Positions 1-64,000 of a stretch of 64,000 nucleotides of DNA are shown here, piece by piece (positions within the stretch are counted from its first letter, which is position 1; the number at the start of each line of letters is the position of its first letter). A program made the position numbers and the translations under genes. The stretch spans positions 1 through 64,000 of the forward strand of contig JASFQK010000004.1 in the NCBI GenBank assembly GCA_050115495.1. The letters are read 5' to 3'. This DNA is from Phycisphaerae bacterium. Its GTDB lineage: Bacteria > Planctomycetota > Phycisphaerae > UBA1845 > Fen-1342. The notes under the pieces were generated by a model. It was not told the DNA's origin. It was given only the letters and a program-made list of their open reading frames with translations, and did not search any database.

Positions 1-126
1 TCGACACGCACAATGACGACCCCAAGCCATTCGTCTGGACTGCCGACCTCCAGGATATCTTGCCGAAAATCACGCGCACGCACGCAGCGTTCGATAAGTC
101 ATCGAACTAATGAGGCACTACACTAG
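1..126 (+). mobile_element. 3' end of an IS630-family transposase (stop 108-110) and right IS end
   Basis: Frame from nt 3 reads DTHNDDPKPFVWTADLQDILPKI...*, matching the typical IS630 C-terminal HNxxPKPFxWT motif; followed by ...ACTACACTAG with TA at 124-125, as at IS630 ends. Confidence 0.75.
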
Positions 127-276
127 GACCCGCCGCGCGCCAAAGTAAAGCGCGGTCTGAGAACATTGGGCGGGATTTAACACAGGTGGGGCCGCGGTCG
201 TACGGGACGTTTGCGTGCCCCCCTGTGCAGCCGACATATGACCTGACCCGGCTCGGCGAGGGTCGGCGCGTTCGGT

Positions 277-711
277 TCACTGGACCTTCGCGCGCGTCTT
301 CGTGCCGCATTCCGGGCAGCGGCCGCTGACGTTGCCGGTGAGGTCGTAGCCGCACTTCAAGCAATGGTGCGGACGGCGTTCCTGTCGTCGGTGTTCGAGC
401 GTGGAGGAGACGACCACAACGACGAGGCCGACGAACGGCGCGAAGATAGTGGTCGCCACCGCGGCGCCCACTCCTGCCGTGAAGTCCCCAATCTCGTACC
501 AGTCGTCTGGGTGTAACGCACCGTAGAGGAGGGCTGTCGCGTATCCCACGGGAACGGCGCACGCAACCTGCGTGATCATCGCCGTGAGGGTCAGCCAGAC
601 CGGACGGATGGGCAGGTGACGCCGGCCGGCCTCTATGCATGCGTATAGCACAAACACCAGGCAAATCACGATGGGAGGCCCGACGAGCACGAACAGGATG
701 GGGCCGTCCAT
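277..711 (-). CDS. Membrane protein with C-terminal zinc ribbon
   Basis: Three hydrophobic segments then CLKCGYDLTGNVSGRCPECG, a motif common in planctomycete proteins. Confidence 0.8.
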   Translation of the reverse strand: MDGPILFVLVGPPIVICLVFVLYACIEAGRRHLPIRPVWLTLTAMITQVACAVPVGYATALLYGALHPDDWYEIGDFTAGVGAAVATTIFAPFVGLVVVVVSSTLEHRRQERRPHHCLKCGYDLTGNVSGRCPECGTKTRAKVQ

Positions 712-749
712 GATGCCTCGTCACTCTGTCCGGCACTGCTGGCCGCGGT

Positions 750-1580
750 TCAGGTTCCGACCATCGCCCGAGCGACCGCGCGGAAGTCGCGAAGGTTCTC
801 GGGCAGCGGGTCGGAGTGCCATTCCGCGCCGCGGACGGTGTTGTCCCAAACCGCTCTCATGCCGAGGAATGCCAGGACCCCGCCGACAACCGACAGGAAG
901 CACGGCCCCCCGATCAGCAGATGCAGCAGGATCGTGCTCGCCGCGATGATGATGAGGACCAGGAGGACACGCCCGTCGCTCTCCAGGCCCTCCGTCAGCC
1001 TGTCCGTCCACGTCGGTCGCAACGGCGGCAGCCGGTCTTCGGAGATCCAACGCAACCGTTCCCACACTTGCCGGAGGCATCGTCCGCGGATCACGTCTGC
1101 CACGGGCGTGCTCGGGGCGAAACGTGGCGTTCCGGGCTGCATCGCCGCGACGGTGTGCTCGATGACGCCGAACGCTCCCGCCGTCAGGCAGGGCTTGCCG
1201 AGCACGACCACGGGCTCCAGGGTCGGGGCCGATGCGCGGCCGGCGATGAACCGCGCGAATTCTGCGAAGGTACAACGAGGCCCGTACTCGGCTTCCCACT
1301 TGGCTCTGCTGCGCACGTCCATGCCGAAATGCTGCTTCCATTCCGGCAGCGATTGTCGCTTCCAGGCGAGCCACACCGCGCGCGGATGGCCACAGAAGCG
1401 GTCGAGCTCGAACAGCACATCGGACAGATCGATGTCGTCCAGCCCTTTCTGTTCCAACCACCGGTCGACCCGCGTGTTCGGATCGTCCGGCATCTCCTCC
1501 GTCAGGCAGCGTTTCCACACGCGGCGCATTCCGCGCATGACCTGTTCCGGCGTAAGCCCCCGCGTTTCTTTCGTGTCCAT
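750..1580 (-). CDS. Hypothetical membrane protein with acyl-carrier-like segments
   Basis: GLDDIDLSDVLFELDRFCG...TFAEFARFIA resembles ACP helices; two C-terminal TM segments; start placed at MDTKE. Confidence 0.6.
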   Translation of the reverse strand: MDTKETRGLTPEQVMRGMRRVWKRCLTEEMPDDPNTRVDRWLEQKGLDDIDLSDVLFELDRFCGHPRAVWLAWKRQSLPEWKQHFGMDVRSRAKWEAEYGPRCTFAEFARFIAGRASAPTLEPVVVLGKPCLTAGAFGVIEHTVAAMQPGTPRFAPSTPVADVIRGRCLRQVWERLRWISEDRLPPLRPTWTDRLTEGLESDGRVLLVLIIIAASTILLHLLIGGPCFLSVVGGVLAFLGMRAVWDNTVRGAEWHSDPLPENLRDFRAVARAMVGT

Positions 1581-2049
1581 CGGTTGCCCTCCACACGGGA
1601 ATGTGGGGATTGTGACCCGGGCCGGTTGTTTCAGCAAGGTCGTGGGAGAGAGGCTCGGCTCACGCCCACGCCGGGTGAGCGCGCCAGTCGGCGGTCAAAC
1701 CCATCCGCTCGCGTGCGGAAGGGGCCCGGCAGCAGCCGCGCACAGGAAAACCGGCCCTTTATGCGCATCGCCAGGGGCGAGAGGCGCGGCGGGTATGTTG
1801 ATGGAAGTATCCGGCGGCAGGCGGGCGGTGTCGAGTCGGCACACGTGAATTCGCGAACGCTGACCGAGCGTGGCGGGGATTTGTTTGATAATGCTGCCCC
1901 GCGGTGCGACGAGGGAATGTTCGACGGGAAGAAACCGCGGCAGCTCGTCGGCCCCGTCCGAAGTCGCCGGGTAGACGGGGCGACCACGGGCAGGTGTACC
2001 GACGAGCTGTGCCGCGGAGGAGGTCCTTGGGTACGTTCGTGTGTGCTGC

Positions 2050-2075
2050 CGCGGGCCGTTCGACAGCGGCCCGCG
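2050..2075 (-). terminator. GC-rich hairpin downstream of the dockerin-tailed gene
   Basis: CGCGGGCCG-N8-CGGCCCGCG 17 nt past the stop; no clear U tract. Confidence 0.4.
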
Positions 2076-2092
2076 ACAGCAGGTTCCTGAGT

Positions 2093-3505
2093 CTACGAAG
2101 GCAAGGCCAATGCGCCGGTGCAGTTCGCCTGGAGCACGATGAAGTCTTGGAGGTCGACGTCGCCGTCGTGGTCCAAGTCTGCTGCCGCGCAGCCCGATGC
2201 GTGCGGGCAGTCCGGGCAGGACAGGCAATCGGCCAGGAGTTCGAGATCCACGCTGTCGATGTCCAGGTCACCGTCCATGTCGCCCGGGCCGCACACCCGC
2301 AGGTTGTCGAAGAACGTGTGGCCGTCGGCCAAGTCGCCGAACTCCTGCGTGATCTCGATCCCGAGCGCCAGTTCGTGTGTGCCGGAGAAGCTACGCACGT
2401 CCGCGTATTGATTGGGGTACTCGCGCACATCGCGGCCGAACCACAGCTTTTCGCCGTCCACGGCTACGTATGCCAGGCTGCTGTGGTCGTTTTGATGGAT
2501 GGACACGTCGAACCAGACGGCCAGCACATCGGTGAGGTCCACCGTCTGGTAGAACTCGAGCAGGTCGCCCGGATAGTGGCCGCCGTTGTAGCGGGAGGCG
2601 AACATGTAGAGCGAGAAGTCTCCGTCGGACACGTAGTTCCATTCGGGGTTGTTGATGAACGCCTCGCCGTGACCGTTGACGTTTCCCACGCGTCGCCACT
2701 GCCAAGACTCGGGCATGCCGCGATAGGGTGGGCCGTCGGTCCAGCCGCCGTTGGGCATCTCGCCGGCCCATTCGATCTCGAAGCTGGGGTTGCTGATCAC
2801 GCCCTCCTGTGGCAGTGCGGCGCCGTAAAGCTGGAAGGTCAGGTCAACGGGCTGCCAACCGGTGGGGAGACTACCACTATACGTGGTGATCACGCCCAGT
2901 GGATTCCTGCCCCAGTGCACCCAGTTCTCGCCGTCGGCCGAGAACGCCGCGGGGCCACCGTCCTGGAAGCCGGGCTGACGATGGCTCCAGTTGAACTCTT
3001 CCATCCCGAACACGTCGTGGCGAACCTGGACACCGACCCAGTACACGACGGGGTTATCGGGAGTGCCTTGCTGCAGGAAGCGATAATACTCGGGCAGTGT
3101 GATGTGGAATTCGCCGCCGCCCGCGTCGTACCAGCCGTAGTGGTTGGGGTCGCTCGGGTTGGCGACCGGCAGCCACCCGCTGTAGTAGAGCAATTCGCCA
3201 GGGTGGCTGTCGCCGTCTTCCGACGCCGGGACGTCGGCCCAGAAGAACACCTCGACGCCCAGGTTGTAGGGGTCGTCGATACCGCGAACGTGGATCTCAG
3301 AGATGCGGCCGGGCTCGGTGCAGACGAAATCGTCGGCACAGAGGAAGTAGAAATTGGCGTCGCCATCCCGCCAGCTTGGAGCGCGGAAGTAGTCGACGGG
3401 GCCGTATTGGTCGATCTTGAGCGGATCTCCCCAACCTGCCACGGCAGGTGTGACGATCAACAGCAGGGCCAAAAGACGCAGGAGCGAACCGAGTCGAGCA
3501 TTCAT
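2093..3505 (-). CDS. Secreted protein with C-terminal dockerin-like/EF-hand pair
   Basis: Signal peptide ending AVA-GWG; N-domain ADDFVCTEPGRISEIHVRG; central ISNPSFE beta-sandwich-like domain; C-terminal GDMDGDLDIDSVD...ADLDHDGDVDLQDF. Confidence 0.85.
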   Translation of the reverse strand: MNARLGSLLRLLALLLIVTPAVAGWGDPLKIDQYGPVDYFRAPSWRDGDANFYFLCADDFVCTEPGRISEIHVRGIDDPYNLGVEVFFWADVPASEDGDSHPGELLYYSGWLPVANPSDPNHYGWYDAGGGEFHITLPEYYRFLQQGTPDNPVVYWVGVQVRHDVFGMEEFNWSHRQPGFQDGGPAAFSADGENWVHWGRNPLGVITTYSGSLPTGWQPVDLTFQLYGAALPQEGVISNPSFEIEWAGEMPNGGWTDGPPYRGMPESWQWRRVGNVNGHGEAFINNPEWNYVSDGDFSLYMFASRYNGGHYPGDLLEFYQTVDLTDVLAVWFDVSIHQNDHSSLAYVAVDGEKLWFGRDVREYPNQYADVRSFSGTHELALGIEITQEFGDLADGHTFFDNLRVCGPGDMDGDLDIDSVDLELLADCLSCPDCPHASGCAAADLDHDGDVDLQDFIVLQANCTGALALPS

Positions 3506-3626
3506 GTCACTGACTCCGCAGAAGACTAAACGAGACTGGCCTGACGGGTCCTGACACGCGTCGTTGGCCAACAACTGCACGAACGCTTACTCAGACAACA
3601 CAGGCGCGTCGCTCTGCGGCGGTGAG

Positions 3627-4421
3627 CTACCGCCGGCGAACGACCATCAGCCCGCCCAGCATCAACAGGGCCAGCGTCGTCGGCTCGGGCGTGCCGTACA
3701 CCTGAAGCTCCATGTCCACCGAGCGCCAATCGTCGGGCAGCGTGCCGGCGTAGGAACCGAATTCCCAGTGGTCGCCGTTGAACGAGTCCTCTACGTAGTG
3801 GGCGCCCAGGTGCTGCCAGTTCCCGCCGCCATCGGTGTTCCCGACGACCGCGCCGCTGAGGTTGTGGATGTCGGGCGGGTTGGGCTCGTCGTTGCTGAGG
3901 TTATCGCGATGGCTCCAATAGAACTTCTCGATGTGGAAGATGTCGTGCTCGGGCTGCACACCGACCCAATAGGTGACCGGGTTGCTGGCTGAGCCCACCT
4001 GGAGGAACCAGTCGTCTTCAGGGAGGGTGATGCAGAACTCCCCGGTGCCCGTGTCCCACCAACCTACCTTGTTTGGGTCGCTGCCACTGGCAGTGCCCAG
4101 GTCCCAGGACTTGAGCAGCTCGCCCGGATGGGCGTCCTCGTCCGTCGTTGCCGGGATATCCGCCCAGATGAACACGCGGACGCCGAGGTTGTAGATATCG
4201 TCCACACCACGCACGCGGATCTCATTGATCCAGCCGGTCTGCGTGCAGAGGAAGTCGTCCGCCACCAATTGCCCGCCGCCCATGGTGCTCCACCAGCTTT
4301 CGGTCCTCCGGCCGTGGGGGTCGGGGTTGTCGAACTGATCCCACTTAACCGGATGGCCCCAGCCGGCCAGTGCTGCCGCACTCAGCGTGCTCATCGCCAT
4401 AATCGCAATCATCGTCCTCAT
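3627..4421 (-). CDS. PEP-CTERM sorting domain protein
   Basis: AGGAGGAG RBS, signal peptide, C-terminal TPEPTTLALLMLGGLMVVRRR; N-domain paralogous to 2093-3505. Confidence 0.92.
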   Translation of the reverse strand: MRTMIAIMAMSTLSAAALAGWGHPVKWDQFDNPDPHGRRTESWWSTMGGGQLVADDFLCTQTGWINEIRVRGVDDIYNLGVRVFIWADIPATTDEDAHPGELLKSWDLGTASGSDPNKVGWWDTGTGEFCITLPEDDWFLQVGSASNPVTYWVGVQPEHDIFHIEKFYWSHRDNLSNDEPNPPDIHNLSGAVVGNTDGGGNWQHLGAHYVEDSFNGDHWEFGSYAGTLPDDWRSVDMELQVYGTPEPTTLALLMLGGLMVVRRR

Positions 4422-4428
4422 AGCAGAT

Positions 4429-4653
4429 CTCCTCCTCACGAAAGGACTACGGGCGACACCCCGTACAGGGCGTGTCGTCAGGATCCGCCGGCGCAGAAGA
4501 CAAACCGCTGCGAGATCGCAAGTCTCGCGCTTCCCGCACCACGGGCAACCGCTCAGGCCCTCCAGGTCTTGCTGTCGGTTTGTGCGTGCGCCGGGGAGCC
4601 ATGTCACGACAGAACGTCAGGATATGAGTGAGTGTCTCGGTCACAAACGCATA
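4429..4653 (-). promoter_or_regulatory. Duplicated control cassette, copy A (operator-like repeat, degenerate promoter, structured leader, RBS)
   Basis: Aligns without gaps to 5318-5542 at offset 889; manual count 106/140 identical in the leader and 22/26 in the repeat block. Confidence 0.8.
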
Positions 4654-4825
4654 CAGGTCGATTCTGATGGGGAGTGCAGCGAGTGAGAAATGGTTGGACG
4701 TCCCCATGGGTCAGAACCTCATTCGTGCCGAGCGACCTTTCGAACACCAGGACGCCGAGATCGTGCGACTGGCCGTACGAGCGCTGGCTCAATTTGGCAC
4801 AGACGCATCGCACTGCGCCCGTGGA

Positions 4826-5311
4826 CTACCGCCGGCGAGCAAGCGTGAGCCCGCCCAGGACCAGCAGAATCAGCGTCGCTGGCTCTGGGACCTGGTGGAA
4901 GTTCGTGACGTCCATATGGCCGGTGTCGTAGGCGCTGTCCAACGACCAAATACCGATGTCAAACGAATCGCCGGCCGTCAGGTTCAGCGAGAGGCTGCCG
5001 ATGGTATGGCCCGAACCGTCAGCGAACTCCGTCTTGTCCCCGTTGATGCGATAGAAGGCGGCCTCGAAGCCGTCGTCCGTCCAGTAGTCGAAGTCGAACG
5101 TGAGCACGCCGGTGGCCGGGGCGATGCCGCTGAAGAAGCCCTCGGATTCTTGAAGCCCAGGGCCCCCGGGGCCATCCACATGCATCGCATCCGGCGAGTA
5201 CAGCGTGCCGGAGCCGTATCCGTTCCACACGAAACCGAAATCGTCGATGTCAGCGGCGCCGGCGACGGCGGCCAGGACTCCCAACAGCATCAGGGCAACA
5301 ACTCGTCTCAT
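4826..5311 (-). CDS. PEP-CTERM sorting domain protein
   Basis: Signal peptide, strong RBS, C-terminal VPEPATLILLVLGGLTLARRR. Confidence 0.92.
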   Translation of the reverse strand: MRRVVALMLLGVLAAVAGAADIDDFGFVWNGYGSGTLYSPDAMHVDGPGGPGLQESEGFFSGIAPATGVLTFDFDYWTDDGFEAAFYRINGDKTEFADGSGHTIGSLSLNLTAGDSFDIGIWSLDSAYDTGHMDVTNFHQVPEPATLILLVLGGLTLARRR

Positions 5312-5317
5312 GGTTTC

Positions 5318-5542
5318 CTCCTCCTCTTGCGAGGACTACCGACGACACCCCACGCAGGGCGCCTCATCACGATCGGGCGGTGCGGAAGACCATTCGCCGC
5401 GAAACCTCGGGTCTCGCACTTCCGCGACCACGGGCCACCGCTCAGGCCCACCGGATCGCGATTTCGATCGTAGCGATTGCCGAGGGGGCATGTCAAGATA
5501 AAATGTCAGGATATAATTAAGTGCCTCTGAATAAAATGGTTA
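5318..5542 (-). promoter_or_regulatory. Duplicated control cassette, copy B, with sigma70-like promoter
   Basis: Minus-strand TTGACA-N18-TACGAT; tandem TATC(C/T)TGACAT repeat overlapping -35; hairpin-rich leader; homologous to 4429-4653. Confidence 0.8.
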
Positions 5543-5595
5543 CGTGCGAAATAATGGTATGGACATGCCCGGGCGGAAGTCGCTAGAATGTCGGC

Positions 5596-6843
5596 ATGGC
5601 GCAGAAGCTCAGTGATGCCGAGCAGTCCTTCGAGAACCAGGCCGCCGAGGTCATGCAGCGTGTGCGCGCCGCCGTCGAGCACCTCGTCACGCGCGTCACC
5701 GGCCGCACGCACACGCGCAGCTCGGACCTGGTCGACGCGCTGACCGTCGATCCGCGTCTGGCGTGGAAGTTCGTCAAGATCATTCAGCCGGGCGACCCGC
5801 TGGCCGCGATCCGCTACGTGCCCGGTCCGCGCGGCATCAAGCTCTTCCTGAATGCGGCGGCGCGGCGGCCGGGCGTGGCCCCGGCCATCGCCGCTGCCAA
5901 GGAAGCTTTCGGCGACTTCGAAGCACTGGTGCGGCGTGAGGGCGGCGACCGCCGATCGTTCGACATGATGGTCGCCGGCCACAGTCAGACCGACCGCGGC
6001 GACGTCGACCTGGAGCACCGCAAGGGCGCCTTCACGCACAACAGCTACATCTGGGGTGTGCAGGCCCGCGCCCAGATTCACACGTATCTGGTGCAACCGT
6101 CCGGCGACGGTGAGCATCTGGACGCGGCGGTGGTGCGCGGCTTCGTGCGCTTGCGGCGTGTGCGGCCCCATACACCGTGGCGCATCTCACGCTTCTACAC
6201 CATCGACGATTCCGGCGAGGTGCACGGCGAGTTCGCACGCTCGCCCATCGATCCGCCCGACGAGGACGCGGTGCCTCTCTTGCGGCGGTTCTGCTCCAAG
6301 CCAATGCCCCAGGTCCGGCGAGAGGTCGGGCCGCATGCCGTGATTGACTACGTGCTGGCGGAGTCGGACGTGGGCAACACCGGAGCGGTCACGTGCCTGA
6401 CCGGCGAGCTGATCCGCAAGGCGGAGCCCTGTTTCGCCGACGACTTGCACGCCGTGCTCGGCACGAAGACGCCGCTGCGCACGCCGTGCGAGGTCGTCGT
6501 GGCGGACCTGTTCCTGCGTCGTGACTTCTTCGGGCAGATATCGCCGTCGCTCCGGCTGGTCAGCGACCTGTTCAGCGAGCGGATGGGCATTATCTATGGG
6601 CCGACGGATCAGCTCCCGCTGCAGGATCAGGTCGAGTCTCTGGGCGGCGGGCCGTACGTCGCGCCGATGCCGGAGATGCCGCGCTACGCGGAAATGATCC
6701 AGCACTGCGGCGATCGCCTGGGGTGGAACCTCGAGCAGTTCGACTGCTACAGGGTGCGGGTCCAGTACCCGCCAGTGCCCGCCGCGCTGGTGGTTCACTC
6801 GCCGCTGCCGCCGCGATCACGCGAAGCCGACGCGACCGGCTGA
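5596..6843 (+). CDS. Uncharacterised protein, putative HTH transcriptional regulator (paralog 1)
   Basis: 415 aa; RSSDLVDALTVDPRLAWKFV is HTH-like; full-length similarity to 9903-11141; TGGACA-N18-TAGAAT ends 6 nt before ATG. Confidence 0.7.
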   Translation: MAQKLSDAEQSFENQAAEVMQRVRAAVEHLVTRVTGRTHTRSSDLVDALTVDPRLAWKFVKIIQPGDPLAAIRYVPGPRGIKLFLNAAARRPGVAPAIAAAKEAFGDFEALVRREGGDRRSFDMMVAGHSQTDRGDVDLEHRKGAFTHNSYIWGVQARAQIHTYLVQPSGDGEHLDAAVVRGFVRLRRVRPHTPWRISRFYTIDDSGEVHGEFARSPIDPPDEDAVPLLRRFCSKPMPQVRREVGPHAVIDYVLAESDVGNTGAVTCLTGELIRKAEPCFADDLHAVLGTKTPLRTPCEVVVADLFLRRDFFGQISPSLRLVSDLFSERMGIIYGPTDQLPLQDQVESLGGGPYVAPMPEMPRYAEMIQHCGDRLGWNLEQFDCYRVRVQYPPVPAALVVHSPLPPRSREADATG

Positions 6844-6985
6844 GGTCACGCCCGGCCCGCGATAGCTGCACTCCCTGCCTTCTTCTCACAGCAAGCCGCC
6901 GCATCCCTCACTCATAGTCGACGGTCGGCCCGCCGCACGGGACGATTCTGTCGTTCATTGTCGCCGTGGGTTTCGCCGGTCTCAT

Positions 6986-7573
6986 GTGTCGGAGTATATG
7001 ACGGACGTGGAACCAGCCTGCCGGCCGGCGGCGGAGTTCGTGCGGATGAGCCAGGCACGCGGAGAAGAGGGCATCGCGGACATGATCCAAACGTATCGCG
7101 ATACGGTGCACCCCCTCTACGAGTTCGTTGCCCGGCGGGCCGGACGGTCTCGGCAGTTGGCCGAGGACGTCACGCAGGAAACGTACCTGCGGGCCGTTGT
7201 GCAGTGGCGAAACGGGCGGCCGCCCGATAATGCGCTGGCCTGGCTGCAAACCGTCGCCCGCCGGCTGCTGCTCAATCACTACCGCCGAAAGAGCCCCGCG
7301 TCGCTCGACGGCCTGGATCTCGCGCAGGTGCTGGAGACGGCGCCGGTGGCGGGGCCCGATGCGGCGGCCGTGGTGTACTGGGGTCTGTCGCGGCTGGGAC
7401 GCGGTCCACGCCGACTGCTCGAGGCGTTCTATATCGAGGGTGCATCGACCCGAGCCATCGCGACGGAGCTCGGCGTGTCCGAGCGGGCTGTCGAAGGCCG
7501 TCTCCGCCGAGCGCGGCAGGCGTTGAAGAAACGATTGATGCCGATCATGCCAGAGCATGGAGACCAATCATGA
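6986..7573 (+). CDS. ECF RNA polymerase sigma factor
   Basis: LAEDVTQETYLRA, WLQTVARR (sigma2); IATELGVSERAVEGRLRRAR (sigma4). Confidence 0.92.
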   Translation: MSEYMTDVEPACRPAAEFVRMSQARGEEGIADMIQTYRDTVHPLYEFVARRAGRSRQLAEDVTQETYLRAVVQWRNGRPPDNALAWLQTVARRLLLNHYRRKSPASLDGLDLAQVLETAPVAGPDAAAVVYWGLSRLGRGPRRLLEAFYIEGASTRAIATELGVSERAVEGRLRRARQALKKRLMPIMPEHGDQS

Positions 7574-8517
7574 ATGCGGAAGCTATGCCGAATCCGGAGT
7601 TCGTGAAGTTCCTCGAGTGGCAACTCGAATCTACCGTTCGTCGCCAGAAGACGCTCAACGGCACGCCACGAGCGGCCAAGCTCGTGCGCTCCCGGGTGGG
7701 TACGATGTTGGCCCTCGCCGTTGTGTCCATGTTCATCGGCGGCAGCGGCACCTACGCCGCTACGCACCGCAGCGACAGGGTGGCGGCGGAGTTGTACATA
7801 GCCCGCGGCGAAGCGATGCTGGAGATCGCCCGAACGCTAGAGCAGTACGCGGGCCGCGATCTGGACCACGTACGCTCGCTCCGCGAAGCGGGTATGGTGA
7901 TGGCCCGGGAGGTGCTGCGGGCGGAAGCCCGGTACGTAGAAACACAGTCGGTCGTCGAGACCCGCGAATTGGAGCTCACCGAGACGCGCCTCACCGGCAA
8001 GGAGCCGAATGACGGCTTGGCCGCCCCGCGCGTCGACGGTTGCGATTTCGTGTCCGAGCGCCTGGCCGTTCGCCGGCCGCCGCTGGAAGCGCAGCTCAAG
8101 TTCGCGGTCACCGTGGCGCAGCGCAAGCAGGTGCTTGTCGAGAGCGGTTTGGCGATGGCGACCGAGTTGAAGGACGCTCAGGCCCATGTCGCCGATATCC
8201 AGGCGAACCTGGACGACCTGGACCAGCGCCTGACGCTACGGGCGTCGTTCCTGGCCGGCGAGTTGTCCGCGCGGGAGGTGGAGCTCCAGGGCATGCGTCT
8301 GTCGGCAAGTGTCGCCCGCGAGGCGGCGACTCGGCGGCTGGCAGTAGTCACCGAGCAGCACCAGCGGCGGGCGGATCTGGCGGAATGCGGCATGGTCCAC
8401 GAGACGGAGCTGCGGGCCAGCGAGGCGACGCTGCGCACAATCCAGGCTGAGGTGGAGCTCGCGGAGCTGGAACTGCGCATCATCGATGAGAAGATCGCGG
8501 AAACGCCGGACGAATAG
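7570..8517 (+). CDS. Putative anti-sigma factor, single TM with helical-hairpin extracytoplasmic region
   Basis: ATGA overlap with ECF gene; short N-terminal domain, one TM, repeated LxExG(M/L)x...E(L/V)xxA motifs. Confidence 0.65.
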   Translation: MNAEAMPNPEFVKFLEWQLESTVRRQKTLNGTPRAAKLVRSRVGTMLALAVVSMFIGGSGTYAATHRSDRVAAELYIARGEAMLEIARTLEQYAGRDLDHVRSLREAGMVMAREVLRAEARYVETQSVVETRELELTETRLTGKEPNDGLAAPRVDGCDFVSERLAVRRPPLEAQLKFAVTVAQRKQVLVESGLAMATELKDAQAHVADIQANLDDLDQRLTLRASFLAGELSAREVELQGMRLSASVAREAATRRLAVVTEQHQRRADLAECGMVHETELRASEATLRTIQAEVELAELELRIIDEKIAETPDE

Positions 8518-8566
8518 ACGCGGCTGCTACCGCCGACGCCGGCGGTGCAGCATGGGATACATCACA

Positions 8567-8602
8567 GAGGGCCGACCGGCGCTGGTGTGCCGATCGGCCC
8601 TC
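8567..8602. terminator. Hairpin between convergent genes
   Basis: GAGGGCCGACCGGC-N8-GCCGATCGGCCCTC. Confidence 0.55.
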
Positions 8603-8631
8603 CGGCCAGGTTGGAGATGGGGAGCGTGGTC

Positions 8632-9735
8632 TTAGCGGCGGCGCAGCAGAGCCAGCGTGCCGAGGACGATCGACAGGAACGACGTCGGCTCCGGAATCAG
8701 CAGGACGAACCCGCGGTTCTGTCCGTTGTACGTGCCGTTTCCGGCGATCCAGCCGGTGTCACTGATGGCGATGCCTTCACGGAGGACCCAGCCCGAGCCC
8801 GCCGGAAGGAAGTCATTCAGGTCGGTCATGACGCCGTCTTCCCAGATGAACGCGTGCGTCTGGCCGCTGTCCGTGGAAGAGACGCCGACGGCCACGCCCA
8901 GGTTGTTGATGTCCCAGGCAAAGCTGTAGTTCCCGCCCAGATGGCCCATGTCGATGATGTTGCCTTGTTCCCACAGAGTGGCATGGATGATCTCGTCCGG
9001 CACGAGGTCCGAGTAGCCGACGATCTGGCCCGAATCATTGATGCCCCAGGCCTCGGCGTAGCACCAGTCGGATTCACCAATCGTGCCCAGGTCCTTCGAG
9101 GTCTCACCGTCGAAGGCGTAGGCCCGCCACGGGCCGTCACCCATCCAGTAGCCGGTGGTCTGGCCGAGGTTGTTGATGCGGTGGCCCGAATAGAACACGC
9201 TGCCGGGGACAGCGGGAATCAGACTCGAGGGCTCGGACTGCCCCACCTGCCAAGTGCACGCCGCGAACTCCGGGGAGCCGCCGGTTTCGTACGAGCCGAC
9301 AATGACGCCGGCATCGTTGATGCCCATGCCTTCAGACCAGCACGTCGAGCTGTTGCCCGGCGGGTTGAGCGTCGTCACCGCTCCGGCATCCCAGGAGAAC
9401 CCGCGGTTGTCGCCACTCGTGCGGCCGTACCAGCCGGCCACCTGCCCGTTGTTGTTGATCCCCCAGGCCAGACCCTGGGTCACGCCGGTCTGACCGGCGA
9501 GCAGGTCGGTCATGGTGCCGTTGTCCCACAGGTACGCCATCCGCGTGCCGCTCGCGGTGTAGGATGTACCGACGACCTGGCCATGATTGTTGACGTCAAA
9601 CACTTGACTTCTCGACCCATCGGACGGGATCTCCCAGATGCCCTCGATGTCGTCGGCACACACCGACACTACGGCGAGCAGGGCTATCGCCGTGGTCAAC
9701 CAGCGCGACAGATTGAGCTTGTGCAACTGCATCAT
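8632..9735 (-). CDS. PEP-CTERM protein with HAF-type extracellular repeats
   Basis: Repeated AWGINxxGQ(I/V)VG and HAFIWEDGVMTDL; C-terminal IPEPTSFLSIVLGTLALLRRR. Confidence 0.93.
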   Translation of the reverse strand: MMQLHKLNLSRWLTTAIALLAVVSVCADDIEGIWEIPSDGSRSQVFDVNNHGQVVGTSYTASGTRMAYLWDNGTMTDLLAGQTGVTQGLAWGINNNGQVAGWYGRTSGDNRGFSWDAGAVTTLNPPGNSSTCWSEGMGINDAGVIVGSYETGGSPEFAACTWQVGQSEPSSLIPAVPGSVFYSGHRINNLGQTTGYWMGDGPWRAYAFDGETSKDLGTIGESDWCYAEAWGINDSGQIVGYSDLVPDEIIHATLWEQGNIIDMGHLGGNYSFAWDINNLGVAVGVSSTDSGQTHAFIWEDGVMTDLNDFLPAGSGWVLREGIAISDTGWIAGNGTYNGQNRGFVLLIPEPTSFLSIVLGTLALLRRR

Positions 9736-9902
9736 CTCCTCCTCCTTTACAAGTGTTGAGGAACTCGGGGTTGCTACACCAGTGCCTTGCAGGCACGACT
9801 CCTCGAACGAAGTCGCCGACCGGACGACGCTACCACTTCATGCCGCCCGGTGCGGCGACGTACTTCACACGGGGGCCGGCGTTTGCCGGTGGTACTCCTC
9901 TC

Positions 9903-11141
9903 TCACGGCCGCGGGGGCAGGCGTTGCCACGCGCATACCGACGTCGGAATCGGCGGATACTGCATCTGCACGCGGAACACGTCGAAGCGATCGGCCGCCC
10001 AGCCAAGGCGATCGAACATGCTCTGCACCATCTCCGCGTACTGTGGCACGAGCGGCGTGCGGGCCACCTGCACACCCTGACCCAGGTGCGTTACCGACTC
10101 GAACACGCGCAATCGATCCCGGTCATCGCGCATGTCCGGCCCGCCGAGTTCGCCGTACACCCGCAGCTCACGCTCCGTGGGCCCAAAAAGGTCTTGGTGG
10201 ACGAACTGATCGAAGATCAACCGTTCGACCGGCGTGCGCAACTGCACGCCAAACTCGGCGATCTCGTTGTGTTCGTCCTGATAGCGCGTGGCGGCGTTAC
10301 GCGACACCTCGGCCATGTAGAACGTCATTGCCCCCCGATTGCCGATCGGTGTCTCGACCAGCTCGTCCTCGAAGAAGCCGTGCGCGCCGCGGCGTCGCCG
10401 GAACTTCGGCAACGGCTGCGAGCAGAACTCGGTCAGCAGTGGGACGCCGCCCGCCGCTCCCAGGCTCTCGGTGCCGCCCAGCGGTTCGCGCGCGTCGGGT
10501 CGGCGCTCGGTCCAGTCATCGTCCGTGCCTTTGGTCCGGAAGAGGACGTGCGGGACGTTCTGTCGCGTGCGGCGGAAGTTGCGGAATCCCCGGAGGCGCG
10601 TCACGTCGAACAGGCCGTCCTGGGCCGATGGCTGCATGAGAAGCGCTACCACGTGCACCTGGGCTTGCATGCCCCAGATGTAGCTGCCGGAGTTGAACAT
10701 AGCCTGGCGCTGGGCGAGATCCGCCTTCTGGGCTCCGTCGCTGGCGCAAGCCGTCAGGAGCATGTTGAGCGATTCCCGATCACCCGCATGAACTCTGGTC
10801 AGGCGGTCGAAATCCCTCATGGCGGCGCGGGCGGTATCGATCAGGGTGGGTTCGACGCCGCGCAGTTCCGCGGCGGCCAAGAACCTGCTTAGGGGCACCG
10901 CGGTGGGGACGTGGTGGCCGGCGAGGAAGAGATCAGGCTGGTAGACGACGTTGGCGATTTGCCAGCCCAGTTTGCGGTGGATACCCAGTGCTTTCGAGAC
11001 TTCGTGGGCGCGGGTGACTTCGCCGGGCAGGCGATGCAGGATGGCCACGAATGCGTCGCGAACGCGTCCGATTACCTCCGGAGCTTCGACCCCAAACGGG
11101 CGTGTCCCCAAGCCGGCAGCTTTCTCTCCCGTCGTTTCCAT
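9903..11141 (-). CDS. Uncharacterised protein, putative HTH transcriptional regulator (paralog 2)
   Basis: RAHEVSKALGIHRKLGWQI HTH-like; shares SYIWGxQA, VPLLxxFCSxP, LRTPxE, YAEM...DRLGW, QYPP with 5596-6843. Confidence 0.7.
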   Translation of the reverse strand: METTGEKAAGLGTRPFGVEAPEVIGRVRDAFVAILHRLPGEVTRAHEVSKALGIHRKLGWQIANVVYQPDLFLAGHHVPTAVPLSRFLAAAELRGVEPTLIDTARAAMRDFDRLTRVHAGDRESLNMLLTACASDGAQKADLAQRQAMFNSGSYIWGMQAQVHVVALLMQPSAQDGLFDVTRLRGFRNFRRTRQNVPHVLFRTKGTDDDWTERRPDAREPLGGTESLGAAGGVPLLTEFCSQPLPKFRRRRGAHGFFEDELVETPIGNRGAMTFYMAEVSRNAATRYQDEHNEIAEFGVQLRTPVERLIFDQFVHQDLFGPTERELRVYGELGGPDMRDDRDRLRVFESVTHLGQGVQVARTPLVPQYAEMVQSMFDRLGWAADRFDVFRVQMQYPPIPTSVCAWQRLPPRP

Positions 11142-11470
11142 GCGCCTGAAAATAACGGATTCCGGCCTGGATTTCCAGGTGAATTTCCGAAACACACACG
11201 GAAATGCGCCGCGACAGGCAACCAGGCAAGGGAAAGTGTTCATAAACTCTTGTAGTACAGTGTCTTATGGCTAATGAATCGCCGGGCGACCGCTGTTGTT
11301 CGATGAACACCCGGGGCGCGTGATGTTGACCCCTGGAGTCCTGCCGACACGCGGCGGGTGTCGCCGCGGATCCCGCCATCATCTCAGGGCCTCATCGGGC
11401 GCTGCGTGGTCGAGCGAACGACGAGCGCTTCCGAGCGGCAGGCGCTGGCGGCGCCCCGGACAGAGTACGC

Positions 11471-11500
11471 TTGAACACCTTATGGCGTATGCACTACAAT
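11471..11500 (+). promoter_or_regulatory. Sigma70-like promoter of PEP-CTERM gene
   Basis: TTGAAC-N18-TACAAT, about 230 nt upstream of ATG 11733. Confidence 0.5.
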
Positions 11501-11732
11501 GCAGGCAGGTGGGAAGTCTGATTCGACGGAACCAGACTTTCGCAGGGAAGCAAAGGGAACGGAGGCAGGCAACGGAGGGCGAGCTTCACCTCTCCGCGTA
11601 TTCGCTTGCGCGTTTCGTGTACTCGGCGCCGGCTTGTTCGTTGGGCCTGGCATTATCAGCCGAGTTCGTGCTTCTACTCAATTCTTGTGGCGTGGAAGGC
11701 ATCACCGCTGTCCACGGAAAGGAGGATGGGTC

Positions 11733-13094
11733 ATGCGCATGATTGTTTGGTTGCGTTTGGCAACCGTTGTCGCTTGCGGCGTACTGCTCGCCCTGGCGAC
11801 GCCGGTGGCAGCCCAGACGGCCACGGCGCTGGTTCGGGAGGAACAGGAGCTCCCCGGCGCTCCAGGGCAGGTGGTCGACTCGATCGGTAACTCGGCGGTG
11901 AACCACGTCGGCGGTTATGCATTCGGTGTCGTCACGGTGGGCACGGGCACGCTGAGTACCGGTTGGGGCAACGCAACGGGTGGCGCGGGCACCGTGCTGC
12001 GTACCGAGGGGATCTTCGGCGACTACGATCAGACGTCGTGGGAGAGCTTCTACGGTATGGCCAACTCCGGCGCGCTAAGCTACAGCCCGCTCTGCACGTA
12101 CATTCCCTCAGGCACGACGAGCCTGGACAGCGTCTGGCTGGAGGACACCTTCATCGCCATGGAGGAGACGGCGTATCCGCACGCCGCCGGCTACTACTGG
12201 AGTTTCGGCAGCCGGCCGGGCGTGACGGCCGACGGTGTGCCGTACTTCGTCGGCGGTATCACGACGACGCCGGGCGGTTCGACGCAGAACCGCGGTCTGT
12301 TCTACGGCATGTCGGCCACGCCGCTGTTGATGGGCGGCGACACACTGCCCAACCTGCCCTACGTGCTCGACACGAGCAGCACCGTCAGCTTCGACTACCG
12401 CTTCTCGGCGCTCGGCACGAACTACATGGGCGAAGTCCAGATGGATACGACCAGCACCGTCGACAATGCCATGGTGATGAACGGTTCGGGTCTTATGCTG
12501 GGCGGCGGCCTCGTTCGCGAGGGCTCCACGATGCCGGAGGCTATCGGCGGTCTGCCCGGCGAGAACTGGGACAACTTCGACTACCTCAGCATCACCGAGT
12601 CCGGCAGCTACCTCATGACCGGCGACAGCGATGCCGCCAGTGGCGTTGACGAGTTCGTCATCGTCAACGGCCAGGTCGTCATGCGCGAAGGCGACATGCT
12701 TGGCGACTACACTCTCAGCGGTTCGATCGAAGGTGGCTACATGAACGAGGACGGCGACTGGGCCGTCGTCTGGGACGTCAACGAACCGGGCCGGGCGAAT
12801 ATCGAAGTGCTGATCGTCAATGGCGACATCGTTCTCAAAGAAGGCGATGCGGTGGATTGGGATGGCGACGGTTTGCCTGACGCCGACGCGATCGTGACCG
12901 ACTTCACCGGGCTCAGCGCCCTGACCGTCGGCGACCGCGGCATGCGAGGTGAGGACTTCTTCGATATCTACACGACGATCGACGTGGACATAGATGGCCG
13001 CGTTTTCGAGGGCGGATTCCGGCTGTCCATTCCTGAGCCAGCGACGTTCTCGCTGTTGCTCCTGGGCGGTCTGGCCCTGCTGCGCCGACGGTAG
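11733..13094 (+). CDS. PEP-CTERM sorting domain protein, beta-repeat-like
   Basis: AAGGAGG RBS, signal peptide, repeated (M/V/L)(R/K)EG(D/S) motifs, C-terminal IPEPATFSLLLLGGLALLRRR. Confidence 0.92.
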   Translation: MRMIVWLRLATVVACGVLLALATPVAAQTATALVREEQELPGAPGQVVDSIGNSAVNHVGGYAFGVVTVGTGTLSTGWGNATGGAGTVLRTEGIFGDYDQTSWESFYGMANSGALSYSPLCTYIPSGTTSLDSVWLEDTFIAMEETAYPHAAGYYWSFGSRPGVTADGVPYFVGGITTTPGGSTQNRGLFYGMSATPLLMGGDTLPNLPYVLDTSSTVSFDYRFSALGTNYMGEVQMDTTSTVDNAMVMNGSGLMLGGGLVREGSTMPEAIGGLPGENWDNFDYLSITESGSYLMTGDSDAASGVDEFVIVNGQVVMREGDMLGDYTLSGSIEGGYMNEDGDWAVVWDVNEPGRANIEVLIVNGDIVLKEGDAVDWDGDGLPDADAIVTDFTGLSALTVGDRGMRGEDFFDIYTTIDVDIDGRVFEGGFRLSIPEPATFSLLLLGGLALLRRR

Positions 13095-13144
13095 GCCGGT
13101 TGTTGGTCGACGAGTCTCAGGATCGGCGCGCTACGCGTGAGGCG

Positions 13145-13176
13145 GGAACCGGGTCGTGAACAAGCGACCCGGTTCC
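13145..13176 (+). terminator. Terminator-like hairpin
   Basis: GGAACCGGGTCG-N8-CGACCCGGTTCC, perfect 12-bp stem after the PEP-CTERM gene. Confidence 0.65.
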
Positions 13177-13445
13177 TGTCATTGTGTGGCGCCCGTTGAC
13201 GTGCGTCCGGACGTGCTGGCGGGTCGGCTACTTGTCTAGACCTGCGTCATTTCCCGAAATCCGCGTTACGGTTGCGCCTCCCGCCGGACTAGGAGAACAG
13301 GAATACTGTTCTCGCGGGCGGGCCGGGGGGCCGCCCGTGACCCTTTGCGCTCGACAGCGCCTATTGCTCCAGTGCGTCGTCGGCAACTTCTGTGGTGCGC
13401 GCATCTCGTGAGTTGTCGGGGCTGTTGTGGTATAATGGCCTCGAC

Positions 13446-14084
13446 ATGATGGGCGTGCCGATCTCCGACGAGGTGGTGCACGCGGCGGCGGAGGGCGTGT
13501 CTACAGCCCGCGACGCGTTGCTCGCAGCGGTGGAGCCGCGGGTGCGGTTGATGGTGGCGGCGCGGCTGAGTCCACGACCGGAGCAATTCGCCGCCGTGGA
13601 CGACATCACACAGGAAGTCCTGCTCGCAACGATGACAGGACTAAGGGGACTGCGCATACAGACGGCGGCCGGCCTGCGGGCCTTCATCGCCGCGACGGCC
13701 AGGAACAAGGTCGCCGACTATATCGATGGCGGGCGTCATGCGGGCATCGGCGGGGCGACGGCAACGGTGTGCCTCGAGACGACGATCCACGCGCTGTCCG
13801 GGGCTGCTCCGTTGTGGGCCTTGCTGTCGAGCAGCGGCACGACGCCCTCAGCAGCCTTCGAGCGCGATGAGCTGGCGGTCCGAATGCTGGGTGAGTTGGG
13901 GCGGTTGCCCGAGCACTATCGCGACATCGTTACGCTGGCCTTCTTCGGCGGGCTGACCACGAGAGAGATCGCGGCGGACAAGGGCAAGGAGCGCGGGGCC
14001 GTGGCCATGATGTTGCTACGGGCCATCCGCATACTGCGGCGGCAAATGACGGGTTCGAGCCGGTGTGGCTTCGTGGATGGTTGA
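13446..14084 (+). CDS. ECF sigma factor, kinase-associated planctomycete type
   Basis: VDDITQEV, ARNKVAD, long sigma2-sigma4 linker with SSSGTTPS, LPEHYRDIVTL...TTREIA; overlaps downstream kinase; start uncertain. Confidence 0.85.
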   Translation: MMGVPISDEVVHAAAEGVSTARDALLAAVEPRVRLMVAARLSPRPEQFAAVDDITQEVLLATMTGLRGLRIQTAAGLRAFIAATARNKVADYIDGGRHAGIGGATATVCLETTIHALSGAAPLWALLSSSGTTPSAAFERDELAVRMLGELGRLPEHYRDIVTLAFFGGLTTREIAADKGKERGAVAMMLLRAIRILRRQMTGSSRCGFVDG

Positions 14085-16584
14085 GCCGGGTGGAGACAAG
14101 CCGGACGAACTGGCCGACCGCGTCGATGAGGCGTTGGCGGCCCTGCTGGAGAAGGGGGACAGCGCGCCGCTGGCGGGGTTACTGGGCGAGTCGGATGACG
14201 GTCCCGGACTGGACGCGATGTTTGGTCCACTGCTCGCTGGCGGGGCGGTGCGGGTGGTCGGACTGCCGGCGGACGGCGAGGTCCCGGGATACCAGATCGT
14301 GCGGGAGGTCGGCCGTGGGGGGATGGGTGTGGTCTACGAGGCGCAGCAGGAGCACCCGCATCGGCGGGTGGCATTGAAAGTGCTGCCGACCCTGGGCGCG
14401 GACAAACACGCCCGTGAGCTGTTCCACCGCGAGGTGCAGACGCTGGCCCTTCTGTCACATCCGGGTATCGCCACGATCTACCACGCCGGGCAGACCGAAG
14501 GTGGGCAGCAGTTCTTCACGATGGAGCTCGTCGAGGGGGCCACGCTGATCGAGTACTGCCGGGAGCACGGACTGTCCCGCAGGGACCGGCTGCTGCTGTT
14601 TCTGCGGGTGTGCGAGGCGGTGGCCTACGCCCATCGCCACGGCGTCGTGCACCGCGACCTCAAGCCGGCGAACATCCGGGTGGACGCGGAGGGCAATCCG
14701 CGGCTGCTCGACTTCGGCCTGGCCCGCCTGACCGGAGCTGATGTGTCGTTGGTCACGCCGCCGACCGAGCCCGGGCGGATCATGGGCACGTTTTCGCACA
14801 TGAGTCCGGAGCAGGCCCGCGGTGACTCGGCGAAAATCGACGCGCGGGCGGATGTGTATGCGCTGGGCGTGATTCTGTACGAGCTGCTGTCAGGTCGGCG
14901 GCCGTACGAGCTGAAAGCGGCTTCCTCAATCGAGGTGGCGCGGATCATCTGCGAGCGGCTGCCGAAGCCGCCGAGTGCGCACGACCCGGCCCTGCGGGGC
15001 GATCTGGACACCATCGTGCTGAAGGCATTGGAGAAGGAGCGCGACCAGCGCTACGCCTCGGTCGAGGAGCTGGCCGATGACGTTCGGCGGCACATGCGGG
15101 GTGAGCCGCTCATGGCCCGGCGGCGGCGCGTGAGCTACGTGGCGTCCCGGTGGGTGCGGCGGCATCGGCGGCGGTTGCTGGCGGCGGCGGGAGCTGTGCT
15201 GCTGGCCGTGCTGGGCGTCCATGGCGGCTTGTGGTGGCGTGACGCGGCGCTGGACGCTCGGCGGGAGCGTGAAGTGGCCAGAATGCGCGCGTCGATCGTC
15301 GAAATCGCTCGCGATGCGGAGCTCGTCCGGCTGGAGGTCGCGTTCAGACGTGTGCAATCGCTAGTCGACCGGCGCGATGAGGCCCCGGAGTTGGAGTTGC
15401 TGTGGGCCAGCATCATCTTTCGGCTCGGCCGGCAGAACGGCGATCGGAGCAGTGAGACGCACGCTATCCACCGCTTGTTGGAAATACCCGCTGGTGACGC
15501 AAGAAGCTGGGCCGCCACGGCGTTGCTCGCAGAGATGGGTGAGCAAGCGAAGGACACGCGGCTGGCGTCGCTGGACGGCAGCGCTGCGGCGGTTGTGCCG
15601 GACACAACCGAGGCACGCTATCTCCGCACCTACGCCACGATGGACCCGGCTCGGGCCTGTGCGTATGCCGAGGAGGCGGCCCGGCGTGATCCGGACCACT
15701 ACCTCACGGCAATCCGGCTGGCCAATCTGCGCCTGGTGACGGCCGACTTCGCCGGAGCCCGCGAGGCGGCCAAACGTGTGCGAGCTTTGGGGGGCGACGA
15801 TTTCACGTGGCGGATGTTCGAGGGCAATGCGTGCCTGATGGCCGGGGAGTACGAGGCGGCAGTGCAGCAATACAAGCTTGCGGCCAAGTGCCGTCCGGAA
15901 CGCTACGAGCCGTGGGACGGACAGGGCCATGCTTACCTCTGTGCGGGGAAGTACGCCGCGGCCGCGGTTGCGACGGAAGGGTGGGACGGCGACTCGGGAG
16001 TGATGTGGGTCGTGTACCGACGAGCCACGCTGCTGTGGATCCTGGGCCGGCGGGAAGAGGCTGTGGAGGAGTACCGCAAGTTCCGGGCGCAGTACGGGCG
16101 GACGTTTTACGCGGACCACCGTCTGTACCTGGTACTCGCCGAGCTGGCCTACCTTCACGATCGGGCGGGGGAAATCGCCGAAGCCGAGCGAGCGGAGCAA
16201 GCGGCGCAGGAGGCCCTGGCGATGGGTACCGAGGCGGCGCGTGCGAATGCTTGGATGTCGACCCTCTTCCAGTGCCTGCGTGGTGAGATCTCGCCCGACG
16301 AGCTGCGAGCCACCACGGCGCCGAGGAGCAAAACGTACACCTGCGAGGCCTGCTATTACGCCGGCGAGACCTGTCTACTGCGGGCCCGGGCCGCCCGCAA
16401 TGTGGAGGAAGTCAAACGCTGGCTGGCGGTAGCGGGCGACGCCTTCCGCGCCTGCGTCGACACCGGTCTCGTGCTGGAAGAGGGCAAGTACCGTCCACAG
16501 GCGATGAACGAATATCACTTGGCCGTGTGGCGGCTCGATCTGCTGGCGCATGGGGATCCGGCGATTCCCACCGTCGGCGACTAG
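14077..16584 (+). CDS. Membrane Ser/Thr protein kinase with TPR-like C-terminal region
   Basis: GRGGMGVVY, VALK, HRDLKPAN, DFG, MSPE, DVYALG; TM near residue 375; helical repeats. Confidence 0.95.
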   Translation: MVEPGGDKPDELADRVDEALAALLEKGDSAPLAGLLGESDDGPGLDAMFGPLLAGGAVRVVGLPADGEVPGYQIVREVGRGGMGVVYEAQQEHPHRRVALKVLPTLGADKHARELFHREVQTLALLSHPGIATIYHAGQTEGGQQFFTMELVEGATLIEYCREHGLSRRDRLLLFLRVCEAVAYAHRHGVVHRDLKPANIRVDAEGNPRLLDFGLARLTGADVSLVTPPTEPGRIMGTFSHMSPEQARGDSAKIDARADVYALGVILYELLSGRRPYELKAASSIEVARIICERLPKPPSAHDPALRGDLDTIVLKALEKERDQRYASVEELADDVRRHMRGEPLMARRRRVSYVASRWVRRHRRRLLAAAGAVLLAVLGVHGGLWWRDAALDARREREVARMRASIVEIARDAELVRLEVAFRRVQSLVDRRDEAPELELLWASIIFRLGRQNGDRSSETHAIHRLLEIPAGDARSWAATALLAEMGEQAKDTRLASLDGSAAAVVPDTTEARYLRTYATMDPARACAYAEEAARRDPDHYLTAIRLANLRLVTADFAGAREAAKRVRALGGDDFTWRMFEGNACLMAGEYEAAVQQYKLAAKCRPERYEPWDGQGHAYLCAGKYAAAAVATEGWDGDSGVMWVVYRRATLLWILGRREEAVEEYRKFRAQYGRTFYADHRLYLVLAELAYLHDRAGEIAEAERAEQAAQEALAMGTEAARANAWMSTLFQCLRGEISPDELRATTAPRSKTYTCEACYYAGETCLLRARAARNVEEVKRWLAVAGDAFRACVDTGLVLEEGKYRPQAMNEYHLAVWRLDLLAHGDPAIPTVGD

Positions 16585-16591
16585 GGGGTGG

Positions 16592-16969
16592 TCAATCGTC
16601 TTCGGGACCGGCGGCCGGCTTGTAGTAGCGGCCGCGGAACTCGTCGGCGGGGTACTTGCGGGCGTTGCGGGCCATCTTCGCCGTCACCGCCGACGAGAGG
16701 TCGATCTCCAGCGTGTTGGCCAGCGAGAGCACGTAGCACATGATGTCGGCCACTTCGTCGGTGATCTCGGCCCGCCGCCGGGGATCCTCGAGCAGGGCGG
16801 GCAGCTCGTCCGAGCGGACCCACTGGAAATGCTCCATCAGCTCGGCGGTCTCGATGGCGATGGACATGGCTAGGTTCTTGGGGTCGTGGTAACGCTGCCA
16901 CTCGCGCTCGGCGATGAACTCAGCCAGCAAGGCGCGCAGCTCGGCGAGCGTCGTCGTGCTGTCAGACAT
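16592..16969 (-). CDS. MazG-like nucleotide pyrophosphohydrolase (dCTP pyrophosphatase type)
   Basis: EREWQRYHDPKNLAMSIAIETAELMEHFQW, DEVAD, KMARNARKYP. Confidence 0.92.
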   Translation of the reverse strand: MSDSTTTLAELRALLAEFIAEREWQRYHDPKNLAMSIAIETAELMEHFQWVRSDELPALLEDPRRRAEITDEVADIMCYVLSLANTLEIDLSSAVTAKMARNARKYPADEFRGRYYKPAAGPEDD

Positions 16970-17016
16970 CAAACCCTCCCAACTCCGTCGTGGCCGGGGC
17001 GGACGCCGCCGGCCGG

Positions 17017-19572
17017 TCAGCCCCAGACGATCAGGCCCTGCTCGTAGCGGTTGGCCAGATCCGCATGGTTCGGGACGACGCGGACGGCGAAGCCGTGCCG
17101 GCCGCTCGACGTGCAGGATACCACGCCCTGGAAGCCGTGCATGCCGTCGGATTCCTTTTGCGTGTGCTGGAGGGCGAGGGCCTGCCCGGTGGCGATTTCG
17201 CCGGAGGCGTCCACCGGACCGTGGTAAACCTCGACGGCCACGTCGTGCGGATCGATGGGGCCGAGGTGGACCTTGGCGTGCAGGGGGATCTGGTCGCCGA
17301 CCTTGAGGACATCGCTGCAGTCGGCGACGACGTTGGTGATGCGCACCTCGTGCCAATGGCTGCGGAGTCGGCGTTTCCAAGTGGCGAGCTGCCGGGCCAC
17401 GTCGAATTCGTGGTCGCGCAGCCGCCGCGAGCGCAGCAGGGCCGGGGCGTACATGGCCTCGGAGTACTCGCGCAGCATGCGGATGGTGGTGAAGACGGGG
17501 CAGATGGTGCGGATGGCCTCCTTCACGCGGGCCAGCCACTTGCGGGGCACGTCGTCGACGGCCCGCTCGTAGAACAGGGGCACGATCTCCCGTTCGAGCA
17601 GGTTGTAGAGCGACTCGGCCTCGACGTGGTCCTGGTAGCCGGGGTCGTCCTGGATGCGGCCGTCGCCGATGGCCCAGCCGTTCTCGCCGTTGTAGGCCTC
17701 GGGCCACCAGCCGTCGAGGCAGGAGAGGTTCAGGCCGCCGTTGGCCACGACCTTCATGCCGCTCGTGCCGCTGGCCTCGTGTAGCCGCAGCGGGTTGTTC
17801 AGCCAGACGTCCACGCCCTGGACCAGCACGCGGGCCAGACGCATGTCATAGTTTTCCAGGAAGACGACGTGGCGGCGGAGCTCGGGGCGCGAGCAGACGG
17901 CGGAGAGCTGCTTGATCAGCTCCTTGCCGGCGCCATCCGCGGGGTGGGCCTTACCGGCGAAGATGAGCTGGATGGGCCGATCGGAGCTCTTGAGGAGCCG
18001 GCCCAGCCGCTCGATGCTGCGCAGGATAAGGTTGGCCCGCTTGTAGGGGGCGAAGCGGCGGGCGAAGCCGATCGTCAGCGCTTCCGGATCGAGCACCTCG
18101 TCGGCGGTCTTGATCTCCGCCGGCGGCGCCCCGCGATGACGTAACTGGTCGCGCAGTCGGCGGCGCACCATGCCGATCAGGTGTTCGCGCCGCCGGACGT
18201 GGACGCGCCATAGCTCGGCGTCGGGGATCTCCTCGACGCGCCGCCAGACCTCGGATTCGGCGGGGGCTTCGGCCCAGGTCGGGCCGAGGTACTGATCGAG
18301 CATCTCGGCCATCTGGGCGCTGATCCAGGTGCGGACGTGCACGCCGTTGGTCACGTGGATGATGGGGATTTCCTGTTGCGGCACGCCGGGCCAGTGACCC
18401 TGCCACATGGCGCGGGCGACCTCGCCGTGCAATGCGCTGACGCCGTTGCTGGCCAGCGACATGCGCAGGGCGAGGACGGGCATGCAGTAGGCCGCACTGG
18501 GCTCGTCGCGCTCTTCCTGGCCGAGGGCGACGAAGGCGTCGACGCTGAGGCCGAGCTCGCCGGCCAGCCAGGACAGATGCTCCTTGACGAGCTTGGGCTC
18601 GAAGCGGTCGATACCCGCCGGCACGGGCGTGTGCGTGGTGAAAATATGTCCGGCGGTGACGGCTTCGCGGGCTTCCTCGTAGCTGAGCTTGTTCTCGACC
18701 ATCGCCTGACGCAGGCGTTCGAGGACGAGGAAGGCGGCGTGCCCTTCGTTAATGTGGCAGACGGTGGGCCGAATGCCGACGGCGTCGAGGGCTCGCAGGC
18801 CGCCGATGCCGAGCAGGATTTCCTGGCGAATGCGCATGCGCTGATCGCCGCCGTAGAGGCGCGAGGTCACCGTGCGCAGCTCGGGGGAGTTCTCGGGGAT
18901 GTCGGCGTCGAGGAGGTAGAGATTGATGCGGCCGACGTGGACGCACCAGATCTGTGCATGGAGCGTGTCCTTGCCGACGGCGACGGAGATGCGCAGGTGC
19001 TTGCCCTCGCCATCTTTGATCGGTGCCGCCGGCGTCGTGTGAAAGTCGTAGCTGGGGTAGCGTTCGAGCTGCCAGCCGTCCTCGGTGAGCTGCTGCTCGA
19101 AGTAGCCCTGGCGATACAGCAGGCCGACGGCGACGAGGGGGACGCCGAGGTCGGAGGCGGCCTTCAGGTGGTCGCCGGCCAGTACGCCGAGGCCGCCGGA
19201 GTAGATGGGCAGGGCCTCGTGCAGGCCGAACTCGGCGGAGAAGTAGGCGATGACTTCGTCGCGGCCGTCGGGGAAGCGGTCCTGATACCAGGCGCGGCTG
19301 TTGTGATAGACGTAGAAGGCGTCCATCACGCGGTGGAGCTGGACGATGTAGGCGTCGTCCCGGGCGGCTTGCTCGAGGCGATGCTGGTCGATCCGCCAGA
19401 GCATGGCCACCGGGTTGTGGCCGACCTGCTCCCAGAGGTCGACGTCCAGTCGGCGGAAGAGCTCACGGGCGGCGTGGTTCCAGGACCACCACAGGTTATA
19501 GGCCAGTTGACGAAGAGGTTCGAGCGGTTCGGGCAGGTGGGGGACCACCACGAACGTACGCACATGATTCAT
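17017..19572 (-). CDS. glgP: Alpha-glucan (glycogen) phosphorylase
   Basis: AYNLWWSW, YSGGLGVLAGDHLK, FARRFAPYKR, EASGTSGMK PLP motif. Confidence 0.96.
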   Translation of the reverse strand: MNHVRTFVVVPHLPEPLEPLRQLAYNLWWSWNHAARELFRRLDVDLWEQVGHNPVAMLWRIDQHRLEQAARDDAYIVQLHRVMDAFYVYHNSRAWYQDRFPDGRDEVIAYFSAEFGLHEALPIYSGGLGVLAGDHLKAASDLGVPLVAVGLLYRQGYFEQQLTEDGWQLERYPSYDFHTTPAAPIKDGEGKHLRISVAVGKDTLHAQIWCVHVGRINLYLLDADIPENSPELRTVTSRLYGGDQRMRIRQEILLGIGGLRALDAVGIRPTVCHINEGHAAFLVLERLRQAMVENKLSYEEAREAVTAGHIFTTHTPVPAGIDRFEPKLVKEHLSWLAGELGLSVDAFVALGQEERDEPSAAYCMPVLALRMSLASNGVSALHGEVARAMWQGHWPGVPQQEIPIIHVTNGVHVRTWISAQMAEMLDQYLGPTWAEAPAESEVWRRVEEIPDAELWRVHVRRREHLIGMVRRRLRDQLRHRGAPPAEIKTADEVLDPEALTIGFARRFAPYKRANLILRSIERLGRLLKSSDRPIQLIFAGKAHPADGAGKELIKQLSAVCSRPELRRHVVFLENYDMRLARVLVQGVDVWLNNPLRLHEASGTSGMKVVANGGLNLSCLDGWWPEAYNGENGWAIGDGRIQDDPGYQDHVEAESLYNLLEREIVPLFYERAVDDVPRKWLARVKEAIRTICPVFTTIRMLREYSEAMYAPALLRSRRLRDHEFDVARQLATWKRRLRSHWHEVRITNVVADCSDVLKVGDQIPLHAKVHLGPIDPHDVAVEVYHGPVDASGEIATGQALALQHTQKESDGMHGFQGVVSCTSSGRHGFAVRVVPNHADLANRYEQGLIVWG

Positions 19573-19706
19573 AATCTGGGCTCAGCACAAAAGGCCAGTT
19601 CGGCCGGCAGCGCCACGCGGAGCGGCGCCCGGTTCGCTCCTACTACCGTCGGCAGAGCGCTGCCGGCGGGTGCAGCGGAGACATGATACGTTGCGTCGGT
19701 CGATCG

Positions 19707-21041
19707 TCACAGGGCGGCAATTTCTCGGACGTTCCGGACGAATTTCTCAGCGATTTGCGGATCCCGGGCCTCGGCAAAGAAGCGGATGATCGGCTCTGTG
19801 TTGGAGGCGCGGACGTGGACCCAGCCGTCCGATAAGTCGACCCGCACGCCGTCCGACGTGTTGGGTTTGTGCTCGGCGTAGGCCTTGGCGACGGCCGCGA
19901 CGGCCTCGTCGATGCGCTCCCGCGGGCACGTGGCCTTCTGTTTCACCGTGGCGTAGTGGGGCAGGTCGGCGACGAGGGCGCTGATCGAGCGGCCGGTGGC
20001 GGCCATGAGCTGGAGGACGAGGCTCATCGCCGACAGGCTGTCGCGGACAAGGCAAATGCGTGGGTCGATGACGCCGCCGTTGCCCTCCCCGCCGATGACG
20101 CAGTTGCCGGCTTTGACCGCGCGGGCAACGTGCGCTTCGCCGACGGGCGTGCGCAGGACCTGCGCCCCGTACCGAGCGGCGACATCGTCGATCATGCGCG
20201 AGGTGCTGAGGTTGGCGGCGACGGCGCCACGCCGCCGGGAGAGCACCGACTGCACAGCGAGCGCGAGCGTGAATTCCTCGCCGATGTACGTGCCGTTCTC
20301 GTCAACGATGGCGAGGCGGTCGGCGTCGGGGTCCTGGGCGAAGCCGATGACCGCGCCGGCGTCACGAACGGCCTGGCCGAGCTGTGAGAGATTCTCGGCG
20401 AGCGGCTCGGGCGGATGGGCGAAGCGGCCAGTCGGCTCGCTGTTGATGTGCACCACCTCGCAGCCCAGCGTGGCCAGCAGCCCCGGCGAATGCAGGCAGC
20501 CGGCGCCGTTGACGCTGTCGAGCACCACGCGCGATCCGCGCAGCGGAGCGAGGTCCACTTCGACCGCGTCGAGGACGGCGTCGACGTGCTGTTCGCCGGC
20601 GTCTTCGCAGATGGTGATCGCCGGGAAGTCTTCTTTCAGGAATCGGTAGGCGCCCTGCGTGCGGATGTCGGCGATGCGGTGGGCACGCTCGGGGTCGGGG
20701 GCGAGGCCGAGATTGTCGAAGAATTTGAGGCCGTTCCAGGCGATGGGGTTGTGGCTGGCGGTGATGCTCATGCCGCCGTCGTAGCCGCCGGCGTGGATCG
20801 TACGGCCGACGGTGGGGGTCATGGCGATGCCCAGTTCGGTGACGGTGCAGCCGGTGGCGAGTAGGCCGGCGGCGGCGGCGTGGGCGAACGTTTCGCCGCT
20901 GGGGCGCGAATCGCGCGCAAGGACGACGCGGCCGCCGCCGAGCAGCGTGCCGTAAGCCTGGGCAAATTCGAGGGCGACCGCGGGGGTGAGCGTCTCACCG
21001 ACGAGGCCGCGAACGCCGGAAATACCGACCATCAATGCCAT
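19707..21041 (-). CDS. Phosphohexomutase (PGM/PMM/GlmM family)
   Basis: ITASHNP, DPDADR, GGEGNGG, RASNTEP. Confidence 0.93.
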   Translation of the reverse strand: MALMVGISGVRGLVGETLTPAVALEFAQAYGTLLGGGRVVLARDSRPSGETFAHAAAAGLLATGCTVTELGIAMTPTVGRTIHAGGYDGGMSITASHNPIAWNGLKFFDNLGLAPDPERAHRIADIRTQGAYRFLKEDFPAITICEDAGEQHVDAVLDAVEVDLAPLRGSRVVLDSVNGAGCLHSPGLLATLGCEVVHINSEPTGRFAHPPEPLAENLSQLGQAVRDAGAVIGFAQDPDADRLAIVDENGTYIGEEFTLALAVQSVLSRRRGAVAANLSTSRMIDDVAARYGAQVLRTPVGEAHVARAVKAGNCVIGGEGNGGVIDPRICLVRDSLSAMSLVLQLMAATGRSISALVADLPHYATVKQKATCPRERIDEAVAAVAKAYAEHKPNTSDGVRVDLSDGWVHVRASNTEPIIRFFAEARDPQIAEKFVRNVREIAAL

Positions 21042-21224
21042 GTTGCCAACCTCGGTTGTCGGAAGCTGTCTAACGGTTGTCGTGGTCCCGGCAGTGGAGT
21101 AGTCTGGCGCGCGCTGCGTCCGGAAGGGGACGCATTGCGAGCCAGGCTGTCACGCCGGCTGTCGGGGCAGAGCAGTATGCCACCGGCGCGGCCGGGCGTC
21201 CAATCGGGAGAAGGAGACGAAAAG

Positions 21225-21698
21225 ATGACACGGCTGACCAGAACCGGGCTCGTTGCTTTGCTGCTTTCGCCGGTGCTGCTGATGGGCGGTTGCGGCGGCC
21301 TGACGATCGACCTGGGGAACGGAGTGATCACCGTGCCGGGCGTCGGCGTGGTGACGATCGAGCTGATCAACGACACGGATTACTACGTCGATCCGCACAT
21401 CGTATTCGACGATGACGACAACTTCCTGGCGGGCTGGTTCCCGGCCGAGGAATTGGGCGTGCACGACCTGGCGCCGGGCGAGGTGTACAGCCTGGACATC
21501 GATTGCGACAACATCGGCGTCGTCTACAGCAACGAGCCCGAGCAGTTCGTGACGATCTTCACCTACACGGCGAACCAGTCGCGCATTCTGGTGCGCGATG
21601 ACGACTACGATTGCGGCGACGTCATTACATTCCAGTTCCTTGGGAACGCTGACGGATTCGACGTCGTGGTGGCCGTGAACGGCGTGGTCGTCGACTAA
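21225..21698 (+). CDS. Hypothetical acidic lipoprotein
   Basis: AAGGAG RBS, lipobox-like LMGGC, two further Cys. Confidence 0.75.
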   Translation: MTRLTRTGLVALLLSPVLLMGGCGGLTIDLGNGVITVPGVGVVTIELINDTDYYVDPHIVFDDDDNFLAGWFPAEELGVHDLAPGEVYSLDIDCDNIGVVYSNEPEQFVTIFTYTANQSRILVRDDDYDCGDVITFQFLGNADGFDVVVAVNGVVVD

Positions 21699-21805
21699 GG
21701 GCCGCGGATAGCGCTGGCGCGGGGGGCACACGATGGGGTATTGGGGATCTCTTTGCGCGCAGTTTACCGGACCTGAACACACGCGAGTTGGGCTCCGATT
21801 TTCTC

Positions 21806-21835
21806 TTGCCACGCGGGCGATGAGAGGCATACAAT
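21806..21835 (+). promoter_or_regulatory. Sigma70-like promoter
   Basis: TTGCCA-N18-TACAAT. Confidence 0.6.
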
Positions 21836-21841
21836 CCGCGA

Positions 21842-21990
21842 CGGCAGAGGAGCGGAAAGGAAGTACCTCGGCGGACCGCGCTACCGCCTCCACACTTCAA
21901 GACGGACATGAAGTCCCACCTGGTCTGGCGCCGACAGGAAGCAACGGCGCGGAGGCGACGGCAAACGGTTCACGGGGCCGGAGAGGGTCA
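21842..21990 (+). ncRNA. Candidate structured GGA-rich leader or sRNA
   Basis: Eight GGA motifs; hairpins ACTTCA/TGAAGT and GCGCCG/CGGCGC with GGA loops, enclosed by CGCCTCC/GGAGGCG. Confidence 0.45.
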
Positions 21991-21995
21991 GGGCC

Positions 21996-22664
21996 GTGTC
22001 GACTCGCCGCATGTCCGACGTGTTCTTGGACGTTTGCACGCAGCGTGATTACCTGCATATCAGCGGCGCCCATCCGGCGCTGAACGCCGCGCGCATTACG
22101 CCGAACTTGAAGCATTTGATGGCTTTTGCTCGCTGGGCGGGTGTGCCGACGCTGTCCTGCGCGGACGCCTGCCGGCCGCACCAGGTGTGCGGTGTGCCCC
22201 ACGCGTGGTGCGTGCTGGGCACGCCCGGGCAGCGCAAGATGAACTTCTCGCTGCTGCCCGATCACGTGGTGGTGCAGTCCGACAACTGCCTGTGCGTGTC
22301 GCTGGACGTGCTGCACGACCACCAGCAGGTGATCCTGGCCAAGGAGCACCGCGACCCGTTCACCAATCCGAAGATGGATCGGCTGCTGACGGAAATGCGG
22401 ACACGGCGCTTCGTGATTTTCGGCGTGTCGCTGGAGACATCGATCCGGCTGCTCGTTCTCGGACTGCTGCTCCGCCACCGGGCGGTGACGCTGGTCGGGG
22501 ACGCCTGCGGCTATTTCAACGCGGCCGAGGCGGACATGACCATGCGGCAACTGGCGGCAAAGGGCTGCCACGTGGTGAGCACACGCGAGCTGATCGAGGG
22601 TCAGTGGGCAAAGCTGCACCGCCTCGGCGGCCCCGGCCTGCGGCAGCAACGCTTCGTGGCCTGA
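21996..22664 (+). CDS. Isochorismatase/nicotinamidase-fold protein with atypical active site
   Basis: FLDVCTQRDY, LAKEHRDPF, FGVSLETSI, LVGDAC. Confidence 0.8.
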   Translation: MSTRRMSDVFLDVCTQRDYLHISGAHPALNAARITPNLKHLMAFARWAGVPTLSCADACRPHQVCGVPHAWCVLGTPGQRKMNFSLLPDHVVVQSDNCLCVSLDVLHDHQQVILAKEHRDPFTNPKMDRLLTEMRTRRFVIFGVSLETSIRLLVLGLLLRHRAVTLVGDACGYFNAAEADMTMRQLAAKGCHVVSTRELIEGQWAKLHRLGGPGLRQQRFVA

Positions 22665-22741
22665 GCGTCCTGACGCGGGGGCGGGGGGAGCAGGTAGGCG
22701 ACGGTTTCCCCCCGGGGGACTGCCCGCGTATATTCACACCC

Positions 22742-24067
22742 ATGGCACTACCGGTCGTCGTTATCGTTGGTCGGCCCAATGTGGGCAAGAGCTCGCTGCT
22801 GAACCGCCTGGCGGGGCAGCGGATCAGTATCGTCGATCCGCGGGCGGGGATCACCCGCGATCGCGTGTCGGCGATCATTGAAGAGGACGAGCGCTACATC
22901 GAGCTCGTCGACACGGGGGGCATCGGCATCATCGACGACGACGCCCTCGAAGAACACGTTGAGGAGCAGATCCGCTACGCCATCGGCCGGGCGGACGTGA
23001 TCGTCTTCCTGGTGGACGTGCGCGACGGAATCACCGCCCTGGATCAGACCGTCGCCGAGCAGTTACGCCGGCTGGAGAAGCCGGTCGTGCTCGTGGCCAA
23101 TAAGGTGGACGACGCGGCGCAGGAGCCGGCGGTGGGGGAGTTCGGACGGCTGGGTTTCGGCGAAGCGCTGCGCGTGTCGGCGGTGCACGGACGAGGCCGC
23201 GAGCGGCTGCTGGGCCGCGTGCTGGAGCTGCTCGGGCCCGAGACCGGCGAGACGCCGGGGACGCCCGTGATGAAGCTGGCCATCGTCGGCAAGCGCAACG
23301 CCGGCAAGAGCACGCTGGTAAACACGCTGGCCGGCGAGCCGCGGGTGATCGTCAGCGAGGTGCCGGGCACGACGCGTGACGCGGTGGATGTGCGTTTCGA
23401 GAAGGACGGGCGAGAGTTCATCGCCATCGACACGGCGGGTGTGCGCAAGCGGGCCCGCATGGACGACGTCGACTTCTATTCGTACCGCCGGGCGCTGCGC
23501 TCGATCCGCCGGGCGGACGTGGTCATGATGCTAATGGACTCGACCGTGCCGGTGGCGGAGGTCGATCTGAAGCTGGCGGCGGCGGTGCTGGAGGAATACA
23601 AGCCGGTCATCATCACGATCAACAAGTGGGACCTAGCCAAGGACCGGGCCACGACGTCGCAGTACGCGGACTACCTGACGCAGGTTATGCCGATGCTGCC
23701 GTATGCCCCGCTGGCCTTCATCACGGCGACGACGGCGAAGAACGTCGACGCGGCGCTCGACCTGGCGATGTCGCTGCACAAGCAGGCCCAGACGCGCGTG
23801 CCGACCGGGCGGCTGAACCAGGCCCTGGAGACGATTCTGGCGGCCCGCGGGCCCTCGGCCAAGCGCGGCACCAAGCAGGTGAAGATCTACTACGCGACGC
23901 AGGTGGCCGTCGCCCCGCCGACGTTCGTGTTCTTCTGCAACGATCCGGCGGCAGTGAACGAGAACTACCGGCGGTTCATGGAGAACCGGCTGCGCGAGCA
24001 CCTGCCGCTGGCCGAAGTGCCGATGCAGCTCCTGTTTCGACCGCGGCGGGCGCCGGCGGGGACTTGA
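22742..24067 (+). CDS. der: Ribosome biogenesis GTPase Der
   Basis: Two G domains (GRPNVGKS/DTGG/NKVD; GKRNAGKS/DTAG/NKWD) and KIYYATQ...PPTF. Confidence 0.97.
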   Translation: MALPVVVIVGRPNVGKSSLLNRLAGQRISIVDPRAGITRDRVSAIIEEDERYIELVDTGGIGIIDDDALEEHVEEQIRYAIGRADVIVFLVDVRDGITALDQTVAEQLRRLEKPVVLVANKVDDAAQEPAVGEFGRLGFGEALRVSAVHGRGRERLLGRVLELLGPETGETPGTPVMKLAIVGKRNAGKSTLVNTLAGEPRVIVSEVPGTTRDAVDVRFEKDGREFIAIDTAGVRKRARMDDVDFYSYRRALRSIRRADVVMMLMDSTVPVAEVDLKLAAAVLEEYKPVIITINKWDLAKDRATTSQYADYLTQVMPMLPYAPLAFITATTAKNVDAALDLAMSLHKQAQTRVPTGRLNQALETILAARGPSAKRGTKQVKIYYATQVAVAPPTFVFFCNDPAAVNENYRRFMENRLREHLPLAEVPMQLLFRPRRAPAGT

Positions 24068-24160
24068 ACCGCGGGCGGGAGTGGCTGAGAATCTGCCGGC
24101 GGAGCGGCGGGGTTGGTGCCGCCGCGTGCCGACAGGCTCCGGCGAGCAGAGGGTGCGACC

Positions 24161-24724
24161 ATGGCAATTGAGTTCCACTGTCAGCATTGCGGCAAGCAGG
24201 TGCGCACGGGCGACGAGCACGCCGGGCGACGCGGCAAGTGTCCCTATTGCCACAACAGCGTGTACATCCCCACGCCGAGCGATCAGATCGAGCCGCTGGC
24301 GTTCGCCCCGATCGACGGCGTCGACGAGGCGGAGCAGAAGCGGCTCGACGACGAGAGCCGCGGGCTGGCCCAGTCGATCCTGCACGAGAAGGGCGGTTCG
24401 GCCGAGTCGCGCAGCGATGCGCAGCGGGACGACGCGGACACCGAGGCCGGTCTTCGGGTCGGTGGCCCGCCGCCGGTCGGCGATGCGCGGCTCGACGCGG
24501 CGAACATGGAATACATGATTATCGAGTACGCCGTGTGCATGGCGCGCGGCGATCTGGCCGCGGCCGAACACCTGGCCGTGCAGATCCGCGGTGACATGCC
24601 GGCGGCGGAAGAAGTCATGCAGCGTCTGACGGCCGACGAGATTCCGCCGTCGGAGCTGGCGGATGTGCCTCGGCCGGTATTGGTGGGCTTCTTCAAGCAG
24701 CTCCGCGAGAAGAAGCGCAAGTAA
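24161..24724 (+). CDS. Hypothetical protein with N-terminal zinc ribbon
   Basis: MAIEFHCQHCGK...AGRRGKCPYC. Confidence 0.8.
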   Translation: MAIEFHCQHCGKQVRTGDEHAGRRGKCPYCHNSVYIPTPSDQIEPLAFAPIDGVDEAEQKRLDDESRGLAQSILHEKGGSAESRSDAQRDDADTEAGLRVGGPPPVGDARLDAANMEYMIIEYAVCMARGDLAAAEHLAVQIRGDMPAAEEVMQRLTADEIPPSELADVPRPVLVGFFKQLREKKRK

Positions 24725-24739
24725 CCGCGCCGCGGGGGG

Positions 24740-26767
24740 CTATTTGGGCGGAGCCGGGGGTTCGGTGAGGCTGAGGCCCTCGGGGATCCACACGGTCATG
24801 CCGCCGGGTCGGCGGTTGTCCCACGCGTAATACGGGATCGCGGTGAACGCGGCGCGGGTGGGGGCCTGCGCCGGGTAGTAGAGCCCGTCGCCTTGGTCGG
24901 GTTTGGCCAGGCGCCAGGCGGGGCCGGTGATGACCGTCACGCCGCCGAGCAGGTCGGGGCGGTGCTCGTCGGTGAGCTTGGTGTCGCGGGGGATGGCGAA
25001 GTCCGACCAGACGCCGCCGGGATTGTCGACGTCTTCGACGCAGTACACGATCGGGCCGCGTTGGAGGGCGAGCCTGCCGACGTTGGCGCGGACGCGTGGA
25101 TCGCAGGCGACACGGGTGGCGGGCATGGCCAGATCGAGGGTGACGACGTCGCCGTGTTTCCACGTGCGGCTGAGTTCGATATAGCCGCGCTGCACCGGGG
25201 CGTTGTCGAGTTGCTCACCGTTGACGGCGACGTGGTATTCGCCGCACCAGCCGGGGATGCGCAGGTAGAGCGCGAACGCCGTCGGTTCCGCCGGCCGGAC
25301 GTACAGCCGGACGGCGCCGTCCCACGGGTAACGCGTGTCTTGGATGAGCTCCAGCGACTTCTCACCGAGCTTGAGCTGGGCCTGGCTGGCGACGTAGAAG
25401 TTGACGTAGAGGTCTGTGTCGTCCTGGGCGTAGGCGTAGCCGCCGATGGTCGGGAAGAAACGCAGGATGTTCGGCGGGCAGCAGGCGCACTTGAACCAGG
25501 GCCTGCGGTGGCCGTGGCCTTCGCCGACGCCGGCGCTGCCGTGCTGCCTGGCACCGGCGCCCCGGCTGGCGAGCGGGTTGGCGTAGAGGAACGTCTCTCC
25601 GTCGAGCGCCACGCCGGAGAGAGCCCCGTTGAACACCACGCGTTCGAATACGTCGAAGTAGCGGGCGTCACGGTGCAGCAGGTTGAGGCGGTGAGCCCAG
25701 AGGGCAAGGCCGATCGAGGCACACGTTTCGGCGTAAGAATCCTCGTTGGGCAGATCGAAGCCGTGGGTGAAGCCCTCGTTATCGGAACTGACGCCGATCC
25801 CGCCCGTGATGTACATCTTGCGGGTGGTCAGGTCCTGCCAGAGCTGGTCGAGGTTGGTGAGATAGGGATGGTCGTCGGCGATGGCGGCCATGTCGGTCAT
25901 GGCGCAGTAGAGGTACATGGCCCGGACGGCGTGGCCGACGACCTCGGTTTGCTGCTCGACGGGGAGGTGGTCCTGGGCGTATTCGCCCCACGCGGGACGA
26001 CCGCGGTCATGGCCACGTTGTTCGATGAAGAAGCGGGCCAGGTCGAGGTGCCGCTGCTCGCCGGTGCGACGCCAGAGCTTGATGAGGGCCAGCTCGATCT
26101 CGGGGTGCTCGGGGGCTTCGAGTCGACGACCAGGGCCGAAGACGGTCTCGATGTGATCGACATAGCGCTCGGCGACGTCGAGAAGGTTGTGCTTGCCGGT
26201 GGCGTGCTCCCAGGCGAGCGCCGCTTCGATCAGGTGGCCGGCGCAGTAGAGCTCGTGGAAGCGGTCATTCGTCCAGCGCTCGCCGGGCTTGGCCACCTGG
26301 AAGTACGTGTTCAGATAGCCGTCGTCCTGCTGGGCGGCGGCGAACAGGGCGATGAGATCGTCCATTCTCTTTTCGAGGGCGGCGTCGGGCGTCAGGGCCA
26401 GAAGGTTGGCCGCGCCTTCGAGCGCCTTGTACACGTCGGAGTCGTTGAAGAAATAGCCCTCGTGTTCGCCCTCGACGCGGCCGGCGGCGACCTCGAAGTT
26501 GCGGATGCGGTGCGTCTCTTCGCATTGGGCGAAGACATGCGGCAGCGTATGGTCGCGTATCGTCCGCACGCGCGGCAGCCAGAACTCATCGGCGAGCTGC
26601 ACGGCGGTGAAATCGACGGGCGTCAACATGCGGGGCTCCTGTCCGTAAGCCGCAACCGCGAGCAGGACGCTGAGGCTGATGATCCCCGTAGTGACGATGC
26701 GTGTACTGATGGCTGGTCTGATCATCCCGGCTCTTTCGGGCGCGAAGTCTATGTCCACGTCTTTCAC
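24740..26767 (-). CDS. GH127 family glycoside hydrolase (beta-L-arabinofuranosidase-like)
   Basis: DSDVYK, HELYCAGH, GHAVRA, ETCAS, CACCPPN, IPYYAWDNR; start uncertain. Confidence 0.93.
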   Translation of the reverse strand: MKDVDIDFAPERAGMIRPAISTRIVTTGIISLSVLLAVAAYGQEPRMLTPVDFTAVQLADEFWLPRVRTIRDHTLPHVFAQCEETHRIRNFEVAAGRVEGEHEGYFFNDSDVYKALEGAANLLALTPDAALEKRMDDLIALFAAAQQDDGYLNTYFQVAKPGERWTNDRFHELYCAGHLIEAALAWEHATGKHNLLDVAERYVDHIETVFGPGRRLEAPEHPEIELALIKLWRRTGEQRHLDLARFFIEQRGHDRGRPAWGEYAQDHLPVEQQTEVVGHAVRAMYLYCAMTDMAAIADDHPYLTNLDQLWQDLTTRKMYITGGIGVSSDNEGFTHGFDLPNEDSYAETCASIGLALWAHRLNLLHRDARYFDVFERVVFNGALSGVALDGETFLYANPLASRGAGARQHGSAGVGEGHGHRRPWFKCACCPPNILRFFPTIGGYAYAQDDTDLYVNFYVASQAQLKLGEKSLELIQDTRYPWDGAVRLYVRPAEPTAFALYLRIPGWCGEYHVAVNGEQLDNAPVQRGYIELSRTWKHGDVVTLDLAMPATRVACDPRVRANVGRLALQRGPIVYCVEDVDNPGGVWSDFAIPRDTKLTDEHRPDLLGGVTVITGPAWRLAKPDQGDGLYYPAQAPTRAAFTAIPYYAWDNRRPGGMTVWIPEGLSLTEPPAPPK

Positions 26768-26857
26768 GGACCGCCGCGAAGTCTGCCCGGACGGACGCGC
26801 ACCCGACCGGGGCGCAGCGCGGCGGTCCCCAGACGTGCATGATTCCCGGCCGGCGGG

Positions 26858-28435
26858 CTATTGGGAAGGGGCGGGCATGCGGATTTCGAGTGCGCGAACC
26901 TGCCGCGTGGCGATGTCCACGGCGAGGATGCGATGGTGGTTCGTGTCGGCGACGTAGAGCGTGTCGCCCGCCATCGACAGACCACCCGGCTCGAACAGGC
27001 CCGGGGCGGCCGGCGTGCCGATTTCCGGCCGGCCGGTGCCGAGGAACGTGGTCACTTCGTCGCTCTTCAAGTCAATGCGGCGGATCAGGTGGTTAAACGT
27101 GTCGGCGACGAAAAGCGTGTCGTTCGAGAGAGCCACGCCGAGCGGATGCTGGAAGCGGGCTGCCCGGCCGCGGCCGTCGCGAGCGCCGAAATCGAACAAG
27201 CCGCCGCTGCCGGCGACGGTGCTGGTCGAGCCGTTGTTGCTGAGTTCGACAGCGCGAATCGTCGAGATTTCCGAGTCGGCGACGAAGAGACGCCGGCCGT
27301 CGGTAGCCAGACCGGAAGGCTGAGCGAAGGCTGCGTCACGGTTCGGACCGTCCGTACCGTCTTCGCGGCCGGAGCCGGCGAAGACTGCGACTCGCGCCGT
27401 GTCGAGATCGCAGACCCAGATCTGATGCGTGCCGGCCATGGCGATGTACAGCCGATCGCCGACGCGGGCCAAATCCCAGGGTGAGTTGAGCTTGGCCGCC
27501 CGCCCGCGTCCGCCGTGATCGTGATACGCGGCCTGCTGCCCGTTGCCGGCGACGGTCGTGACCCGCTGCTTGTCGAGATCGACGGCGCGCAGGGCGTGAT
27601 TCTCGGTGTCGGCGACGTAGAGCGTCTGGTGATCCGCGGATAGCTCGAGGCCCTGCGGCTGATGAAACTGAGCTTCGGCGAACGTGCCGTCGGTGAGGCC
27701 GATCGCGCCACTTCCGATAACCTGCGTCACTTGGCCGTCCAGATCCGCCACGAGCACGCGGTGGTGGTTTGTGTCGCTGATGAACAGCCGGCGGCCGGCG
27801 GCGTCGGCGAGCACCTTGCCCGGGAAGGCCAGCGGGCCGTCGGGCGGGGCGTATTGCAGACCGGCCTCGCGCGGCTGAGCGAGTGCGCCCTTCGCTCCAA
27901 AGCGGTCGAGCAGGTTGCGGATAACTCGGTCGAGATCACCGCGGTGACCTTCGCCGGACATCTGCGTGACGACCTTGCCCTCCGGGTCGATGACGACAAG
28001 TGTGGGCCAAGCGCGAACGCCGTAGGCACGCCAGATCGTGTAGTCGCTGTCGACAACGACAGGGTGGGCGATGTTGTGGCGGCGGATGGCCTGGCGGATG
28101 TTGTCGGGGTCCTTTTCCTGATCGAATTTTCCGGAATGAACGCCGATGACGACCAGCGGTTGGCCGCGGTACTTGTCTTCGAGGAACTTCAGGTCGGGCA
28201 GGATGTGAAGGCAGTTAATACAGCAGTAGGTCCAGAAATCGAGCACAACGACCTGGCCGCGGAGGTCGGCCATCTTGAGCGGCTGCTCGGTGTTGAGCCA
28301 CTCGGCGGTCGGAGGGAATTCGGGAGCGCGGACGCGTGGCGCCAGCGAGGGATCCTGGCCGGGACTCAGCATGGGTGACCTCGTCAGCAGGAGCAGCAAC
28401 GCAAACAGCGTGGGCAGGCGGCGGGTAAACGCCAT
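26858..28435 (-). CDS. Thioredoxin-like plus NHL-repeat protein (NHLRC2/SOQ1-like)
   Basis: DFWTYCCINC, VIGVHSGKF, repeated VADTxNH NHL blades; signal peptide. Confidence 0.92.
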   Translation of the reverse strand: MAFTRRLPTLFALLLLLTRSPMLSPGQDPSLAPRVRAPEFPPTAEWLNTEQPLKMADLRGQVVVLDFWTYCCINCLHILPDLKFLEDKYRGQPLVVIGVHSGKFDQEKDPDNIRQAIRRHNIAHPVVVDSDYTIWRAYGVRAWPTLVVIDPEGKVVTQMSGEGHRGDLDRVIRNLLDRFGAKGALAQPREAGLQYAPPDGPLAFPGKVLADAAGRRLFISDTNHHRVLVADLDGQVTQVIGSGAIGLTDGTFAEAQFHQPQGLELSADHQTLYVADTENHALRAVDLDKQRVTTVAGNGQQAAYHDHGGRGRAAKLNSPWDLARVGDRLYIAMAGTHQIWVCDLDTARVAVFAGSGREDGTDGPNRDAAFAQPSGLATDGRRLFVADSEISTIRAVELSNNGSTSTVAGSGGLFDFGARDGRGRAARFQHPLGVALSNDTLFVADTFNHLIRRIDLKSDEVTTFLGTGRPEIGTPAAPGLFEPGGLSMAGDTLYVADTNHHRILAVDIATRQVRALEIRMPAPSQ

Positions 28436-28716
28436 TTCAACGGTCCTCCTGGCGGAATAACCGCCCGAGGTGGGCGGGCGACGACGCCGAAAGCGGCGTG
28501 CTGCCCTGTGCTCGGTGGCCGGCCCTGTCTGGTATTACCCGGTGGCGCGTCGGATTATTCCCCCTGGGGCGGCGCGAGGCGCACGCGAAGACCGTCACTC
28601 AAAGCGTGCGAGGGTCTGTGGTTGTGGATTGAGGGAGTCGTGATTTGTGGCTGAATGAATGGTGGGCCCCCCCGCGATACCTGTTAACGCCTTCGCGTCT
28701 CCGCGATGCCGTTGGC

Positions 28717-29064
28717 TCAGACGGTCATGTTCGACGTCTGGGACTGGGCCGGCTGCTCATCGGTGTGATTGTTCATGAGCTTGTCTTTCATGAGCCGGCC
28801 GATCTTGAACTTAACGGTGCGCTTGCGAGGTACTGGCACCTTCTCCATGGTCTTGGGGTTCTGGGCGAGACGGGCGGCCCGCTCGCGCAGCTCGAAGACG
28901 CCGAAGTCGCGGAACTCGAGGCGGCTGCCCTGACCGAGCTCGTCAACGATCTCGTCCAGGAAGCGCTGGACGATGCGTTTGACGATGACGCGCTTGTTGC
29001 CGGTTCGCTCGGCGATCCGGTCCACGAGGTCTTTTTTCGTCACGGTCCTGGTTGCTGTCTTCAT
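28717..29064 (-). CDS. HU/IHF family DNA-binding protein
   Basis: TKKDLVDRIA, LEFRDFGVF, AQNPKT, VKFK. Confidence 0.95.
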   Translation of the reverse strand: MKTATRTVTKKDLVDRIAERTGNKRVIVKRIVQRFLDEIVDELGQGSRLEFRDFGVFELRERAARLAQNPKTMEKVPVPRKRTVKFKIGRLMKDKLMNNHTDEQPAQSQTSNMTV

Positions 29065-29272
29065 ATCGTTCCCCACGTCACCGCCCGCCGGCGGGCTGAC
29101 TCCTCTTCACTGGTCATTTCCGGCACTTCCGAGGCACGAATTGAGACATCTCATATGGTGCCATGATACGGCAAGAGGCGCGGTCGATCAAGCGGAATTC
29201 CATGCGGGGTAACGAGTTAGCTACGTCGGCCCCCCAAGGGGGCGGCCGCAGGGGAGGACGTAAAAGAGCGTC

Positions 29273-31767
<2,495 letters not shown>

Positions 31768-31771
<4 letters not shown>

Positions 31772-32190
31772 GTCGCGGTCTTTGGCAGCCTGATCCATAG
31801 GTAGCCCTTGTCGTAGGAGGCTTCGACGGCATCCACGTCGATGGCTTCGGGCAGGGTGATCTCGCGAAGGAAGGGACCCTGGTCGATCTCCATCACGTGC
31901 ACGCTGAGCGGGTTGGGGACGCCCTCGGGCCGCGGATTGCGGCGGGTGCCACGGACGAGCAGTTGCCCTGGGTTGCGGCACTCGATGTCCACGTCGTCCG
32001 GGTTCATCCCGGCCAGCTCAACGCAGACGTAATAGGCGTCGGGCGTTTCGTACACATCGGTGGCCGGTTGCCAGGTTCCCTGGCCGCGGAATCCGACGTA
32101 GCTGCGTTTGTGCATCTCGTCCATCAGCTCGTGGATTCGGCGCGACCATTGGTCCATGTCACCGCAGTTGCCGAACTTGCTGAAGCTCAC
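31768..32190 (-). CDS. Hsp20/alpha-crystallin family small heat shock protein
   Basis: WQPATDVYET, ELAGM, GPFLREITLP, ASYDKGYLWIRLPK. Confidence 0.92.
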
Positions 32191-32307
32191 GGGCCACCCG
32201 CCTTCGCAAAATGAGAGCCGCGACGCCGATCCCACGCCGGCGCATGTTGGATTCTAGCCCACAGGGCCGCTGCTGGCGACCAGCGCGCCTGGTCGGGAAA
32301 TGGTCGG

Positions 32308-33738
32308 TCAGGGCTGGACGGTGATATCGCCGCGGTGGCGGAGCGTCAGGTGGACGGCGCCGTGGCGGCCGCGCACGGCCTGGAGGAAGGTGGCCGTCTG
32401 CCCGATGGGCGTATCGTCGACGGACTGGATCACGTCGCCGATGCGCAGGCGGGCCCGGGCTGCCGGGCTGGCATCCTGCACGTCGATGATCACCACGCCG
32501 GCAACATCGCCGCCGGCCTGCAACATGCGGCGCGAGTCGGCGGTGAGATCGGCGACGCGCATGCCACGCCAGATGACGGCGCCGCTGCGCATCCAGGCCA
32601 CGCGGCTGATCTGCCGGGCCTCGACGCGCGGCTGCACGCGGACGGTCCGGCCCTCCCGGCGGAGCGAAAGCGTGACTTCCTGGCCGACGGGCGTTTGGCC
32701 GACGAGCTCGGCGAGGGCCATGGGGGCGTCGATCGGGTGATTGCTGAGGTGCGTGATGACGTCGCTCACCTGGATGCCGACCTGGGACGCTGGTCCGCCG
32801 GGCTCGACCTGCTCGACGATGACACCGACATCGCCGGCGATGCCGACGGCGGTGCGCTGGGCAGTGGTAAGGGCGCCGACGGTGAGGCCGAGGTAGCCGT
32901 GCTGGATGGGCCGACCGGCCATGAGCTGCTCGATGATGCGGCGCTTGGCCGGGGTCAGCGGGATGGCGAAGCCCACGCCGACGTCGTCCGGCCCGTGCGT
33001 GTGGACGGCGGTAACCACGCCGATCAATTCGCCGCGCACGTTGAAGAGCGGGCCGCCGGAGTTGCCGGGGTGGATGGCGGCGGTGGTCTGGATCATGTCG
33101 GCGTAGAGGCGGTCGTCGACCTCGCCGAGGCCGGGCAGGCGACGGCCGAGGTTGGCGATCACGCCGATGGAGCTGCTGAGCTGGCCGTCATTGCCGAGGC
33201 CGTAGGGATTGCCGATGGCCAGGTTCCATTGGCCGCGGGCGACGGTGCTCCAGTCGCACAGCGGCGCCGGTGTCAACCCGTCGGCGTCCACGTGCAGGAT
33301 GGCCAGATCGCAGCGGGCATCGGCACCGATGACGGCGGCGGAGAGGCGGCGACCGTCGTGCAGAATGACCGTGATCTCGCCGGCGCCCTGGATTACGTGC
33401 TGGTTGGTCAGGATAACCCCGTCTTCGCGGAGGATCGTGCCACTGCCGTTGAGGGTGACGATCTGCTCGCTGCCCGTGCCGCCGGGGACGGGGGTGACGT
33501 ACTCGCGGCGGGCGCGAATGCCGACGACGCTGGGAGCGACGTGATCGACTACGTTCTGGAAGGCGCGTTCAAGAGCGTGGAGGTCGGGTACGTCGTCCGC
33601 GCCACCTGCCAGGGCCGCCGTCCGTGCCGGCCACAACGCCGCCAGGGCGGCGAACAGCAGCAGGACGTAAACCCAGAGGGGCCACGACACGAGGTTCGCG
33701 GCGGTCGTGCGTCCCAATCGCGCAGGAAGTGGGTGCAT
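32308..33738 (-). CDS. HtrA/DegP-family serine protease with two PDZ domains
   Basis: TNQHV, DLAIL, IQTTAAIHPGNSGGPL, GYLGL, two SPA/GPA..GD/SD PDZ motifs. Confidence 0.93.
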   Translation of the reverse strand: MHPLPARLGRTTAANLVSWPLWVYVLLLFAALAALWPARTAALAGGADDVPDLHALERAFQNVVDHVAPSVVGIRARREYVTPVPGGTGSEQIVTLNGSGTILREDGVILTNQHVIQGAGEITVILHDGRRLSAAVIGADARCDLAILHVDADGLTPAPLCDWSTVARGQWNLAIGNPYGLGNDGQLSSSIGVIANLGRRLPGLGEVDDRLYADMIQTTAAIHPGNSGGPLFNVRGELIGVVTAVHTHGPDDVGVGFAIPLTPAKRRIIEQLMAGRPIQHGYLGLTVGALTTAQRTAVGIAGDVGVIVEQVEPGGPASQVGIQVSDVITHLSNHPIDAPMALAELVGQTPVGQEVTLSLRREGRTVRVQPRVEARQISRVAWMRSGAVIWRGMRVADLTADSRRMLQAGGDVAGVVIIDVQDASPAARARLRIGDVIQSVDDTPIGQTATFLQAVRGRHGAVHLTLRHRGDITVQP

Positions 33739-33895
33739 AACTCCAGAGTCCTTGCGCCGGTGCGTACGGCGACGAAGCCGCAACGACGCCTATAGCAGCC
33801 CTTAATACGTCGGCTGGGCGGCCGCCTCGCATCATACGTACGGCGCAGGGTGCACGGAAGTCAGTTGTGGGGCGGCGCGTGGCGCCCGCGGCAGG

Positions 33896-35026
33896 TCACC
33901 GTTTACGAGACGTGCCGGCGGCAGCCGCGGCGGGTCGCTTGTTGGTGGAGGGTTTCTCGGACCTGGTGGATTTTGCGGTGTCCGCGGGCCCCTTGGCCGG
34001 CTCCTTCGCGGGCACGTCCGATTCCTTTTTGGGCAGCTTGACCGCGAGGGCCTGGGTGCGGATCTCGCGGACGAGATCGGGGTTGTCGCGGAGGAACTGC
34101 CGGGCGTTCTCGCGGCCCTGGCCGAGGCGCGTCTCGCCGAAGCTGTACCAGGTGCCACTGCGGGCGACGACGCCGCAGCCGGACGCCACGTCGAGCAGGT
34201 CCGATTCGCTGCTGATACCGCCGTCGAAGTAGATGTCGAACTCGGCCTCGCGGAAGGGCGGGGCGACCTTGTTCTTGACGACCTTGGCCCGGGCGCGGGT
34301 GCCGATGACCTGGTCGCCGTCCTTGAGCATGCCGATGCGCCGCGTGTCGATGCGGACGGAGGAGTAGAACTTGAGGGCCCGGCCACCGGGCGTGGTCTCC
34401 GGGCTGCCGTACATCACGCCGATCTTCTCGCGGATCTGGTTGATGAAGACGACGCTCGTGCGGCTCTTGCTGCAAATGGCGGTGAGCTTGCGCATGGCCT
34501 GGCTCATGAGGCGGGCCTGAAGGCCGACGTGCGAATCGCCCATCTGCCCTTCGAGCTCGGCCCGCGGCACCAGGGCGGCGACGGAGTCGACGACGATGAG
34601 ATCCAGCGAATTCGAGCGGACGAGCAGCTCGCAGATTTCCAGGGCCTCTTCGCCGCAGGAGGGCTGGTTGACCATGAGCTCTTCGAGATTGACGCCGATG
34701 CGCTTGGCCCAACTGGGGTCGAAGCCGTGCTCGGCGTCGATGAAGGCGGCGGCGCCGCCGGCCCGCTGCGCCTCGGCGATCATGTGCAGCGTGAGGGTGG
34801 TCTTACCGGATGACTCGGGTCCGAAGACTTCGAGGACGCGGCCACGGGGGACACCCGCACCGCCGAGAGCGAGGTCGAGCGACAGCGCCCCGGTGGAGAT
34901 GCCGTCGGTGGTGGGGGCGAGGGCCTCACGGAGGAACATGATGGTGCCCTTGCCGTAGGCTTTCTCGATTTGCTGGATGGCGCGGCTGAGGGCCTGCTCG
35001 CGCGTGCCTTCTTGCTCGATGGACAT
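33896..35026 (-). CDS. recA: Recombinase RecA
   Basis: [40 protein letters not shown]. Confidence 0.99.
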
Positions 35027-35121
35027 GTCGGCCTCCTGAGGGAAAGTTATCGGCCGTTGGCGTTCAGGTCGTCGGCGTCGTGCCCCGGACCGCCCCGGGA
35101 GCTACTCGGACCACGACACTC

Positions 35122-35150
35122 ATTATGCAAACAAAGACCTAACGCGTCAA
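35122..35150 (-). promoter_or_regulatory. recA sigma70-like promoter
   Basis: Minus strand TTGACG-N17-CATAAT. Confidence 0.65.
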
Positions 35151-35864
35151 CCCCCCTGGCGGGGAAATCTCTCGGCCGGGGATCAGCTCCCGCGGCACGC
35201 CGATGTCCACGGTCAGCAGCCGACCGACGGCGGCCCGCGCTGCCGGGGTAACCAGGCCGGTTTTCGCGGCGACCATCGTGACCGTGGCGTGTGCGCGGAA
35301 GCAGGGCTCGTTCATTTCGCCCGTGTCGCCATCGAGGCCCGACGGCAGGTCGATGGCCACGCGGCGGGGGCGGACGGCGGCGTTGGCGATCCGCACCATG
35401 TCGGCCGCCGTGTTCCGAGGAGCACCGCGCGACCCGGTGCCCAGCAGGGCGTCGACGATCACGTCGGCCTGCTCGGCCTCGGCTTTCAACACACGAAGGC
35501 CGTCCGGTTCGAAGACGTTGATCAGCGGCAGGCTCATGCGTTCGATGATGCGCAGGTTGACGGCGGCGTCGCCACGCGGCCGGTCCGGCGGAACGGCCAG
35601 GGCGACGATCGCGGTCACGCCAGCGTTGTGCAGATGGCGGGCGACGACGAAGCCGTCACCGCCGTTGTTGCCGGCGCCACACAGCAGCACGACGTGGGAC
35701 TGAAGCGGGTCCACGAGGCTGCCGTGGATGAACTCCGCCACGCCACGGCCGGCGTTCTCCATCAGGACCAGCCCCGGAATGCCGACGTGCTCGATCGTCA
35801 GGACGTCGAGCTCGCGGATCTGCTGGCACGTCAGGGGTTCGCCGACCGGTTCACGGACCGTCAT
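35139..35864 (-). CDS. nnrE: NAD(P)H-hydrate epimerase (YjeF N-terminal domain)
   Basis: LMENAG, GAGNNGGDG, DALLGTG, AIDLPSG. Confidence 0.92.
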   Translation of the reverse strand: MTVREPVGEPLTCQQIRELDVLTIEHVGIPGLVLMENAGRGVAEFIHGSLVDPLQSHVVLLCGAGNNGGDGFVVARHLHNAGVTAIVALAVPPDRPRGDAAVNLRIIERMSLPLINVFEPDGLRVLKAEAEQADVIVDALLGTGSRGAPRNTAADMVRIANAAVRPRRVAIDLPSGLDGDTGEMNEPCFRAHATVTMVAAKTGLVTPAARAAVGRLLTVDIGVPRELIPGREISPPGGLTR

Positions 35865-35902
35865 GGTGCACCTCGCGGCGACGGCGGGCAGCAACGGGCG
35901 CG

Positions 35903-36442
35903 TCAGACGCGCTGGGCGCGCTTGATCTGCGGCGGATCGACGGGGCGGGAAGCCTCGCCGAGGGCCGGGTCGTTTTGCGTCGGGACGCTCTTGACGCGGT
36001 CGAGAACGTCGAGGCCCTCGACGACCTGGCCGAAGGCGCAGTAGCCCCACCCGTCGCTGCCGGGGTGGTTGAGGAAGCCGTTGTCGACCGTGTTGATGAA
36101 GAACTGCGACGTGGCCGAGTGCGGCTCCGACGTGCGGGCCATGGCGATGGTTCCGCGCTTGTTCGGCAGACCGTTGGCGGCCTCGTTCTCGACCGGCTCG
36201 TGCAGGCCCTTGGTCTTGGACGCAAAGTCGGGTGTGTGCCCACCGCCCTGGATCATGAAATGGGCGATCACGCGGTGGAAGATGGTCCCGTCGTAGAAGC
36301 CCTCATCGACGTAGCGGAGGAAGTTCTTCGTTGTGGCGGGAGCCTTTTGCTCATCGAGCTCGAGGATAATCTGTCCCCAGTCCTCGTCGCCGCAGGAGAT
36401 GTCCAGGGCCACGCGAACGCCGCTGCTGGCGGGGTCGGGCAT
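35903..36442 (-). CDS. Cyclophilin-type peptidyl-prolyl isomerase, cytoplasmic
   Basis: FYDGTIFHRVI, IQGGG, AMAR, SATSQFFIN. Confidence 0.95.
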   Translation of the reverse strand: MPDPASSGVRVALDISCGDEDWGQIILELDEQKAPATTKNFLRYVDEGFYDGTIFHRVIAHFMIQGGGHTPDFASKTKGLHEPVENEAANGLPNKRGTIAMARTSEPHSATSQFFINTVDNGFLNHPGSDGWGYCAFGQVVEGLDVLDRVKSVPTQNDPALGEASRPVDPPQIKRAQRV

Positions 36443-36508
36443 AATTCACTTGCCTCCGTTCGTTGGTTCGAGGTCGGGTCGTCAGGCGGCGGTGGATGGC
36501 CGCTGCTG

Positions 36509-37513
36509 TTATTCGTCGCCGTCGGCCGGCTCCTCGGGAAGCGGTTCATCTTCCGGAGGCAGGGGCTCGTCGGCGGGAGACTCGGGCTCTTCGAGGTTGG
36601 GGTCGCCTTCGGGCGGCGGGAACTCCGGCTGCTCGAGGTGTCCCTGGACCGGTACCGGAACCACGCCGTCGCCTTCCTCGCCGTGCTTGTGGCGCTGCTC
36701 GTACTCACTGCGTTCGATTCGGCGAGCGCTGATGATCATGACGGGCGTGATCGGCTGGGATTTCTCGGGCGCCTGGACGTCGTAGCCGCGGGCCTTGTAG
36801 CTCTCGAAGCGGCGCTGGGCCTCGGGGCCGACCGTCGTGGGCATGCTCTTGATCCGGTCGATGATCTCCATGCCGGAGATGATGCGGCCGAACACGCAGT
36901 GGCCGTAACGGGTCGAGCCGGCACAATCGAGCCGGTTGTTGTCGGCGACGTTGATGAAGAACTGGCACTGTGCGGAATGGGGATCCTGCTTGCGGGCCAT
37001 GGCGATGGTGCCGCGGGTGTTCTTCTCGGCGATGCGGCTCTCGTTTCGCACGGCGCCGTGCATGCCTTCGGTCTTGATCTCGCCGATGCCGGTGTAGCCA
37101 CCGCCCTGGATGATGAAGTCCGGCAGGACGCGGTGGAAGATGGTGCCGTTGTAGAAGCCCTCGTCGACGTAGCGGAGGAAGTTGCGCACGGTGGCCGGCA
37201 CACGCTGCTGGTGCAGCTCGATCACGACGGTGCCCCACACGTCTTTGGCCGTGCCGATCTCGAGCTCGACCAGCGGGCGGGCGCGCGTGAAGCGGGTGGA
37301 TTCCGGGACCGTTCTCTGGATCCGCGGGGGCTGTGCCGTCCCGCCGGGCCGGACGGCCGGCGGCTTGGTGCGCTGGGTGGGCCTAGGCGGCGGCTGTGTG
37401 CGCGCCGCGCGACGGCGTGCTTCGCGCTCGATAGTCTGGGGCCAGGCGTAGGCGCAGCCGAACACCACGATCAGCAGGGTCGCCAGCCAGGCGGTACGTC
37501 GGCTCAACATCAT
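36509..37513 (-). CDS. Cyclophilin-type peptidyl-prolyl isomerase, exported, acidic Pro-rich tail
   Basis: Signal peptide, FYNGTIFHRV, IQGGG, AMAR, QFFIN. Confidence 0.92.
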   Translation of the reverse strand: MMLSRRTAWLATLLIVVFGCAYAWPQTIEREARRRAARTQPPPRPTQRTKPPAVRPGGTAQPPRIQRTVPESTRFTRARPLVELEIGTAKDVWGTVVIELHQQRVPATVRNFLRYVDEGFYNGTIFHRVLPDFIIQGGGYTGIGEIKTEGMHGAVRNESRIAEKNTRGTIAMARKQDPHSAQCQFFINVADNNRLDCAGSTRYGHCVFGRIISGMEIIDRIKSMPTTVGPEAQRRFESYKARGYDVQAPEKSQPITPVMIISARRIERSEYEQRHKHGEEGDGVVPVPVQGHLEQPEFPPPEGDPNLEEPESPADEPLPPEDEPLPEEPADGDE

Positions 37514-37573
37514 GGCTCATCTCTCCGCTGCGGGGCCGTCTCCGCCGATCCGGCGGGAACATCCCCCACCATC

Positions 37574-38002
37574 CTATTCGACAGGCGGGCGGGGGGCCAC
37601 GCCGGTCAGCATATCGTACACGTCGTCGGGCAGGGGCGTTGGGCGGCCGTCGCGCCCGACACAGGCCAGCGTCGACGACGCCTCGGCCAGGAGCTGTTCC
37701 CCGCGGCGAAGGCGATAGCTGTGATCGACGCGCACGCCGGACAGCCGCTCCGTCGTGGTCGTCAGCGTCACCAGGTCATCGTAGCGGGCCGGGGCGCGGA
37801 ATCGGCATTCGAGCCGCGCCACTACGTAATACACGCTACGCTGTTCCAGGTCGCGGTAGCTGACGCCATTCCGGCGGAGGAGCTCGGTGCGGCCCATCTC
37901 GAAGAAGACGGCGAAGCGGGCGTGGTGGAGGTAGCCCATGGCGTCGACCTCCGCGTAGCGGACGCGGATGTCGATGTCACAACTCGAAATCGGCTCGGGC
38001 AC
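37574..38002 (-). CDS. Acyl-CoA thioesterase (YbgC/FadM hot-dog family)
   Basis: RVRYAEVDAMGYLHH, FEMGRTE, PARYDD. Confidence 0.9.
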   Translation of the reverse strand: MPEPISSCDIDIRVRYAEVDAMGYLHHARFAVFFEMGRTELLRRNGVSYRDLEQRSVYYVVARLECRFRAPARYDDLVTLTTTTERLSGVRVDHSYRLRRGEQLLAEASSTLACVGRDGRPTPLPDDVYDMLTGVAPRPPVE

Positions 38003-38042
38003 GATCGGCCTCTCCGGTCAGGGGTTGCGCGGGGGCCCGGTT

Positions 38043-38288
38043 TCAGGCTCCGAGCTGCTTGTGCGTGCCGTCGCACCAGGGCATGTTGGCGCTCTTGTGG
38101 CACTGGCAGATCCACTTCTTGCCGGGGGCGTCGATCTCGCAGATGGCAGGCTTGCAGCCGGTTTCGAGCCGGGCGTGCGCCCCGTCACAGTAGGGCAGGC
38201 GGGCCGAGTGGCCGCAGGTGCAGTAGGCCTTCTTGCCCGGGATCTCGTCGACAGCGATGGGCTGAGTGCCGTGTTTGGGTTCGGCCAT
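38043..38288 (-). CDS. CDGSH iron-sulfur domain protein (two domains)
   Basis: CTCGHSARLPYCDGAH and CQCHKSANMPWCDGTH. Confidence 0.93.
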   Translation of the reverse strand: MAEPKHGTQPIAVDEIPGKKAYCTCGHSARLPYCDGAHARLETGCKPAICEIDAPGKKWICQCHKSANMPWCDGTHKQLGA

Positions 38289-38450
38289 GGTCTATCCTCC
38301 TTCGTGGGGGTGGCTTGCCGGCGGTCTGCCGCCGCGCCGAGTCATGGATTATAGCTGCGCGGGGCGGAGCGCGGGATCGGCGGGCAGTTGTCGGCGGCGG
38401 GAATAGGTCATATAACCGCCGCGGGGCCGATTGATGCGGGAGAGTTGTCC

Positions 38451-40178
38451 ATGACCAACGCCGACGTGGCCCGGGTCTTCGCCGAAGTGGCGGACCTGAT
38501 GGAAATCAAGGGAGAAGATGCGTTCCGGGTGAACTCGTACCGGCGCGTGGCCCGCACGATCGACGATCTGGCCACGGACATCAACGAGATCGCCGCACGC
38601 GGTGAACTCACCGAGCTGGCCGGTGTAGGGAAGGGCTCCGCGGAGAAGATCCAAACATTGCTGGACACCGGGCGGCTGCCGCTGCGGGAGGAACTGGCGG
38701 AGAAGGTGCCCGACACGCTGTTGGCGCTGCGCGACGTGCCGTCATTGGGGCCGAAGAAGATCGCGTTGCTGTGGCGCGAGGTGGGGGTAACGTCGCTGGC
38801 GGACCTGCGGGCGGCGATCGACGCCGGGCGGATGAGCGGACTGAAGGGCTTCGGCGAGAAGAGCATTCAGCAGATCCGACAGGGGCTCGATTTCCTGGCG
38901 CGCAGCGCGGGGCGGATTCGGCTGGGCGTGGCGACGCGGGTCAGCCAGGCGGTGGCGGACGCCGTTCGCGAACTCCCGGGCGTGCATCAGGTTGAGGTGG
39001 CCGGCTCGCTTCGGCGGGGCGCGGAGACCATCGGAGACCTGGATCTGCTGTGCCTGGCGGAGGATCCGGAAAAGGTTATCGGACTGTTCACGAAGCTGCC
39101 CGGTGTGACCGAGGTCCTCGCCGCCGGCCAGACCAAGGGTTCGGTCGTCTTCGAGTACCGCCCGCGACGCTCGGTGCAGATCGACCTCCGCATCGTGCCG
39201 GCGGAGTCGTTCGGGGCCGCGTGGCAATACTTCACGGGCAGCAAACAGCACAACGTGCGGCTGCGTGAACTGGCCGTTCGTCGGGGCTGGAGCCTGAACG
39301 AGTACGGCCTAACCGAAGGCGACCGGGTCATCGCCTCACATACGGAGGAGGAGATCTACAAGGCGTTGGGGCTGCCGTGGTTACCGCCGGAGCTGCGCGA
39401 GGATCGCGGCGAACTGGCCCTGAGCGAAGTGCCGGGCGACCTGCTGACGCTGGCGGACATCCGCGGCGATCTGCACCTGCACACGGTGGCCAGCGATGGC
39501 GTGCATACGGTCGAAGAGATGGCGGCGGCGGCGAAGGCGTTCGGCCACGAGTACATCTGCATCACGGATCACTCGCACAGCAGCACCATCGCCAACGGCC
39601 TCGACGTCGACCGACTCGAAGAGCAGACGGCGCGGATCCAGAAGCTGGCGGCGAAGACGAAGGGCGTGCAGGTCTGGGCCGGCACCGAGGTGGATATTCT
39701 CGCCGACGGGTCGCTGGACTATCCGGACAAGCTGCTGGCCAAGCTGGACTTCGTGGTGGCGTCGATCCACAGCGGCATGGGACAGGACATCGAGGCAAAC
39801 ACGCGGCGGACGCTGGCCGCCATCCGGAATCCGTACGTGAACGTGATCGGGCACCCGACGGGCCGGCTGCTGAACAAGCGGGAGGCGATGGCCCTCGACA
39901 TCAAGGCGGTTTGCCGCGAGGCGGCCCGGACCGGGACCGCTCTCGAAATCAACGCCTCCGACTACCGGCTGGATCTGAAGGATCAGCATGCCCGCCTGGC
40001 CGCTGAGGTCGGGGCGCTGCTGTGCATCAACACCGACGCTCACGCCACGGACCAGTACGGGGACATGCAGTACGGCGTGTTGACCGGCCGGCGAGCCTGG
40101 CTGCGGAAAGAGCACGTACTGAACACCCGGACGGCGCGGAATGTTAAGAAATTTGTCATTTCTAAACGCGGCAAGTGA
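38451..40178 (+). CDS. polX: DNA polymerase X / PHP exonuclease
   Basis: FRVNSYRR, AGSLRR, GDLD, YFTGSKQHN, DLHLHT, ITDHS, EINA. Confidence 0.95.
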   Translation: MTNADVARVFAEVADLMEIKGEDAFRVNSYRRVARTIDDLATDINEIAARGELTELAGVGKGSAEKIQTLLDTGRLPLREELAEKVPDTLLALRDVPSLGPKKIALLWREVGVTSLADLRAAIDAGRMSGLKGFGEKSIQQIRQGLDFLARSAGRIRLGVATRVSQAVADAVRELPGVHQVEVAGSLRRGAETIGDLDLLCLAEDPEKVIGLFTKLPGVTEVLAAGQTKGSVVFEYRPRRSVQIDLRIVPAESFGAAWQYFTGSKQHNVRLRELAVRRGWSLNEYGLTEGDRVIASHTEEEIYKALGLPWLPPELREDRGELALSEVPGDLLTLADIRGDLHLHTVASDGVHTVEEMAAAAKAFGHEYICITDHSHSSTIANGLDVDRLEEQTARIQKLAAKTKGVQVWAGTEVDILADGSLDYPDKLLAKLDFVVASIHSGMGQDIEANTRRTLAAIRNPYVNVIGHPTGRLLNKREAMALDIKAVCREAARTGTALEINASDYRLDLKDQHARLAAEVGALLCINTDAHATDQYGDMQYGVLTGRRAWLRKEHVLNTRTARNVKKFVISKRGK

Positions 40179-40249
40179 AACGGGTTGCGTATTGCGGGCC
40201 CGAATTCGACTGTTTTTCGGCCGCGGCGCGGAATAGGGTATTTTACCTA

Positions 40250-40435
40250 GGGGTTATCATCGCTGAGACGATCGGGGTGTTCGGGCCGAAGTGAACACCA
40301 GCGCCGGGCATCCGTCCGGCGCTCGTCTCCCTCCTCCCTCACGTGCCCTCGTTTGGACTGGGCCGCACGAGACGCGAGTTCTCCGAACTCTCGACTCGGC
40401 GGCCCGGGTCCTTTTTGGTCGGGTCTGCCGCCGGC
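40250..40435. ncRNA. Candidate structured intergenic RNA, orientation unresolved
   Basis: Nested stems GAGACGA/TCGTCTC, GGTGTTC/GAACACC, GCGCCGG/CCGGCGC; CCTCCTCCC linker; GAGTTC/GAACTC; GGCGGC/GCCGCC. Confidence 0.45.
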
Positions 40436-40540
40436 GCGATAGGCGGACAACGTACGTCGGGCGAGCCTTGCTCGTCGTTGCCGTAGCGCCGAGAATGGCC
40501 GGCTAACGCAGTAAACCACACTCACCAAGGAGGAAATACC

Positions 40541-42622
40541 GTGCATCGCATCTGGACCCGAGCAGCCCTTTTCGTCGTTTGTCTCGCAATCGCTCCCGCG
40601 GCGGTTCTGGCGGATGCCCCGCCGCGCACGCATGACATCACGCCGGACGACTATTTCACGCTGCACTTCATCTATGACTGCGCGACGTCGCCTGACGGAA
40701 CGCTGGTGGCGTTCAACGACCTGTGCTGGGGCGAGGACGATACGCCGCGCCAGTTCGACATGTGGATCGTGCACACGGACACGAAGCGGCTACTGCGCCT
40801 GACCGCCGGGCCGGAGAACGAGATGTCGCCGCAGTGGCAGCCGGACAGCCAGCGCTTGTACTTCACGACGAAGCGTGACCGCGGCGACAAGCTTCCGCCG
40901 TACGACGGCAGCACGCAGGTGTGGGTCATGCGCCTGGAGGCGGGCGAGCCGCTGCCGGTGACGCGGGTCAAGGGCGGCGTCGGTGCCTACCAGCTTTCGC
41001 CGGACGGGGCGTGCCTCTACTACACGAAGGACGGCGAAGAGGCGACCGGCGAGTGGAAGGAGCTGCGCGGCAAGTACAAGGACGTGAAGTACGGTTCGGG
41101 GCCGGTGACGTACACGGAGCTGTGGAAGCTCGACCTCGAGACCTGGCGGGAAGAGAAGCTGGTGGCCGAGGAGCGGGTCATCCGCGAGTTCAAGGTTTCG
41201 CCGGACGAGGCCCGCATCGCCATGATCACGACGCCGGACAACCGGCTGATCACGAACGAAGGCCAGTCGCGCGTGGACGTGTACGACGCAGCGACGCGGC
41301 AGGTGACGGTGTTGCCGGAGGCCACGTATCGCGAGAACGTGCCGTCGCCCTACGGCTGGGTGAGCGATCTGTCCTGGTCATCGGATGGGCAGCGGCTGGC
41401 GTGGATGGTGGATTACGACGGGTTCCCGTCGGAGATCCTCATCGCGGATCTGAGCGGGGCGGAGACGCCGGTCTGGATGCTGGATCGGCCGAATGAGCTG
41501 ACCGTAGCCGGGCACCTGACGTGGGTGCCGGGCGAGCGTGGGTTGGCGTTCCTGGCGGTGGAGCGCGGCCGGGCACGGATCTACTACCTGGACAACGTGA
41601 GTCCGGGCCGGCAGAACACGGAGACCGCCGGGGCGCTCACGCCGGGCGACGTGGTGGTGAAGGGGTTTAGCTTCTCGGCGGATGGGAACAGCGTCGGGTT
41701 CGTGATGGCCGACACGATGAACTGCCCCGACGTGTACCTGGCCCGGGCGAAGGACGACAAGGGCAAGTACACGCGGCTGACCACGTTCAACCCGCAGGTG
41801 GATACGTGGCGGCTGCCGCAGATCTCGCTGATGACCTGGACGGCGCCGGATGGAACCGAGGTCGAGGGCGTCCTCGAACTGCCGCCGGATTACAAGGAGG
41901 GTGACGGGCCGCTGCCGACGGTGATCGAACTGCACGGCGGGCCGACGGACTGCACGTACTTGGAGATGCGCTTCTGGATCTACGGGCGCACGCTGCTGCC
42001 GGCGAAGGGCTACGCCCTGCTGAGCCCGAACTACCGCGGCTCAACCGGCTACGGCGACAAGTTCCTGACCGACCTGGTGGGGCACGAGAACGACGTCGAC
42101 GTGAAGGATATCCTGGCCGGCGTGGACGCCCTGGTGGAGCGCGGCATCGCCGACCCGGAGCGGCTGGGCGTGATGGGTTGGTCCAACGGCGGGTTCCTGA
42201 CGAACGTCCTGATCACGACAACGACGCGGTTCAAGGCAGCGAGCACCGGGGCGGGCGTCGTGGACCAGGTGATGCAGTGGGGGCTGGAGGACACGCCGGG
42301 GCACGTCGTCAACTACATGCGCGGTATGCCGTGGGAGCGGGCCGACGCCTACGTGAAGGCGTCGGCGGTGTACAACCTCGGCAACGTGAAGACGGCGACG
42401 CTCATTCACGTGGGCGAAAAGGACCCCCGAGTGCCGACGGCGCACTGCCGCACGCTGTATCGTGGGCTGAAGGATTACGTGGGCGTGCCGACTGCGCTGC
42501 TGGTGTACCCCGGGGCGGGACACGGGCTGGTCGTGAAGAACCACCGCGCGGCGAAGATGGCGTGGGATCTGGCGTGGTTCGACAAGTACCTGCGCGGCGA
42601 GGGCGAAACGCCGGAGCCGTAG
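40541..42622 (+). CDS. S9 family (prolyl oligopeptidase-like) peptidase, exported
   Basis: AAGGAGG RBS, signal peptide, HGGP, NYRGSTGYG, GWSNGG, DPRVP, GAGH. Confidence 0.94.
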   Translation: MHRIWTRAALFVVCLAIAPAAVLADAPPRTHDITPDDYFTLHFIYDCATSPDGTLVAFNDLCWGEDDTPRQFDMWIVHTDTKRLLRLTAGPENEMSPQWQPDSQRLYFTTKRDRGDKLPPYDGSTQVWVMRLEAGEPLPVTRVKGGVGAYQLSPDGACLYYTKDGEEATGEWKELRGKYKDVKYGSGPVTYTELWKLDLETWREEKLVAEERVIREFKVSPDEARIAMITTPDNRLITNEGQSRVDVYDAATRQVTVLPEATYRENVPSPYGWVSDLSWSSDGQRLAWMVDYDGFPSEILIADLSGAETPVWMLDRPNELTVAGHLTWVPGERGLAFLAVERGRARIYYLDNVSPGRQNTETAGALTPGDVVVKGFSFSADGNSVGFVMADTMNCPDVYLARAKDDKGKYTRLTTFNPQVDTWRLPQISLMTWTAPDGTEVEGVLELPPDYKEGDGPLPTVIELHGGPTDCTYLEMRFWIYGRTLLPAKGYALLSPNYRGSTGYGDKFLTDLVGHENDVDVKDILAGVDALVERGIADPERLGVMGWSNGGFLTNVLITTTTRFKAASTGAGVVDQVMQWGLEDTPGHVVNYMRGMPWERADAYVKASAVYNLGNVKTATLIHVGEKDPRVPTAHCRTLYRGLKDYVGVPTALLVYPGAGHGLVVKNHRAAKMAWDLAWFDKYLRGEGETPEP

Positions 42623-42677
42623 GTGTGGCATGCCGGAGCTTGGAGTGTGGCATGCTGAAGCCTTAGGCGCCGGCATG
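42623..42677 (+). repeat. REP cluster left of RAYT
   Basis: GTGTGGCATGCCG (42623-42635) then GTGTGGCATGCTGAAGCCTTAGGCGCCGGCATG (42645-42677). Confidence 0.85.
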
Positions 42678-42693
42678 TCCCCACGCACGCTGC

Positions 42694-43278
42694 TCAGCCG
42701 ATCCTGGGCAGACTGTCCACGTCCAGGGCCAGCGGCACCTCACCGCGCCCGGCGAAGTAGCGTGCGCTCGACCACGGCCACTGCTCAGCAGCGTCGACCA
42801 GCCCGCGCCGTACCGGATTGTTGTGCAGATACTCGATCTCTGCACAGATCGCCTCCGCGTTCGACAGATTGCGATCGAAGCCCCCACCACGCTGCCAGAA
42901 CCGGTGCCGGAATCTGCCGTTGGGTTGCTGGTCACGCATTCGCGCGAGGAATGCCGGGGCGTTTACTTGAACGTAGGTGATGGCTTGTCGTGTCACCGGC
43001 AGTTTGATGTCGCTCAGTATGTTGCCGATCGAATAGACAGGATCTCGCGGCCAGATCAGCAAATGTACGTGCTCGGGCATGATCACGTACGCCCACAGAT
43101 CAAAGGCATGCTTGGCTCGGGCGGCGTCCAGGCTCTCCAGAAACCACTTCCTGGATCGATCCGCGTTCAACAGTGGCTGTCGGTGGAAGCAACAGAACGT
43201 GAGGGCGTGCGCGTCACCCGGCGTGTTGCAGCGCTGGCAGGTCTTGTATTTCGGCCGTTGCGGCGGCGGCTCGTGCAT
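42694..43278 (-). mobile_element. REP-associated tyrosine transposase (RAYT, HUH Y1)
   Basis: HALTF, YVIMPEHVHLL (HUH), FWQRGGGFDRN, YLHNNPV, WPWSS; flanked by inverted REPs. Confidence 0.92.
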
Positions 43279-43338
43279 CTTGTGTCGCAGCATACCACGC
43301 GCGTCATGTTTGCGCATACTAGTGGCTGCGGCGGATCT

Positions 43339-43392
43339 CATGCCGGCGCTAAAGCTTCGGCATGCCACACACGCTGTCTCGGCATGCCACAC
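43339..43392 (-). repeat. REP cluster right of RAYT, inverted relative to left
   Basis: CATGCCGGCGCTAAAGCTTCGGCATGCCACAC (43339-43370) and CGGCATGCCACAC (43380-43392). Confidence 0.85.
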
Positions 43393-43413
43393 ATTCTGAG
43401 TCGTCGCGGGTGC

Positions 43414-44988
43414 CTACGGGCTTGAGGTTTCGGCCGGCTCGTTGGTGTGTAGGTAGCCGAGGGACTCGAGGCGGCTGCGCTCGTCGTCGCTGAGCTCGAC
43501 CTGGGTTGCGGCGTGAGCGCTGGCGCCGGCGGCGTTCTCCTTCGCCTGACGGGCGGCGAGGTCGAGCAGGCTGCGCAAGGCCACCTGGTCGACCAGCGGG
43601 TTCTGCTCGCGCGGATCGTCGGCGAGGTTGAACCACACGGCCTGCGGCGGCGAGCTTTCCACCAGCAGGAGTTTGCGATTGCCGTCGTACACGGCTTTCT
43701 GCTCGGTGCCGGACTTCACGCACTCGGCGTAGGCGACAGCACCCGGCAGCGGCTCGTCGGACCGTACGTGGGGCAGCAGCGATCGGCCCTGCACGCCGGC
43801 GACCGCCGGCAACCGCATCTGATCCAGCAGCGTGGGCATGACGTCGATGAGCCGTGTGGTGGCGGCGACGCGTTTGCCGGCGGGGACCACACCCGGCCAG
43901 TGCAGGATGAGCGGCACGTGCAACTGGTTGTCATGCACGGAGAGACCGTGATCCCAGATGTGGTGTTCGCAGAGGGCCTCGCCGTGGTCGGCGGTGACGA
44001 CCACCAGCGAGTTATCCCAGAGGCCCAGGTCGCTCAGCCGCTGGCGGAGGGCGGCCAGATGCTTGTCCATCTGCCGCACGCCGGCGTCGTAGCGGGCGAT
44101 CCAGTACTCGCGATAGCCCATCAGCCGCGCGTGACGCGCCAGGTCCTTCGCATACTTCGGCGGACGCCGCAGGTGCATGAGGGCCCGCGTTTCGTATTCG
44201 GTCATGGCGTGCAGGTTCGACGAGCTCTCCAGCTCCACCATGCGTTGCTCGAGGTACGCGGGGTCGCCCTCGTATGGCCCGTGCACGTCCATGTAGTGCA
44301 GGTACAGGAACAGGGGCTTCCTGCTGTCGCGCTGAGCGAGCCAGTCGAAGAGGGCAGCGTTGAGCACGGCGCCCCGCCGGTTGGTGTCGGCGAAGCTGGC
44401 GAAGCTGGCGTCGAAGTGGTCGAAACCCTGGCCGAAGCCGTAGTCGGCGATGACGAACGGATTGGCGGAGAAGGCGGCCGTCTCGTAGCCGCCGGCGTGC
44501 AGCGCTTCGGCCAGCGTCTGGAAGGTGTCACCGAAGACGGCCACTTTCGGATCGCCGGAGAAGGTGCTGTCGAACGCGACCTGATAGCTACGCACCTGGT
44601 GTACGCCGGGGTAACAGGCACTGAACAGCGAAGCCACCGACGGCTGCGTCCACGGGGCAGCGGCGATCGTCCGCTGGAAGAGCGTGCCCTCGCGAGCGAT
44701 GGCGTCCATCGTCGGTGTGAGCTCGCCCTTGCTGCCGTAAGCGCCCAGGCGGTCGGCACGGAGGGCATCGGCGACGATGAGGATGATGTTCGCGGGCTGG
44801 GAGGCGTTGGCGGGCAGGCGGCCGACGTCCGGTTTCGAGCAGCCGGCGAGGACCGACCCAACCAACAGGAACACAGCACTGCCCAGACAGCGCCCGCGGC
44901 GCGGCCTGCGCACACTCGACGGGGACCGACTCACAGCAGCGCTCCTTGATGCGGCCGTCCAACCGCTCGCGCAGCGCAACGACATCAC
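43414..44988 (-). CDS. Sulfatase-like hydrolase, probable lipoprotein
   Basis: NIILIVADALRAD, APWTQPS, HYMDVHGPY, TADHGE, LESLGYL; LAGC lipobox; true start probably downstream. Confidence 0.88.
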   Translation of the reverse strand: MMSLRCASGWTAASRSAAVSRSPSSVRRPRRGRCLGSAVFLLVGSVLAGCSKPDVGRLPANASQPANIILIVADALRADRLGAYGSKGELTPTMDAIAREGTLFQRTIAAAPWTQPSVASLFSACYPGVHQVRSYQVAFDSTFSGDPKVAVFGDTFQTLAEALHAGGYETAAFSANPFVIADYGFGQGFDHFDASFASFADTNRRGAVLNAALFDWLAQRDSRKPLFLYLHYMDVHGPYEGDPAYLEQRMVELESSSNLHAMTEYETRALMHLRRPPKYAKDLARHARLMGYREYWIARYDAGVRQMDKHLAALRQRLSDLGLWDNSLVVVTADHGEALCEHHIWDHGLSVHDNQLHVPLILHWPGVVPAGKRVAATTRLIDVMPTLLDQMRLPAVAGVQGRSLLPHVRSDEPLPGAVAYAECVKSGTEQKAVYDGNRKLLLVESSPPQAVWFNLADDPREQNPLVDQVALRSLLDLAARQAKENAAGASAHAATQVELSDDERSRLESLGYLHTNEPAETSSP

Positions 44989-45037
44989 CTCCCCGGCGCC
45001 CCATCGCGCGCTCGGTCGGTGGTCTTTGCGAGACCTC

Positions 45038-45718
45038 CTACAGAACCAGTTTATACCCGACAGCGTGTGCTGTCAGAATATATTGTGGGTTTTTCGGGTC
45101 CGGTTCGAGTTTTCGCCGGAGGCTGACGATGTGGTTGTCCACCGTGCGATCGGCCGGATAGACGCCGGCACCCCAGATCTCTGAGAGCAGATCGGTGCGC
45201 GGGACGGCTTCGCCGACGTGCTCGTGCAGAATGCGCAGGATTTCGGCCTCGTAGTAGCCGAGCGGGATCTCTTCGGTGGGCGTGATAACTCTCTGGCGCA
45301 GGAGATCGACGCGGCGCTGGCCGACCTGGAACTGCTGCCGCGAGGAGGCCGGCGTGTCGGCCCGGCGGAGCGCGGCGTTGATGCGAGCCAGCAGTTCGCC
45401 GAGGCCGAAGGGCTTCGTGATGTAGTCATCAGCGCCGAGTTCGAGACCGCGCACCTTGTCGATCTCCTGGCTGCGGGCGCTGAGGATGAGGATGGGCATG
45501 GTGTTGCCGGCGGCGCGCAGTCGGCGGCAGACCTCGAAGCCGTCGAGGTCGGGCAGCATGATGTCCAGCAGGACGAGGTCGGGGACGCGCTGTCGAACGA
45601 GTTCGAGGCCGGAGGCGCCGTCGAGAGCGTGGGCGACGGAATGGTGCTCGAACTCGAGGTTGTCGCGCAAGCCCATCGCCAGATCGGGTTCGTCTTCGAT
45701 GATGAGGATGTGGGCCAT
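45038..45718 (-). CDS. OmpR/PhoB family response regulator
   Basis: ILIIEDE, LLDIMLP, GADDYITKPF, RTVDNHI..LRRKLE. Confidence 0.95.
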   Translation of the reverse strand: MAHILIIEDEPDLAMGLRDNLEFEHHSVAHALDGASGLELVRQRVPDLVLLDIMLPDLDGFEVCRRLRAAGNTMPILILSARSQEIDKVRGLELGADDYITKPFGLGELLARINAALRRADTPASSRQQFQVGQRRVDLLRQRVITPTEEIPLGYYEAEILRILHEHVGEAVPRTDLLSEIWGAGVYPADRTVDNHIVSLRRKLEPDPKNPQYILTAHAVGYKLVL

Positions 45719-45719
45719 G

Positions 45720-46805
45720 TCAGGTCTTCACGTTGGCGAGTTGCAGTACGGCCACGGGTCCGAACAGAAGGATCGGCACCCAGGCCACCAGGGCCGCCCA
45801 TTGCGCGCTGACCACGCCCTGGGCGACGAACGTAACGCCGAAAAACGCGCCGCACACCAGCAGGGCTCGCCCCCCGGCGACGAGCACACTGCCCGGCTCG
45901 CGTGTCAGAAAGAACGGCAGGGCCAGGGCCAGCAGCAGCCATTGTAACATGGGTTGCGTCAGCCAGATGTGCCGTTGCATGCGTACCGCCGCCAGATTCG
46001 GCAGATTGCGGCTGGTGAGCAACTCGTTCATCTGCCGCAGGCTGAGCATGCCGGCCCACTGGGCGGACTGGCGGAGAAGGAGCTCCTCAGGCGCGAGGGC
46101 GAAGGGGTACTCCCGGACGGGCTCGCGGGCGATGCCGTGCACGTGGTCGTCGTCGCCACGGCCGCCCTCGACGATGCGCTCGCCGCGCTCGAGCCGCCAG
46201 GTCTTGCGCGCGGGGTCGTAAATGGCGGCGTCGGCCAGGATGCTGTGGCCGCCGCGACCGGGAGGCTCGACGATGACGACGTAGTCCAGGCGCCGCTCGG
46301 GCAGGTGGATCCGCCGGGCGGTGAGGAAGGCGTCGTTCTCGTCACGGGCGAAGGAGATGCCGGCCACGCGCACGCCGGTGATGTCGTCGTGGTGGCGGGC
46401 GATCTTGTGGGCCAGGTGGGGCAGAACGTACTCGCGGTTGACCATCCACAGGGCGACCAGCCCCACGGCACAGACGAGCACGGGCACGGCCAGCCGCTGC
46501 AAGCGCACACCCGCCGCGACCAGCGCCACCATCTCGTTGTTGCGCAGCATCATGGCGAAGGTGAACGCGCCGGCGAAGGCCATCACCGGTCCGGCCAGTT
46601 GCGAGAAGTACTGCGGCACGTTGCAGCCGTAGTAGTCGAGCATGATCCAGAGCACCTGGCCGAGCGACAGCTCACGGTTCTCGGTGAACTCGTCCAGGTT
46701 GATCAGCAGGTCGGGGACGATGAAGAGGACGATGCCCACCAGCAGCAGAATGATGTAGCTGCGCAGGAAGGTCGTCACCAGGTAGCGGTCGAGTGTGCGC
46801 ATCAT
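45720..46805 (-). CDS. lptG: LptF/LptG family LPS export permease (LptG-like)
   Basis: MRTLDRYL, NNEMVALVAAGV, 3+3 TM layout, AWVP. Confidence 0.8.
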   Translation of the reverse strand: MMRTLDRYLVTTFLRSYIILLLVGIVLFIVPDLLINLDEFTENRELSLGQVLWIMLDYYGCNVPQYFSQLAGPVMAFAGAFTFAMMLRNNEMVALVAAGVRLQRLAVPVLVCAVGLVALWMVNREYVLPHLAHKIARHHDDITGVRVAGISFARDENDAFLTARRIHLPERRLDYVVIVEPPGRGGHSILADAAIYDPARKTWRLERGERIVEGGRGDDDHVHGIAREPVREYPFALAPEELLLRQSAQWAGMLSLRQMNELLTSRNLPNLAAVRMQRHIWLTQPMLQWLLLALALPFFLTREPGSVLVAGGRALLVCGAFFGVTFVAQGVVSAQWAALVAWVPILLFGPVAVLQLANVKT

Positions 46806-48466
46806 CGCCGCACCCCCAGCCGCAGCAGCACGAGGTCGATGACGGCGACGGCGGCCAGGCCGCCCCAGGTGAGGGCGGGGCCGAGCATCTCGCCGCCCGC
46901 CTTCTCGCCGAGTTGCCGGGCCATGACCAGCAGCACGGCCACCGTGCCGAAGGGGATGCAGGCCAGGCCGAAGGCCGCCAGGGCCCGGGCCCCGCGGAAC
47001 ATCACGCCCAGCGCCGCGGCCATCAGCACCGTGACCAGCACGCTGCACGCCGAGGCCAGGCGGAAGTGAATCACCGAAGTCATCTTTCGCCGCTGGCGCT
47101 GGCCATCGTCGAGCAGCTTGGCCCGCTGGGTGGCGAGTGTTTCGCTGAGCGGCAGCTCGGCGTTGGTATCGAAGATGACCTTTGCATCGTACGGTTGCAG
47201 GCGGGTCAGCACGTCGGGCGGCAGTTGCAGCGTATCGCCGAGGGCCGCGTCGCGCTTGGGGCGGCCCTGCTCGTAGTCGCTGGCCCGCGGGTGGTGCTCG
47301 CGCACCGGCTCGCCGCCGGCTTCGCGCAGGTCCAGGGCCAGCCGCAGACCGCCGTCGGGCATGGGCCGCGGGCGGAGCAGGGCCTCCGGAGCATCGTAGA
47401 ACAGTGGTCGCTGCGGCTGATCGCCGGGTATCTCGATGCGGGCGCGGCGCAGCAGCAGACTGGCGTCGTTGCCGACCGCCTCGGGCGCGGTGATCCGGAA
47501 GGTCTGGCCCTCGTCGTCCTGGAGGGTGAGCGTCTGCCCGGCGTTCAGTTGGCTGGCGGCGTCGGTGAAGAAGTACTCGGTCTGGAACCGCGTGAGGAAG
47601 TTGCGCACCGGCCCTTCCAGCTTGTCCACCTCCCACGGCCGCCGGCGCCAGCGCAGCAGCGTGGCCAGATCCACCATCGACGATTTGCGCGGGAACTGGA
47701 GCGGGATCATGATCGGCCCGATCTGCTGCTGTTGCAGGCTGACGCTGCGGCCGGTCACATCGAATTCCCGCCCGTTGTCGACGTAGATGGTGATTTCCAG
47801 CGGCGTTGTGCGAGCGTCGAACTGGCACAGGCCGTGCGCGGCGGATGCCTGCCGCACGAGATTGTCGTGGTTGTCGATCTGAAGGAAGACCGGCTCGTCC
47901 ACCAGCAGGTAGGTGATGCCCTCGTCCTGCGGCAGATTCTGCTGAGCCAGGGCTTCGTCCGTCGGAATGCGCACGCGGCGGGCGGTGAGCAGGTAGCGAT
48001 TGCCGCTCTTCTCGTAGCGCACGTAGCCCATCACCTGAAGCTTGGTGAAGGCGATGTCCCGCAGGTTGGCCCGGGCGTAGCGGTCGACGCGGCGGACGAA
48101 GTCGGGCATGACCAGATCGCCGAAGAAGAGCGAGAAGCCGGCCACGAACACCGACAGCAGGATCGCCGAGAGGAAGAGGCGGTGGATGTTGATGCCGGCG
48201 GCGCGGCAGGCGAGCAGCTCGTTGTCGGCGGCCAACCGGCCGTAAACCATCGTGACCGAGAACAGGGCCGCGACGGGCATGGTCAGGGCCACGACGATGG
48301 GCACCATCAGGGGGATGAAGCGCAGCAGATCAGCCGCCCCGATACCCTCGTACTTCAGGACGTTGTAGAGTCCGCCGCCCATGGTGAACAGGGCGGTGAG
48401 GGCGACGAGCGTCAGGGCGAAGGTCTTGAGCAGCTCGCGGAGCACGTGCCCGTGCAGCGTCACCAT
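46802..48466 (-). CDS. lptF: LptF/LptG family LPS export permease (LptF-like), enlarged periplasmic region
   Basis: RELLKTF, YGRLAADNELLACRAAGI, HFRLA. Confidence 0.82.
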   Translation of the reverse strand: MVTLHGHVLRELLKTFALTLVALTALFTMGGGLYNVLKYEGIGAADLLRFIPLMVPIVVALTMPVAALFSVTMVYGRLAADNELLACRAAGINIHRLFLSAILLSVFVAGFSLFFGDLVMPDFVRRVDRYARANLRDIAFTKLQVMGYVRYEKSGNRYLLTARRVRIPTDEALAQQNLPQDEGITYLLVDEPVFLQIDNHDNLVRQASAAHGLCQFDARTTPLEITIYVDNGREFDVTGRSVSLQQQQIGPIMIPLQFPRKSSMVDLATLLRWRRRPWEVDKLEGPVRNFLTRFQTEYFFTDAASQLNAGQTLTLQDDEGQTFRITAPEAVGNDASLLLRRARIEIPGDQPQRPLFYDAPEALLRPRPMPDGGLRLALDLREAGGEPVREHHPRASDYEQGRPKRDAALGDTLQLPPDVLTRLQPYDAKVIFDTNAELPLSETLATQRAKLLDDGQRQRRKMTSVIHFRLASACSVLVTVLMAAALGVMFRGARALAAFGLACIPFGTVAVLLVMARQLGEKAGGEMLGPALTWGGLAAVAVIDLVLLRLGVRR

Positions 48467-48571
48467 GGGCGCCATCCTCGCTCGCGGCCAGCGACCGGAT
48501 CCGCGTCCGTGGCCATCGGCCGGCACGTTGCCGTGTTCATCCCGGCCACTCTATAAGCGGGTCGGGCCGTG

Positions 48572-51500
48572 TCAAGTTGCGCCGCCCGGGCGGGCCCGCT
48601 TGAGGATGACCGCCCGCGAGCTGCGCCCGTTGATGCGGGTTTCCAGCGGCTCAGCCAGGCGCACGTGGCGCACGAACGTTCCCTCCTGCTGAGCCGGCTG
48701 CGCCGCCAGCCAGTCCCAATCGACGTGGCCACGCTCCGTGCGCGGGTCGACGGTCAGGTAGGCAATGCCGAAGGAGACGAGGTTCTGGAAGAAGTGGCTG
48801 CCCTGCGACGGGTCGACAGCGAAGTTCGACAGCGTCGTCTCCACGATCACGCGGGCGGCCGAGATCTGCCCCCAGCCCACCGGTATGCCCAGCGTCGGCG
48901 TCGACGAACCCCAGCGCCCCGGACCGATCAGCACGTACGGGCAGTTCTCGGTCAGCAGGGTGTCGTTCAGCGTGCCGATCTCGGCGGCGATCTCGCGTGT
49001 GCGCGTGGCGTCGAAGCGCTCCGGCCGCACGTAGACGACGTCGCGCACGCTGCGGATCACGCCGTTGCCCAGGGCCCGCGGGCTGCAACAGAGGATGTCC
49101 TCCGCGGCACAGTTGCCCAGGTCGACCTGCTCGCTGTCATCGTCGCCGCGAACCGACGGCCGCACCTGGAGAATGGCGAACTCGCGTGGCTGCGTGTCGA
49201 GGTTGACGGCGAACTCCATCTCCACCGGGCGGTTCATGCCCGACTGGGACATTTGCAGCAGCCGCCGCAGAATCGCCGCCAGCGGGAACAGGTCGGACTT
49301 CAGCACGTGGGCGAAGCTCACCACCCGCAGGCCCGGACGGCAGATGCCGTCGTACAGAGCCTGGTTCTCCGGCGACCACACCGAAGCGAGCGGCGCCAGC
49401 GTGCCGTGGCGTTCGGCGTCCTCGAGTTCGAGGCTGACCAGAGCCTGGTCGGGATCGACCGTGGGGCCGCGCTCCGGCTCGCGCAGGTCGACGGCGTAGA
49501 ACGTGCGCTGCGATTCGTCGAGGAACGCCTTACCGCCGGAGAGCTGCGGCAGCACCTGGGGATGGGTGGGGCAGAAGCGCAGGCTCTTGCCGCCGTCGAC
49601 GACGGTCTTGCCCAAGCCGAGGGCGACGAGGGCCACGCCGTCTTCCGGCTGCATATGTCCGAACGTGTAGAAGTTGTACGAGCGGGCCACGCCGGCGCAG
49701 CTTGGGTAGAAGCAGTTCTCGTGCCGCGTGCCGACGACCGGCTGGAGCACGACGGCCATCTTCTCTTCTTCGATGCGGTGCGGCGTGACCGCCAGGTAGC
49801 GGCGGGCCGAGGCGAAGAAGGTCGAGGCGTAGACCAGCTTGATCGCGTCGCACAACTGGGCCAGGCGGATGCGATGATCCGCGTGGGCGTTGGGGATCAT
49901 GTGCGTGGCGTAGGTGCCGGCGAAGGGGTGGTATTGCGAATCCTCGAGCAGGCTCGACGAGCGCACCGCGATCGGGCCGCGGACGCGATCGATGAAGACC
50001 TGGAGGTCGCGGATCACCGCCTCGGGCAGCTTCGCTGTGAGGAAGGCCCAGGTGAGCCACTCATCGTTGGCCGTGCGCAGGGCGACCATCCGCAGGCGGT
50101 TGGCGTCGAGGAACTCGTCGAAGACGTCGGTGCCGATGACGACCGAGTTCGGTACGTGCACGTCGACGCCGGGGAAGTCGCGTTCGAGCTCGGTGCCGGC
50201 CAGCAGGGCGTCGACGAAGCCGAGGCCGCGGGCCTTGCCGCCGAGCGAGCCGCCGCCGATGCGGGCGAAGCGGCTGGCGGCGTCGAACCGCTCGCGGGAG
50301 AAATCCTCGACCATGCCGCGGCGGTTCGTCCGCAGGGCCTGGCTGAAGGCGTTCATGAGGTAGCGGCGGATCGACTCGATGTCGCGGAAGTCGGACACGC
50401 GTCGCGGTCGCAGTCGCCGGGCCAGAGCAAACTCGGTGCGGGCCCGCAGCCAGTTGGAGAAGTGATTCCGGCGGGCGTGGTAATCGAGCGATTCGACGGG
50501 TACCTGGGCCAGTACGTGGGCCATCGTTCGCAGGTCGCCGGCCCGGCCGACCTCGCGGCCGTCGGGCAGACGGAAGACGAAATCGCCGAAGCCGAAGTTG
50601 TTCAGCATGAAGTGGCGGACGTCTTCGAGCAGCGTCGCCGAACGCTTGTGCAGAAACTGGGCGCCGATGGCTTCGGCCAGGGCCCGGTTGGCCGGGTCGG
50701 ATGATTGCAGCAGGGCGGGTGTATCCGGGGCGTCGGCCTTCACCCGGCGGATGAAGTCGATGCCGGCATGTGGGTCCTGCCGGCCGCCGCGCGGGAAGCT
50801 CACGTCGGCGATGACGCCGAAGAGGTGCCGGCCGAAACGCTCGTAGAGGCGGATGCCCTCGTCATAGGTCTCGGCGACGAGGATCTTCGGGCGGGCCCGC
50901 ATGCGCAGCAGCTTGTGCATGCGGTTGATGCCGTCGGCCATCACGGCCCGCGTCTGCTTGACCAGTTCGGCGTACATGATCGGCAGCAGCGACGAGCGGA
51001 AACGGACGGAGTCCTCGACCAGGATGATCACGCCGACGTCGGCCAGGCGGGCGTCCTCCTCGGCGTTCCAGCGGTCTTCGAGGCACTTGATGATGGCCAG
51101 GAAGACCTTGGTGTCGCCGTGCCAGACGTAGACACCGTCGACATCGAGTTGGTGGCGCTGCTCGGTGACCCGGGTCAGCTCCCAGTTGCTGGCGATCAGC
51201 AGCACGATCGGCAGTTCGTGGTTGACCTGCCGCAGCTCCCGGCTGAAGCGGAAGACGTCCATGTCCCCCAGGCGGAGCATGGTGATGACCAGGTCGAAGT
51301 GCTGCGTGCGGACGGCGGCCAGGGCCTCTTCGCCGGTCGAGACGCGCGTGACGTTCGGGGCGTGGGTCAGGCCGAGGTCAGCGTAGTCGGTGTAGATGGC
51401 CTCGGTGAGCAGGCCGTCCTCTTCGAGGCTGAAGGCGTCGTAGGCGCTGGAGACCAGCAGGATCTCCTCGACGCGGCGGCGCATCAGGTGGGGGAACCGT

Positions 51501-51580
51501 TTCAGCCGCCAGTCCTGCCAGGCAGTGGCGGAATCACGGCGGGGCTTGCCCTCGGTTACTGCTTCGTTGGGTTGGCTCAT
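48572..51580 (-). CDS. PEP/pyruvate-binding (PPDK N-terminal type) domain protein with receiver-like N-terminus
   Basis: GGKARGL, AVRSSSLLED, FAG, EEKMAV, ALGLGKTVV, EMEFA, PSQGSHFF. Confidence 0.85.
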   Translation of the reverse strand: MSQPNEAVTEGKPRRDSATAWQDWRLKRFPHLMRRRVEEILLVSSAYDAFSLEEDGLLTEAIYTDYADLGLTHAPNVTRVSTGEEALAAVRTQHFDLVITMLRLGDMDVFRFSRELRQVNHELPIVLLIASNWELTRVTEQRHQLDVDGVYVWHGDTKVFLAIIKCLEDRWNAEEDARLADVGVIILVEDSVRFRSSLLPIMYAELVKQTRAVMADGINRMHKLLRMRARPKILVAETYDEGIRLYERFGRHLFGVIADVSFPRGGRQDPHAGIDFIRRVKADAPDTPALLQSSDPANRALAEAIGAQFLHKRSATLLEDVRHFMLNNFGFGDFVFRLPDGREVGRAGDLRTMAHVLAQVPVESLDYHARRNHFSNWLRARTEFALARRLRPRRVSDFRDIESIRRYLMNAFSQALRTNRRGMVEDFSRERFDAASRFARIGGGSLGGKARGLGFVDALLAGTELERDFPGVDVHVPNSVVIGTDVFDEFLDANRLRMVALRTANDEWLTWAFLTAKLPEAVIRDLQVFIDRVRGPIAVRSSSLLEDSQYHPFAGTYATHMIPNAHADHRIRLAQLCDAIKLVYASTFFASARRYLAVTPHRIEEEKMAVVLQPVVGTRHENCFYPSCAGVARSYNFYTFGHMQPEDGVALVALGLGKTVVDGGKSLRFCPTHPQVLPQLSGGKAFLDESQRTFYAVDLREPERGPTVDPDQALVSLELEDAERHGTLAPLASVWSPENQALYDGICRPGLRVVSFAHVLKSDLFPLAAILRRLLQMSQSGMNRPVEMEFAVNLDTQPREFAILQVRPSVRGDDDSEQVDLGNCAAEDILCCSPRALGNGVIRSVRDVVYVRPERFDATRTREIAAEIGTLNDTLLTENCPYVLIGPGRWGSSTPTLGIPVGWGQISAARVIVETTLSNFAVDPSQGSHFFQNLVSFGIAYLTVDPRTERGHVDWDWLAAQPAQQEGTFVRHVRLAEPLETRINGRSSRAVILKRARPGGAT

Positions 51581-51865
51581 CCGTGCCGAAACCTGCACAC
51601 CGGGCTGCGTCGCCAGCCGACGGGGACCTCCCGCCGGCCACGAGCCGAACAATCCCTCATCATAGCCCCGCCTCACGCCCGTGAAAACGCCTCGCTGTCC
51701 GAGCCGCGACCGGCAGGGAACGGTCTTTCGGGGTGCGGTGGTGCTGCGCGGGCGACCCGTCGCTGCCGCTCGGGGCTCGGACAGATGGCGTGTCGGCGGG
51801 CGTTCCGTAGCGTCGGCCCCCCGTGGCCGACGTCGATCGCCGGGAAACGTACGTTTGAAGGGCAG

Positions 51866-52498
51866 CTACCGGCTTGCCCAGAGCAGACTGCGGCGGACGA
51901 TCTCGCGGGCGGCCGGGACATTGAAATCGTGCCACGTGTGCCCGAACGACGCATAGGCCACGCGGCCCTGGCCGTAGCGGCGCGTCCACACGGCCGGCAT
52001 GACCGTGCCGTCGGGAAACGTCGTCGTGGCCAGCACGTGATTCGCCGGATCGACGTGCATGTAATACTGCTCGCTGTCCGGGATGTCGAAATCGTCCAGG
52101 TCGCGCGTGATGGGGTGCTCGCGGTCGACGAGGTTGATGGTGTAGCTGGGCTGGATACCGCCGGGATGGGCCACGAACTGCCCGCCGGTCATGAACTGGT
52201 ACTCGGTGTTCCGGCGGAACGCGTCGCCCGCCGTTCCGTGCCAGCCGGCCAAGCCGGTGCCGGCGGCGACGGCGGCGCAGAGGGCCTGCTCCTGCTCCCC
52301 GGTGAGGTCGCCGCACGTCCAGACCGGCACGATCAGGTCGAGCGTGCGCAGCTTCTCGGCGTCGGCGAGGACCTCGAGCTGATCGGTCACGCCGACGTTG
52401 TAGCCCTGGCCGCTCAGCCAGGGGGCGAACACGTCCGTGCTTTCGCGGGGCGTGTGGCCGTCCCATCCGCCCCAGACGAACAATGCTCGTTTTGCCAT
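51866..52498 (-). CDS. ThuA domain protein
   Basis: WGGWDGH, GLAGWHG, GGQFVAHP, EQYY, YGQGRVAY. Confidence 0.88.
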   Translation of the reverse strand: MAKRALFVWGGWDGHTPRESTDVFAPWLSGQGYNVGVTDQLEVLADAEKLRTLDLIVPVWTCGDLTGEQEQALCAAVAAGTGLAGWHGTAGDAFRRNTEYQFMTGGQFVAHPGGIQPSYTINLVDREHPITRDLDDFDIPDSEQYYMHVDPANHVLATTTFPDGTVMPAVWTRRYGQGRVAYASFGHTWHDFNVPAAREIVRRSLLWASR

Positions 52499-52544
52499 GT
52501 CGTTCGCGATCTCCGGGTCGGGCCCGTTGCGGGTCCGCCGCCTG

Positions 52545-53663
52545 CTACGCCGATCGCTTCATCGCCGCCCGCTTGCTCTCCAGGTCGGCCAGCAGGGCGT
52601 CGAAGGAAGCGTTGAACGCCTTGACGCCGTCCTCGAGCAGGACGGCGGTGATCCAGTCCATGTCCACCTTGAGGCCGGCGAACTCGTCCATCACCGCCTG
52701 GGCGCGGGCCAGGTCGCGCTCGATGGTCTGAGCGGCCACGCCGTGGTCGCGCAGGGCGTCGAGCGTCTGCGGCGGGAGCGTGTTCACCGTGTACATGCCG
52801 ATCAGCGGATCGACGTACTTGGTGTCCGGGTAGGCGGGGTCCTTGGTGCTCGTGCTGGCCCACAGCGGGCGCTGCGGCCGGGCACCCTTGGAGCGCAGCT
52901 CCTCGAAGACGCCCGTCGTGAACACCGACTTGAACCGCGAATAGGCCAGCTTGGCGTTTGCGACCGCGGCCAGACCGAGCAGCGGCTCGAGGTGCTTCTC
53001 GCCGTGCTCCATGCGGTGCAGCAGCACCTTGTCGGTCAGCGTGTCCACGCGGCTGATGAAGAACGAGGCGACGGAGGACACGAGCCCCAGCGGCTTGCCG
53101 CACTTCTCGTAGAGCCGCAGCCCGTCGAGGTAGGCCCGCATGACGCGGTCGTACATGCTCAGGGCGAAGATGAGCGTGACGTTGACGTTGATCCCCTCGC
53201 CGATCAGCGTGGTGACTGCCGGCAGGCCGGCGTCGGTGGCCGGCACCTTGATCATGACGTTCGGGCGTTCGATGGTCCGGAAGAGCCGGCGGGCCTGCTC
53301 TATCGTTCCGTCGGTGTCGTCGGCGAGCTTGGGGCTCACCTCGATGCTGACGTAGCCGTCGCGGCCGTGCGTTTCATTGTAGACGGACCGGAGCACGTCC
53401 GCGGCGTCGCGAATGTCCCGCAGGACGAGCGTCTCGTAGATCTCCTCGGTTGAGCGGCCCTCGAGGGCCAGCCGGCGGATCTCGGCGTCGTAATCACTGC
53501 TACCGGTGATCGCCTTGTGAAAGATGGACGGGTTCGACGTCACCCCCGAGATGCCCTGCTCGACCAGGGCTTGCAGCCGACCGGAGTCGATCAGCTCGCG
53601 GCTGATGTAGTCCAGCCAGATGGCCTGGCCAAGGGCGGTCAGTTGCTTGATGCGATTCGTCAT
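52545..53663 (-). CDS. tal: Transaldolase
   Basis: IWLD, GVTSNPSIF, VSIEVSP, MIKVPAT, NVTLIF, ASFFISRVD, RPLWAST. Confidence 0.95.
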   Translation of the reverse strand: MTNRIKQLTALGQAIWLDYISRELIDSGRLQALVEQGISGVTSNPSIFHKAITGSSDYDAEIRRLALEGRSTEEIYETLVLRDIRDAADVLRSVYNETHGRDGYVSIEVSPKLADDTDGTIEQARRLFRTIERPNVMIKVPATDAGLPAVTTLIGEGINVNVTLIFALSMYDRVMRAYLDGLRLYEKCGKPLGLVSSVASFFISRVDTLTDKVLLHRMEHGEKHLEPLLGLAAVANAKLAYSRFKSVFTTGVFEELRSKGARPQRPLWASTSTKDPAYPDTKYVDPLIGMYTVNTLPPQTLDALRDHGVAAQTIERDLARAQAVMDEFAGLKVDMDWITAVLLEDGVKAFNASFDALLADLESKRAAMKRSA

Positions 53664-53824
53664 GAGTGGGCGTTCCTGAGAAAACGACTACGTACTTCCC
53701 ACGACGCGGTGGGCGGGAAAAATAACCCGTCGCCCCGTCTGTTGCCAGCGAACCGCCGGGCCCGGCGGGGGTCGCGAACAGTCCAGGCAGTCTACGCGAC
53801 CGGCCCGCCGAACGCCACTCCGCG

Positions 53825-54334
53825 CTACGGCGAGCGGCCGGGGTCCAGGTCCGCGGCGAGGTCCTCCGCCTCCCGGCGCGAGAGGTGGGCGATGATGCGA
53901 ATCTCGCCGCTATTATCCGGACCCCAAATGCGCGCGGCACAGAGGAAACGGTCGCCGGCGAAGATGGCCAGGTAGCGGCCGGCGTACTGCTGCGTGAGCC
54001 GCGTCAGGTGCTCCGCGCCGATGGCGTTCAGCCGGACCTGCACGATGCTCCGCTTGTCGCTGTGCAGCGCGAGGGCGCTGGCCACGTCGGCCTGATCGAG
54101 CTCAACAATCGGAGAAACGTAGACCGTTTGTCCGAGACGGTCGGTCATCCTCGGCCAGTCGGGCTGCTCTGCCTCGCTGGCTAGGTACACGCGCAGGGCG
54201 GCCGGTTTGCGGTTGGCTTCGCGCTGGGGGACGACGGCGTTGTCCCGCACGCAGCCTGCTGCTGCCAGCCCCAAACAGGCGGCGAGCAGGCCGAACAGCC
54301 GGAGTCGTCGGCGATGCTCAATCGTTCTGCTCAT
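53825..54334 (-). CDS. Lipoprotein resembling the SecD/SecF periplasmic head subdomain
   Basis: AAAGC lipobox; VQVRLNAIGAEHLTRLT...GRYLAI...ARI. Confidence 0.65.
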   Translation of the reverse strand: MSRTIEHRRRLRLFGLLAACLGLAAAGCVRDNAVVPQREANRKPAALRVYLASEAEQPDWPRMTDRLGQTVYVSPIVELDQADVASALALHSDKRSIVQVRLNAIGAEHLTRLTQQYAGRYLAIFAGDRFLCAARIWGPDNSGEIRIIAHLSRREAEDLAADLDPGRSP

Positions 54335-55586
54335 GATGGCCTCGGTCGACGAGCAGCGTGGCCAGACGGGCCAGCGCCGCTTCACGAGTGGTCAGCACTT
54401 CGCCCAACTGCTCGGTGTACAAGGTTTCGAGCAGGTCGCCGTAAATCGGTCCTGGCGGAATGCCGCGCGCCGTGAGATCGTCGCCGGTGACGAGCGGGGC
54501 CGGGCTAATCGCCTCCGAAGGGATAGCGGCGATGCGTGTCGCGAGGGCGGCCTGTCGCTGCGGGCCGTCCGGCAGGTCGCCATAGCGGGCCTCGGCGAAC
54601 TGCCGCAATGCCGGAAACGCCGGATCGGCCAACAGCCGCTTGAAGTCGGCGAGCGTCGGGGCGTCGGCGTCGTCCAGGTTTGCGTGGTGCTGAACCAGCC
54701 AGGCGATGGTGTCGCGTTGCCGGTTCGCCAGGGCCAGCAGGGGGCCGAGGTCGCGGACTTCGCGGTGGTCGCGGTCGGCCAGCAGGACGGCCAGGGCGAG
54801 CTCGAAGCCGGCGTCGGCGGGCAGGCGTTCGAGCAGCGTCTGGGCACGGTCCAGATGCTCTTCGTGCCACGTGGCCCCGGCCCATAGGTATGGCAGCAAC
54901 CCCGTCTCACGCAGCAGCCGCAGCGCCCGCGCTCGTCGCCGGTTACCGAGGGCCTTCTCCAGCTCTTCGCGGATTCGTTCGGCGGCGACGGCGGTCAGTC
55001 GGTCGGCGTGCTCGCGAATCGCTGCCAGCGTGGCCGGCTCGATCGTGAAGTCCAGCCGAGCGGCGAAGCGCACCGCCCGCAGGAGCCGAAGCTGGTCCTC
55101 GTCAAAGCGAGCCACGGGATCGCCGATGGCGCGAATCAGCCCGGCCTGAAGGTCGGCCCGGCCGCCGACGTGGTCGATCACCTGCCGGCTGAGCGGGTCG
55201 AGGAACATGCCATTGACGGTGAAGTCTCGGCGGCGGGCGTCCTCGCGCGCGTTCGTGAACTCGACGTGCGCGGGGTGGCGGCCGTCGAGGTAGGGGCCAT
55301 CGGTGCGGAACGTGGCGACCTCGATCCATCGGCGGCGCTGGCGGACGAGCACCACGCCGAACTGGGCACCCACAAGGCGCGTCGGGCGGAAGAGGGCCTG
55401 AACGCGTTTCGGCGGGGCGTCGGTGGCCACGTCGTAGTCGTTCGGTTCATCGCCGCGCAGCAGGTCGCGCACGCAGCCGCCGGCCAGCAGGGCGACATGG
55501 CCGGCGTCGACCAGCCGCCGCACGATGGCGACGGCGGGCTGGGCCGCGGTGGGCAGTTCGGTGGTCAGCGGAAACGAATCGGACAT
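54318..55586 (-). CDS. CCA-adding/poly(A) polymerase family tRNA nucleotidyltransferase
   Basis: GGCVRDLL, DYDVAT, EVATFR, RRDFTVN, FDEDQLRLLRAVRF, ERIREEL. Confidence 0.93.
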   Translation of the reverse strand: MSDSFPLTTELPTAAQPAVAIVRRLVDAGHVALLAGGCVRDLLRGDEPNDYDVATDAPPKRVQALFRPTRLVGAQFGVVLVRQRRRWIEVATFRTDGPYLDGRHPAHVEFTNAREDARRRDFTVNGMFLDPLSRQVIDHVGGRADLQAGLIRAIGDPVARFDEDQLRLLRAVRFAARLDFTIEPATLAAIREHADRLTAVAAERIREELEKALGNRRRARALRLLRETGLLPYLWAGATWHEEHLDRAQTLLERLPADAGFELALAVLLADRDHREVRDLGPLLALANRQRDTIAWLVQHHANLDDADAPTLADFKRLLADPAFPALRQFAEARYGDLPDGPQRQAALATRIAAIPSEAISPAPLVTGDDLTARGIPPGPIYGDLLETLYTEQLGEVLTTREAALARLATLLVDRGHHEQND

Positions 55587-55793
55587 ATCGAGCATGATAC
55601 CGCGCATGCACTTCGGCGACGGCAGGTTGCGGGCGGTCCCTCCACTTGCTGGGCGGGTTTGGCCCGCCGATTGTCCGCTGCGCGACGGTTGTCTCAGCGC
55701 TGGACTGGCGCCGGCTCCGCGAAAAACGACGCGGCGGGCTGAGCCCGCCCTACCTCAGCTTCGGCTGCTCAGCGTTGTTCCGTGGAGACCCAT

Positions 55794-55824
55794 AAGAAAC
55801 GGCCGGGCCGCGTGGCCCGGCCGT
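55794..55824 (-). terminator. Intrinsic terminator after rpsG
   Basis: ACGGCCGGGCC-N4-GGCCCGGCCGT followed on the minus strand by TTCTT. Confidence 0.7.
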
Positions 55825-55845
55825 GGAATTCTGACGGCGAGGGGC

Positions 55846-56328
55846 TTAGCGGCCCCAGGCGAAGTGGGCGAAGGCCTTGTTGGCGTCGGCCATGCGGTGC
55901 ACTTCCTCGCGCTTCTTCATGGCTTCGCCTTCGTTGTTGTAGGCGGCGAGCAGTTCAGCCGCGAGATGCTCGGCCATGGGGCGGCCGGTCTTCTTGCGGG
56001 TGACCGCCAGGAGCCAGCGGATGGCCAGCGACTGACGCCGCTTGGGGTTCACCTGCATGGGGACCTGGTAGTTGGCACCGCCGACGCGCTTGGAGCGCAC
56101 CTCGATGTTCGGCTTGAGGTTTTCGAGGGCTCGCTCGAACACCTCGATGGGCGGGACGTCCTTGATCTTCTTGGCAATGCTGTCCATGGCATCGTAGAAG
56201 ATGCGATGGGCCACGGACTTCTTGCCGTCCCACATCATCGAGTTGATGAACTTGGTGGCCAGCTTGCTGCCGTAGCGCGGGTCACCGATCTGCTGCTTCG
56301 CCGAAGCCGTGAAACTCTTGTACGCCAT
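55846..56328 (-). CDS. rpsG: 30S ribosomal protein S7
   Basis: [35 protein letters not shown]. Confidence 0.99.
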
Positions 56329-56375
56329 TGCTCACCCGAATAGTCCGGACGCGCCTCGCGACCACACGAACCGTG

Positions 56376-56768
56376 TTATTTCTTCTTGCGCTTGACGCCG
56401 TACTTGCTGCGGCCGCGGTTGCGGAGCTTGCCTTCCTTGTCGTTACCGACACTGGCGCAGTCCAGCTTGCCGCGAACGATGTGATAGCGCACGCCCGGGA
56501 GATCCCGTACACGCCCGCCGCGAATGAGCACAATCGAGTGCTCCTGGAGGTTGTGGTCCACGCCGGGGATATAGGCGGTGACCTCACGCCCGTTGGTCAG
56601 CCGCACACGGGCCACCTTGCGGAGGGCCGAGTTGGGCTTCTTGGGCGTCTGGGTCTTGACCTGGAGGCAGACGCCGCGCCGCTGGGGGCAACGTTCCAGG
56701 TCGCGGACCTTCGACTTCTTCGGCGCGGTCCGGCGTGGATGACGGACAAGCTGATTCACGGTGGGCAT
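56376..56768 (-). CDS. rpsL: 30S ribosomal protein S12
   Basis: [31 protein letters not shown]. Confidence 0.99.
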
Positions 56769-56864
56769 AGCGTACGCCTACTCCTGAGAACCTTTCGTTC
56801 CCTGATGGCCATGACGAGCCGACGAGCCCCCCAGTATACCGAAAGCCACCCCGGTGCCAAGCCC

Positions 56865-57284
56865 CTACGCAGGTAAAAGCGAGGCGGGCTCGCCCGGCAG
56901 CTCGAGCCACGCCCCGCCGAACTGCCGCGGCACGTGCAACGCCGGCGGCGGACTGGCGAGTTGGTCGACCCAGATCAGGACGGCGTAGCGGCAGTGCCGA
57001 CGGGCCCGCCAATACGCCGGTGGGGCACAGATCGCCTGATTGTATTGACGTTGAAGAGCATGGACGCGCTGCGGGGTGAGGCAGTCGAAGTGGCGGACGT
57101 GCTTGACGTGAGCGGTTCCGATAACACTCCCGCCGCTCAGCTTGAAGTGGACCGCGTCGCCCACGTCGATCCGCCCGAAGGGCAGGCGCCGGCTGCGGGA
57201 CAGGCGCGATTCGATCCGCTTCCGGCCGCTGAGGAGCTGGCCGGCGGCGATGGCGTCGATGATGGCCACGTGCTGTCGAGTCAC
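56865..57284 (-). CDS. ASCH domain protein
   Basis: LLSGRKRIESR (GxKxxExR), VGDAVHFK. Confidence 0.75.
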   Translation of the reverse strand: MTRQHVAIIDAIAAGQLLSGRKRIESRLSRSRRLPFGRIDVGDAVHFKLSGGSVIGTAHVKHVRHFDCLTPQRVHALQRQYNQAICAPPAYWRARRHCRYAVLIWVDQLASPPPALHVPRQFGGAWLELPGEPASLLPA

Positions 57285-57382
57285 GGAAGTGCTGTTCTCG
57301 TCACGGGTTGCGCGCGTTCGCCCAGCCTATCGGCTCGCAGCGGACCGGGGATTCGCCCGGGAATGTGGTGGCGGATCGGTCG

Positions 57383-57778
57383 TTACTTCGATGGGGCGCT
57401 GGGGTGGTCGAGGTGCGCGGTGATCGCCGCACGGGCCTTCGGCACGTCCGGACACGTGACGATCAGCCGGTCGATACGGGTGACGCGCAAGACCTGGGCG
57501 ACGGAGGGCCGCGGGGCGGCCAGGCAGAGCATGCCGCCCAGCTCGCGGCAGTGGCGGTGAATCTCGATGAACGCGCCGAGCCCCTCGGAGTTGATGAAGG
57601 TCAGCCCGGACAGGTCGAGGACCAGCCGGGACGCCGACTCCGAGACTTCCTGGAGTTTACGGATCAGTTCAGAGGCGAGTTCGGCGCCGGCGGAACCGCT
57701 CACGGCGGCGATGCGTACGCCCGTCTCGTCGCGGACACGGACGTCGATGCTGTCGGGAGCAGGCGTGGGGTCGCTCAC
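57383..57778 (-). CDS. STAS domain anti-sigma factor antagonist
   Basis: LVLDLSGLTFINSEGLG. Confidence 0.9.
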   Translation of the reverse strand: MSDPTPAPDSIDVRVRDETGVRIAAVSGSAGAELASELIRKLQEVSESASRLVLDLSGLTFINSEGLGAFIEIHRHCRELGGMLCLAAPRPSVAQVLRVTRIDRLIVTCPDVPKARAAITAHLDHPSAPSK

Positions 57779-58221
57779 GGGGCGGCTCCCGTGCGCTCCT
57801 TCAACAGCCAGACCTCGTTGCCGGCCTTGTTGAAGCGCACCTTGGTCATGTAGGACTGCATCAGCATGATGCCGCGGCCGTTGGGGCGTTCGAGGTTCTC
57901 CTCGGCGGTCGGATCGGGCACCAGGTCCGGGCAGAAACCGGAGCCCTCATCGCGGATGGCGACGACGGCACGCTGCGGATCGATGCTGTAGCGGATCGTG
58001 ATGTGCTTGCGGCCGTCGTTGCAGTTGCCGTGTTTGACGGCGTTAGTGAGGGCTTCCTCCAGGGCGAGCTTGATGCCGAAGATGGTGTCCTCGTCATAGC
58101 CGCATTGGAGCAGTCTGGTGAGAATCTGCCGCTCGGGGACTTTGGCGGCGTGCAGATCATTGGGGACGACGACCTTGACCAGGGCCGACTCGTCCACGCC
58201 GAAGTCCGGAGGGGCTTTCAT
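57775..58221 (-). CDS. RsbW/SpoIIAB-like anti-sigma factor kinase
   Basis: EEALTNAVKHGN, DEGSGF, GRGIMLM. Confidence 0.92.
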   Translation of the reverse strand: MKAPPDFGVDESALVKVVVPNDLHAAKVPERQILTRLLQCGYDEDTIFGIKLALEEALTNAVKHGNCNDGRKHITIRYSIDPQRAVVAIRDEGSGFCPDLVPDPTAEENLERPNGRGIMLMQSYMTKVRFNKAGNEVWLLKERTGAAP

Positions 58222-58264
58222 GGGCGTACCATGCGCCGTTGCATTCGGCTGCCGAGGCTCGCGG

Positions 58265-58630
58265 CTAGGCCCGGCCGAAGCCGGACAGAGCCTGCTCGGC
58301 GGAATCGTGAATCTCGAAGACGCGGTTGAGCTTGGTGATCTTGAAGACTTCGAAGATCTGCCGGTTGATGTCGGACAGCTTCAGCGCTCCGTGCTGCTCC
58401 TGGACGCGGCGGTTGAGCGTGATGAGCATGCCCAGGGCGGCACTGGAGAGGTGGTCGACGTTCCGGAAGTTCAGCAGGAGCTTGATTCCCGGTTCGGCCT
58501 CGACCAGACCGGCCAGCTCATCGCCGATCTCCTGGATCGATAACTCTTCCAGGATCTTGCGGTCGGCGAACTCGACGATGGCGATGCCGTCGGTACGCTT
58601 GATTTTCAGGTGGGACGAGGGCTGTTCCAT
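58265..58630 (-). CDS. STAS domain anti-sigma factor antagonist
   Basis: LLLNFRNVDHLSSAALG, FEVFKITKL; GGAGG RBS. Confidence 0.9.
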   Translation of the reverse strand: MEQPSSHLKIKRTDGIAIVEFADRKILEELSIQEIGDELAGLVEAEPGIKLLLNFRNVDHLSSAALGMLITLNRRVQEQHGALKLSDINRQIFEVFKITKLNRVFEIHDSAEQALSGFGRA

Positions 58631-58834
58631 GGGCCACGCTACCTCCAGGCCAGTCGGGCCAAGCGCACCGCCGCCGGCCTTCAAACGGATCATTCGTCCT
58701 GTACCGCCTGCGCGAGGGATTCTCTTCGCGCTAACAGGCAGTGTCAACCTCCGGTTCTCGCGAGGGAGACCTCTGGGCGCTATCGGCATCTTTCGGGGCC
58801 GACCCTTTGGCGCCGGGGTGGGAAACGGGTTAAC

Positions 58835-59566
58835 ATGCTTACCTCGCCAGATCCCGCCGCACAGGCGGGCAGCGAGCGCGGCCCGGTGACGGGCCGGGTC
58901 GGCGGCCCGGGCGCTGGTCGCCGTCGGTTCCGCACACAAGGAGTTGCCTTCTTGGCCCAATCCGCCGTACAGCGGTTCTACCGCTTTCATGCTCACGTGT
59001 ATGACAGCACCCGCTGGATGATCCTGCACGGACGAAAGCGGGCCGTGGAGCGGCTGGAGCTGCGCCCCAACAGCGAAGTTCTCGAAGTGGGTTGCGGCAC
59101 CGGTTTGAACTTCCGGCACGTGCTGTCCCGGCTCGATCCGGCGGCGGGACGGCTGACCGGGCTCGACTTCTCCGCGGACATGCTGGCCCAGGCCGCCAAG
59201 CGTCTCCAGGCGCGCGGCTGGAGCAACGTTGACCTCGTGCAGGCCGATGCTTCCGCGATGGATCTCGGCCGGCAGTTCGACGCCATTCTGTTCGCCTACA
59301 GCCTGACCATGATTCCTGACTGGGCCGCGTCGCTGGCCCGGGCGCGGGAGCACCTGCGGCCCGGCGGGCGGCTGGTTGTGCTCGATTTCGGCCGGTTCCA
59401 GAGGTGGGGGCCGGCGGGGGCGCTGATGCGCGGCTGGCTGCGCATGAACCACGTGGAGACGCTCCGCCCGTACGAATCCGGGATGCGCGAGCTGTTCCCC
59501 GACATGGAAGTGGGCTACTGGCTCGGGGGATACAACTTCACCGCCGTTGGACGGAGAAGCGCATGA
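58835..59566 (+). CDS. Class I SAM methyltransferase, BtaB-like
   Basis: VLEVGCGTG, DFSADML, YSLTMIPDW; translationally coupled to BtaA-like gene. Confidence 0.8.
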   Translation: MLTSPDPAAQAGSERGPVTGRVGGPGAGRRRFRTQGVAFLAQSAVQRFYRFHAHVYDSTRWMILHGRKRAVERLELRPNSEVLEVGCGTGLNFRHVLSRLDPAAGRLTGLDFSADMLAQAAKRLQARGWSNVDLVQADASAMDLGRQFDAILFAYSLTMIPDWAASLARAREHLRPGGRLVVLDFGRFQRWGPAGALMRGWLRMNHVETLRPYESGMRELFPDMEVGYWLGGYNFTAVGRRSA

Positions 59567-60777
59567 CCGTGGCTCCCGTGCTGGACATGCCCCTGCCGAC
59601 CAAGCGCAATCTGCTGGAGCGCATGGTCTTCCGCGGCATCGTCTTCAATATGTCGTGGGAAGACCCAGAGATGGACCGCCAGGCGTTCAAGCTGACGTCT
59701 GAGGACACGGTCATCTCGATCAGCTCCGCCGGCTGCAACCCGCTGAACTTCCTCTGCCAGAGCCCGAAGAAGCTGATCTCCATCGACGGCAACCCGGCGC
59801 AGAACGCGATCCTCGAGCTGAAGCTCGCGGCGCTGAAGACGCTCGACTACGAGACGTTCTTCGACATCTTCGCGGCCCGGCGGCCGAACGTGATCACCCG
59901 CGTGTACCGGGGGCGCCTGCGGCCGCTGCTGTCGCAGACCTCCCGCGATTTCTGGGACAAGCGGTTGTGGATGATCGCCCGCGACCTGTACCAGTTCGGC
60001 GGCATGGGCCTGTTCTGCCGGATCCTGCGCCGCTTCCTGACGATGCTCGGCATCAAGCGCCAGCACGTCGAGCGGTTCTTCGAGCTGCGCTCGCTGGAAG
60101 AGCAGACGGCCTGGTACTACAAGTTTGCGGCGCCCAAGCTGTGGGGGCCGTGGTCGCGGCGCTTCGTCCAGTTCCGCCCCTTCATGTACCTGGCCGGCGT
60201 GCACCCGAACCAGTTCCGCCTGGTCGACGGGCGGCACGACATGTACGAATACGTCAAGGAGCGCGTCGAGTACGTCCTGACGCGCGTGCCGGTCTACGAC
60301 AACTACTTCCTCAGCCAGGCCGTCACCGGTCGCTTCCGTGGCTCGCGCGTGCCGCCCTACCTGCTCGAAGAGAACTTCGACACCCTGCGGCGGAACCTCG
60401 ACCGCGTGCAGATCGTCAACGGCTGGCTGGGTCCCTATCTCGATACGTTGCCGGCGGGCTCGATCACCCGCTTCAATCTGCTCGACATCTTCGACTGGAT
60501 GTCGCCGGAGGTCTTCGAAGCCACGTTGAAGAGCGTCCTGCGGGCGGCGGCCCCCGGGGCGATCATGATCTACCGGTCGGGCAGCTATCGGCTGGACCCC
60601 CCGCCCTCGATTCTGCCTCACGTGGAGCAGCACACGGAACTGGCCCGCCGCCTGCTGGCCATCGACCGCTCCGCGACCTACGGCAGCTTCTACATTCTCT
60701 CGGTCAAGGACAACGGCAACGGCAACGGTAACGGCCGGGTGGGGGGCCTGAACCCGGGTCGGGCCACTGTCGATTGA
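59563..60777 (+). CDS. btaA: BtaA-like (DUF3419) SAM:diacylglycerol 3-amino-3-carboxypropyl transferase
   Basis: WEDPEMD, ISSAGCN, DGNPAQNAILELK, NYF, PPYL, DIFDWM, DRSATYGSF. Confidence 0.8.
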   Translation: MTVAPVLDMPLPTKRNLLERMVFRGIVFNMSWEDPEMDRQAFKLTSEDTVISISSAGCNPLNFLCQSPKKLISIDGNPAQNAILELKLAALKTLDYETFFDIFAARRPNVITRVYRGRLRPLLSQTSRDFWDKRLWMIARDLYQFGGMGLFCRILRRFLTMLGIKRQHVERFFELRSLEEQTAWYYKFAAPKLWGPWSRRFVQFRPFMYLAGVHPNQFRLVDGRHDMYEYVKERVEYVLTRVPVYDNYFLSQAVTGRFRGSRVPPYLLEENFDTLRRNLDRVQIVNGWLGPYLDTLPAGSITRFNLLDIFDWMSPEVFEATLKSVLRAAAPGAIMIYRSGSYRLDPPPSILPHVEQHTELARRLLAIDRSATYGSFYILSVKDNGNGNGNGRVGGLNPGRATVD

Positions 60778-60904
60778 TTTCGCCGGCGGCTGACCCTATC
60801 GTACGAAAGACCCCGTGCGGAGCCGGCGGGGCCGGGCGTCCGGGTCGCTCGGACCGGGCCCGTAGGTCGTCCGAAACGCCTCGTGGCGCGGCGCGGAAGC
60901 AGTC

Positions 60905-61738
60905 ATGCAAGAGCCCATTTTCGCTGTTATCAGCGATATTCATTCCAATCTAGAGGCCCTGCAAGCCGTTCTGAACGACATCGAGCGCCGCGGTGTCCGT
61001 GAGATCGTCTGCCTGGGGGATATCGTCGGCTACGGCCCGAACCCCAAGGAGTGCCTCGATCTCGTGCGGCAGCGCTGCCGCATCGCCCTCATGGGTAACC
61101 ACGATCACGCCGTCCTGTTCGAGCCGTGCAATTTCAACCTGCCGGCGGAGCGGGCGTGCTACTGGACGCGGCAGTTGTTCGAGCAGGAGGCTGATCACAA
61201 GCTGCGCAACGAGCGCTGGGCGTTTCTCGGTGCGCTGCCCGTCCGCCAGCAGTCGGCGGACATCCTCTTCGTGCACGCCTCGCCCCGCCGCCCGATCAAC
61301 GAGTACATCTTCCCCGAGGACGTCTTCACCAACCCGCAGAAGGTGATGGCGAACTTCGAGCGGCTCGACCGCCGGTTGTGCTTCGTCGGCCACACGCACC
61401 AGCCGGGCGTGTTCCTCGACGATCCGTATTTCGACCCGCCGAACGAGCTAGCCGACGCCCCGTTCTTCGAGGTCGAGGACGAGCGGGCGATCATCAACGT
61501 GGGCAGCGTGGGCCAGCCGCGCGACCGCGATCCCCGGGCCAGCTACGCCCTGGTGACCCGACGGCCGGATGCCCTCGGCGACTCAGCGGAGAGCCTGGTG
61601 GCGGCGGCGCTCAGTTGCAGCATCGAGCAGGTCGAGTTCGTGCGGCTCGAGTATGACCTTGAGACGACCGTGCAGAAGATCCTCGCCGAGCCGGCCCTTG
61701 ACGACCTGCTAGGCACCCGCCTCTACGAAGGCCGCTAA
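60905..61738 (+). CDS. Calcineurin-like metallophosphoesterase
   Basis: SDIHSN, GDIVGYG, GNHD, VGHTH, NVGSVGQPRD. Confidence 0.92.
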   Translation: MQEPIFAVISDIHSNLEALQAVLNDIERRGVREIVCLGDIVGYGPNPKECLDLVRQRCRIALMGNHDHAVLFEPCNFNLPAERACYWTRQLFEQEADHKLRNERWAFLGALPVRQQSADILFVHASPRRPINEYIFPEDVFTNPQKVMANFERLDRRLCFVGHTHQPGVFLDDPYFDPPNELADAPFFEVEDERAIINVGSVGQPRDRDPRASYALVTRRPDALGDSAESLVAAALSCSIEQVEFVRLEYDLETTVQKILAEPALDDLLGTRLYEGR

Positions 61739-61842
61739 TCACACGCACCATCCGGACTCCGCGTGTAGCGTTCGGGCTCTGCGCCGGACGTTTGGTGGTG
61801 TCGGCCTTGCGTGGCCGCCGTCGAACGCGGAGGAACGTTCCA

Positions 61843-61975
61843 GTGTGCCACTGCTCTTGAGCAGTGCGCCTCGCCGGGCGTGGGAGTGGACGTTTCTCGA
61901 CCATCTGACGACACGCGTGGCTGGACGGACGCCGGTTGCGCTATCTGGCCGCACTGCTCAAGAGCAGTGGCACAC
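61843..61975. repeat. Inverted REP pair (REPIN-like)
   Basis: GTGTGCCACTGCTCTTGAGCAGTGCG (61843-61868) and exact reverse complement (61950-61975), 81-nt spacer. Confidence 0.85.
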
Positions 61976-62298
61976 CGGGAGCGTAACGGCAGACGGGTGA
62001 AGGATTTACGAACGGTGGTGGCATCCGCGGTTGGACGCGCGCGCCAGGCCGCGCAATATGTTTAATAGGCCGCAACGTGCAATAAGTGCAGTAAGACTTC
62101 GTGAAAATAAGAAAACGACATCTCACTGGTGTCTGCCGCCCGTCGTCCCCTCTTCGTTGGACGAACGCCTGTTGGATGTCCCCCAAGAAAGGGATCGCGG
62201 CCGGCGACGTGCGTCAGTGTGCCTGCCCTCGTGGGCAGCGCATGACAGCTCCATCGACGGCCGCGATCGTCATGAACCGGTTGTGTGGCCTATTCCGG

Positions 62299-62886
62299 CT
62301 ACCGCCGGCGGAGCGCCAGGGCGCCCAGGCCCAGCAGCAGAAGGCTGGCCGGCTCGGGCGTGAGGACCGCGCCGTCGAACCAGATGTCGTACAGATTGAC
62401 GTCCTCGGGTGGCACCAGGTCGTTCACGTCGGCCATCCGCACTATGATGTTCGCGCCGATCTCCGCGCCGCCATCGACGGTGTACGACACGCCGTCGAGT
62501 TCCTGCCAGGCGTCGACGCCGGTGACGTCGTAGTGGGCCGAGGCGAGTGGAATGAAGCCGTTGCCGTCATCCCAGCCGATCTGGAAGCGGGCGATACCGG
62601 TGCGGTTGCCGCCACCGATGGCCCAGCCCCAGAAGTCGTAGGTGACGCCGTCCATGAAGACAGCGGTCGTGGTCTGCTGGATCTTGCGGTCGAGGACACC
62701 CATGGCCTCGGCGTTGAACCAGTCACCGAGGGTCTCGTTGCCGGGGGCGCCGTAGACGCCGTGCTCGTAGACGCCGCCGCCAACCCAGGGGGCGAGGCCG
62801 GTTTCAAACCCGGGGTTTTCGAGGAGGTTCGCGTTCGCCGCCGCCGCCAGCATCAGGCCCGCGACGAGTACACAAATGATGCGCAT
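62299..62886 (-). CDS. PEP-CTERM sorting domain protein, carbohydrate-binding-like fold
   Basis: Signal peptide, NLLENPGFETG, C-terminal TPEPASLLLLGLGALALRRR. Confidence 0.92.
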   Translation of the reverse strand: MRIICVLVAGLMLAAAANANLLENPGFETGLAPWVGGGVYEHGVYGAPGNETLGDWFNAEAMGVLDRKIQQTTTAVFMDGVTYDFWGWAIGGGNRTGIARFQIGWDDGNGFIPLASAHYDVTGVDAWQELDGVSYTVDGGAEIGANIIVRMADVNDLVPPEDVNLYDIWFDGAVLTPEPASLLLLGLGALALRRR

Positions 62887-63204
62887 TGCAGTCCTTCCTT
62901 ACTCCGCCCCCTGGCCACAGGTTGATCATATGCGACCGGCTGGAACCAAACAGATTCCGAACCTTTCGCCCATCACAACGACCCGCACATTCTAACCCGC
63001 GCGGATGGGCAGGTCCAAGCGTTTGTGGATCCGAGTTGACTCCCGGAAACGCGCACGCCGCACTCGACGGACCAGCCCGAGACGGACGCCCGGTTGCAGC
63101 GCCCGCCTCGTACGCCGGCCACACGTGCCATTATGACACGAAGGGGGACGAGGGGCATGATTCATAACTATTTGTGAATGCTTAGCTTGCGTTGATTCAT
63201 CCGC

Positions 63205-63220
63205 TGGAACGGCGTGTGCA
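63205..63220 (+). promoter_or_regulatory. Sigma54 (-24/-12) promoter candidate for clpB
   Basis: TGGAACGGCGTGTGCA has GG-N10-GC; IHF-like site at 63165-63189. Confidence 0.55.
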
Positions 63221-63269
63221 ACAGGTGGCAATGGCCGGCGTACGCGCCGCCAGACGGGAGAGTCGAAGT

Positions 63270-64000
63270 ATGCAGATGGACCGTTTCACGATCAAGGCGG
63301 CGGAAGCCGTACAAAGCGCCCATAATCTCGCCCAGCGAGCCGGAAATCCGGAGATAACGGGTCTTCATTTACTCGCCACCCTCACCGCCCCCGAAACGGG
63401 CGGCAACGGCGGGATCGTTGTGCCCCTCCTGGAGAAGGCGGGGGTTCCCCTAAACCAGTTACGCTCCATGGTGGACGCCGAACTGAAACGCCTCCCGCAG
63501 CAGTCGGGCGGCTCGCTCGGCACGCACCGATCGTTCGTCGATGTTCTGAACGCCTCGGAGAAGGAAGCCGGGCGGATGAAGGACGAGTACATCTCGTCCG
63601 AGCATCTTCTGCTCGCCCTGACGACCGTCCCGGGCGAGGCGAAGGAGATTCTGAAGCTCAATGCGGCGACGCGGGATGACATCCTCGCTGCCCTGAAGAC
63701 CGTTCGCGGCGGGGCGAGCGTCACGACGCAAAACCCTGAGGACACGTACGAGCCGCTGAAGCGGTACGGCCGCGACCTGATCGAAGCCGCCCGGCAGGGC
63801 AAGTTGGATCCGGTCATCGGACGTGACGAGGAAATCCGCCGCTGCATGCAGGTCCTCGCCCGCCGAACGAAGAACAACCCCGTGCTCATCGGCGAGGCGG
63901 GCGTCGGCAAGACGGCAATCGTCGAGGGTCTCGCTCAGCGCATTCTCGCCGGTGATGTGCCGGAAGCGTTGAAGGGCAAGAAGCTGATCGGGCTCGACAT
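63270..64000 (+). CDS. clpB: ATP-dependent chaperone ClpB, 5' part (runs off the window)
   Basis: Manual translation [13 protein letters not shown]...[23 protein letters not shown]...[18 protein letters not shown]. Confidence 0.93.

Follow-up and report, generated by a model that had tools for sequence, protein, structure and literature searches.

Divergent one-component regulators such as TetR and LysR proteins, or lambda cI between PR and PRM, use operators that lie between back-to-back promoters, which are often leaderless. For the C proteins of restriction-modification systems, the accessible part of the published account describes a leaderless, C-activated transcript that also carries the downstream target, palindromic operators beside the gene's own -35 box and operators that vary with the recognition helix (PMC2175313). 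In Proteobacteria, PEP-CTERM genes are controlled by PrsK, PrsR and sigma-54 via a conserved upstream site, and the study that defined PEP-CTERM proteins says of the genes not belonging to the PrsR class that more of their regulators and DNA motifs are still to be found (PMC1569441). Here we describe a family of proteins in Planctomycetota that is undescribed and unnamed; no description of it was found in a literature search that reached few subscription papers and no supplements.

The family shares features with each of these systems and differs from all of them. Like TetR, LysR or cI-type proteins, it appears to be a local regulator placed head-to-head with its target, but we found no sequence or domain relation to these proteins and the C-terminal fold differs. 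The C proteins (C.PvuII, C.AhdI and C.Esp1396I, of the XRE family), as far as the accessible accounts go, resemble the layout of member 2, one of the two genes described below, in their HTH and operator logic, and C.Esp1396I is among the weak Foldseek matches to the family N-domain (E 1.8). However, C proteins are small, HTH-only and tied to nucleases, with two operators 15 bp apart, whereas the family has about 410 residues with a 250-aa β-sandwich, units of about 12 bp, a mostly divergent arrangement and surface-protein targets. PrsR, in the part of its description available to us, is a single global enhancer-binding response regulator that uses sigma-54, whereas the family consists of dozens of one-component paralogs with sigma-70-type promoters, one per locus. 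The NtrC-type TIGR02915 domain is absent from both proteins studied here, and of 49 TIGR02915 matches in the genome none is above the cut-off (the best scores 393.5 of 502.6 bits).

The window, a stretch of 64,000 nucleotides from a Phycisphaerae bacterium, contains two genes of the family, member 1 and member 2 (Table 1). An earlier note had called them full-length paralogs of no recognised family; its coordinates were right, the two proteins align over their full length with 35% identity (E 1e-71), the motifs it had listed as common to both (GDRxS, SYIWGxQA, VPLLxxFCSxP, GNxGAxT, LRTPxE and others) are found in the alignment, and neither protein has a Pfam or NCBIfam match at E 0.1. Its claim that both lack transmembrane segments agrees with a hydropathy heuristic, which is not a dedicated predictor and flags none. 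Both genes do stand head-to-head with a PEP-CTERM gene, and both appear leaderless, as it had proposed, with promoter-like boxes ending 6 and 7 nt before the ATG. The AT enrichment that it saw in the spacers is clear at 5401-5600 (GC 0.54, against about 0.66) but only mild around 11001-11800 (0.58-0.63).

Table 1. Genes and predicted sites at the two family loci of the window.
Feature	Position	Strand	Remarks
DUF7901-dockerin protein, 470 aa	2093..3505	-	same strand as 3627..4421
DUF7901 PEP-CTERM protein, 264 aa	3627..4421	-	same strand as 4826..5311, 405 bp further on
PEP-CTERM protein, 161 aa	4826..5311	-	likely target of member 1; Pfam E 2.5e-5
Predicted sigma-70 promoter of divergent PEP-CTERM gene	5467..5496	-	TTGACA-18-TACGAT
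Candidate operator of member 1	5490..5514	.	two tandem 12-mers, 13 bp apart
TAA-N19-TTA, IHF-like	5518..5542	.	genome-wide site type
Promoter of member 1 (predicted; sigma-70, leaderless)	5560..5589	+	TGGACA-18-TAGAAT; ends 6 nt before ATG at 5596
Member 1	5596..6843	+	415 aa; DxRLAW subfamily
HAF-repeat PEP-CTERM protein, 367 aa	8632..9735	-	167 bp downstream of member 2
Member 2	9903..11141	-	412 aa; HRKLGW subfamily
Promoter of member 2 (predicted; sigma-70, leaderless)	11149..11177	-	TGGAAA-17-TATTTT; visual reading of sequence; ends 7 nt before ATG at 11141
Candidate operator of member 2	11183..11193	.	palindrome TTTC-N1-GAAA
TAA-N19-TTA, second IHF-like site	11243..11267	.	as 5518..5542
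PEP-CTERM protein, 453 aa	11733..13094	+	divergent from member 2; E 0.0036, below Pfam cut-off, above TIGR02595 cut-off

At the locus of member 1, the predicted promoters of the regulator and of the 161-aa PEP-CTERM protein stand back to back with their -35 boxes 63 bp apart. A perfect TTTC/GAAA site is absent from this locus; the two 12-mers score 7.8 and 7.5 bits against the family matrix, and the first of them overlaps the -35 box of the target. The 161-aa protein is the likely target of member 1, and the 264-aa DUF7901 protein a possible second one. In one relative (L002), the start of a protein resembling the 470-aa dockerin protein sits behind the divergent PEP-CTERM gene.

The locus of member 2 is built differently. 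Its candidate operator, with its centre at about -47 relative to the start codon, stands 5 bp ahead of the -35 box and is invariant in 14 of 14 aligned loci, which were chosen as members of the subfamily already seen to carry it. The closest paralog of member 2 (62% identity) has a copy of the HAF-repeat gene downstream of it (53% identity), whereas the gene head-to-head with it is a PadR gene; what was duplicated is therefore the regulator together with its downstream gene. From these sequence comparisons, the likely cognate target of member 2 is the downstream gene and not the divergent 453-aa gene, which has a promoter-like site of its own at 11471-11500 and is probably not the primary target. 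The earlier note had regarded the two loci as one module occurring twice, a view that has to be revised: the genome holds 57 copies, and the two in the window differ in layout. In one metatranscriptome, in which the locus has a small share, contigs cover 11532-13139 and short pieces 9505-9655 and 9727-9877, and none of the contigs listed lies on either family gene; since they may be of DNA origin, we do not count them as evidence.

Besides the 57 full-length copies, which outnumber the genome's matches to HTH_3 (26), sigma-70 (37), MarR (13) and TetR (5), there is one fragment. The paralogs are 24-58% identical to member 1, with intact frames. Elsewhere the family is patchy in Planctomycetota, mostly in Phycisphaerae, and its copy number is very uneven (57 here versus 0-13 matches in 40 relatives); it spans 2,878 clusters at 50% identity and has no library model. 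Apart from the fragment, profile searches of the genome revealed neither the N- nor the C-domain on its own or in another fusion. In a search for longer proteins with the N-domain, the matches listed were 11 proteins, all of 345-458 aa, which weighs little. We also observed that a 262-aa Planctomycetota cluster has the N-domain fold in common with the family.

The suggestion that the family is tied to surface-protein genes was borne out by tabulating neighbourhoods: a PEP-CTERM/dockerin-like gene lies divergent or directly downstream at 48 of 57 family genes, versus 4 of 71 HTH_3, TetR, MarR or sigma genes. Counting divergent PEP-CTERM/dockerin neighbours, we find 42 among the 56 family genes with an upstream gene, 65 among 4284 other genes and, in exoprotein-rich neighbourhoods, 57 among 911 non-family genes (divergent only). 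Nine of the 57 copies have no detected exoprotein neighbour. In other genomes the linkage holds at 20 of 38 loci, the remaining 18 being without a detected exoprotein neighbour. The 55 upstream neighbours scanned comprise exoproteins and a few unrelated genes; restriction-modification gene families are not among them.

The predicted leaderless arrangement extends to the family, with a TAnnnT signal 4-8 nt before 26 of 53 starts (shuffle mean 4.2; background 99/2605). Family spacers show a 12-bp autocorrelation (z 8.3) that is absent from 50 AT-matched controls, and perfect palindromes with 6-bp arms occur in 26 of 57 of them versus 4 of 50 controls. The strict palindrome has 13 occurrences in the family spacers (14 kb), versus 12 in 1.42 Mb of intergenic DNA. 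The sites are phased, standing at about -16 and -26 relative to the -35 box. Judged from sequence, the palindromes near these promoters are enriched, phased and subfamily-specific, as expected of a cognate operator.

From 143 loci we drew four subfamily-specific palindromes: TTTC-N1-GAAA with 17 of 18 H[RKE]KL[AG]W proteins, an N3-spaced form with 9 of 13 [KR]VL[AT]SR proteins, TTCATATGAA in 4/4 cases and CCCWGGG in 5/13. The half-site TTTC/GAAA recurs across several subfamilies, and the perfect TTTC/GAAA site is present at only 39 of 114 loci. A maximum-likelihood tree of the family was built in quick mode. The pattern TTT[CT]N1-2[GA]AAA is restricted by clade (18/37 versus 1/20 in this genome), a restriction repeated in other genomes (16/35 versus 1/22). 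A candidate clade-A operator, TCTC..GAGA, was picked post hoc (8/20 versus 1/37 here) and rejected on its counts elsewhere (3/22 versus 4/35), and per-clade motif EM, which collapsed to AT runs, was not used. On comparing subfamilies, palindrome geometry follows the putative recognition helix, whose residues 52-58 vary among paralogs. Site similarity follows the C-domain about as closely as it follows the HTH (Mantel r 0.124 versus 0.12; nearest neighbour 36 versus 35 of 39), so that the co-variation may reflect shared descent; the Mantel tests do not separate the HTH from whole-protein relatedness.

TAA-N19-TTA, which the earlier note had singled out, is indeed present in both spacers, but we rule it out as the family operator: it occurs in 6 of 57 family spacers and in 6 of 50 AT-matched control spacers, and has 119 intergenic copies genome-wide. 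In aligned close relatives, the site of member 1 is exact in 7 of 8 and has one change in the other. Against the IHF consensus WATCAAnnnnTTR, as given in the accessible text of its source (PMC10380432), at least 4 of 6 further positions agree in 33 of 109 sites versus 10 of 146 controls; the TTG part fits and the ATW part is weak. By its sequence it is an IHF-like, genome-wide nucleoid-type site. An HU/IHF protein is encoded at 28717-29043.

An N-terminal HTH-like segment and a separate C-terminal domain, both proposed in the note, recur in the two-domain fold predicted by AlphaFold (pLDDT 89.9 and 96.5). In the model of member 1, a helical N-domain (residues 12-148) with HTH-like helices at 42-63 precedes a β-sandwich (155-403). 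Pfam families of the HTH clan match weakly, each to 1-5 of the 57 N-domains (best E 2.7e-4, reached by HTH_31, which matches 2 of 57). The XRE models HTH_3 and HTH_31 match neither the two window proteins nor 27 close homologs, and a genome-wide HTH_3 search lists none of the 57 loci. With neither the whole protein nor the N-domain as query did Foldseek give a match at E 0.001 (best N-domain E 0.96); sequence searches of solved structures gave nothing significant, and a feature search of the N-domain against named Atlas clusters gave no usable match. In fold comparison the best hits are generic helical bundles (Z 6.5), with XRE domains at Z 4.7-5.4; the whole XRE domains of BldD (71/71, rmsd 3.0) and RodZ (82/82, rmsd 3.4) align inside the N-domain, and HigA, RodZ, BldD, ClgR and C.Esp1396I come up repeatedly with Z 4.6-5.4 or E 1-2, scores no better than those of unrelated helical bundles. 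Atlas TM scores against HTH_31 regions are 0.36-0.47. The modelled N-domain is only weakly XRE-like.

The C-terminal domain, which had been thought novel, resembles in its predicted fold the β-sandwich of the aminopeptidase-N/ribophorin/VIT type (Z 9-11). Residues about 150-405 superpose on 3kd4 (Z 10.9, rmsd 3.0, 170 aligned), OST1 (6c26, Z 10.3), ITIH1 (6fpy, Z 8.8) and ERAP1 (Z 8.3), and this sandwich class, which includes ribophorin I and DUF3857, is 3-11% identical to the family domain. Unlike M1 aminopeptidases, in which a zincin follows the sandwich, the family sandwich is cytoplasmic and fused to an HTH-like domain; the protein ends there, the sandwich is its only part that aligns with these enzymes, and it has no peptidase HMM match. 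Conserved residues are Arg187, 188, 190, 386 and 388, Asp176 and 304, and His308. This second domain belongs to the same chain, and signalling domains (kinase, receiver) are absent in Pfam and NCBIfam scans. As a lead, uncharacterised Actinobacterial HTH_31 proteins in the ESM Atlas (310 aa, and 415 aa with a peptide deformylase) also have an N-terminal XRE-type HTH, followed by an unnamed C-terminal domain, and their predicted structures align over residues 116-414 (TM 0.40 by query, below 0.5, and 0.40-0.52 by target), without a sequence link.

Given that most copies adjoin a surface-protein gene and a palindrome that varies by subfamily, they are likely to be private on/off switches. We hypothesize, with good confidence, that each copy is a locally acting one-component regulator that binds a palindrome beside its own -35 box and switches the neighbouring surface gene; DNA binding, the sign of control and the ligand are what we infer here. 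The predicted HTH would bind next to the -35 box of the leaderless promoter predicted for its own gene. A dimer would occupy the 11-13 bp palindrome centred at about -47, and in many cases more units would follow, spaced by about 12 bp. Where regulator and target are divergent, as is common, the two -35 boxes stand back to back with the sites between them, and a single bound array would therefore govern both genes; where the layout is that of member 2 (HRKL[AG]W), the target would be co-transcribed downstream. Within this model, and by analogy with the C proteins, we favour, at roughly even chances, a regulator that activates its own gene when bound at the -47 site and represses it once further units reach the -35 box; plain repression has somewhat poorer chances. 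The β-sandwich, with its conserved Arg, Asp and His residues, would either have a small anionic ligand or serve in oligomerisation, which is the weakest step.

The palindromes could instead be UP elements or nucleoid-protein sites of strong surface-gene promoters, in which case the family protein would have another role, for example on nascent RNA or as a partner that the exported protein has in the cytoplasm. They lie at about -52 to -42 with a TTT..AAA pattern, a position and pattern that we take to match the E. coli UP element; moreover, 8 of 57 spacers do contain a genuine site of the nucleoid type, TAA-N19-TTA, and the XRE membership of the N-domain is without statistical backing. Yet the family site scores in none of 18 tRNA promoters and in 10 of 362 others, the period is 12 bp and not 10-11, and one shared binder would not predict that spacer and sequence change by subfamily, as they do. 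A dedicated chaperone is unlikely since the targets have unrelated folds. We therefore consider this explanation improbable.

We see a still slimmer chance that the DNA-binding proteins form a shared, redundant pool on a common half-site and that the linkage reflects co-duplication, not private control; the recurrence of TTTC/GAAA in several subfamilies and a few strong sites before exoprotein genes that have no family gene beside them (4 of 60 promoters of this kind score) fit a pool, but spacer lengths differ, palindromes are unrelated between subfamilies and the putative recognition-helix residues vary. Least credible, and very unlikely, is a mobile or recombining cassette whose protein moves, inverts or shuffles surface genes instead of regulating transcription. 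The uneven copy number, the fragment and the clustering of modules (six on one 35-kb contig) fit such a cassette, but the paralogs diverged long ago and have kept their frames intact, family and fold searches hit no recombinase or transposase, and the sites keep a fixed distance from the -35 boxes.

Under the preferred reading, in which each copy locally regulates its neighbour, the family is a candidate PEP-CTERM regulator in Planctomycetota with predicted operators testable in a heterologous host. Its pairs of recognition helix and operator offer a natural set for studying specificity diversification and for orthogonal switches, and the predicted fold would place an aminopeptidase-N/VIT-type sandwich in a likely regulator. 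A bolder extension, which we regard as rather unlikely, is a bank of about 57 self-activating switches, each with an operator variant of its own, by which individual surface proteins would be turned on or off in a heritable way while the DNA is not rearranged, with cross-talk via TTTC/GAAA half-sites giving combinatorial or mutually exclusive coats, and with the sandwich as a new cytoplasmic ligand sensor. If true, about 40% of the PEP-CTERM genes (57/139) would be wired by this switch bank.

The two open reading frames, member 1 (5596-6843, forward strand) and member 2 (9903-11141, reverse strand), are real and intact, with 35% identity across 401 columns, and the genes that flank both are those the earlier note described; between them also lie an ECF sigma gene (6986-7573) and a HAF-repeat PEP-CTERM gene (8632-9735). 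That note recognised no named family, and rightly: neither protein has a Pfam or NCBIfam match at E 0.1, such matches are absent from 27 close homologs except for one stray, and homologs that bear names are hypothetical proteins of Phycisphaerae. Among the genome's 65,877 six-frame ORFs, an iterated profile picked out 57 full-length copies and one fragment; searched against 1.84 billion representatives, a profile matched 2,878 at E 0.001. The family is present in 21 of 40 close relatives at 1-13 matches each, which are lower bounds because that search recovered 44 of the 57 known copies in the source genome. Class- and phylum-level surveys gave matches in 62/300 and 19/300 genomes, and 38 named loci carry labels of Planctomycetota-group bins (36), Acidobacteriota (1) and Eisenbacteria (1). 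Three copies, L060, L041 and L049 (source genome G000, C8:50949, C12:23377 and C4:66256), form a divergent long-branched subgroup, one of them tail-to-tail with a typical family copy. A third family copy lies at contig 66256-67680, just beyond the window.

Exoprotein genes, that is, PEP-CTERM or dockerin-like genes labelled by patterns of our own making, were sought in 4,413 genes called with a hexamer model. One lies divergently upstream of 42 of the 56 copies having an upstream gene; for other genes the figure is 65 of 4,284. Of the 911 non-family genes at most three genes from an exoprotein gene, 57 face one. The predicted enrichment holds when a co-directional downstream gene is included: 48 of 57 copies versus 4 of 71 HTH_3, TetR, MarR and sigma genes. 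That comparison leaves out 10 of the 26 HTH_3 matches, for which no gene was called. Pfam, more stringent than our patterns for these short motifs, recognises PEP-CTERM motifs in 19 of the 55 upstream neighbours and dockerins in 6; the cargo of these neighbours is unrelated (FGE-sulfatase-like, HAF/DUF3466, propellers, FG-GAP, GEVED). Units led by a family locus hold 57 of 139 PEP-CTERM genes. In other genomes, raw counts put the linkage at 20/38 loci with 3-kb flanks and 18/57 with 1.5-kb flanks. The genome contains one exosortase and no match to PrsR at or above the cut-off. In the window, 6986-8517 (forward), directly 3' of member 1, encodes an ECF sigma factor and then a 315-aa coiled-coil-like protein without a Pfam family; 13446-16584 (forward) pairs a planctomycete-type ECF sigma factor with a Ser/Thr kinase-TPR protein, and 62299-62886 (reverse), at the window end, is an additional PEP-CTERM gene.

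The predicted leaderless layout recurs in the family: in 26 of 53 copies the motif TAnnnT ends 4-8 nt short of the start codon (4 were left out, no start falling within the stretch examined), against a shuffle mean of 4.2 (maximum 10) and 99 of 2,605 other first genes. Divergent loci have back-to-back promoters of near-consensus sigma-70 type with -35 boxes 19-88 bp apart. The two back-to-back promoters at member 1 mirror each other over 5471-5494 and 5562-5585 (24-nt arms, 79% complementary), which suggests that one derived from the other. The promoter-like site belonging to 11733-13094 is closely followed by an inverted repeat at 11514-11539 (11-nt arms, 91%), perhaps an operator in its own right or a 5' hairpin.

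AT-rich family spacers have a period of 12 bp (z 8.3; z 3.8 at lag 24), a signal missing from 50 divergent spacers matched for AT content; perfect palindromes occur in 26 of 57, versus 4 of 50 of these controls. The EM motif, WTTTCnnGAAAW, is phased about 16 and 26 bp 5' of the -35 box; it scores in 0/18 tRNA promoters, 10/362 other promoters and 4/60 non-adjacent exoprotein promoters. Strict palindromes number 13 in 14 kb of family spacers, versus 12 in the remaining intergenic DNA, which amounts to 1.42 Mb. Such sites might be read as a generic UP element, but that would not co-evolve with the family gene across changing cargo. The palindrome is confined to the Trp57 clade (18/37 versus 1/20 in the genome), which was replicated elsewhere (16/35 versus 1/22). 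Among 143 distinct loci, grouped post hoc by putative recognition helix and including kin that are not independent, the N1 form (TTTC-N1-GAAA) accompanies 17/18 H[RKE]KL[AG]W proteins, N3 9/13 [KR]VL[AT]SR proteins, TTCATATGAA 4/4 T[KR]TLAWK proteins, CCCWGGG 5/13 [ND]KNL[AT]WK proteins and N2 15/87 of the remainder. Nearest-neighbour site agreement is 35-36/39 versus 12.7 permuted, and the C-domain does equally well. As a pattern of sequence co-variation, this shows the predicted palindrome and the family gene evolving as a unit across families while cargo changes. A pattern proposed for the non-Trp57 clade failed in other genomes (3/22 versus 4/35). At C31:44200 of G000, a PEP-CTERM gene without an adjoining family copy is preceded, in the customary place, by a strong family-type palindrome and is possibly a target in trans.

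Candidate operators and related features of the window
Feature	Position	Strand	Remark
N1 palindrome, candidate operator of member 2	11183-11193		5 bp from member 2's own -35
Candidate operators of member 1	5490 and 5503		two tandem 12-mers
TAA-N19-TTA	5518-5542, 11243-11267, 61984-62008
HU/IHF-family protein	28717-29043	-	Pfam Bac_DNA_binding, E 6.8e-27

The two window loci differ in layout and are not the same module twice. Member 1 forms a true divergent pair with 4826-5311, and a divergent PEP-CTERM gene is retained in relatives. The likely target of member 2 is 8632-9735, downstream, because in its 62% paralog the next gene is a 53% copy of 8632-9735 and a PadR gene stands divergent, and because the subfamily of member 2 often lies 5' of a co-directional exoprotein gene. 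A perfect palindrome is absent at the member 1 locus. The 12-mer at 4614-4625, 5' of a second PEP-CTERM gene (3627-4421), is almost identical to candidate operator 5503-5514 and is possibly a second site for member 1.

The TAA-N19-TTA site noticed in the spacers is a strong palindromic motif, real but separate from the family, with 119 intergenic copies genome-wide versus 11-31 for other spacings. It occurs in 8 of 57 family spacers, yet in 6 of 8 loci of member 1's DxRLAW subfamily; help from a DNA-bending protein is therefore likely at the long spacer of member 1. Of 109 distinct sites, 44 have T at 8 and A at 16, versus 6/146 controls, and each half partly resembles the reversed IHF consensus, given as WATCAAnnnnTTR in PMC10380432 (33/109 versus 10/146 controls). 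The HU/IHF-family protein is a candidate for binding it. The motif also turns up close to the termini of a repeated element that is found at ten contig ends.

An AlphaFold model from 27 sequences (pLDDT 89.9, pTM 0.85) has helices at 12-153 and strands at 155-403. The C-terminal domain, supposed to be novel, aligns with aminopeptidase-N/ribophorin I/VIT-type sandwiches, best with 3kd4 (Z 10.9, rmsd 3.0, 170 residues), OST1 (Z 10.3) and ITIH1 (Z 8.8). The N-domain, modelled alone at pLDDT 96.5, gave no significant match in structure searches, where generic bundles top at Z 6.5; XRE-type domains (HigA, RodZ, BldD) align across almost all of their own length at Z 4.7-5.4, Foldseek returns ClgR and C.Esp1396I at E 1-2, and HTH-clan Pfam models match weakly in few of 57 N-domains. 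Given these weak fold and Pfam matches, the model likely contains an HTH, and XRE membership is not established. In the 114 sequences compared, Arg386 and Pro392 never vary; Asp304, Arg190, Arg119, Arg188, Asp176 and His308 are 80-96% conserved, and positions 52-58 differ between subfamilies. The conserved arginines suggest an anion as a possible C-domain ligand. A 262-aa unnamed Planctomycetota family (ESM Atlas cluster, 462 members) has the predicted N-domain fold in common (TM 0.73, residues 14-135). In ESM Atlas clusters from other phyla, similar predicted sandwiches joined to metallophosphoesterase, DUF4062, peptide deformylase or XRE HTH (TM 0.39-0.49 by query) hint at a mobile sensor domain.

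Divergent family loci fit a cI-like element, a regulatory element between back-to-back promoters; the sign of control is inferred from site position. The closest working model for the family would be the C protein of restriction-modification systems. In PMC2175313 this XRE-like dimer is described as binding an operator next to the -35 box to activate a leaderless transcript; a second operator, which overlaps that box, mediates repression, and the target is co-transcribed. The member 2 layout fits this scheme. One-component regulation is of a kind already known; searches of Pfam, NCBIfam, PDB and the literature, including the accessible part of PMC12078418, which has nothing on this family, turned up neither this domain pairing nor these operators nor such per-gene PEP-CTERM control. 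PMC1569441 names such regulators of PEP-CTERM genes as awaiting discovery. As a putative regulator family it is real and undescribed, with good support from genomics.

Follow-up and report, generated by a model that had tools for sequence, protein, structure and literature searches.

A head-to-tail repeat of a PEP-CTERM gene frame with unlike passengers, and a probably decaying control region, beside a predicted divergent regulator in a Phycisphaerae genome

Results and Discussion

The window analysed here, a stretch of 64,000 nt from a Phycisphaerae bacterium (contig JASFQK010000004.1, positions 1 to 64,000), contains two adjacent PEP-CTERM surface-protein genes, A and B, that share homologous control regions and homologous 3’ ends but carry unlike passengers. 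This arrangement probably arose by tandem repetition of a whole surface-protein gene frame, with one passenger replaced afterwards and the control region of gene A (copy 1) left as a decaying relic beside that of gene B (copy 2). The geometry of the locus includes two homology blocks, a detached stub of the neighboring regulator gene, an asymmetry in substitution rate, lost promoter hexamers, and the context of a large regulator family (Table 1).

Table 1. Features of the repeated locus, in window coordinates
Feature	Position	Strand	Evidence or remark
DUF7901 and dockerin secreted protein gene, 470 aa	2093..3505	-	Pfam DUF7901 E 1e-8, Dockerin_1 E 4e-5
Repeat block I copy 1: 3’ flank and PEP-CTERM tail of gene A	3599..3689	-	gapless match to 4798-4888
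Gene A: intact 264-aa PEP-CTERM protein, DUF7901 passenger	3627..4421	-	TIGR02595 23.3 bits, cut-off 16
RBS of gene A	4429..4437	-	9/9 identical between copies
5’ leader, copy 1 (probable relic)	4438..4577	-	97/133 identical over 4438-4570; fold z +0.65
Degenerate promoter, copy 1	4578..4607	-	-35 GTGACA; in-register -10 ACAAAC, not TACGAT
Operator-like element, copy 1, TCACGA-N7-TCAGGA, weakened yet recognizable	4604..4622		22 bits
21-codon 5’ stub of regulator gene, without the putative HTH	4706..4768	+	6-9/10 identical per block, offset 890
Duplication junction	4769..4797		gap between the two homology blocks
Repeat block I copy 2: 3’ flank and PEP-CTERM tail of gene B	4798..4888	-	gapless match to 3599-3689
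Gene B: 161-aa PEP-CTERM protein, passenger unlike that of gene A	4826..5311	-	TIGR02595 22.3 bits
RBS and about 150-nt 5’ leader of gene B, predicted structured	5318..5466	-	fold z -2.5
Predicted sigma70 promoter of gene B, TTGACA-18-TACGAT	5467..5496	-	10/12 consensus
Operator-like imperfect palindrome TCAAGA-N7-TCAGGA, overlaps -35	5493..5511		TCAAGA-N7-TCTGGA in L011 and L015
Predicted regulator promoter TGGACA-18-TAGAAT	5560..5589	+	6 nt upstream of ATG
Predicted one-component regulator, 415 aa	5596..6843	+	helical N-terminal domain, XRE-like HTH (putative); C-terminal beta-sandwich

Two homology blocks delimit the repeated frame

A preliminary description of this DNA had reported a gapless alignment of 4429-4653 with 5318-5542 at a constant offset of 889. 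The alignment is real: 160 of 225 positions are identical without gaps, compared to a mean of 60.7 (sd 6.5, maximum 82) at 2,699 other offsets, and a recount gave exactly the earlier values for the leader (106/140), the promoter spacer and -10 region (16/31), and the upstream repeat block (22/26). The description was nonetheless incomplete, since the homology is longer, a second block exists, and the patchiness that it emphasized is not significant. Upstream, the homology extends to about 4769 and 5658, giving a block of about 4419-4769 versus 5309-5658; BLAST reports 4429-4766 versus 5318-5656 (342 nt, 69%), and a global alignment of 4419-4769 with 5309-5659 contains 113 substitutions and three indels in 349 columns. 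Both intergenic regions, from the passenger start codon to the divergent start codon, are 284 nt long. Within the block are the opening 21 codons of the divergent gene (MGQNLIRAERPFEHQDAEIVR versus MAQKLSDAEQSFENQAAEVMQ), with stub homology reaching 4769 and background level beyond. Substitutions between the copies are spread uniformly without significant clustering (chi-square p 0.14-0.72 at three window sizes; longest identical run 13, p 0.53).

The second gapless block (91 nt, 77%, E 4e-12, offset 1199) consists of the PEP-CTERM tails of genes A and B and about 28 nt past both stop codons. The 30-nt 3’ flanks are identical at 21 positions, compared to a background of 8.8 ± 3.0 for the other 53 tails of the same length, and only 2 of 1,431 pairs of same-length PEP-CTERM tails equal or exceed the flank score of the A/B pair. 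Over tail plus flank, A and B are mutual best matches among 54 such tails (70/99, next 61), and neither flank matches that of an orthologue elsewhere (8/30 for gene A versus its L011 orthologue, and 7/30). Adjacent direct copies are thus homologous at both unit ends (offsets 889-890 and 1199) and meet at a unique junction, between the end of the stub and copy 2 of the second block, the pattern by which a tandem duplication is recognized. Two homologous end blocks around an unlike middle indicate that the whole gene frame was repeated head to tail. The passengers of A and B yielded no blastp match at E 0.01, and because the coding part between the homologous ends is not paralogous, a later passenger replacement would be needed. 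A single contig of run X1 matches the window over 1900-7100 with 0 differences. The repeat is thus not an evident assembly artefact, although run X1 could itself have supplied the DNA analysed here; runs X2 and X3 contain no more than fragments of the region.

Among 153 pattern-called PEP-CTERM genes in this genome, no other pair has homologous DNA both upstream and in the 3’ flank around unrelated passengers. Two candidates for a second swap were rejected: the upstream match shared at C49:12961/13819 corresponds to the ends of paralogous genes that precede, and an element common to genes on C7, C15, C55, and C58 is dockerin-coding DNA in the one case examined. An open frame at 4628-5473 (+), which runs from the stub into the antisense strand of gene B, was likewise rejected as a gene, by inference.

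Genes A and B both exceed the TIGR02595 cut-off, and the Pfam cut-off for the PEP-CTERM domain is passed by B but not by A. Their N-termini follow a basic-hydrophobic-AxA pattern, judged by eye only, and the genome encodes an exosortase (PF09721, 168 bits, on C7). The dockerin gene downstream is the last gene of the predicted operon. Between B and A there is no convincing terminator, just one weak match at 4508-4521; the terminator search gave 2 matches altogether, compared to 2.6 expected. The DUF7901 domain occurs both in gene A and, as a paralogous N-terminal domain, in the dockerin gene (2979-3337 versus 3907-4262, 67% DNA identity), and of this domain no mention was met in the open-licence literature.

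Decay of the first control region

Comparison with the metagenome contig L015 as a third sequence assigns 57 lineage-specific changes to copy 1 and 20 to copy 2 (p 3e-5, from one outgroup and one alignment). The asymmetry is seen in the leader (18 versus 7) and between the operator and the -10 (11 versus 1), and in a five-sequence tree the copy 2 branch is about 0 and the copy 1 branch 0.57. In copy 1 the AT content of the island is down from 63% to 48%, the -35 has lost its first T (TTGACA to GTGACA), and the -10 is identical at 1/6 positions in register (TACGAT to ACAAAC). Four promoter-like sites were detected in 1900-7100 (0.7 expected), every one of them in copy 2; copy 1 has lost both sigma70 promoters. 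Judged from these comparisons, copy 1 is likely a decaying relic that changes about three times faster than copy 2.

Two observations count against decay. First, the copy 1 operator is identical to that of copy 2 at 19/24 positions and scores 22 bits when copy 1 is left out of the matrix, on a par with the second-best site listed for the genome; the best site is the copy 2 operator, on which the subfamily matrix was trained. Second, the 225-nt run is free of gaps, and the probability of no indel in 65 substitutions is 0.18 with the three indels seen here and 0.03 at the rate of a younger tandem duplicate on C13, a rate that rests on two events. Both would suit a maintained, weaker internal promoter and operator that places gene A under the same regulator, whether as a portable module or through promoter capture by duplication. 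The C13 duplicate, which has kept its -35, -10, and operator, is a possible precedent, and the RBS is intact at 9/9 positions, as also expected if gene A is simply still translated. Maintenance is nevertheless quite unlikely given the degenerate -10 and -35, the 11-to-1 excess of changes between operator and -10, the lack of significant patchiness, and the lack of a third copy.

The 150-nt leader could itself be the conserved element, acting as a cis-regulatory RNA such as a riboswitch or attenuator. In addition to the predicted fold of copy 2, helices at alignment columns 45-86 are common to this leader and the distant L015, with 93–94% pairing in three sequences, and 87% of cells are paired compared to 83% after shuffling (8/500). 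However, the covariation score was reached by 62 of 500 shuffles, with three sequences only and a structure derived from them, and copy 1 retains 39/52 pairs of the copy 2 fold compared to 37.1 ± 2.3 for random placement (p 0.26). No Rfam match was obtained in 3500-7000, even at E up to 5. A leader covariance model recovered the two copies themselves and one borderline match in a different context among 150 genomes, with none below E 0.05 in 23 other loci, and the orthologous loci L011 and L008 have different leaders. An RNA element is very unlikely to be what is conserved, and decay of copy 1 after duplication of the frame is preferred.

Distribution of the repeat and passenger exchange

The control region had been proposed as a portable 225-nt module kept by selection in both places. 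This proposal is not borne out: blastn and nhmmer searches of the genome, like the covariance model, find two copies only, and the uniform substitutions largely resemble those of neutral decay of a tandem duplication. No convincing copy is present in 71 genomes of the family or 150 of the order. Five of the 71 have only short matches at chance level (29-41 nt, E 0.001-0.008), and the 150 include one borderline match (E 0.0099) in an unrelated context. The only full-length homologue of the control region is on L015. Dispersed copies before different genes, as a mobile or multi-copy cassette would leave, were not found, and Pfam searches identified no recombinase or transposase among 11 ORFs of 753-14081. 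Gene B homologues in six other genomes lack a family regulator or cassette in their 1.5-kb flanks. The description as a control region fares better, since an RBS, a leader, a sigma70-type promoter, and an operator-like repeat are all present, but the duplicated unit also holds the stub and the gene 3’ end. The unit that recurs across genomes is the regulator with its operator, not the 225 nt alone.

Related loci show different genes in the same slot. In L011, a regulator orthologue (62%) faces a gene A orthologue (71% aa), followed by the dockerin gene; in L008, an unrelated PEP-CTERM gene occupies the slot facing the regulator orthologue; and L015 contains a gene B orthologue (57% aa), the homologous control region, and the regulator start. 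Dockerin gene orthologues hold the same position in L011 (50%) and L008 (62%), and the gene B promoter arrangement is the same in L015 and L011. By sequence comparison, L015 suggests that gene B is native to the leader, and L011 that gene A is native beside the dockerin gene. Within this genome, five of the eight closest regulator paralog pairs face non-homologous partners, several with similar operators. The younger duplicate, at C13:36003-38613 (1,278 nt, 89%), repeats a PEP-CTERM gene with its leader, promoter, and operator beside a family regulator; its passengers are paralogous, with 59-60/60 identity in the leader and signal region and 37/60 at the mature N-terminus. Surface genes beside family regulators appear to have been swapped over time. 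Elsewhere, C30:23340-23450 is another rearrangement remnant, a detached near-copy of the last ~33 codons of the regulator paralog C30:29105, about 4.5 kb away.

The main historical rival holds that two diverged alleles of a single variable locus, carrying gene A and gene B respectively, came to lie in tandem after horizontal transfer, a joining that truncated the resident regulator, so that much of the 29% divergence is older than the joining. This would fit the association of gene A with the dockerin gene in L011 and the occurrence of the gene B leader type in L015. It would also fit the small number of indels, the stub differences per site (synonymous 0.40, non-synonymous 0.24), and the patchy distribution of the locus, since gene A or its dockerin paralogue occurs in 3 of 279 genomes of the order and in 0 of 6 from the same genus. 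The phylogeny points the other way. Copy 1 groups with copy 2 and L015 rather than with the gene-A-linked region of L011 (89/93 support), the copy 2 branch is near zero, and copy 1 matches L011 at z 1.4 compared to z 77 for copy 1 versus copy 2. Quartets that unite the two copies have weak support when L011 is used (10:7:7) and better support when L008 is (15:5:7). Allele joining is judged unlikely, and tandem duplication of the gene frame remains the favored history.

A family of predicted one-component regulators

The divergent 415-aa protein belongs to a family with 58 members in this genome, one of them a fragment, and 2,494 clusters at 50% identity, with named matches in Phycisphaerae. 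No match was obtained in Pfam (2 members scanned) or NCBIfam (7 members), and this includes HTH_3 and HTH_31 profiles. By our own rough gene calls, 30 of the 58 family genes face a PEP-CTERM gene, compared to 35 of 4,186 other genes, and a further 13 face a gene with a dockerin or similar tail. The regulator was not found in phage or plasmid collections, a sequence search of solved structures returned nothing meaningful, and no description of the family or arrangement was found in open-licence literature. A second member, 35% identical, lies at 9906-11141 (-) in the window, with PEP-CTERM genes on both sides (8635-9735 and 11733-13091).

The regulator model (pLDDT 95) has a helical N-terminal domain followed by a mostly beta region at residues 155-403. 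Foldseek with the full model gave no match at E 0.001. The beta-sandwich resembles domains of BDI_1141 and ribophorin I and the N-terminal domain of aminopeptidase N (Z 8-10.7, rmsd 3.1-4.3). Among atlas clusters, a beta-sandwich like that of P0001 residues 151-410 is joined to an XRE HTH, a DUF4062, or a metallophosphoesterase domain (TM by query 0.36-0.49), and may represent a wider sensor fold. Over 82 residues, the N-terminal domain can be superposed on HigA, RodZ, and an XRE protein (Z 4.9-5.2, rmsd 3.3-4.5), with scores below those of some unrelated helical bundles; atlas rows outside the family are mostly HTH_3/HTH_31 (TM 0.36-0.47). A single-sequence model of this domain had low confidence (pLDDT 58) and led to an uninformative fold search. 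Residues 41-63 of all family members read like what we take to be a helix-turn-helix pattern. The fold comparisons give weak to middling support for a putative XRE-like HTH.

Candidate operators and promoters

Most family loci have back-to-back sigma70-like promoters, called with our own rough weights, around an AT-rich island. Palindromes are enriched in 57 loci relative to shuffles (p 4e-6), and only marginally so relative to 52 AT-rich divergent control regions (p 0.07). At 37 loci a symmetry peak lies 10-11 nt upstream of the partner -35 (z 3.7 and 3.1, compared to 2.2 and 0.4 in the controls, which have peaks at other positions). The element of the window subfamily, TCAAGA-N7-TCWGGA, overlaps the -35. 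A promoter was called at 55 of 73 loci, and 54 of these entered the comparison after L015, with its partial protein, was dropped. Across these, operator similarity shows a small correlation with similarity of the putative recognition helix (Mantel r 0.14, p 0.009, n 54, with kin not independent), and the correlation persists when C-domain similarity is removed (0.15, p 0.004). Operator similarity does not correlate with the C-terminal domain (r 0.035, p 0.26), and the helix correlation is borderline in this genome alone (r 0.10, p 0.053, n 42). From these sequence patterns, we infer that the regulator recognizes the operator-like element through the putative helix. The adjacent divergent protein, earlier named as a possible reader of the control region, is its likely reader, and related regulators adjoin different passengers.

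A search for the sigma-54 -24/-12 consensus, with one mismatch allowed, gave 0 matches in 4096-8340. The search for PrsK (TIGR02916) gave 57 kinase matches, the best at 105 bits compared to a cut-off of 300, in a genome that is 92% complete.

Proposed mechanism and known systems

The events at this locus may have proceeded as follows. The duplicated frame would have taken in the 21-codon start of the divergent gene, the operator-like repeat, the promoter, the leader, and the RBS and, at its other end, the PEP-CTERM tail with its 3’ flank. In one frame the passenger would then have been exchanged through recombination spanning from the RBS/signal region to the PEP-CTERM tail. The redundant copy 1 control region would have decayed, leaving copy 2 as the working control region, from whose promoter B, A, and the dockerin gene could be read as one operon; the RBS alone would still be needed from copy 1. 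The 415-aa protein, whose message is predicted to be leaderless, would bind TCAAGA-N7-TCWGGA over the -35 through its XRE-like helix-turn-helix and repress gene B until the beta-sandwich senses a ligand. A repressor is the somewhat favored role, and an activator is possible with clearly lower probability. A broader and rather doubtful extension is that Phycisphaerae have dozens of orthogonal regulator-operator pairs of this uncatalogued HTH/beta-sandwich family, each with a slot for PEP-CTERM passengers exchanged by RBS/signal-to-tail recombination. The present locus would then be a fossil swap, and the 58 pairs a readable helix-to-operator code.

One comparison system for the divergent arrangement is lambda cI at PR/PRM. 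As in XRE/Cro-C1 regulators (HigA 2ict, RodZ N-domain 2wus, and 3f6w), a helical N-terminal domain, aligning over the same 82 residues, occurs with operator-like arrays between back-to-back -35 elements. Unlike these, the present regulator reaches only the low Z scores given above, matches no HTH_3/HTH_31 profile, and is a 415-aa two-domain protein of an unlisted family. Mycobacterial TetR regulators form a large paralog family, mostly divergent, with an N-terminal HTH, a C-terminal sensor, private palindromic sites, and small regulons (PMC4482099, in part). The family here resembles them as a large set of divergent one-component paralogs with palindromic operators, but its targets are secreted PEP-CTERM or dockerin proteins, and the regulator is not a TetR protein because its C-terminal region is a mostly beta sandwich, not all-helical. 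In the proteobacterial PrsK/PrsR/PrsT system, a sigma-54 element lies upstream of unrelated PEP-CTERM genes (PMC1569441, in part). Both cases involve a conserved non-coding element before unrelated PEP-CTERM genes; there it is one global sigma-54 motif, whereas here sigma70-type promoters are paired with one local regulator per locus. In the accessible part of PMC12078418, PEP-CTERM is mentioned only in the references. Activation of citT in the E. coli long-term experiment involved a head-to-tail duplication with a non-homologous junction that placed a promoter before a gene (PMC11111574, in part). Here, in contrast, a whole gene frame was copied, the passengers differ, and the extra promoter, instead of becoming active, seems to be decaying.

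As a repeat, the locus is ordinary; its value lies in exposing an uncatalogued regulator-operator system with exchangeable surface genes. PEP-CTERM regulation has been described for Proteobacteria (sigma-54 with PrsR) and no description was found for Phycisphaerae, of which this genome has about 153 such genes. A family without a Pfam entry offers a testable answer, in which each local regulator has a private operator adjoining a sigma70 promoter. The locus also provides a sequence-level trace of unrelated passengers acquiring one export tail and one control region.

Other features of the window and genome

Two ECF sigma factor genes lie within 6986-8517 and 13392-16581, one followed by a gene for a 315-aa protein without a Pfam match and the other by one for a Ser/Thr kinase-like protein. 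A 72% repeat (35978-36325 versus 36836-37183) falls inside two adjacent genes that, by their look, we take to be cyclophilin-type isomerase paralogues. A 55-nt inverted repeat (42623-42677 versus 43339-43392, 82%) flanks a 199-aa gene at 42697-43293, and this segment could be a small mobile element. A REP-like sequence of ~30 nt is identical at dozens of places in the genome, including C9 near 159800 and many contigs.
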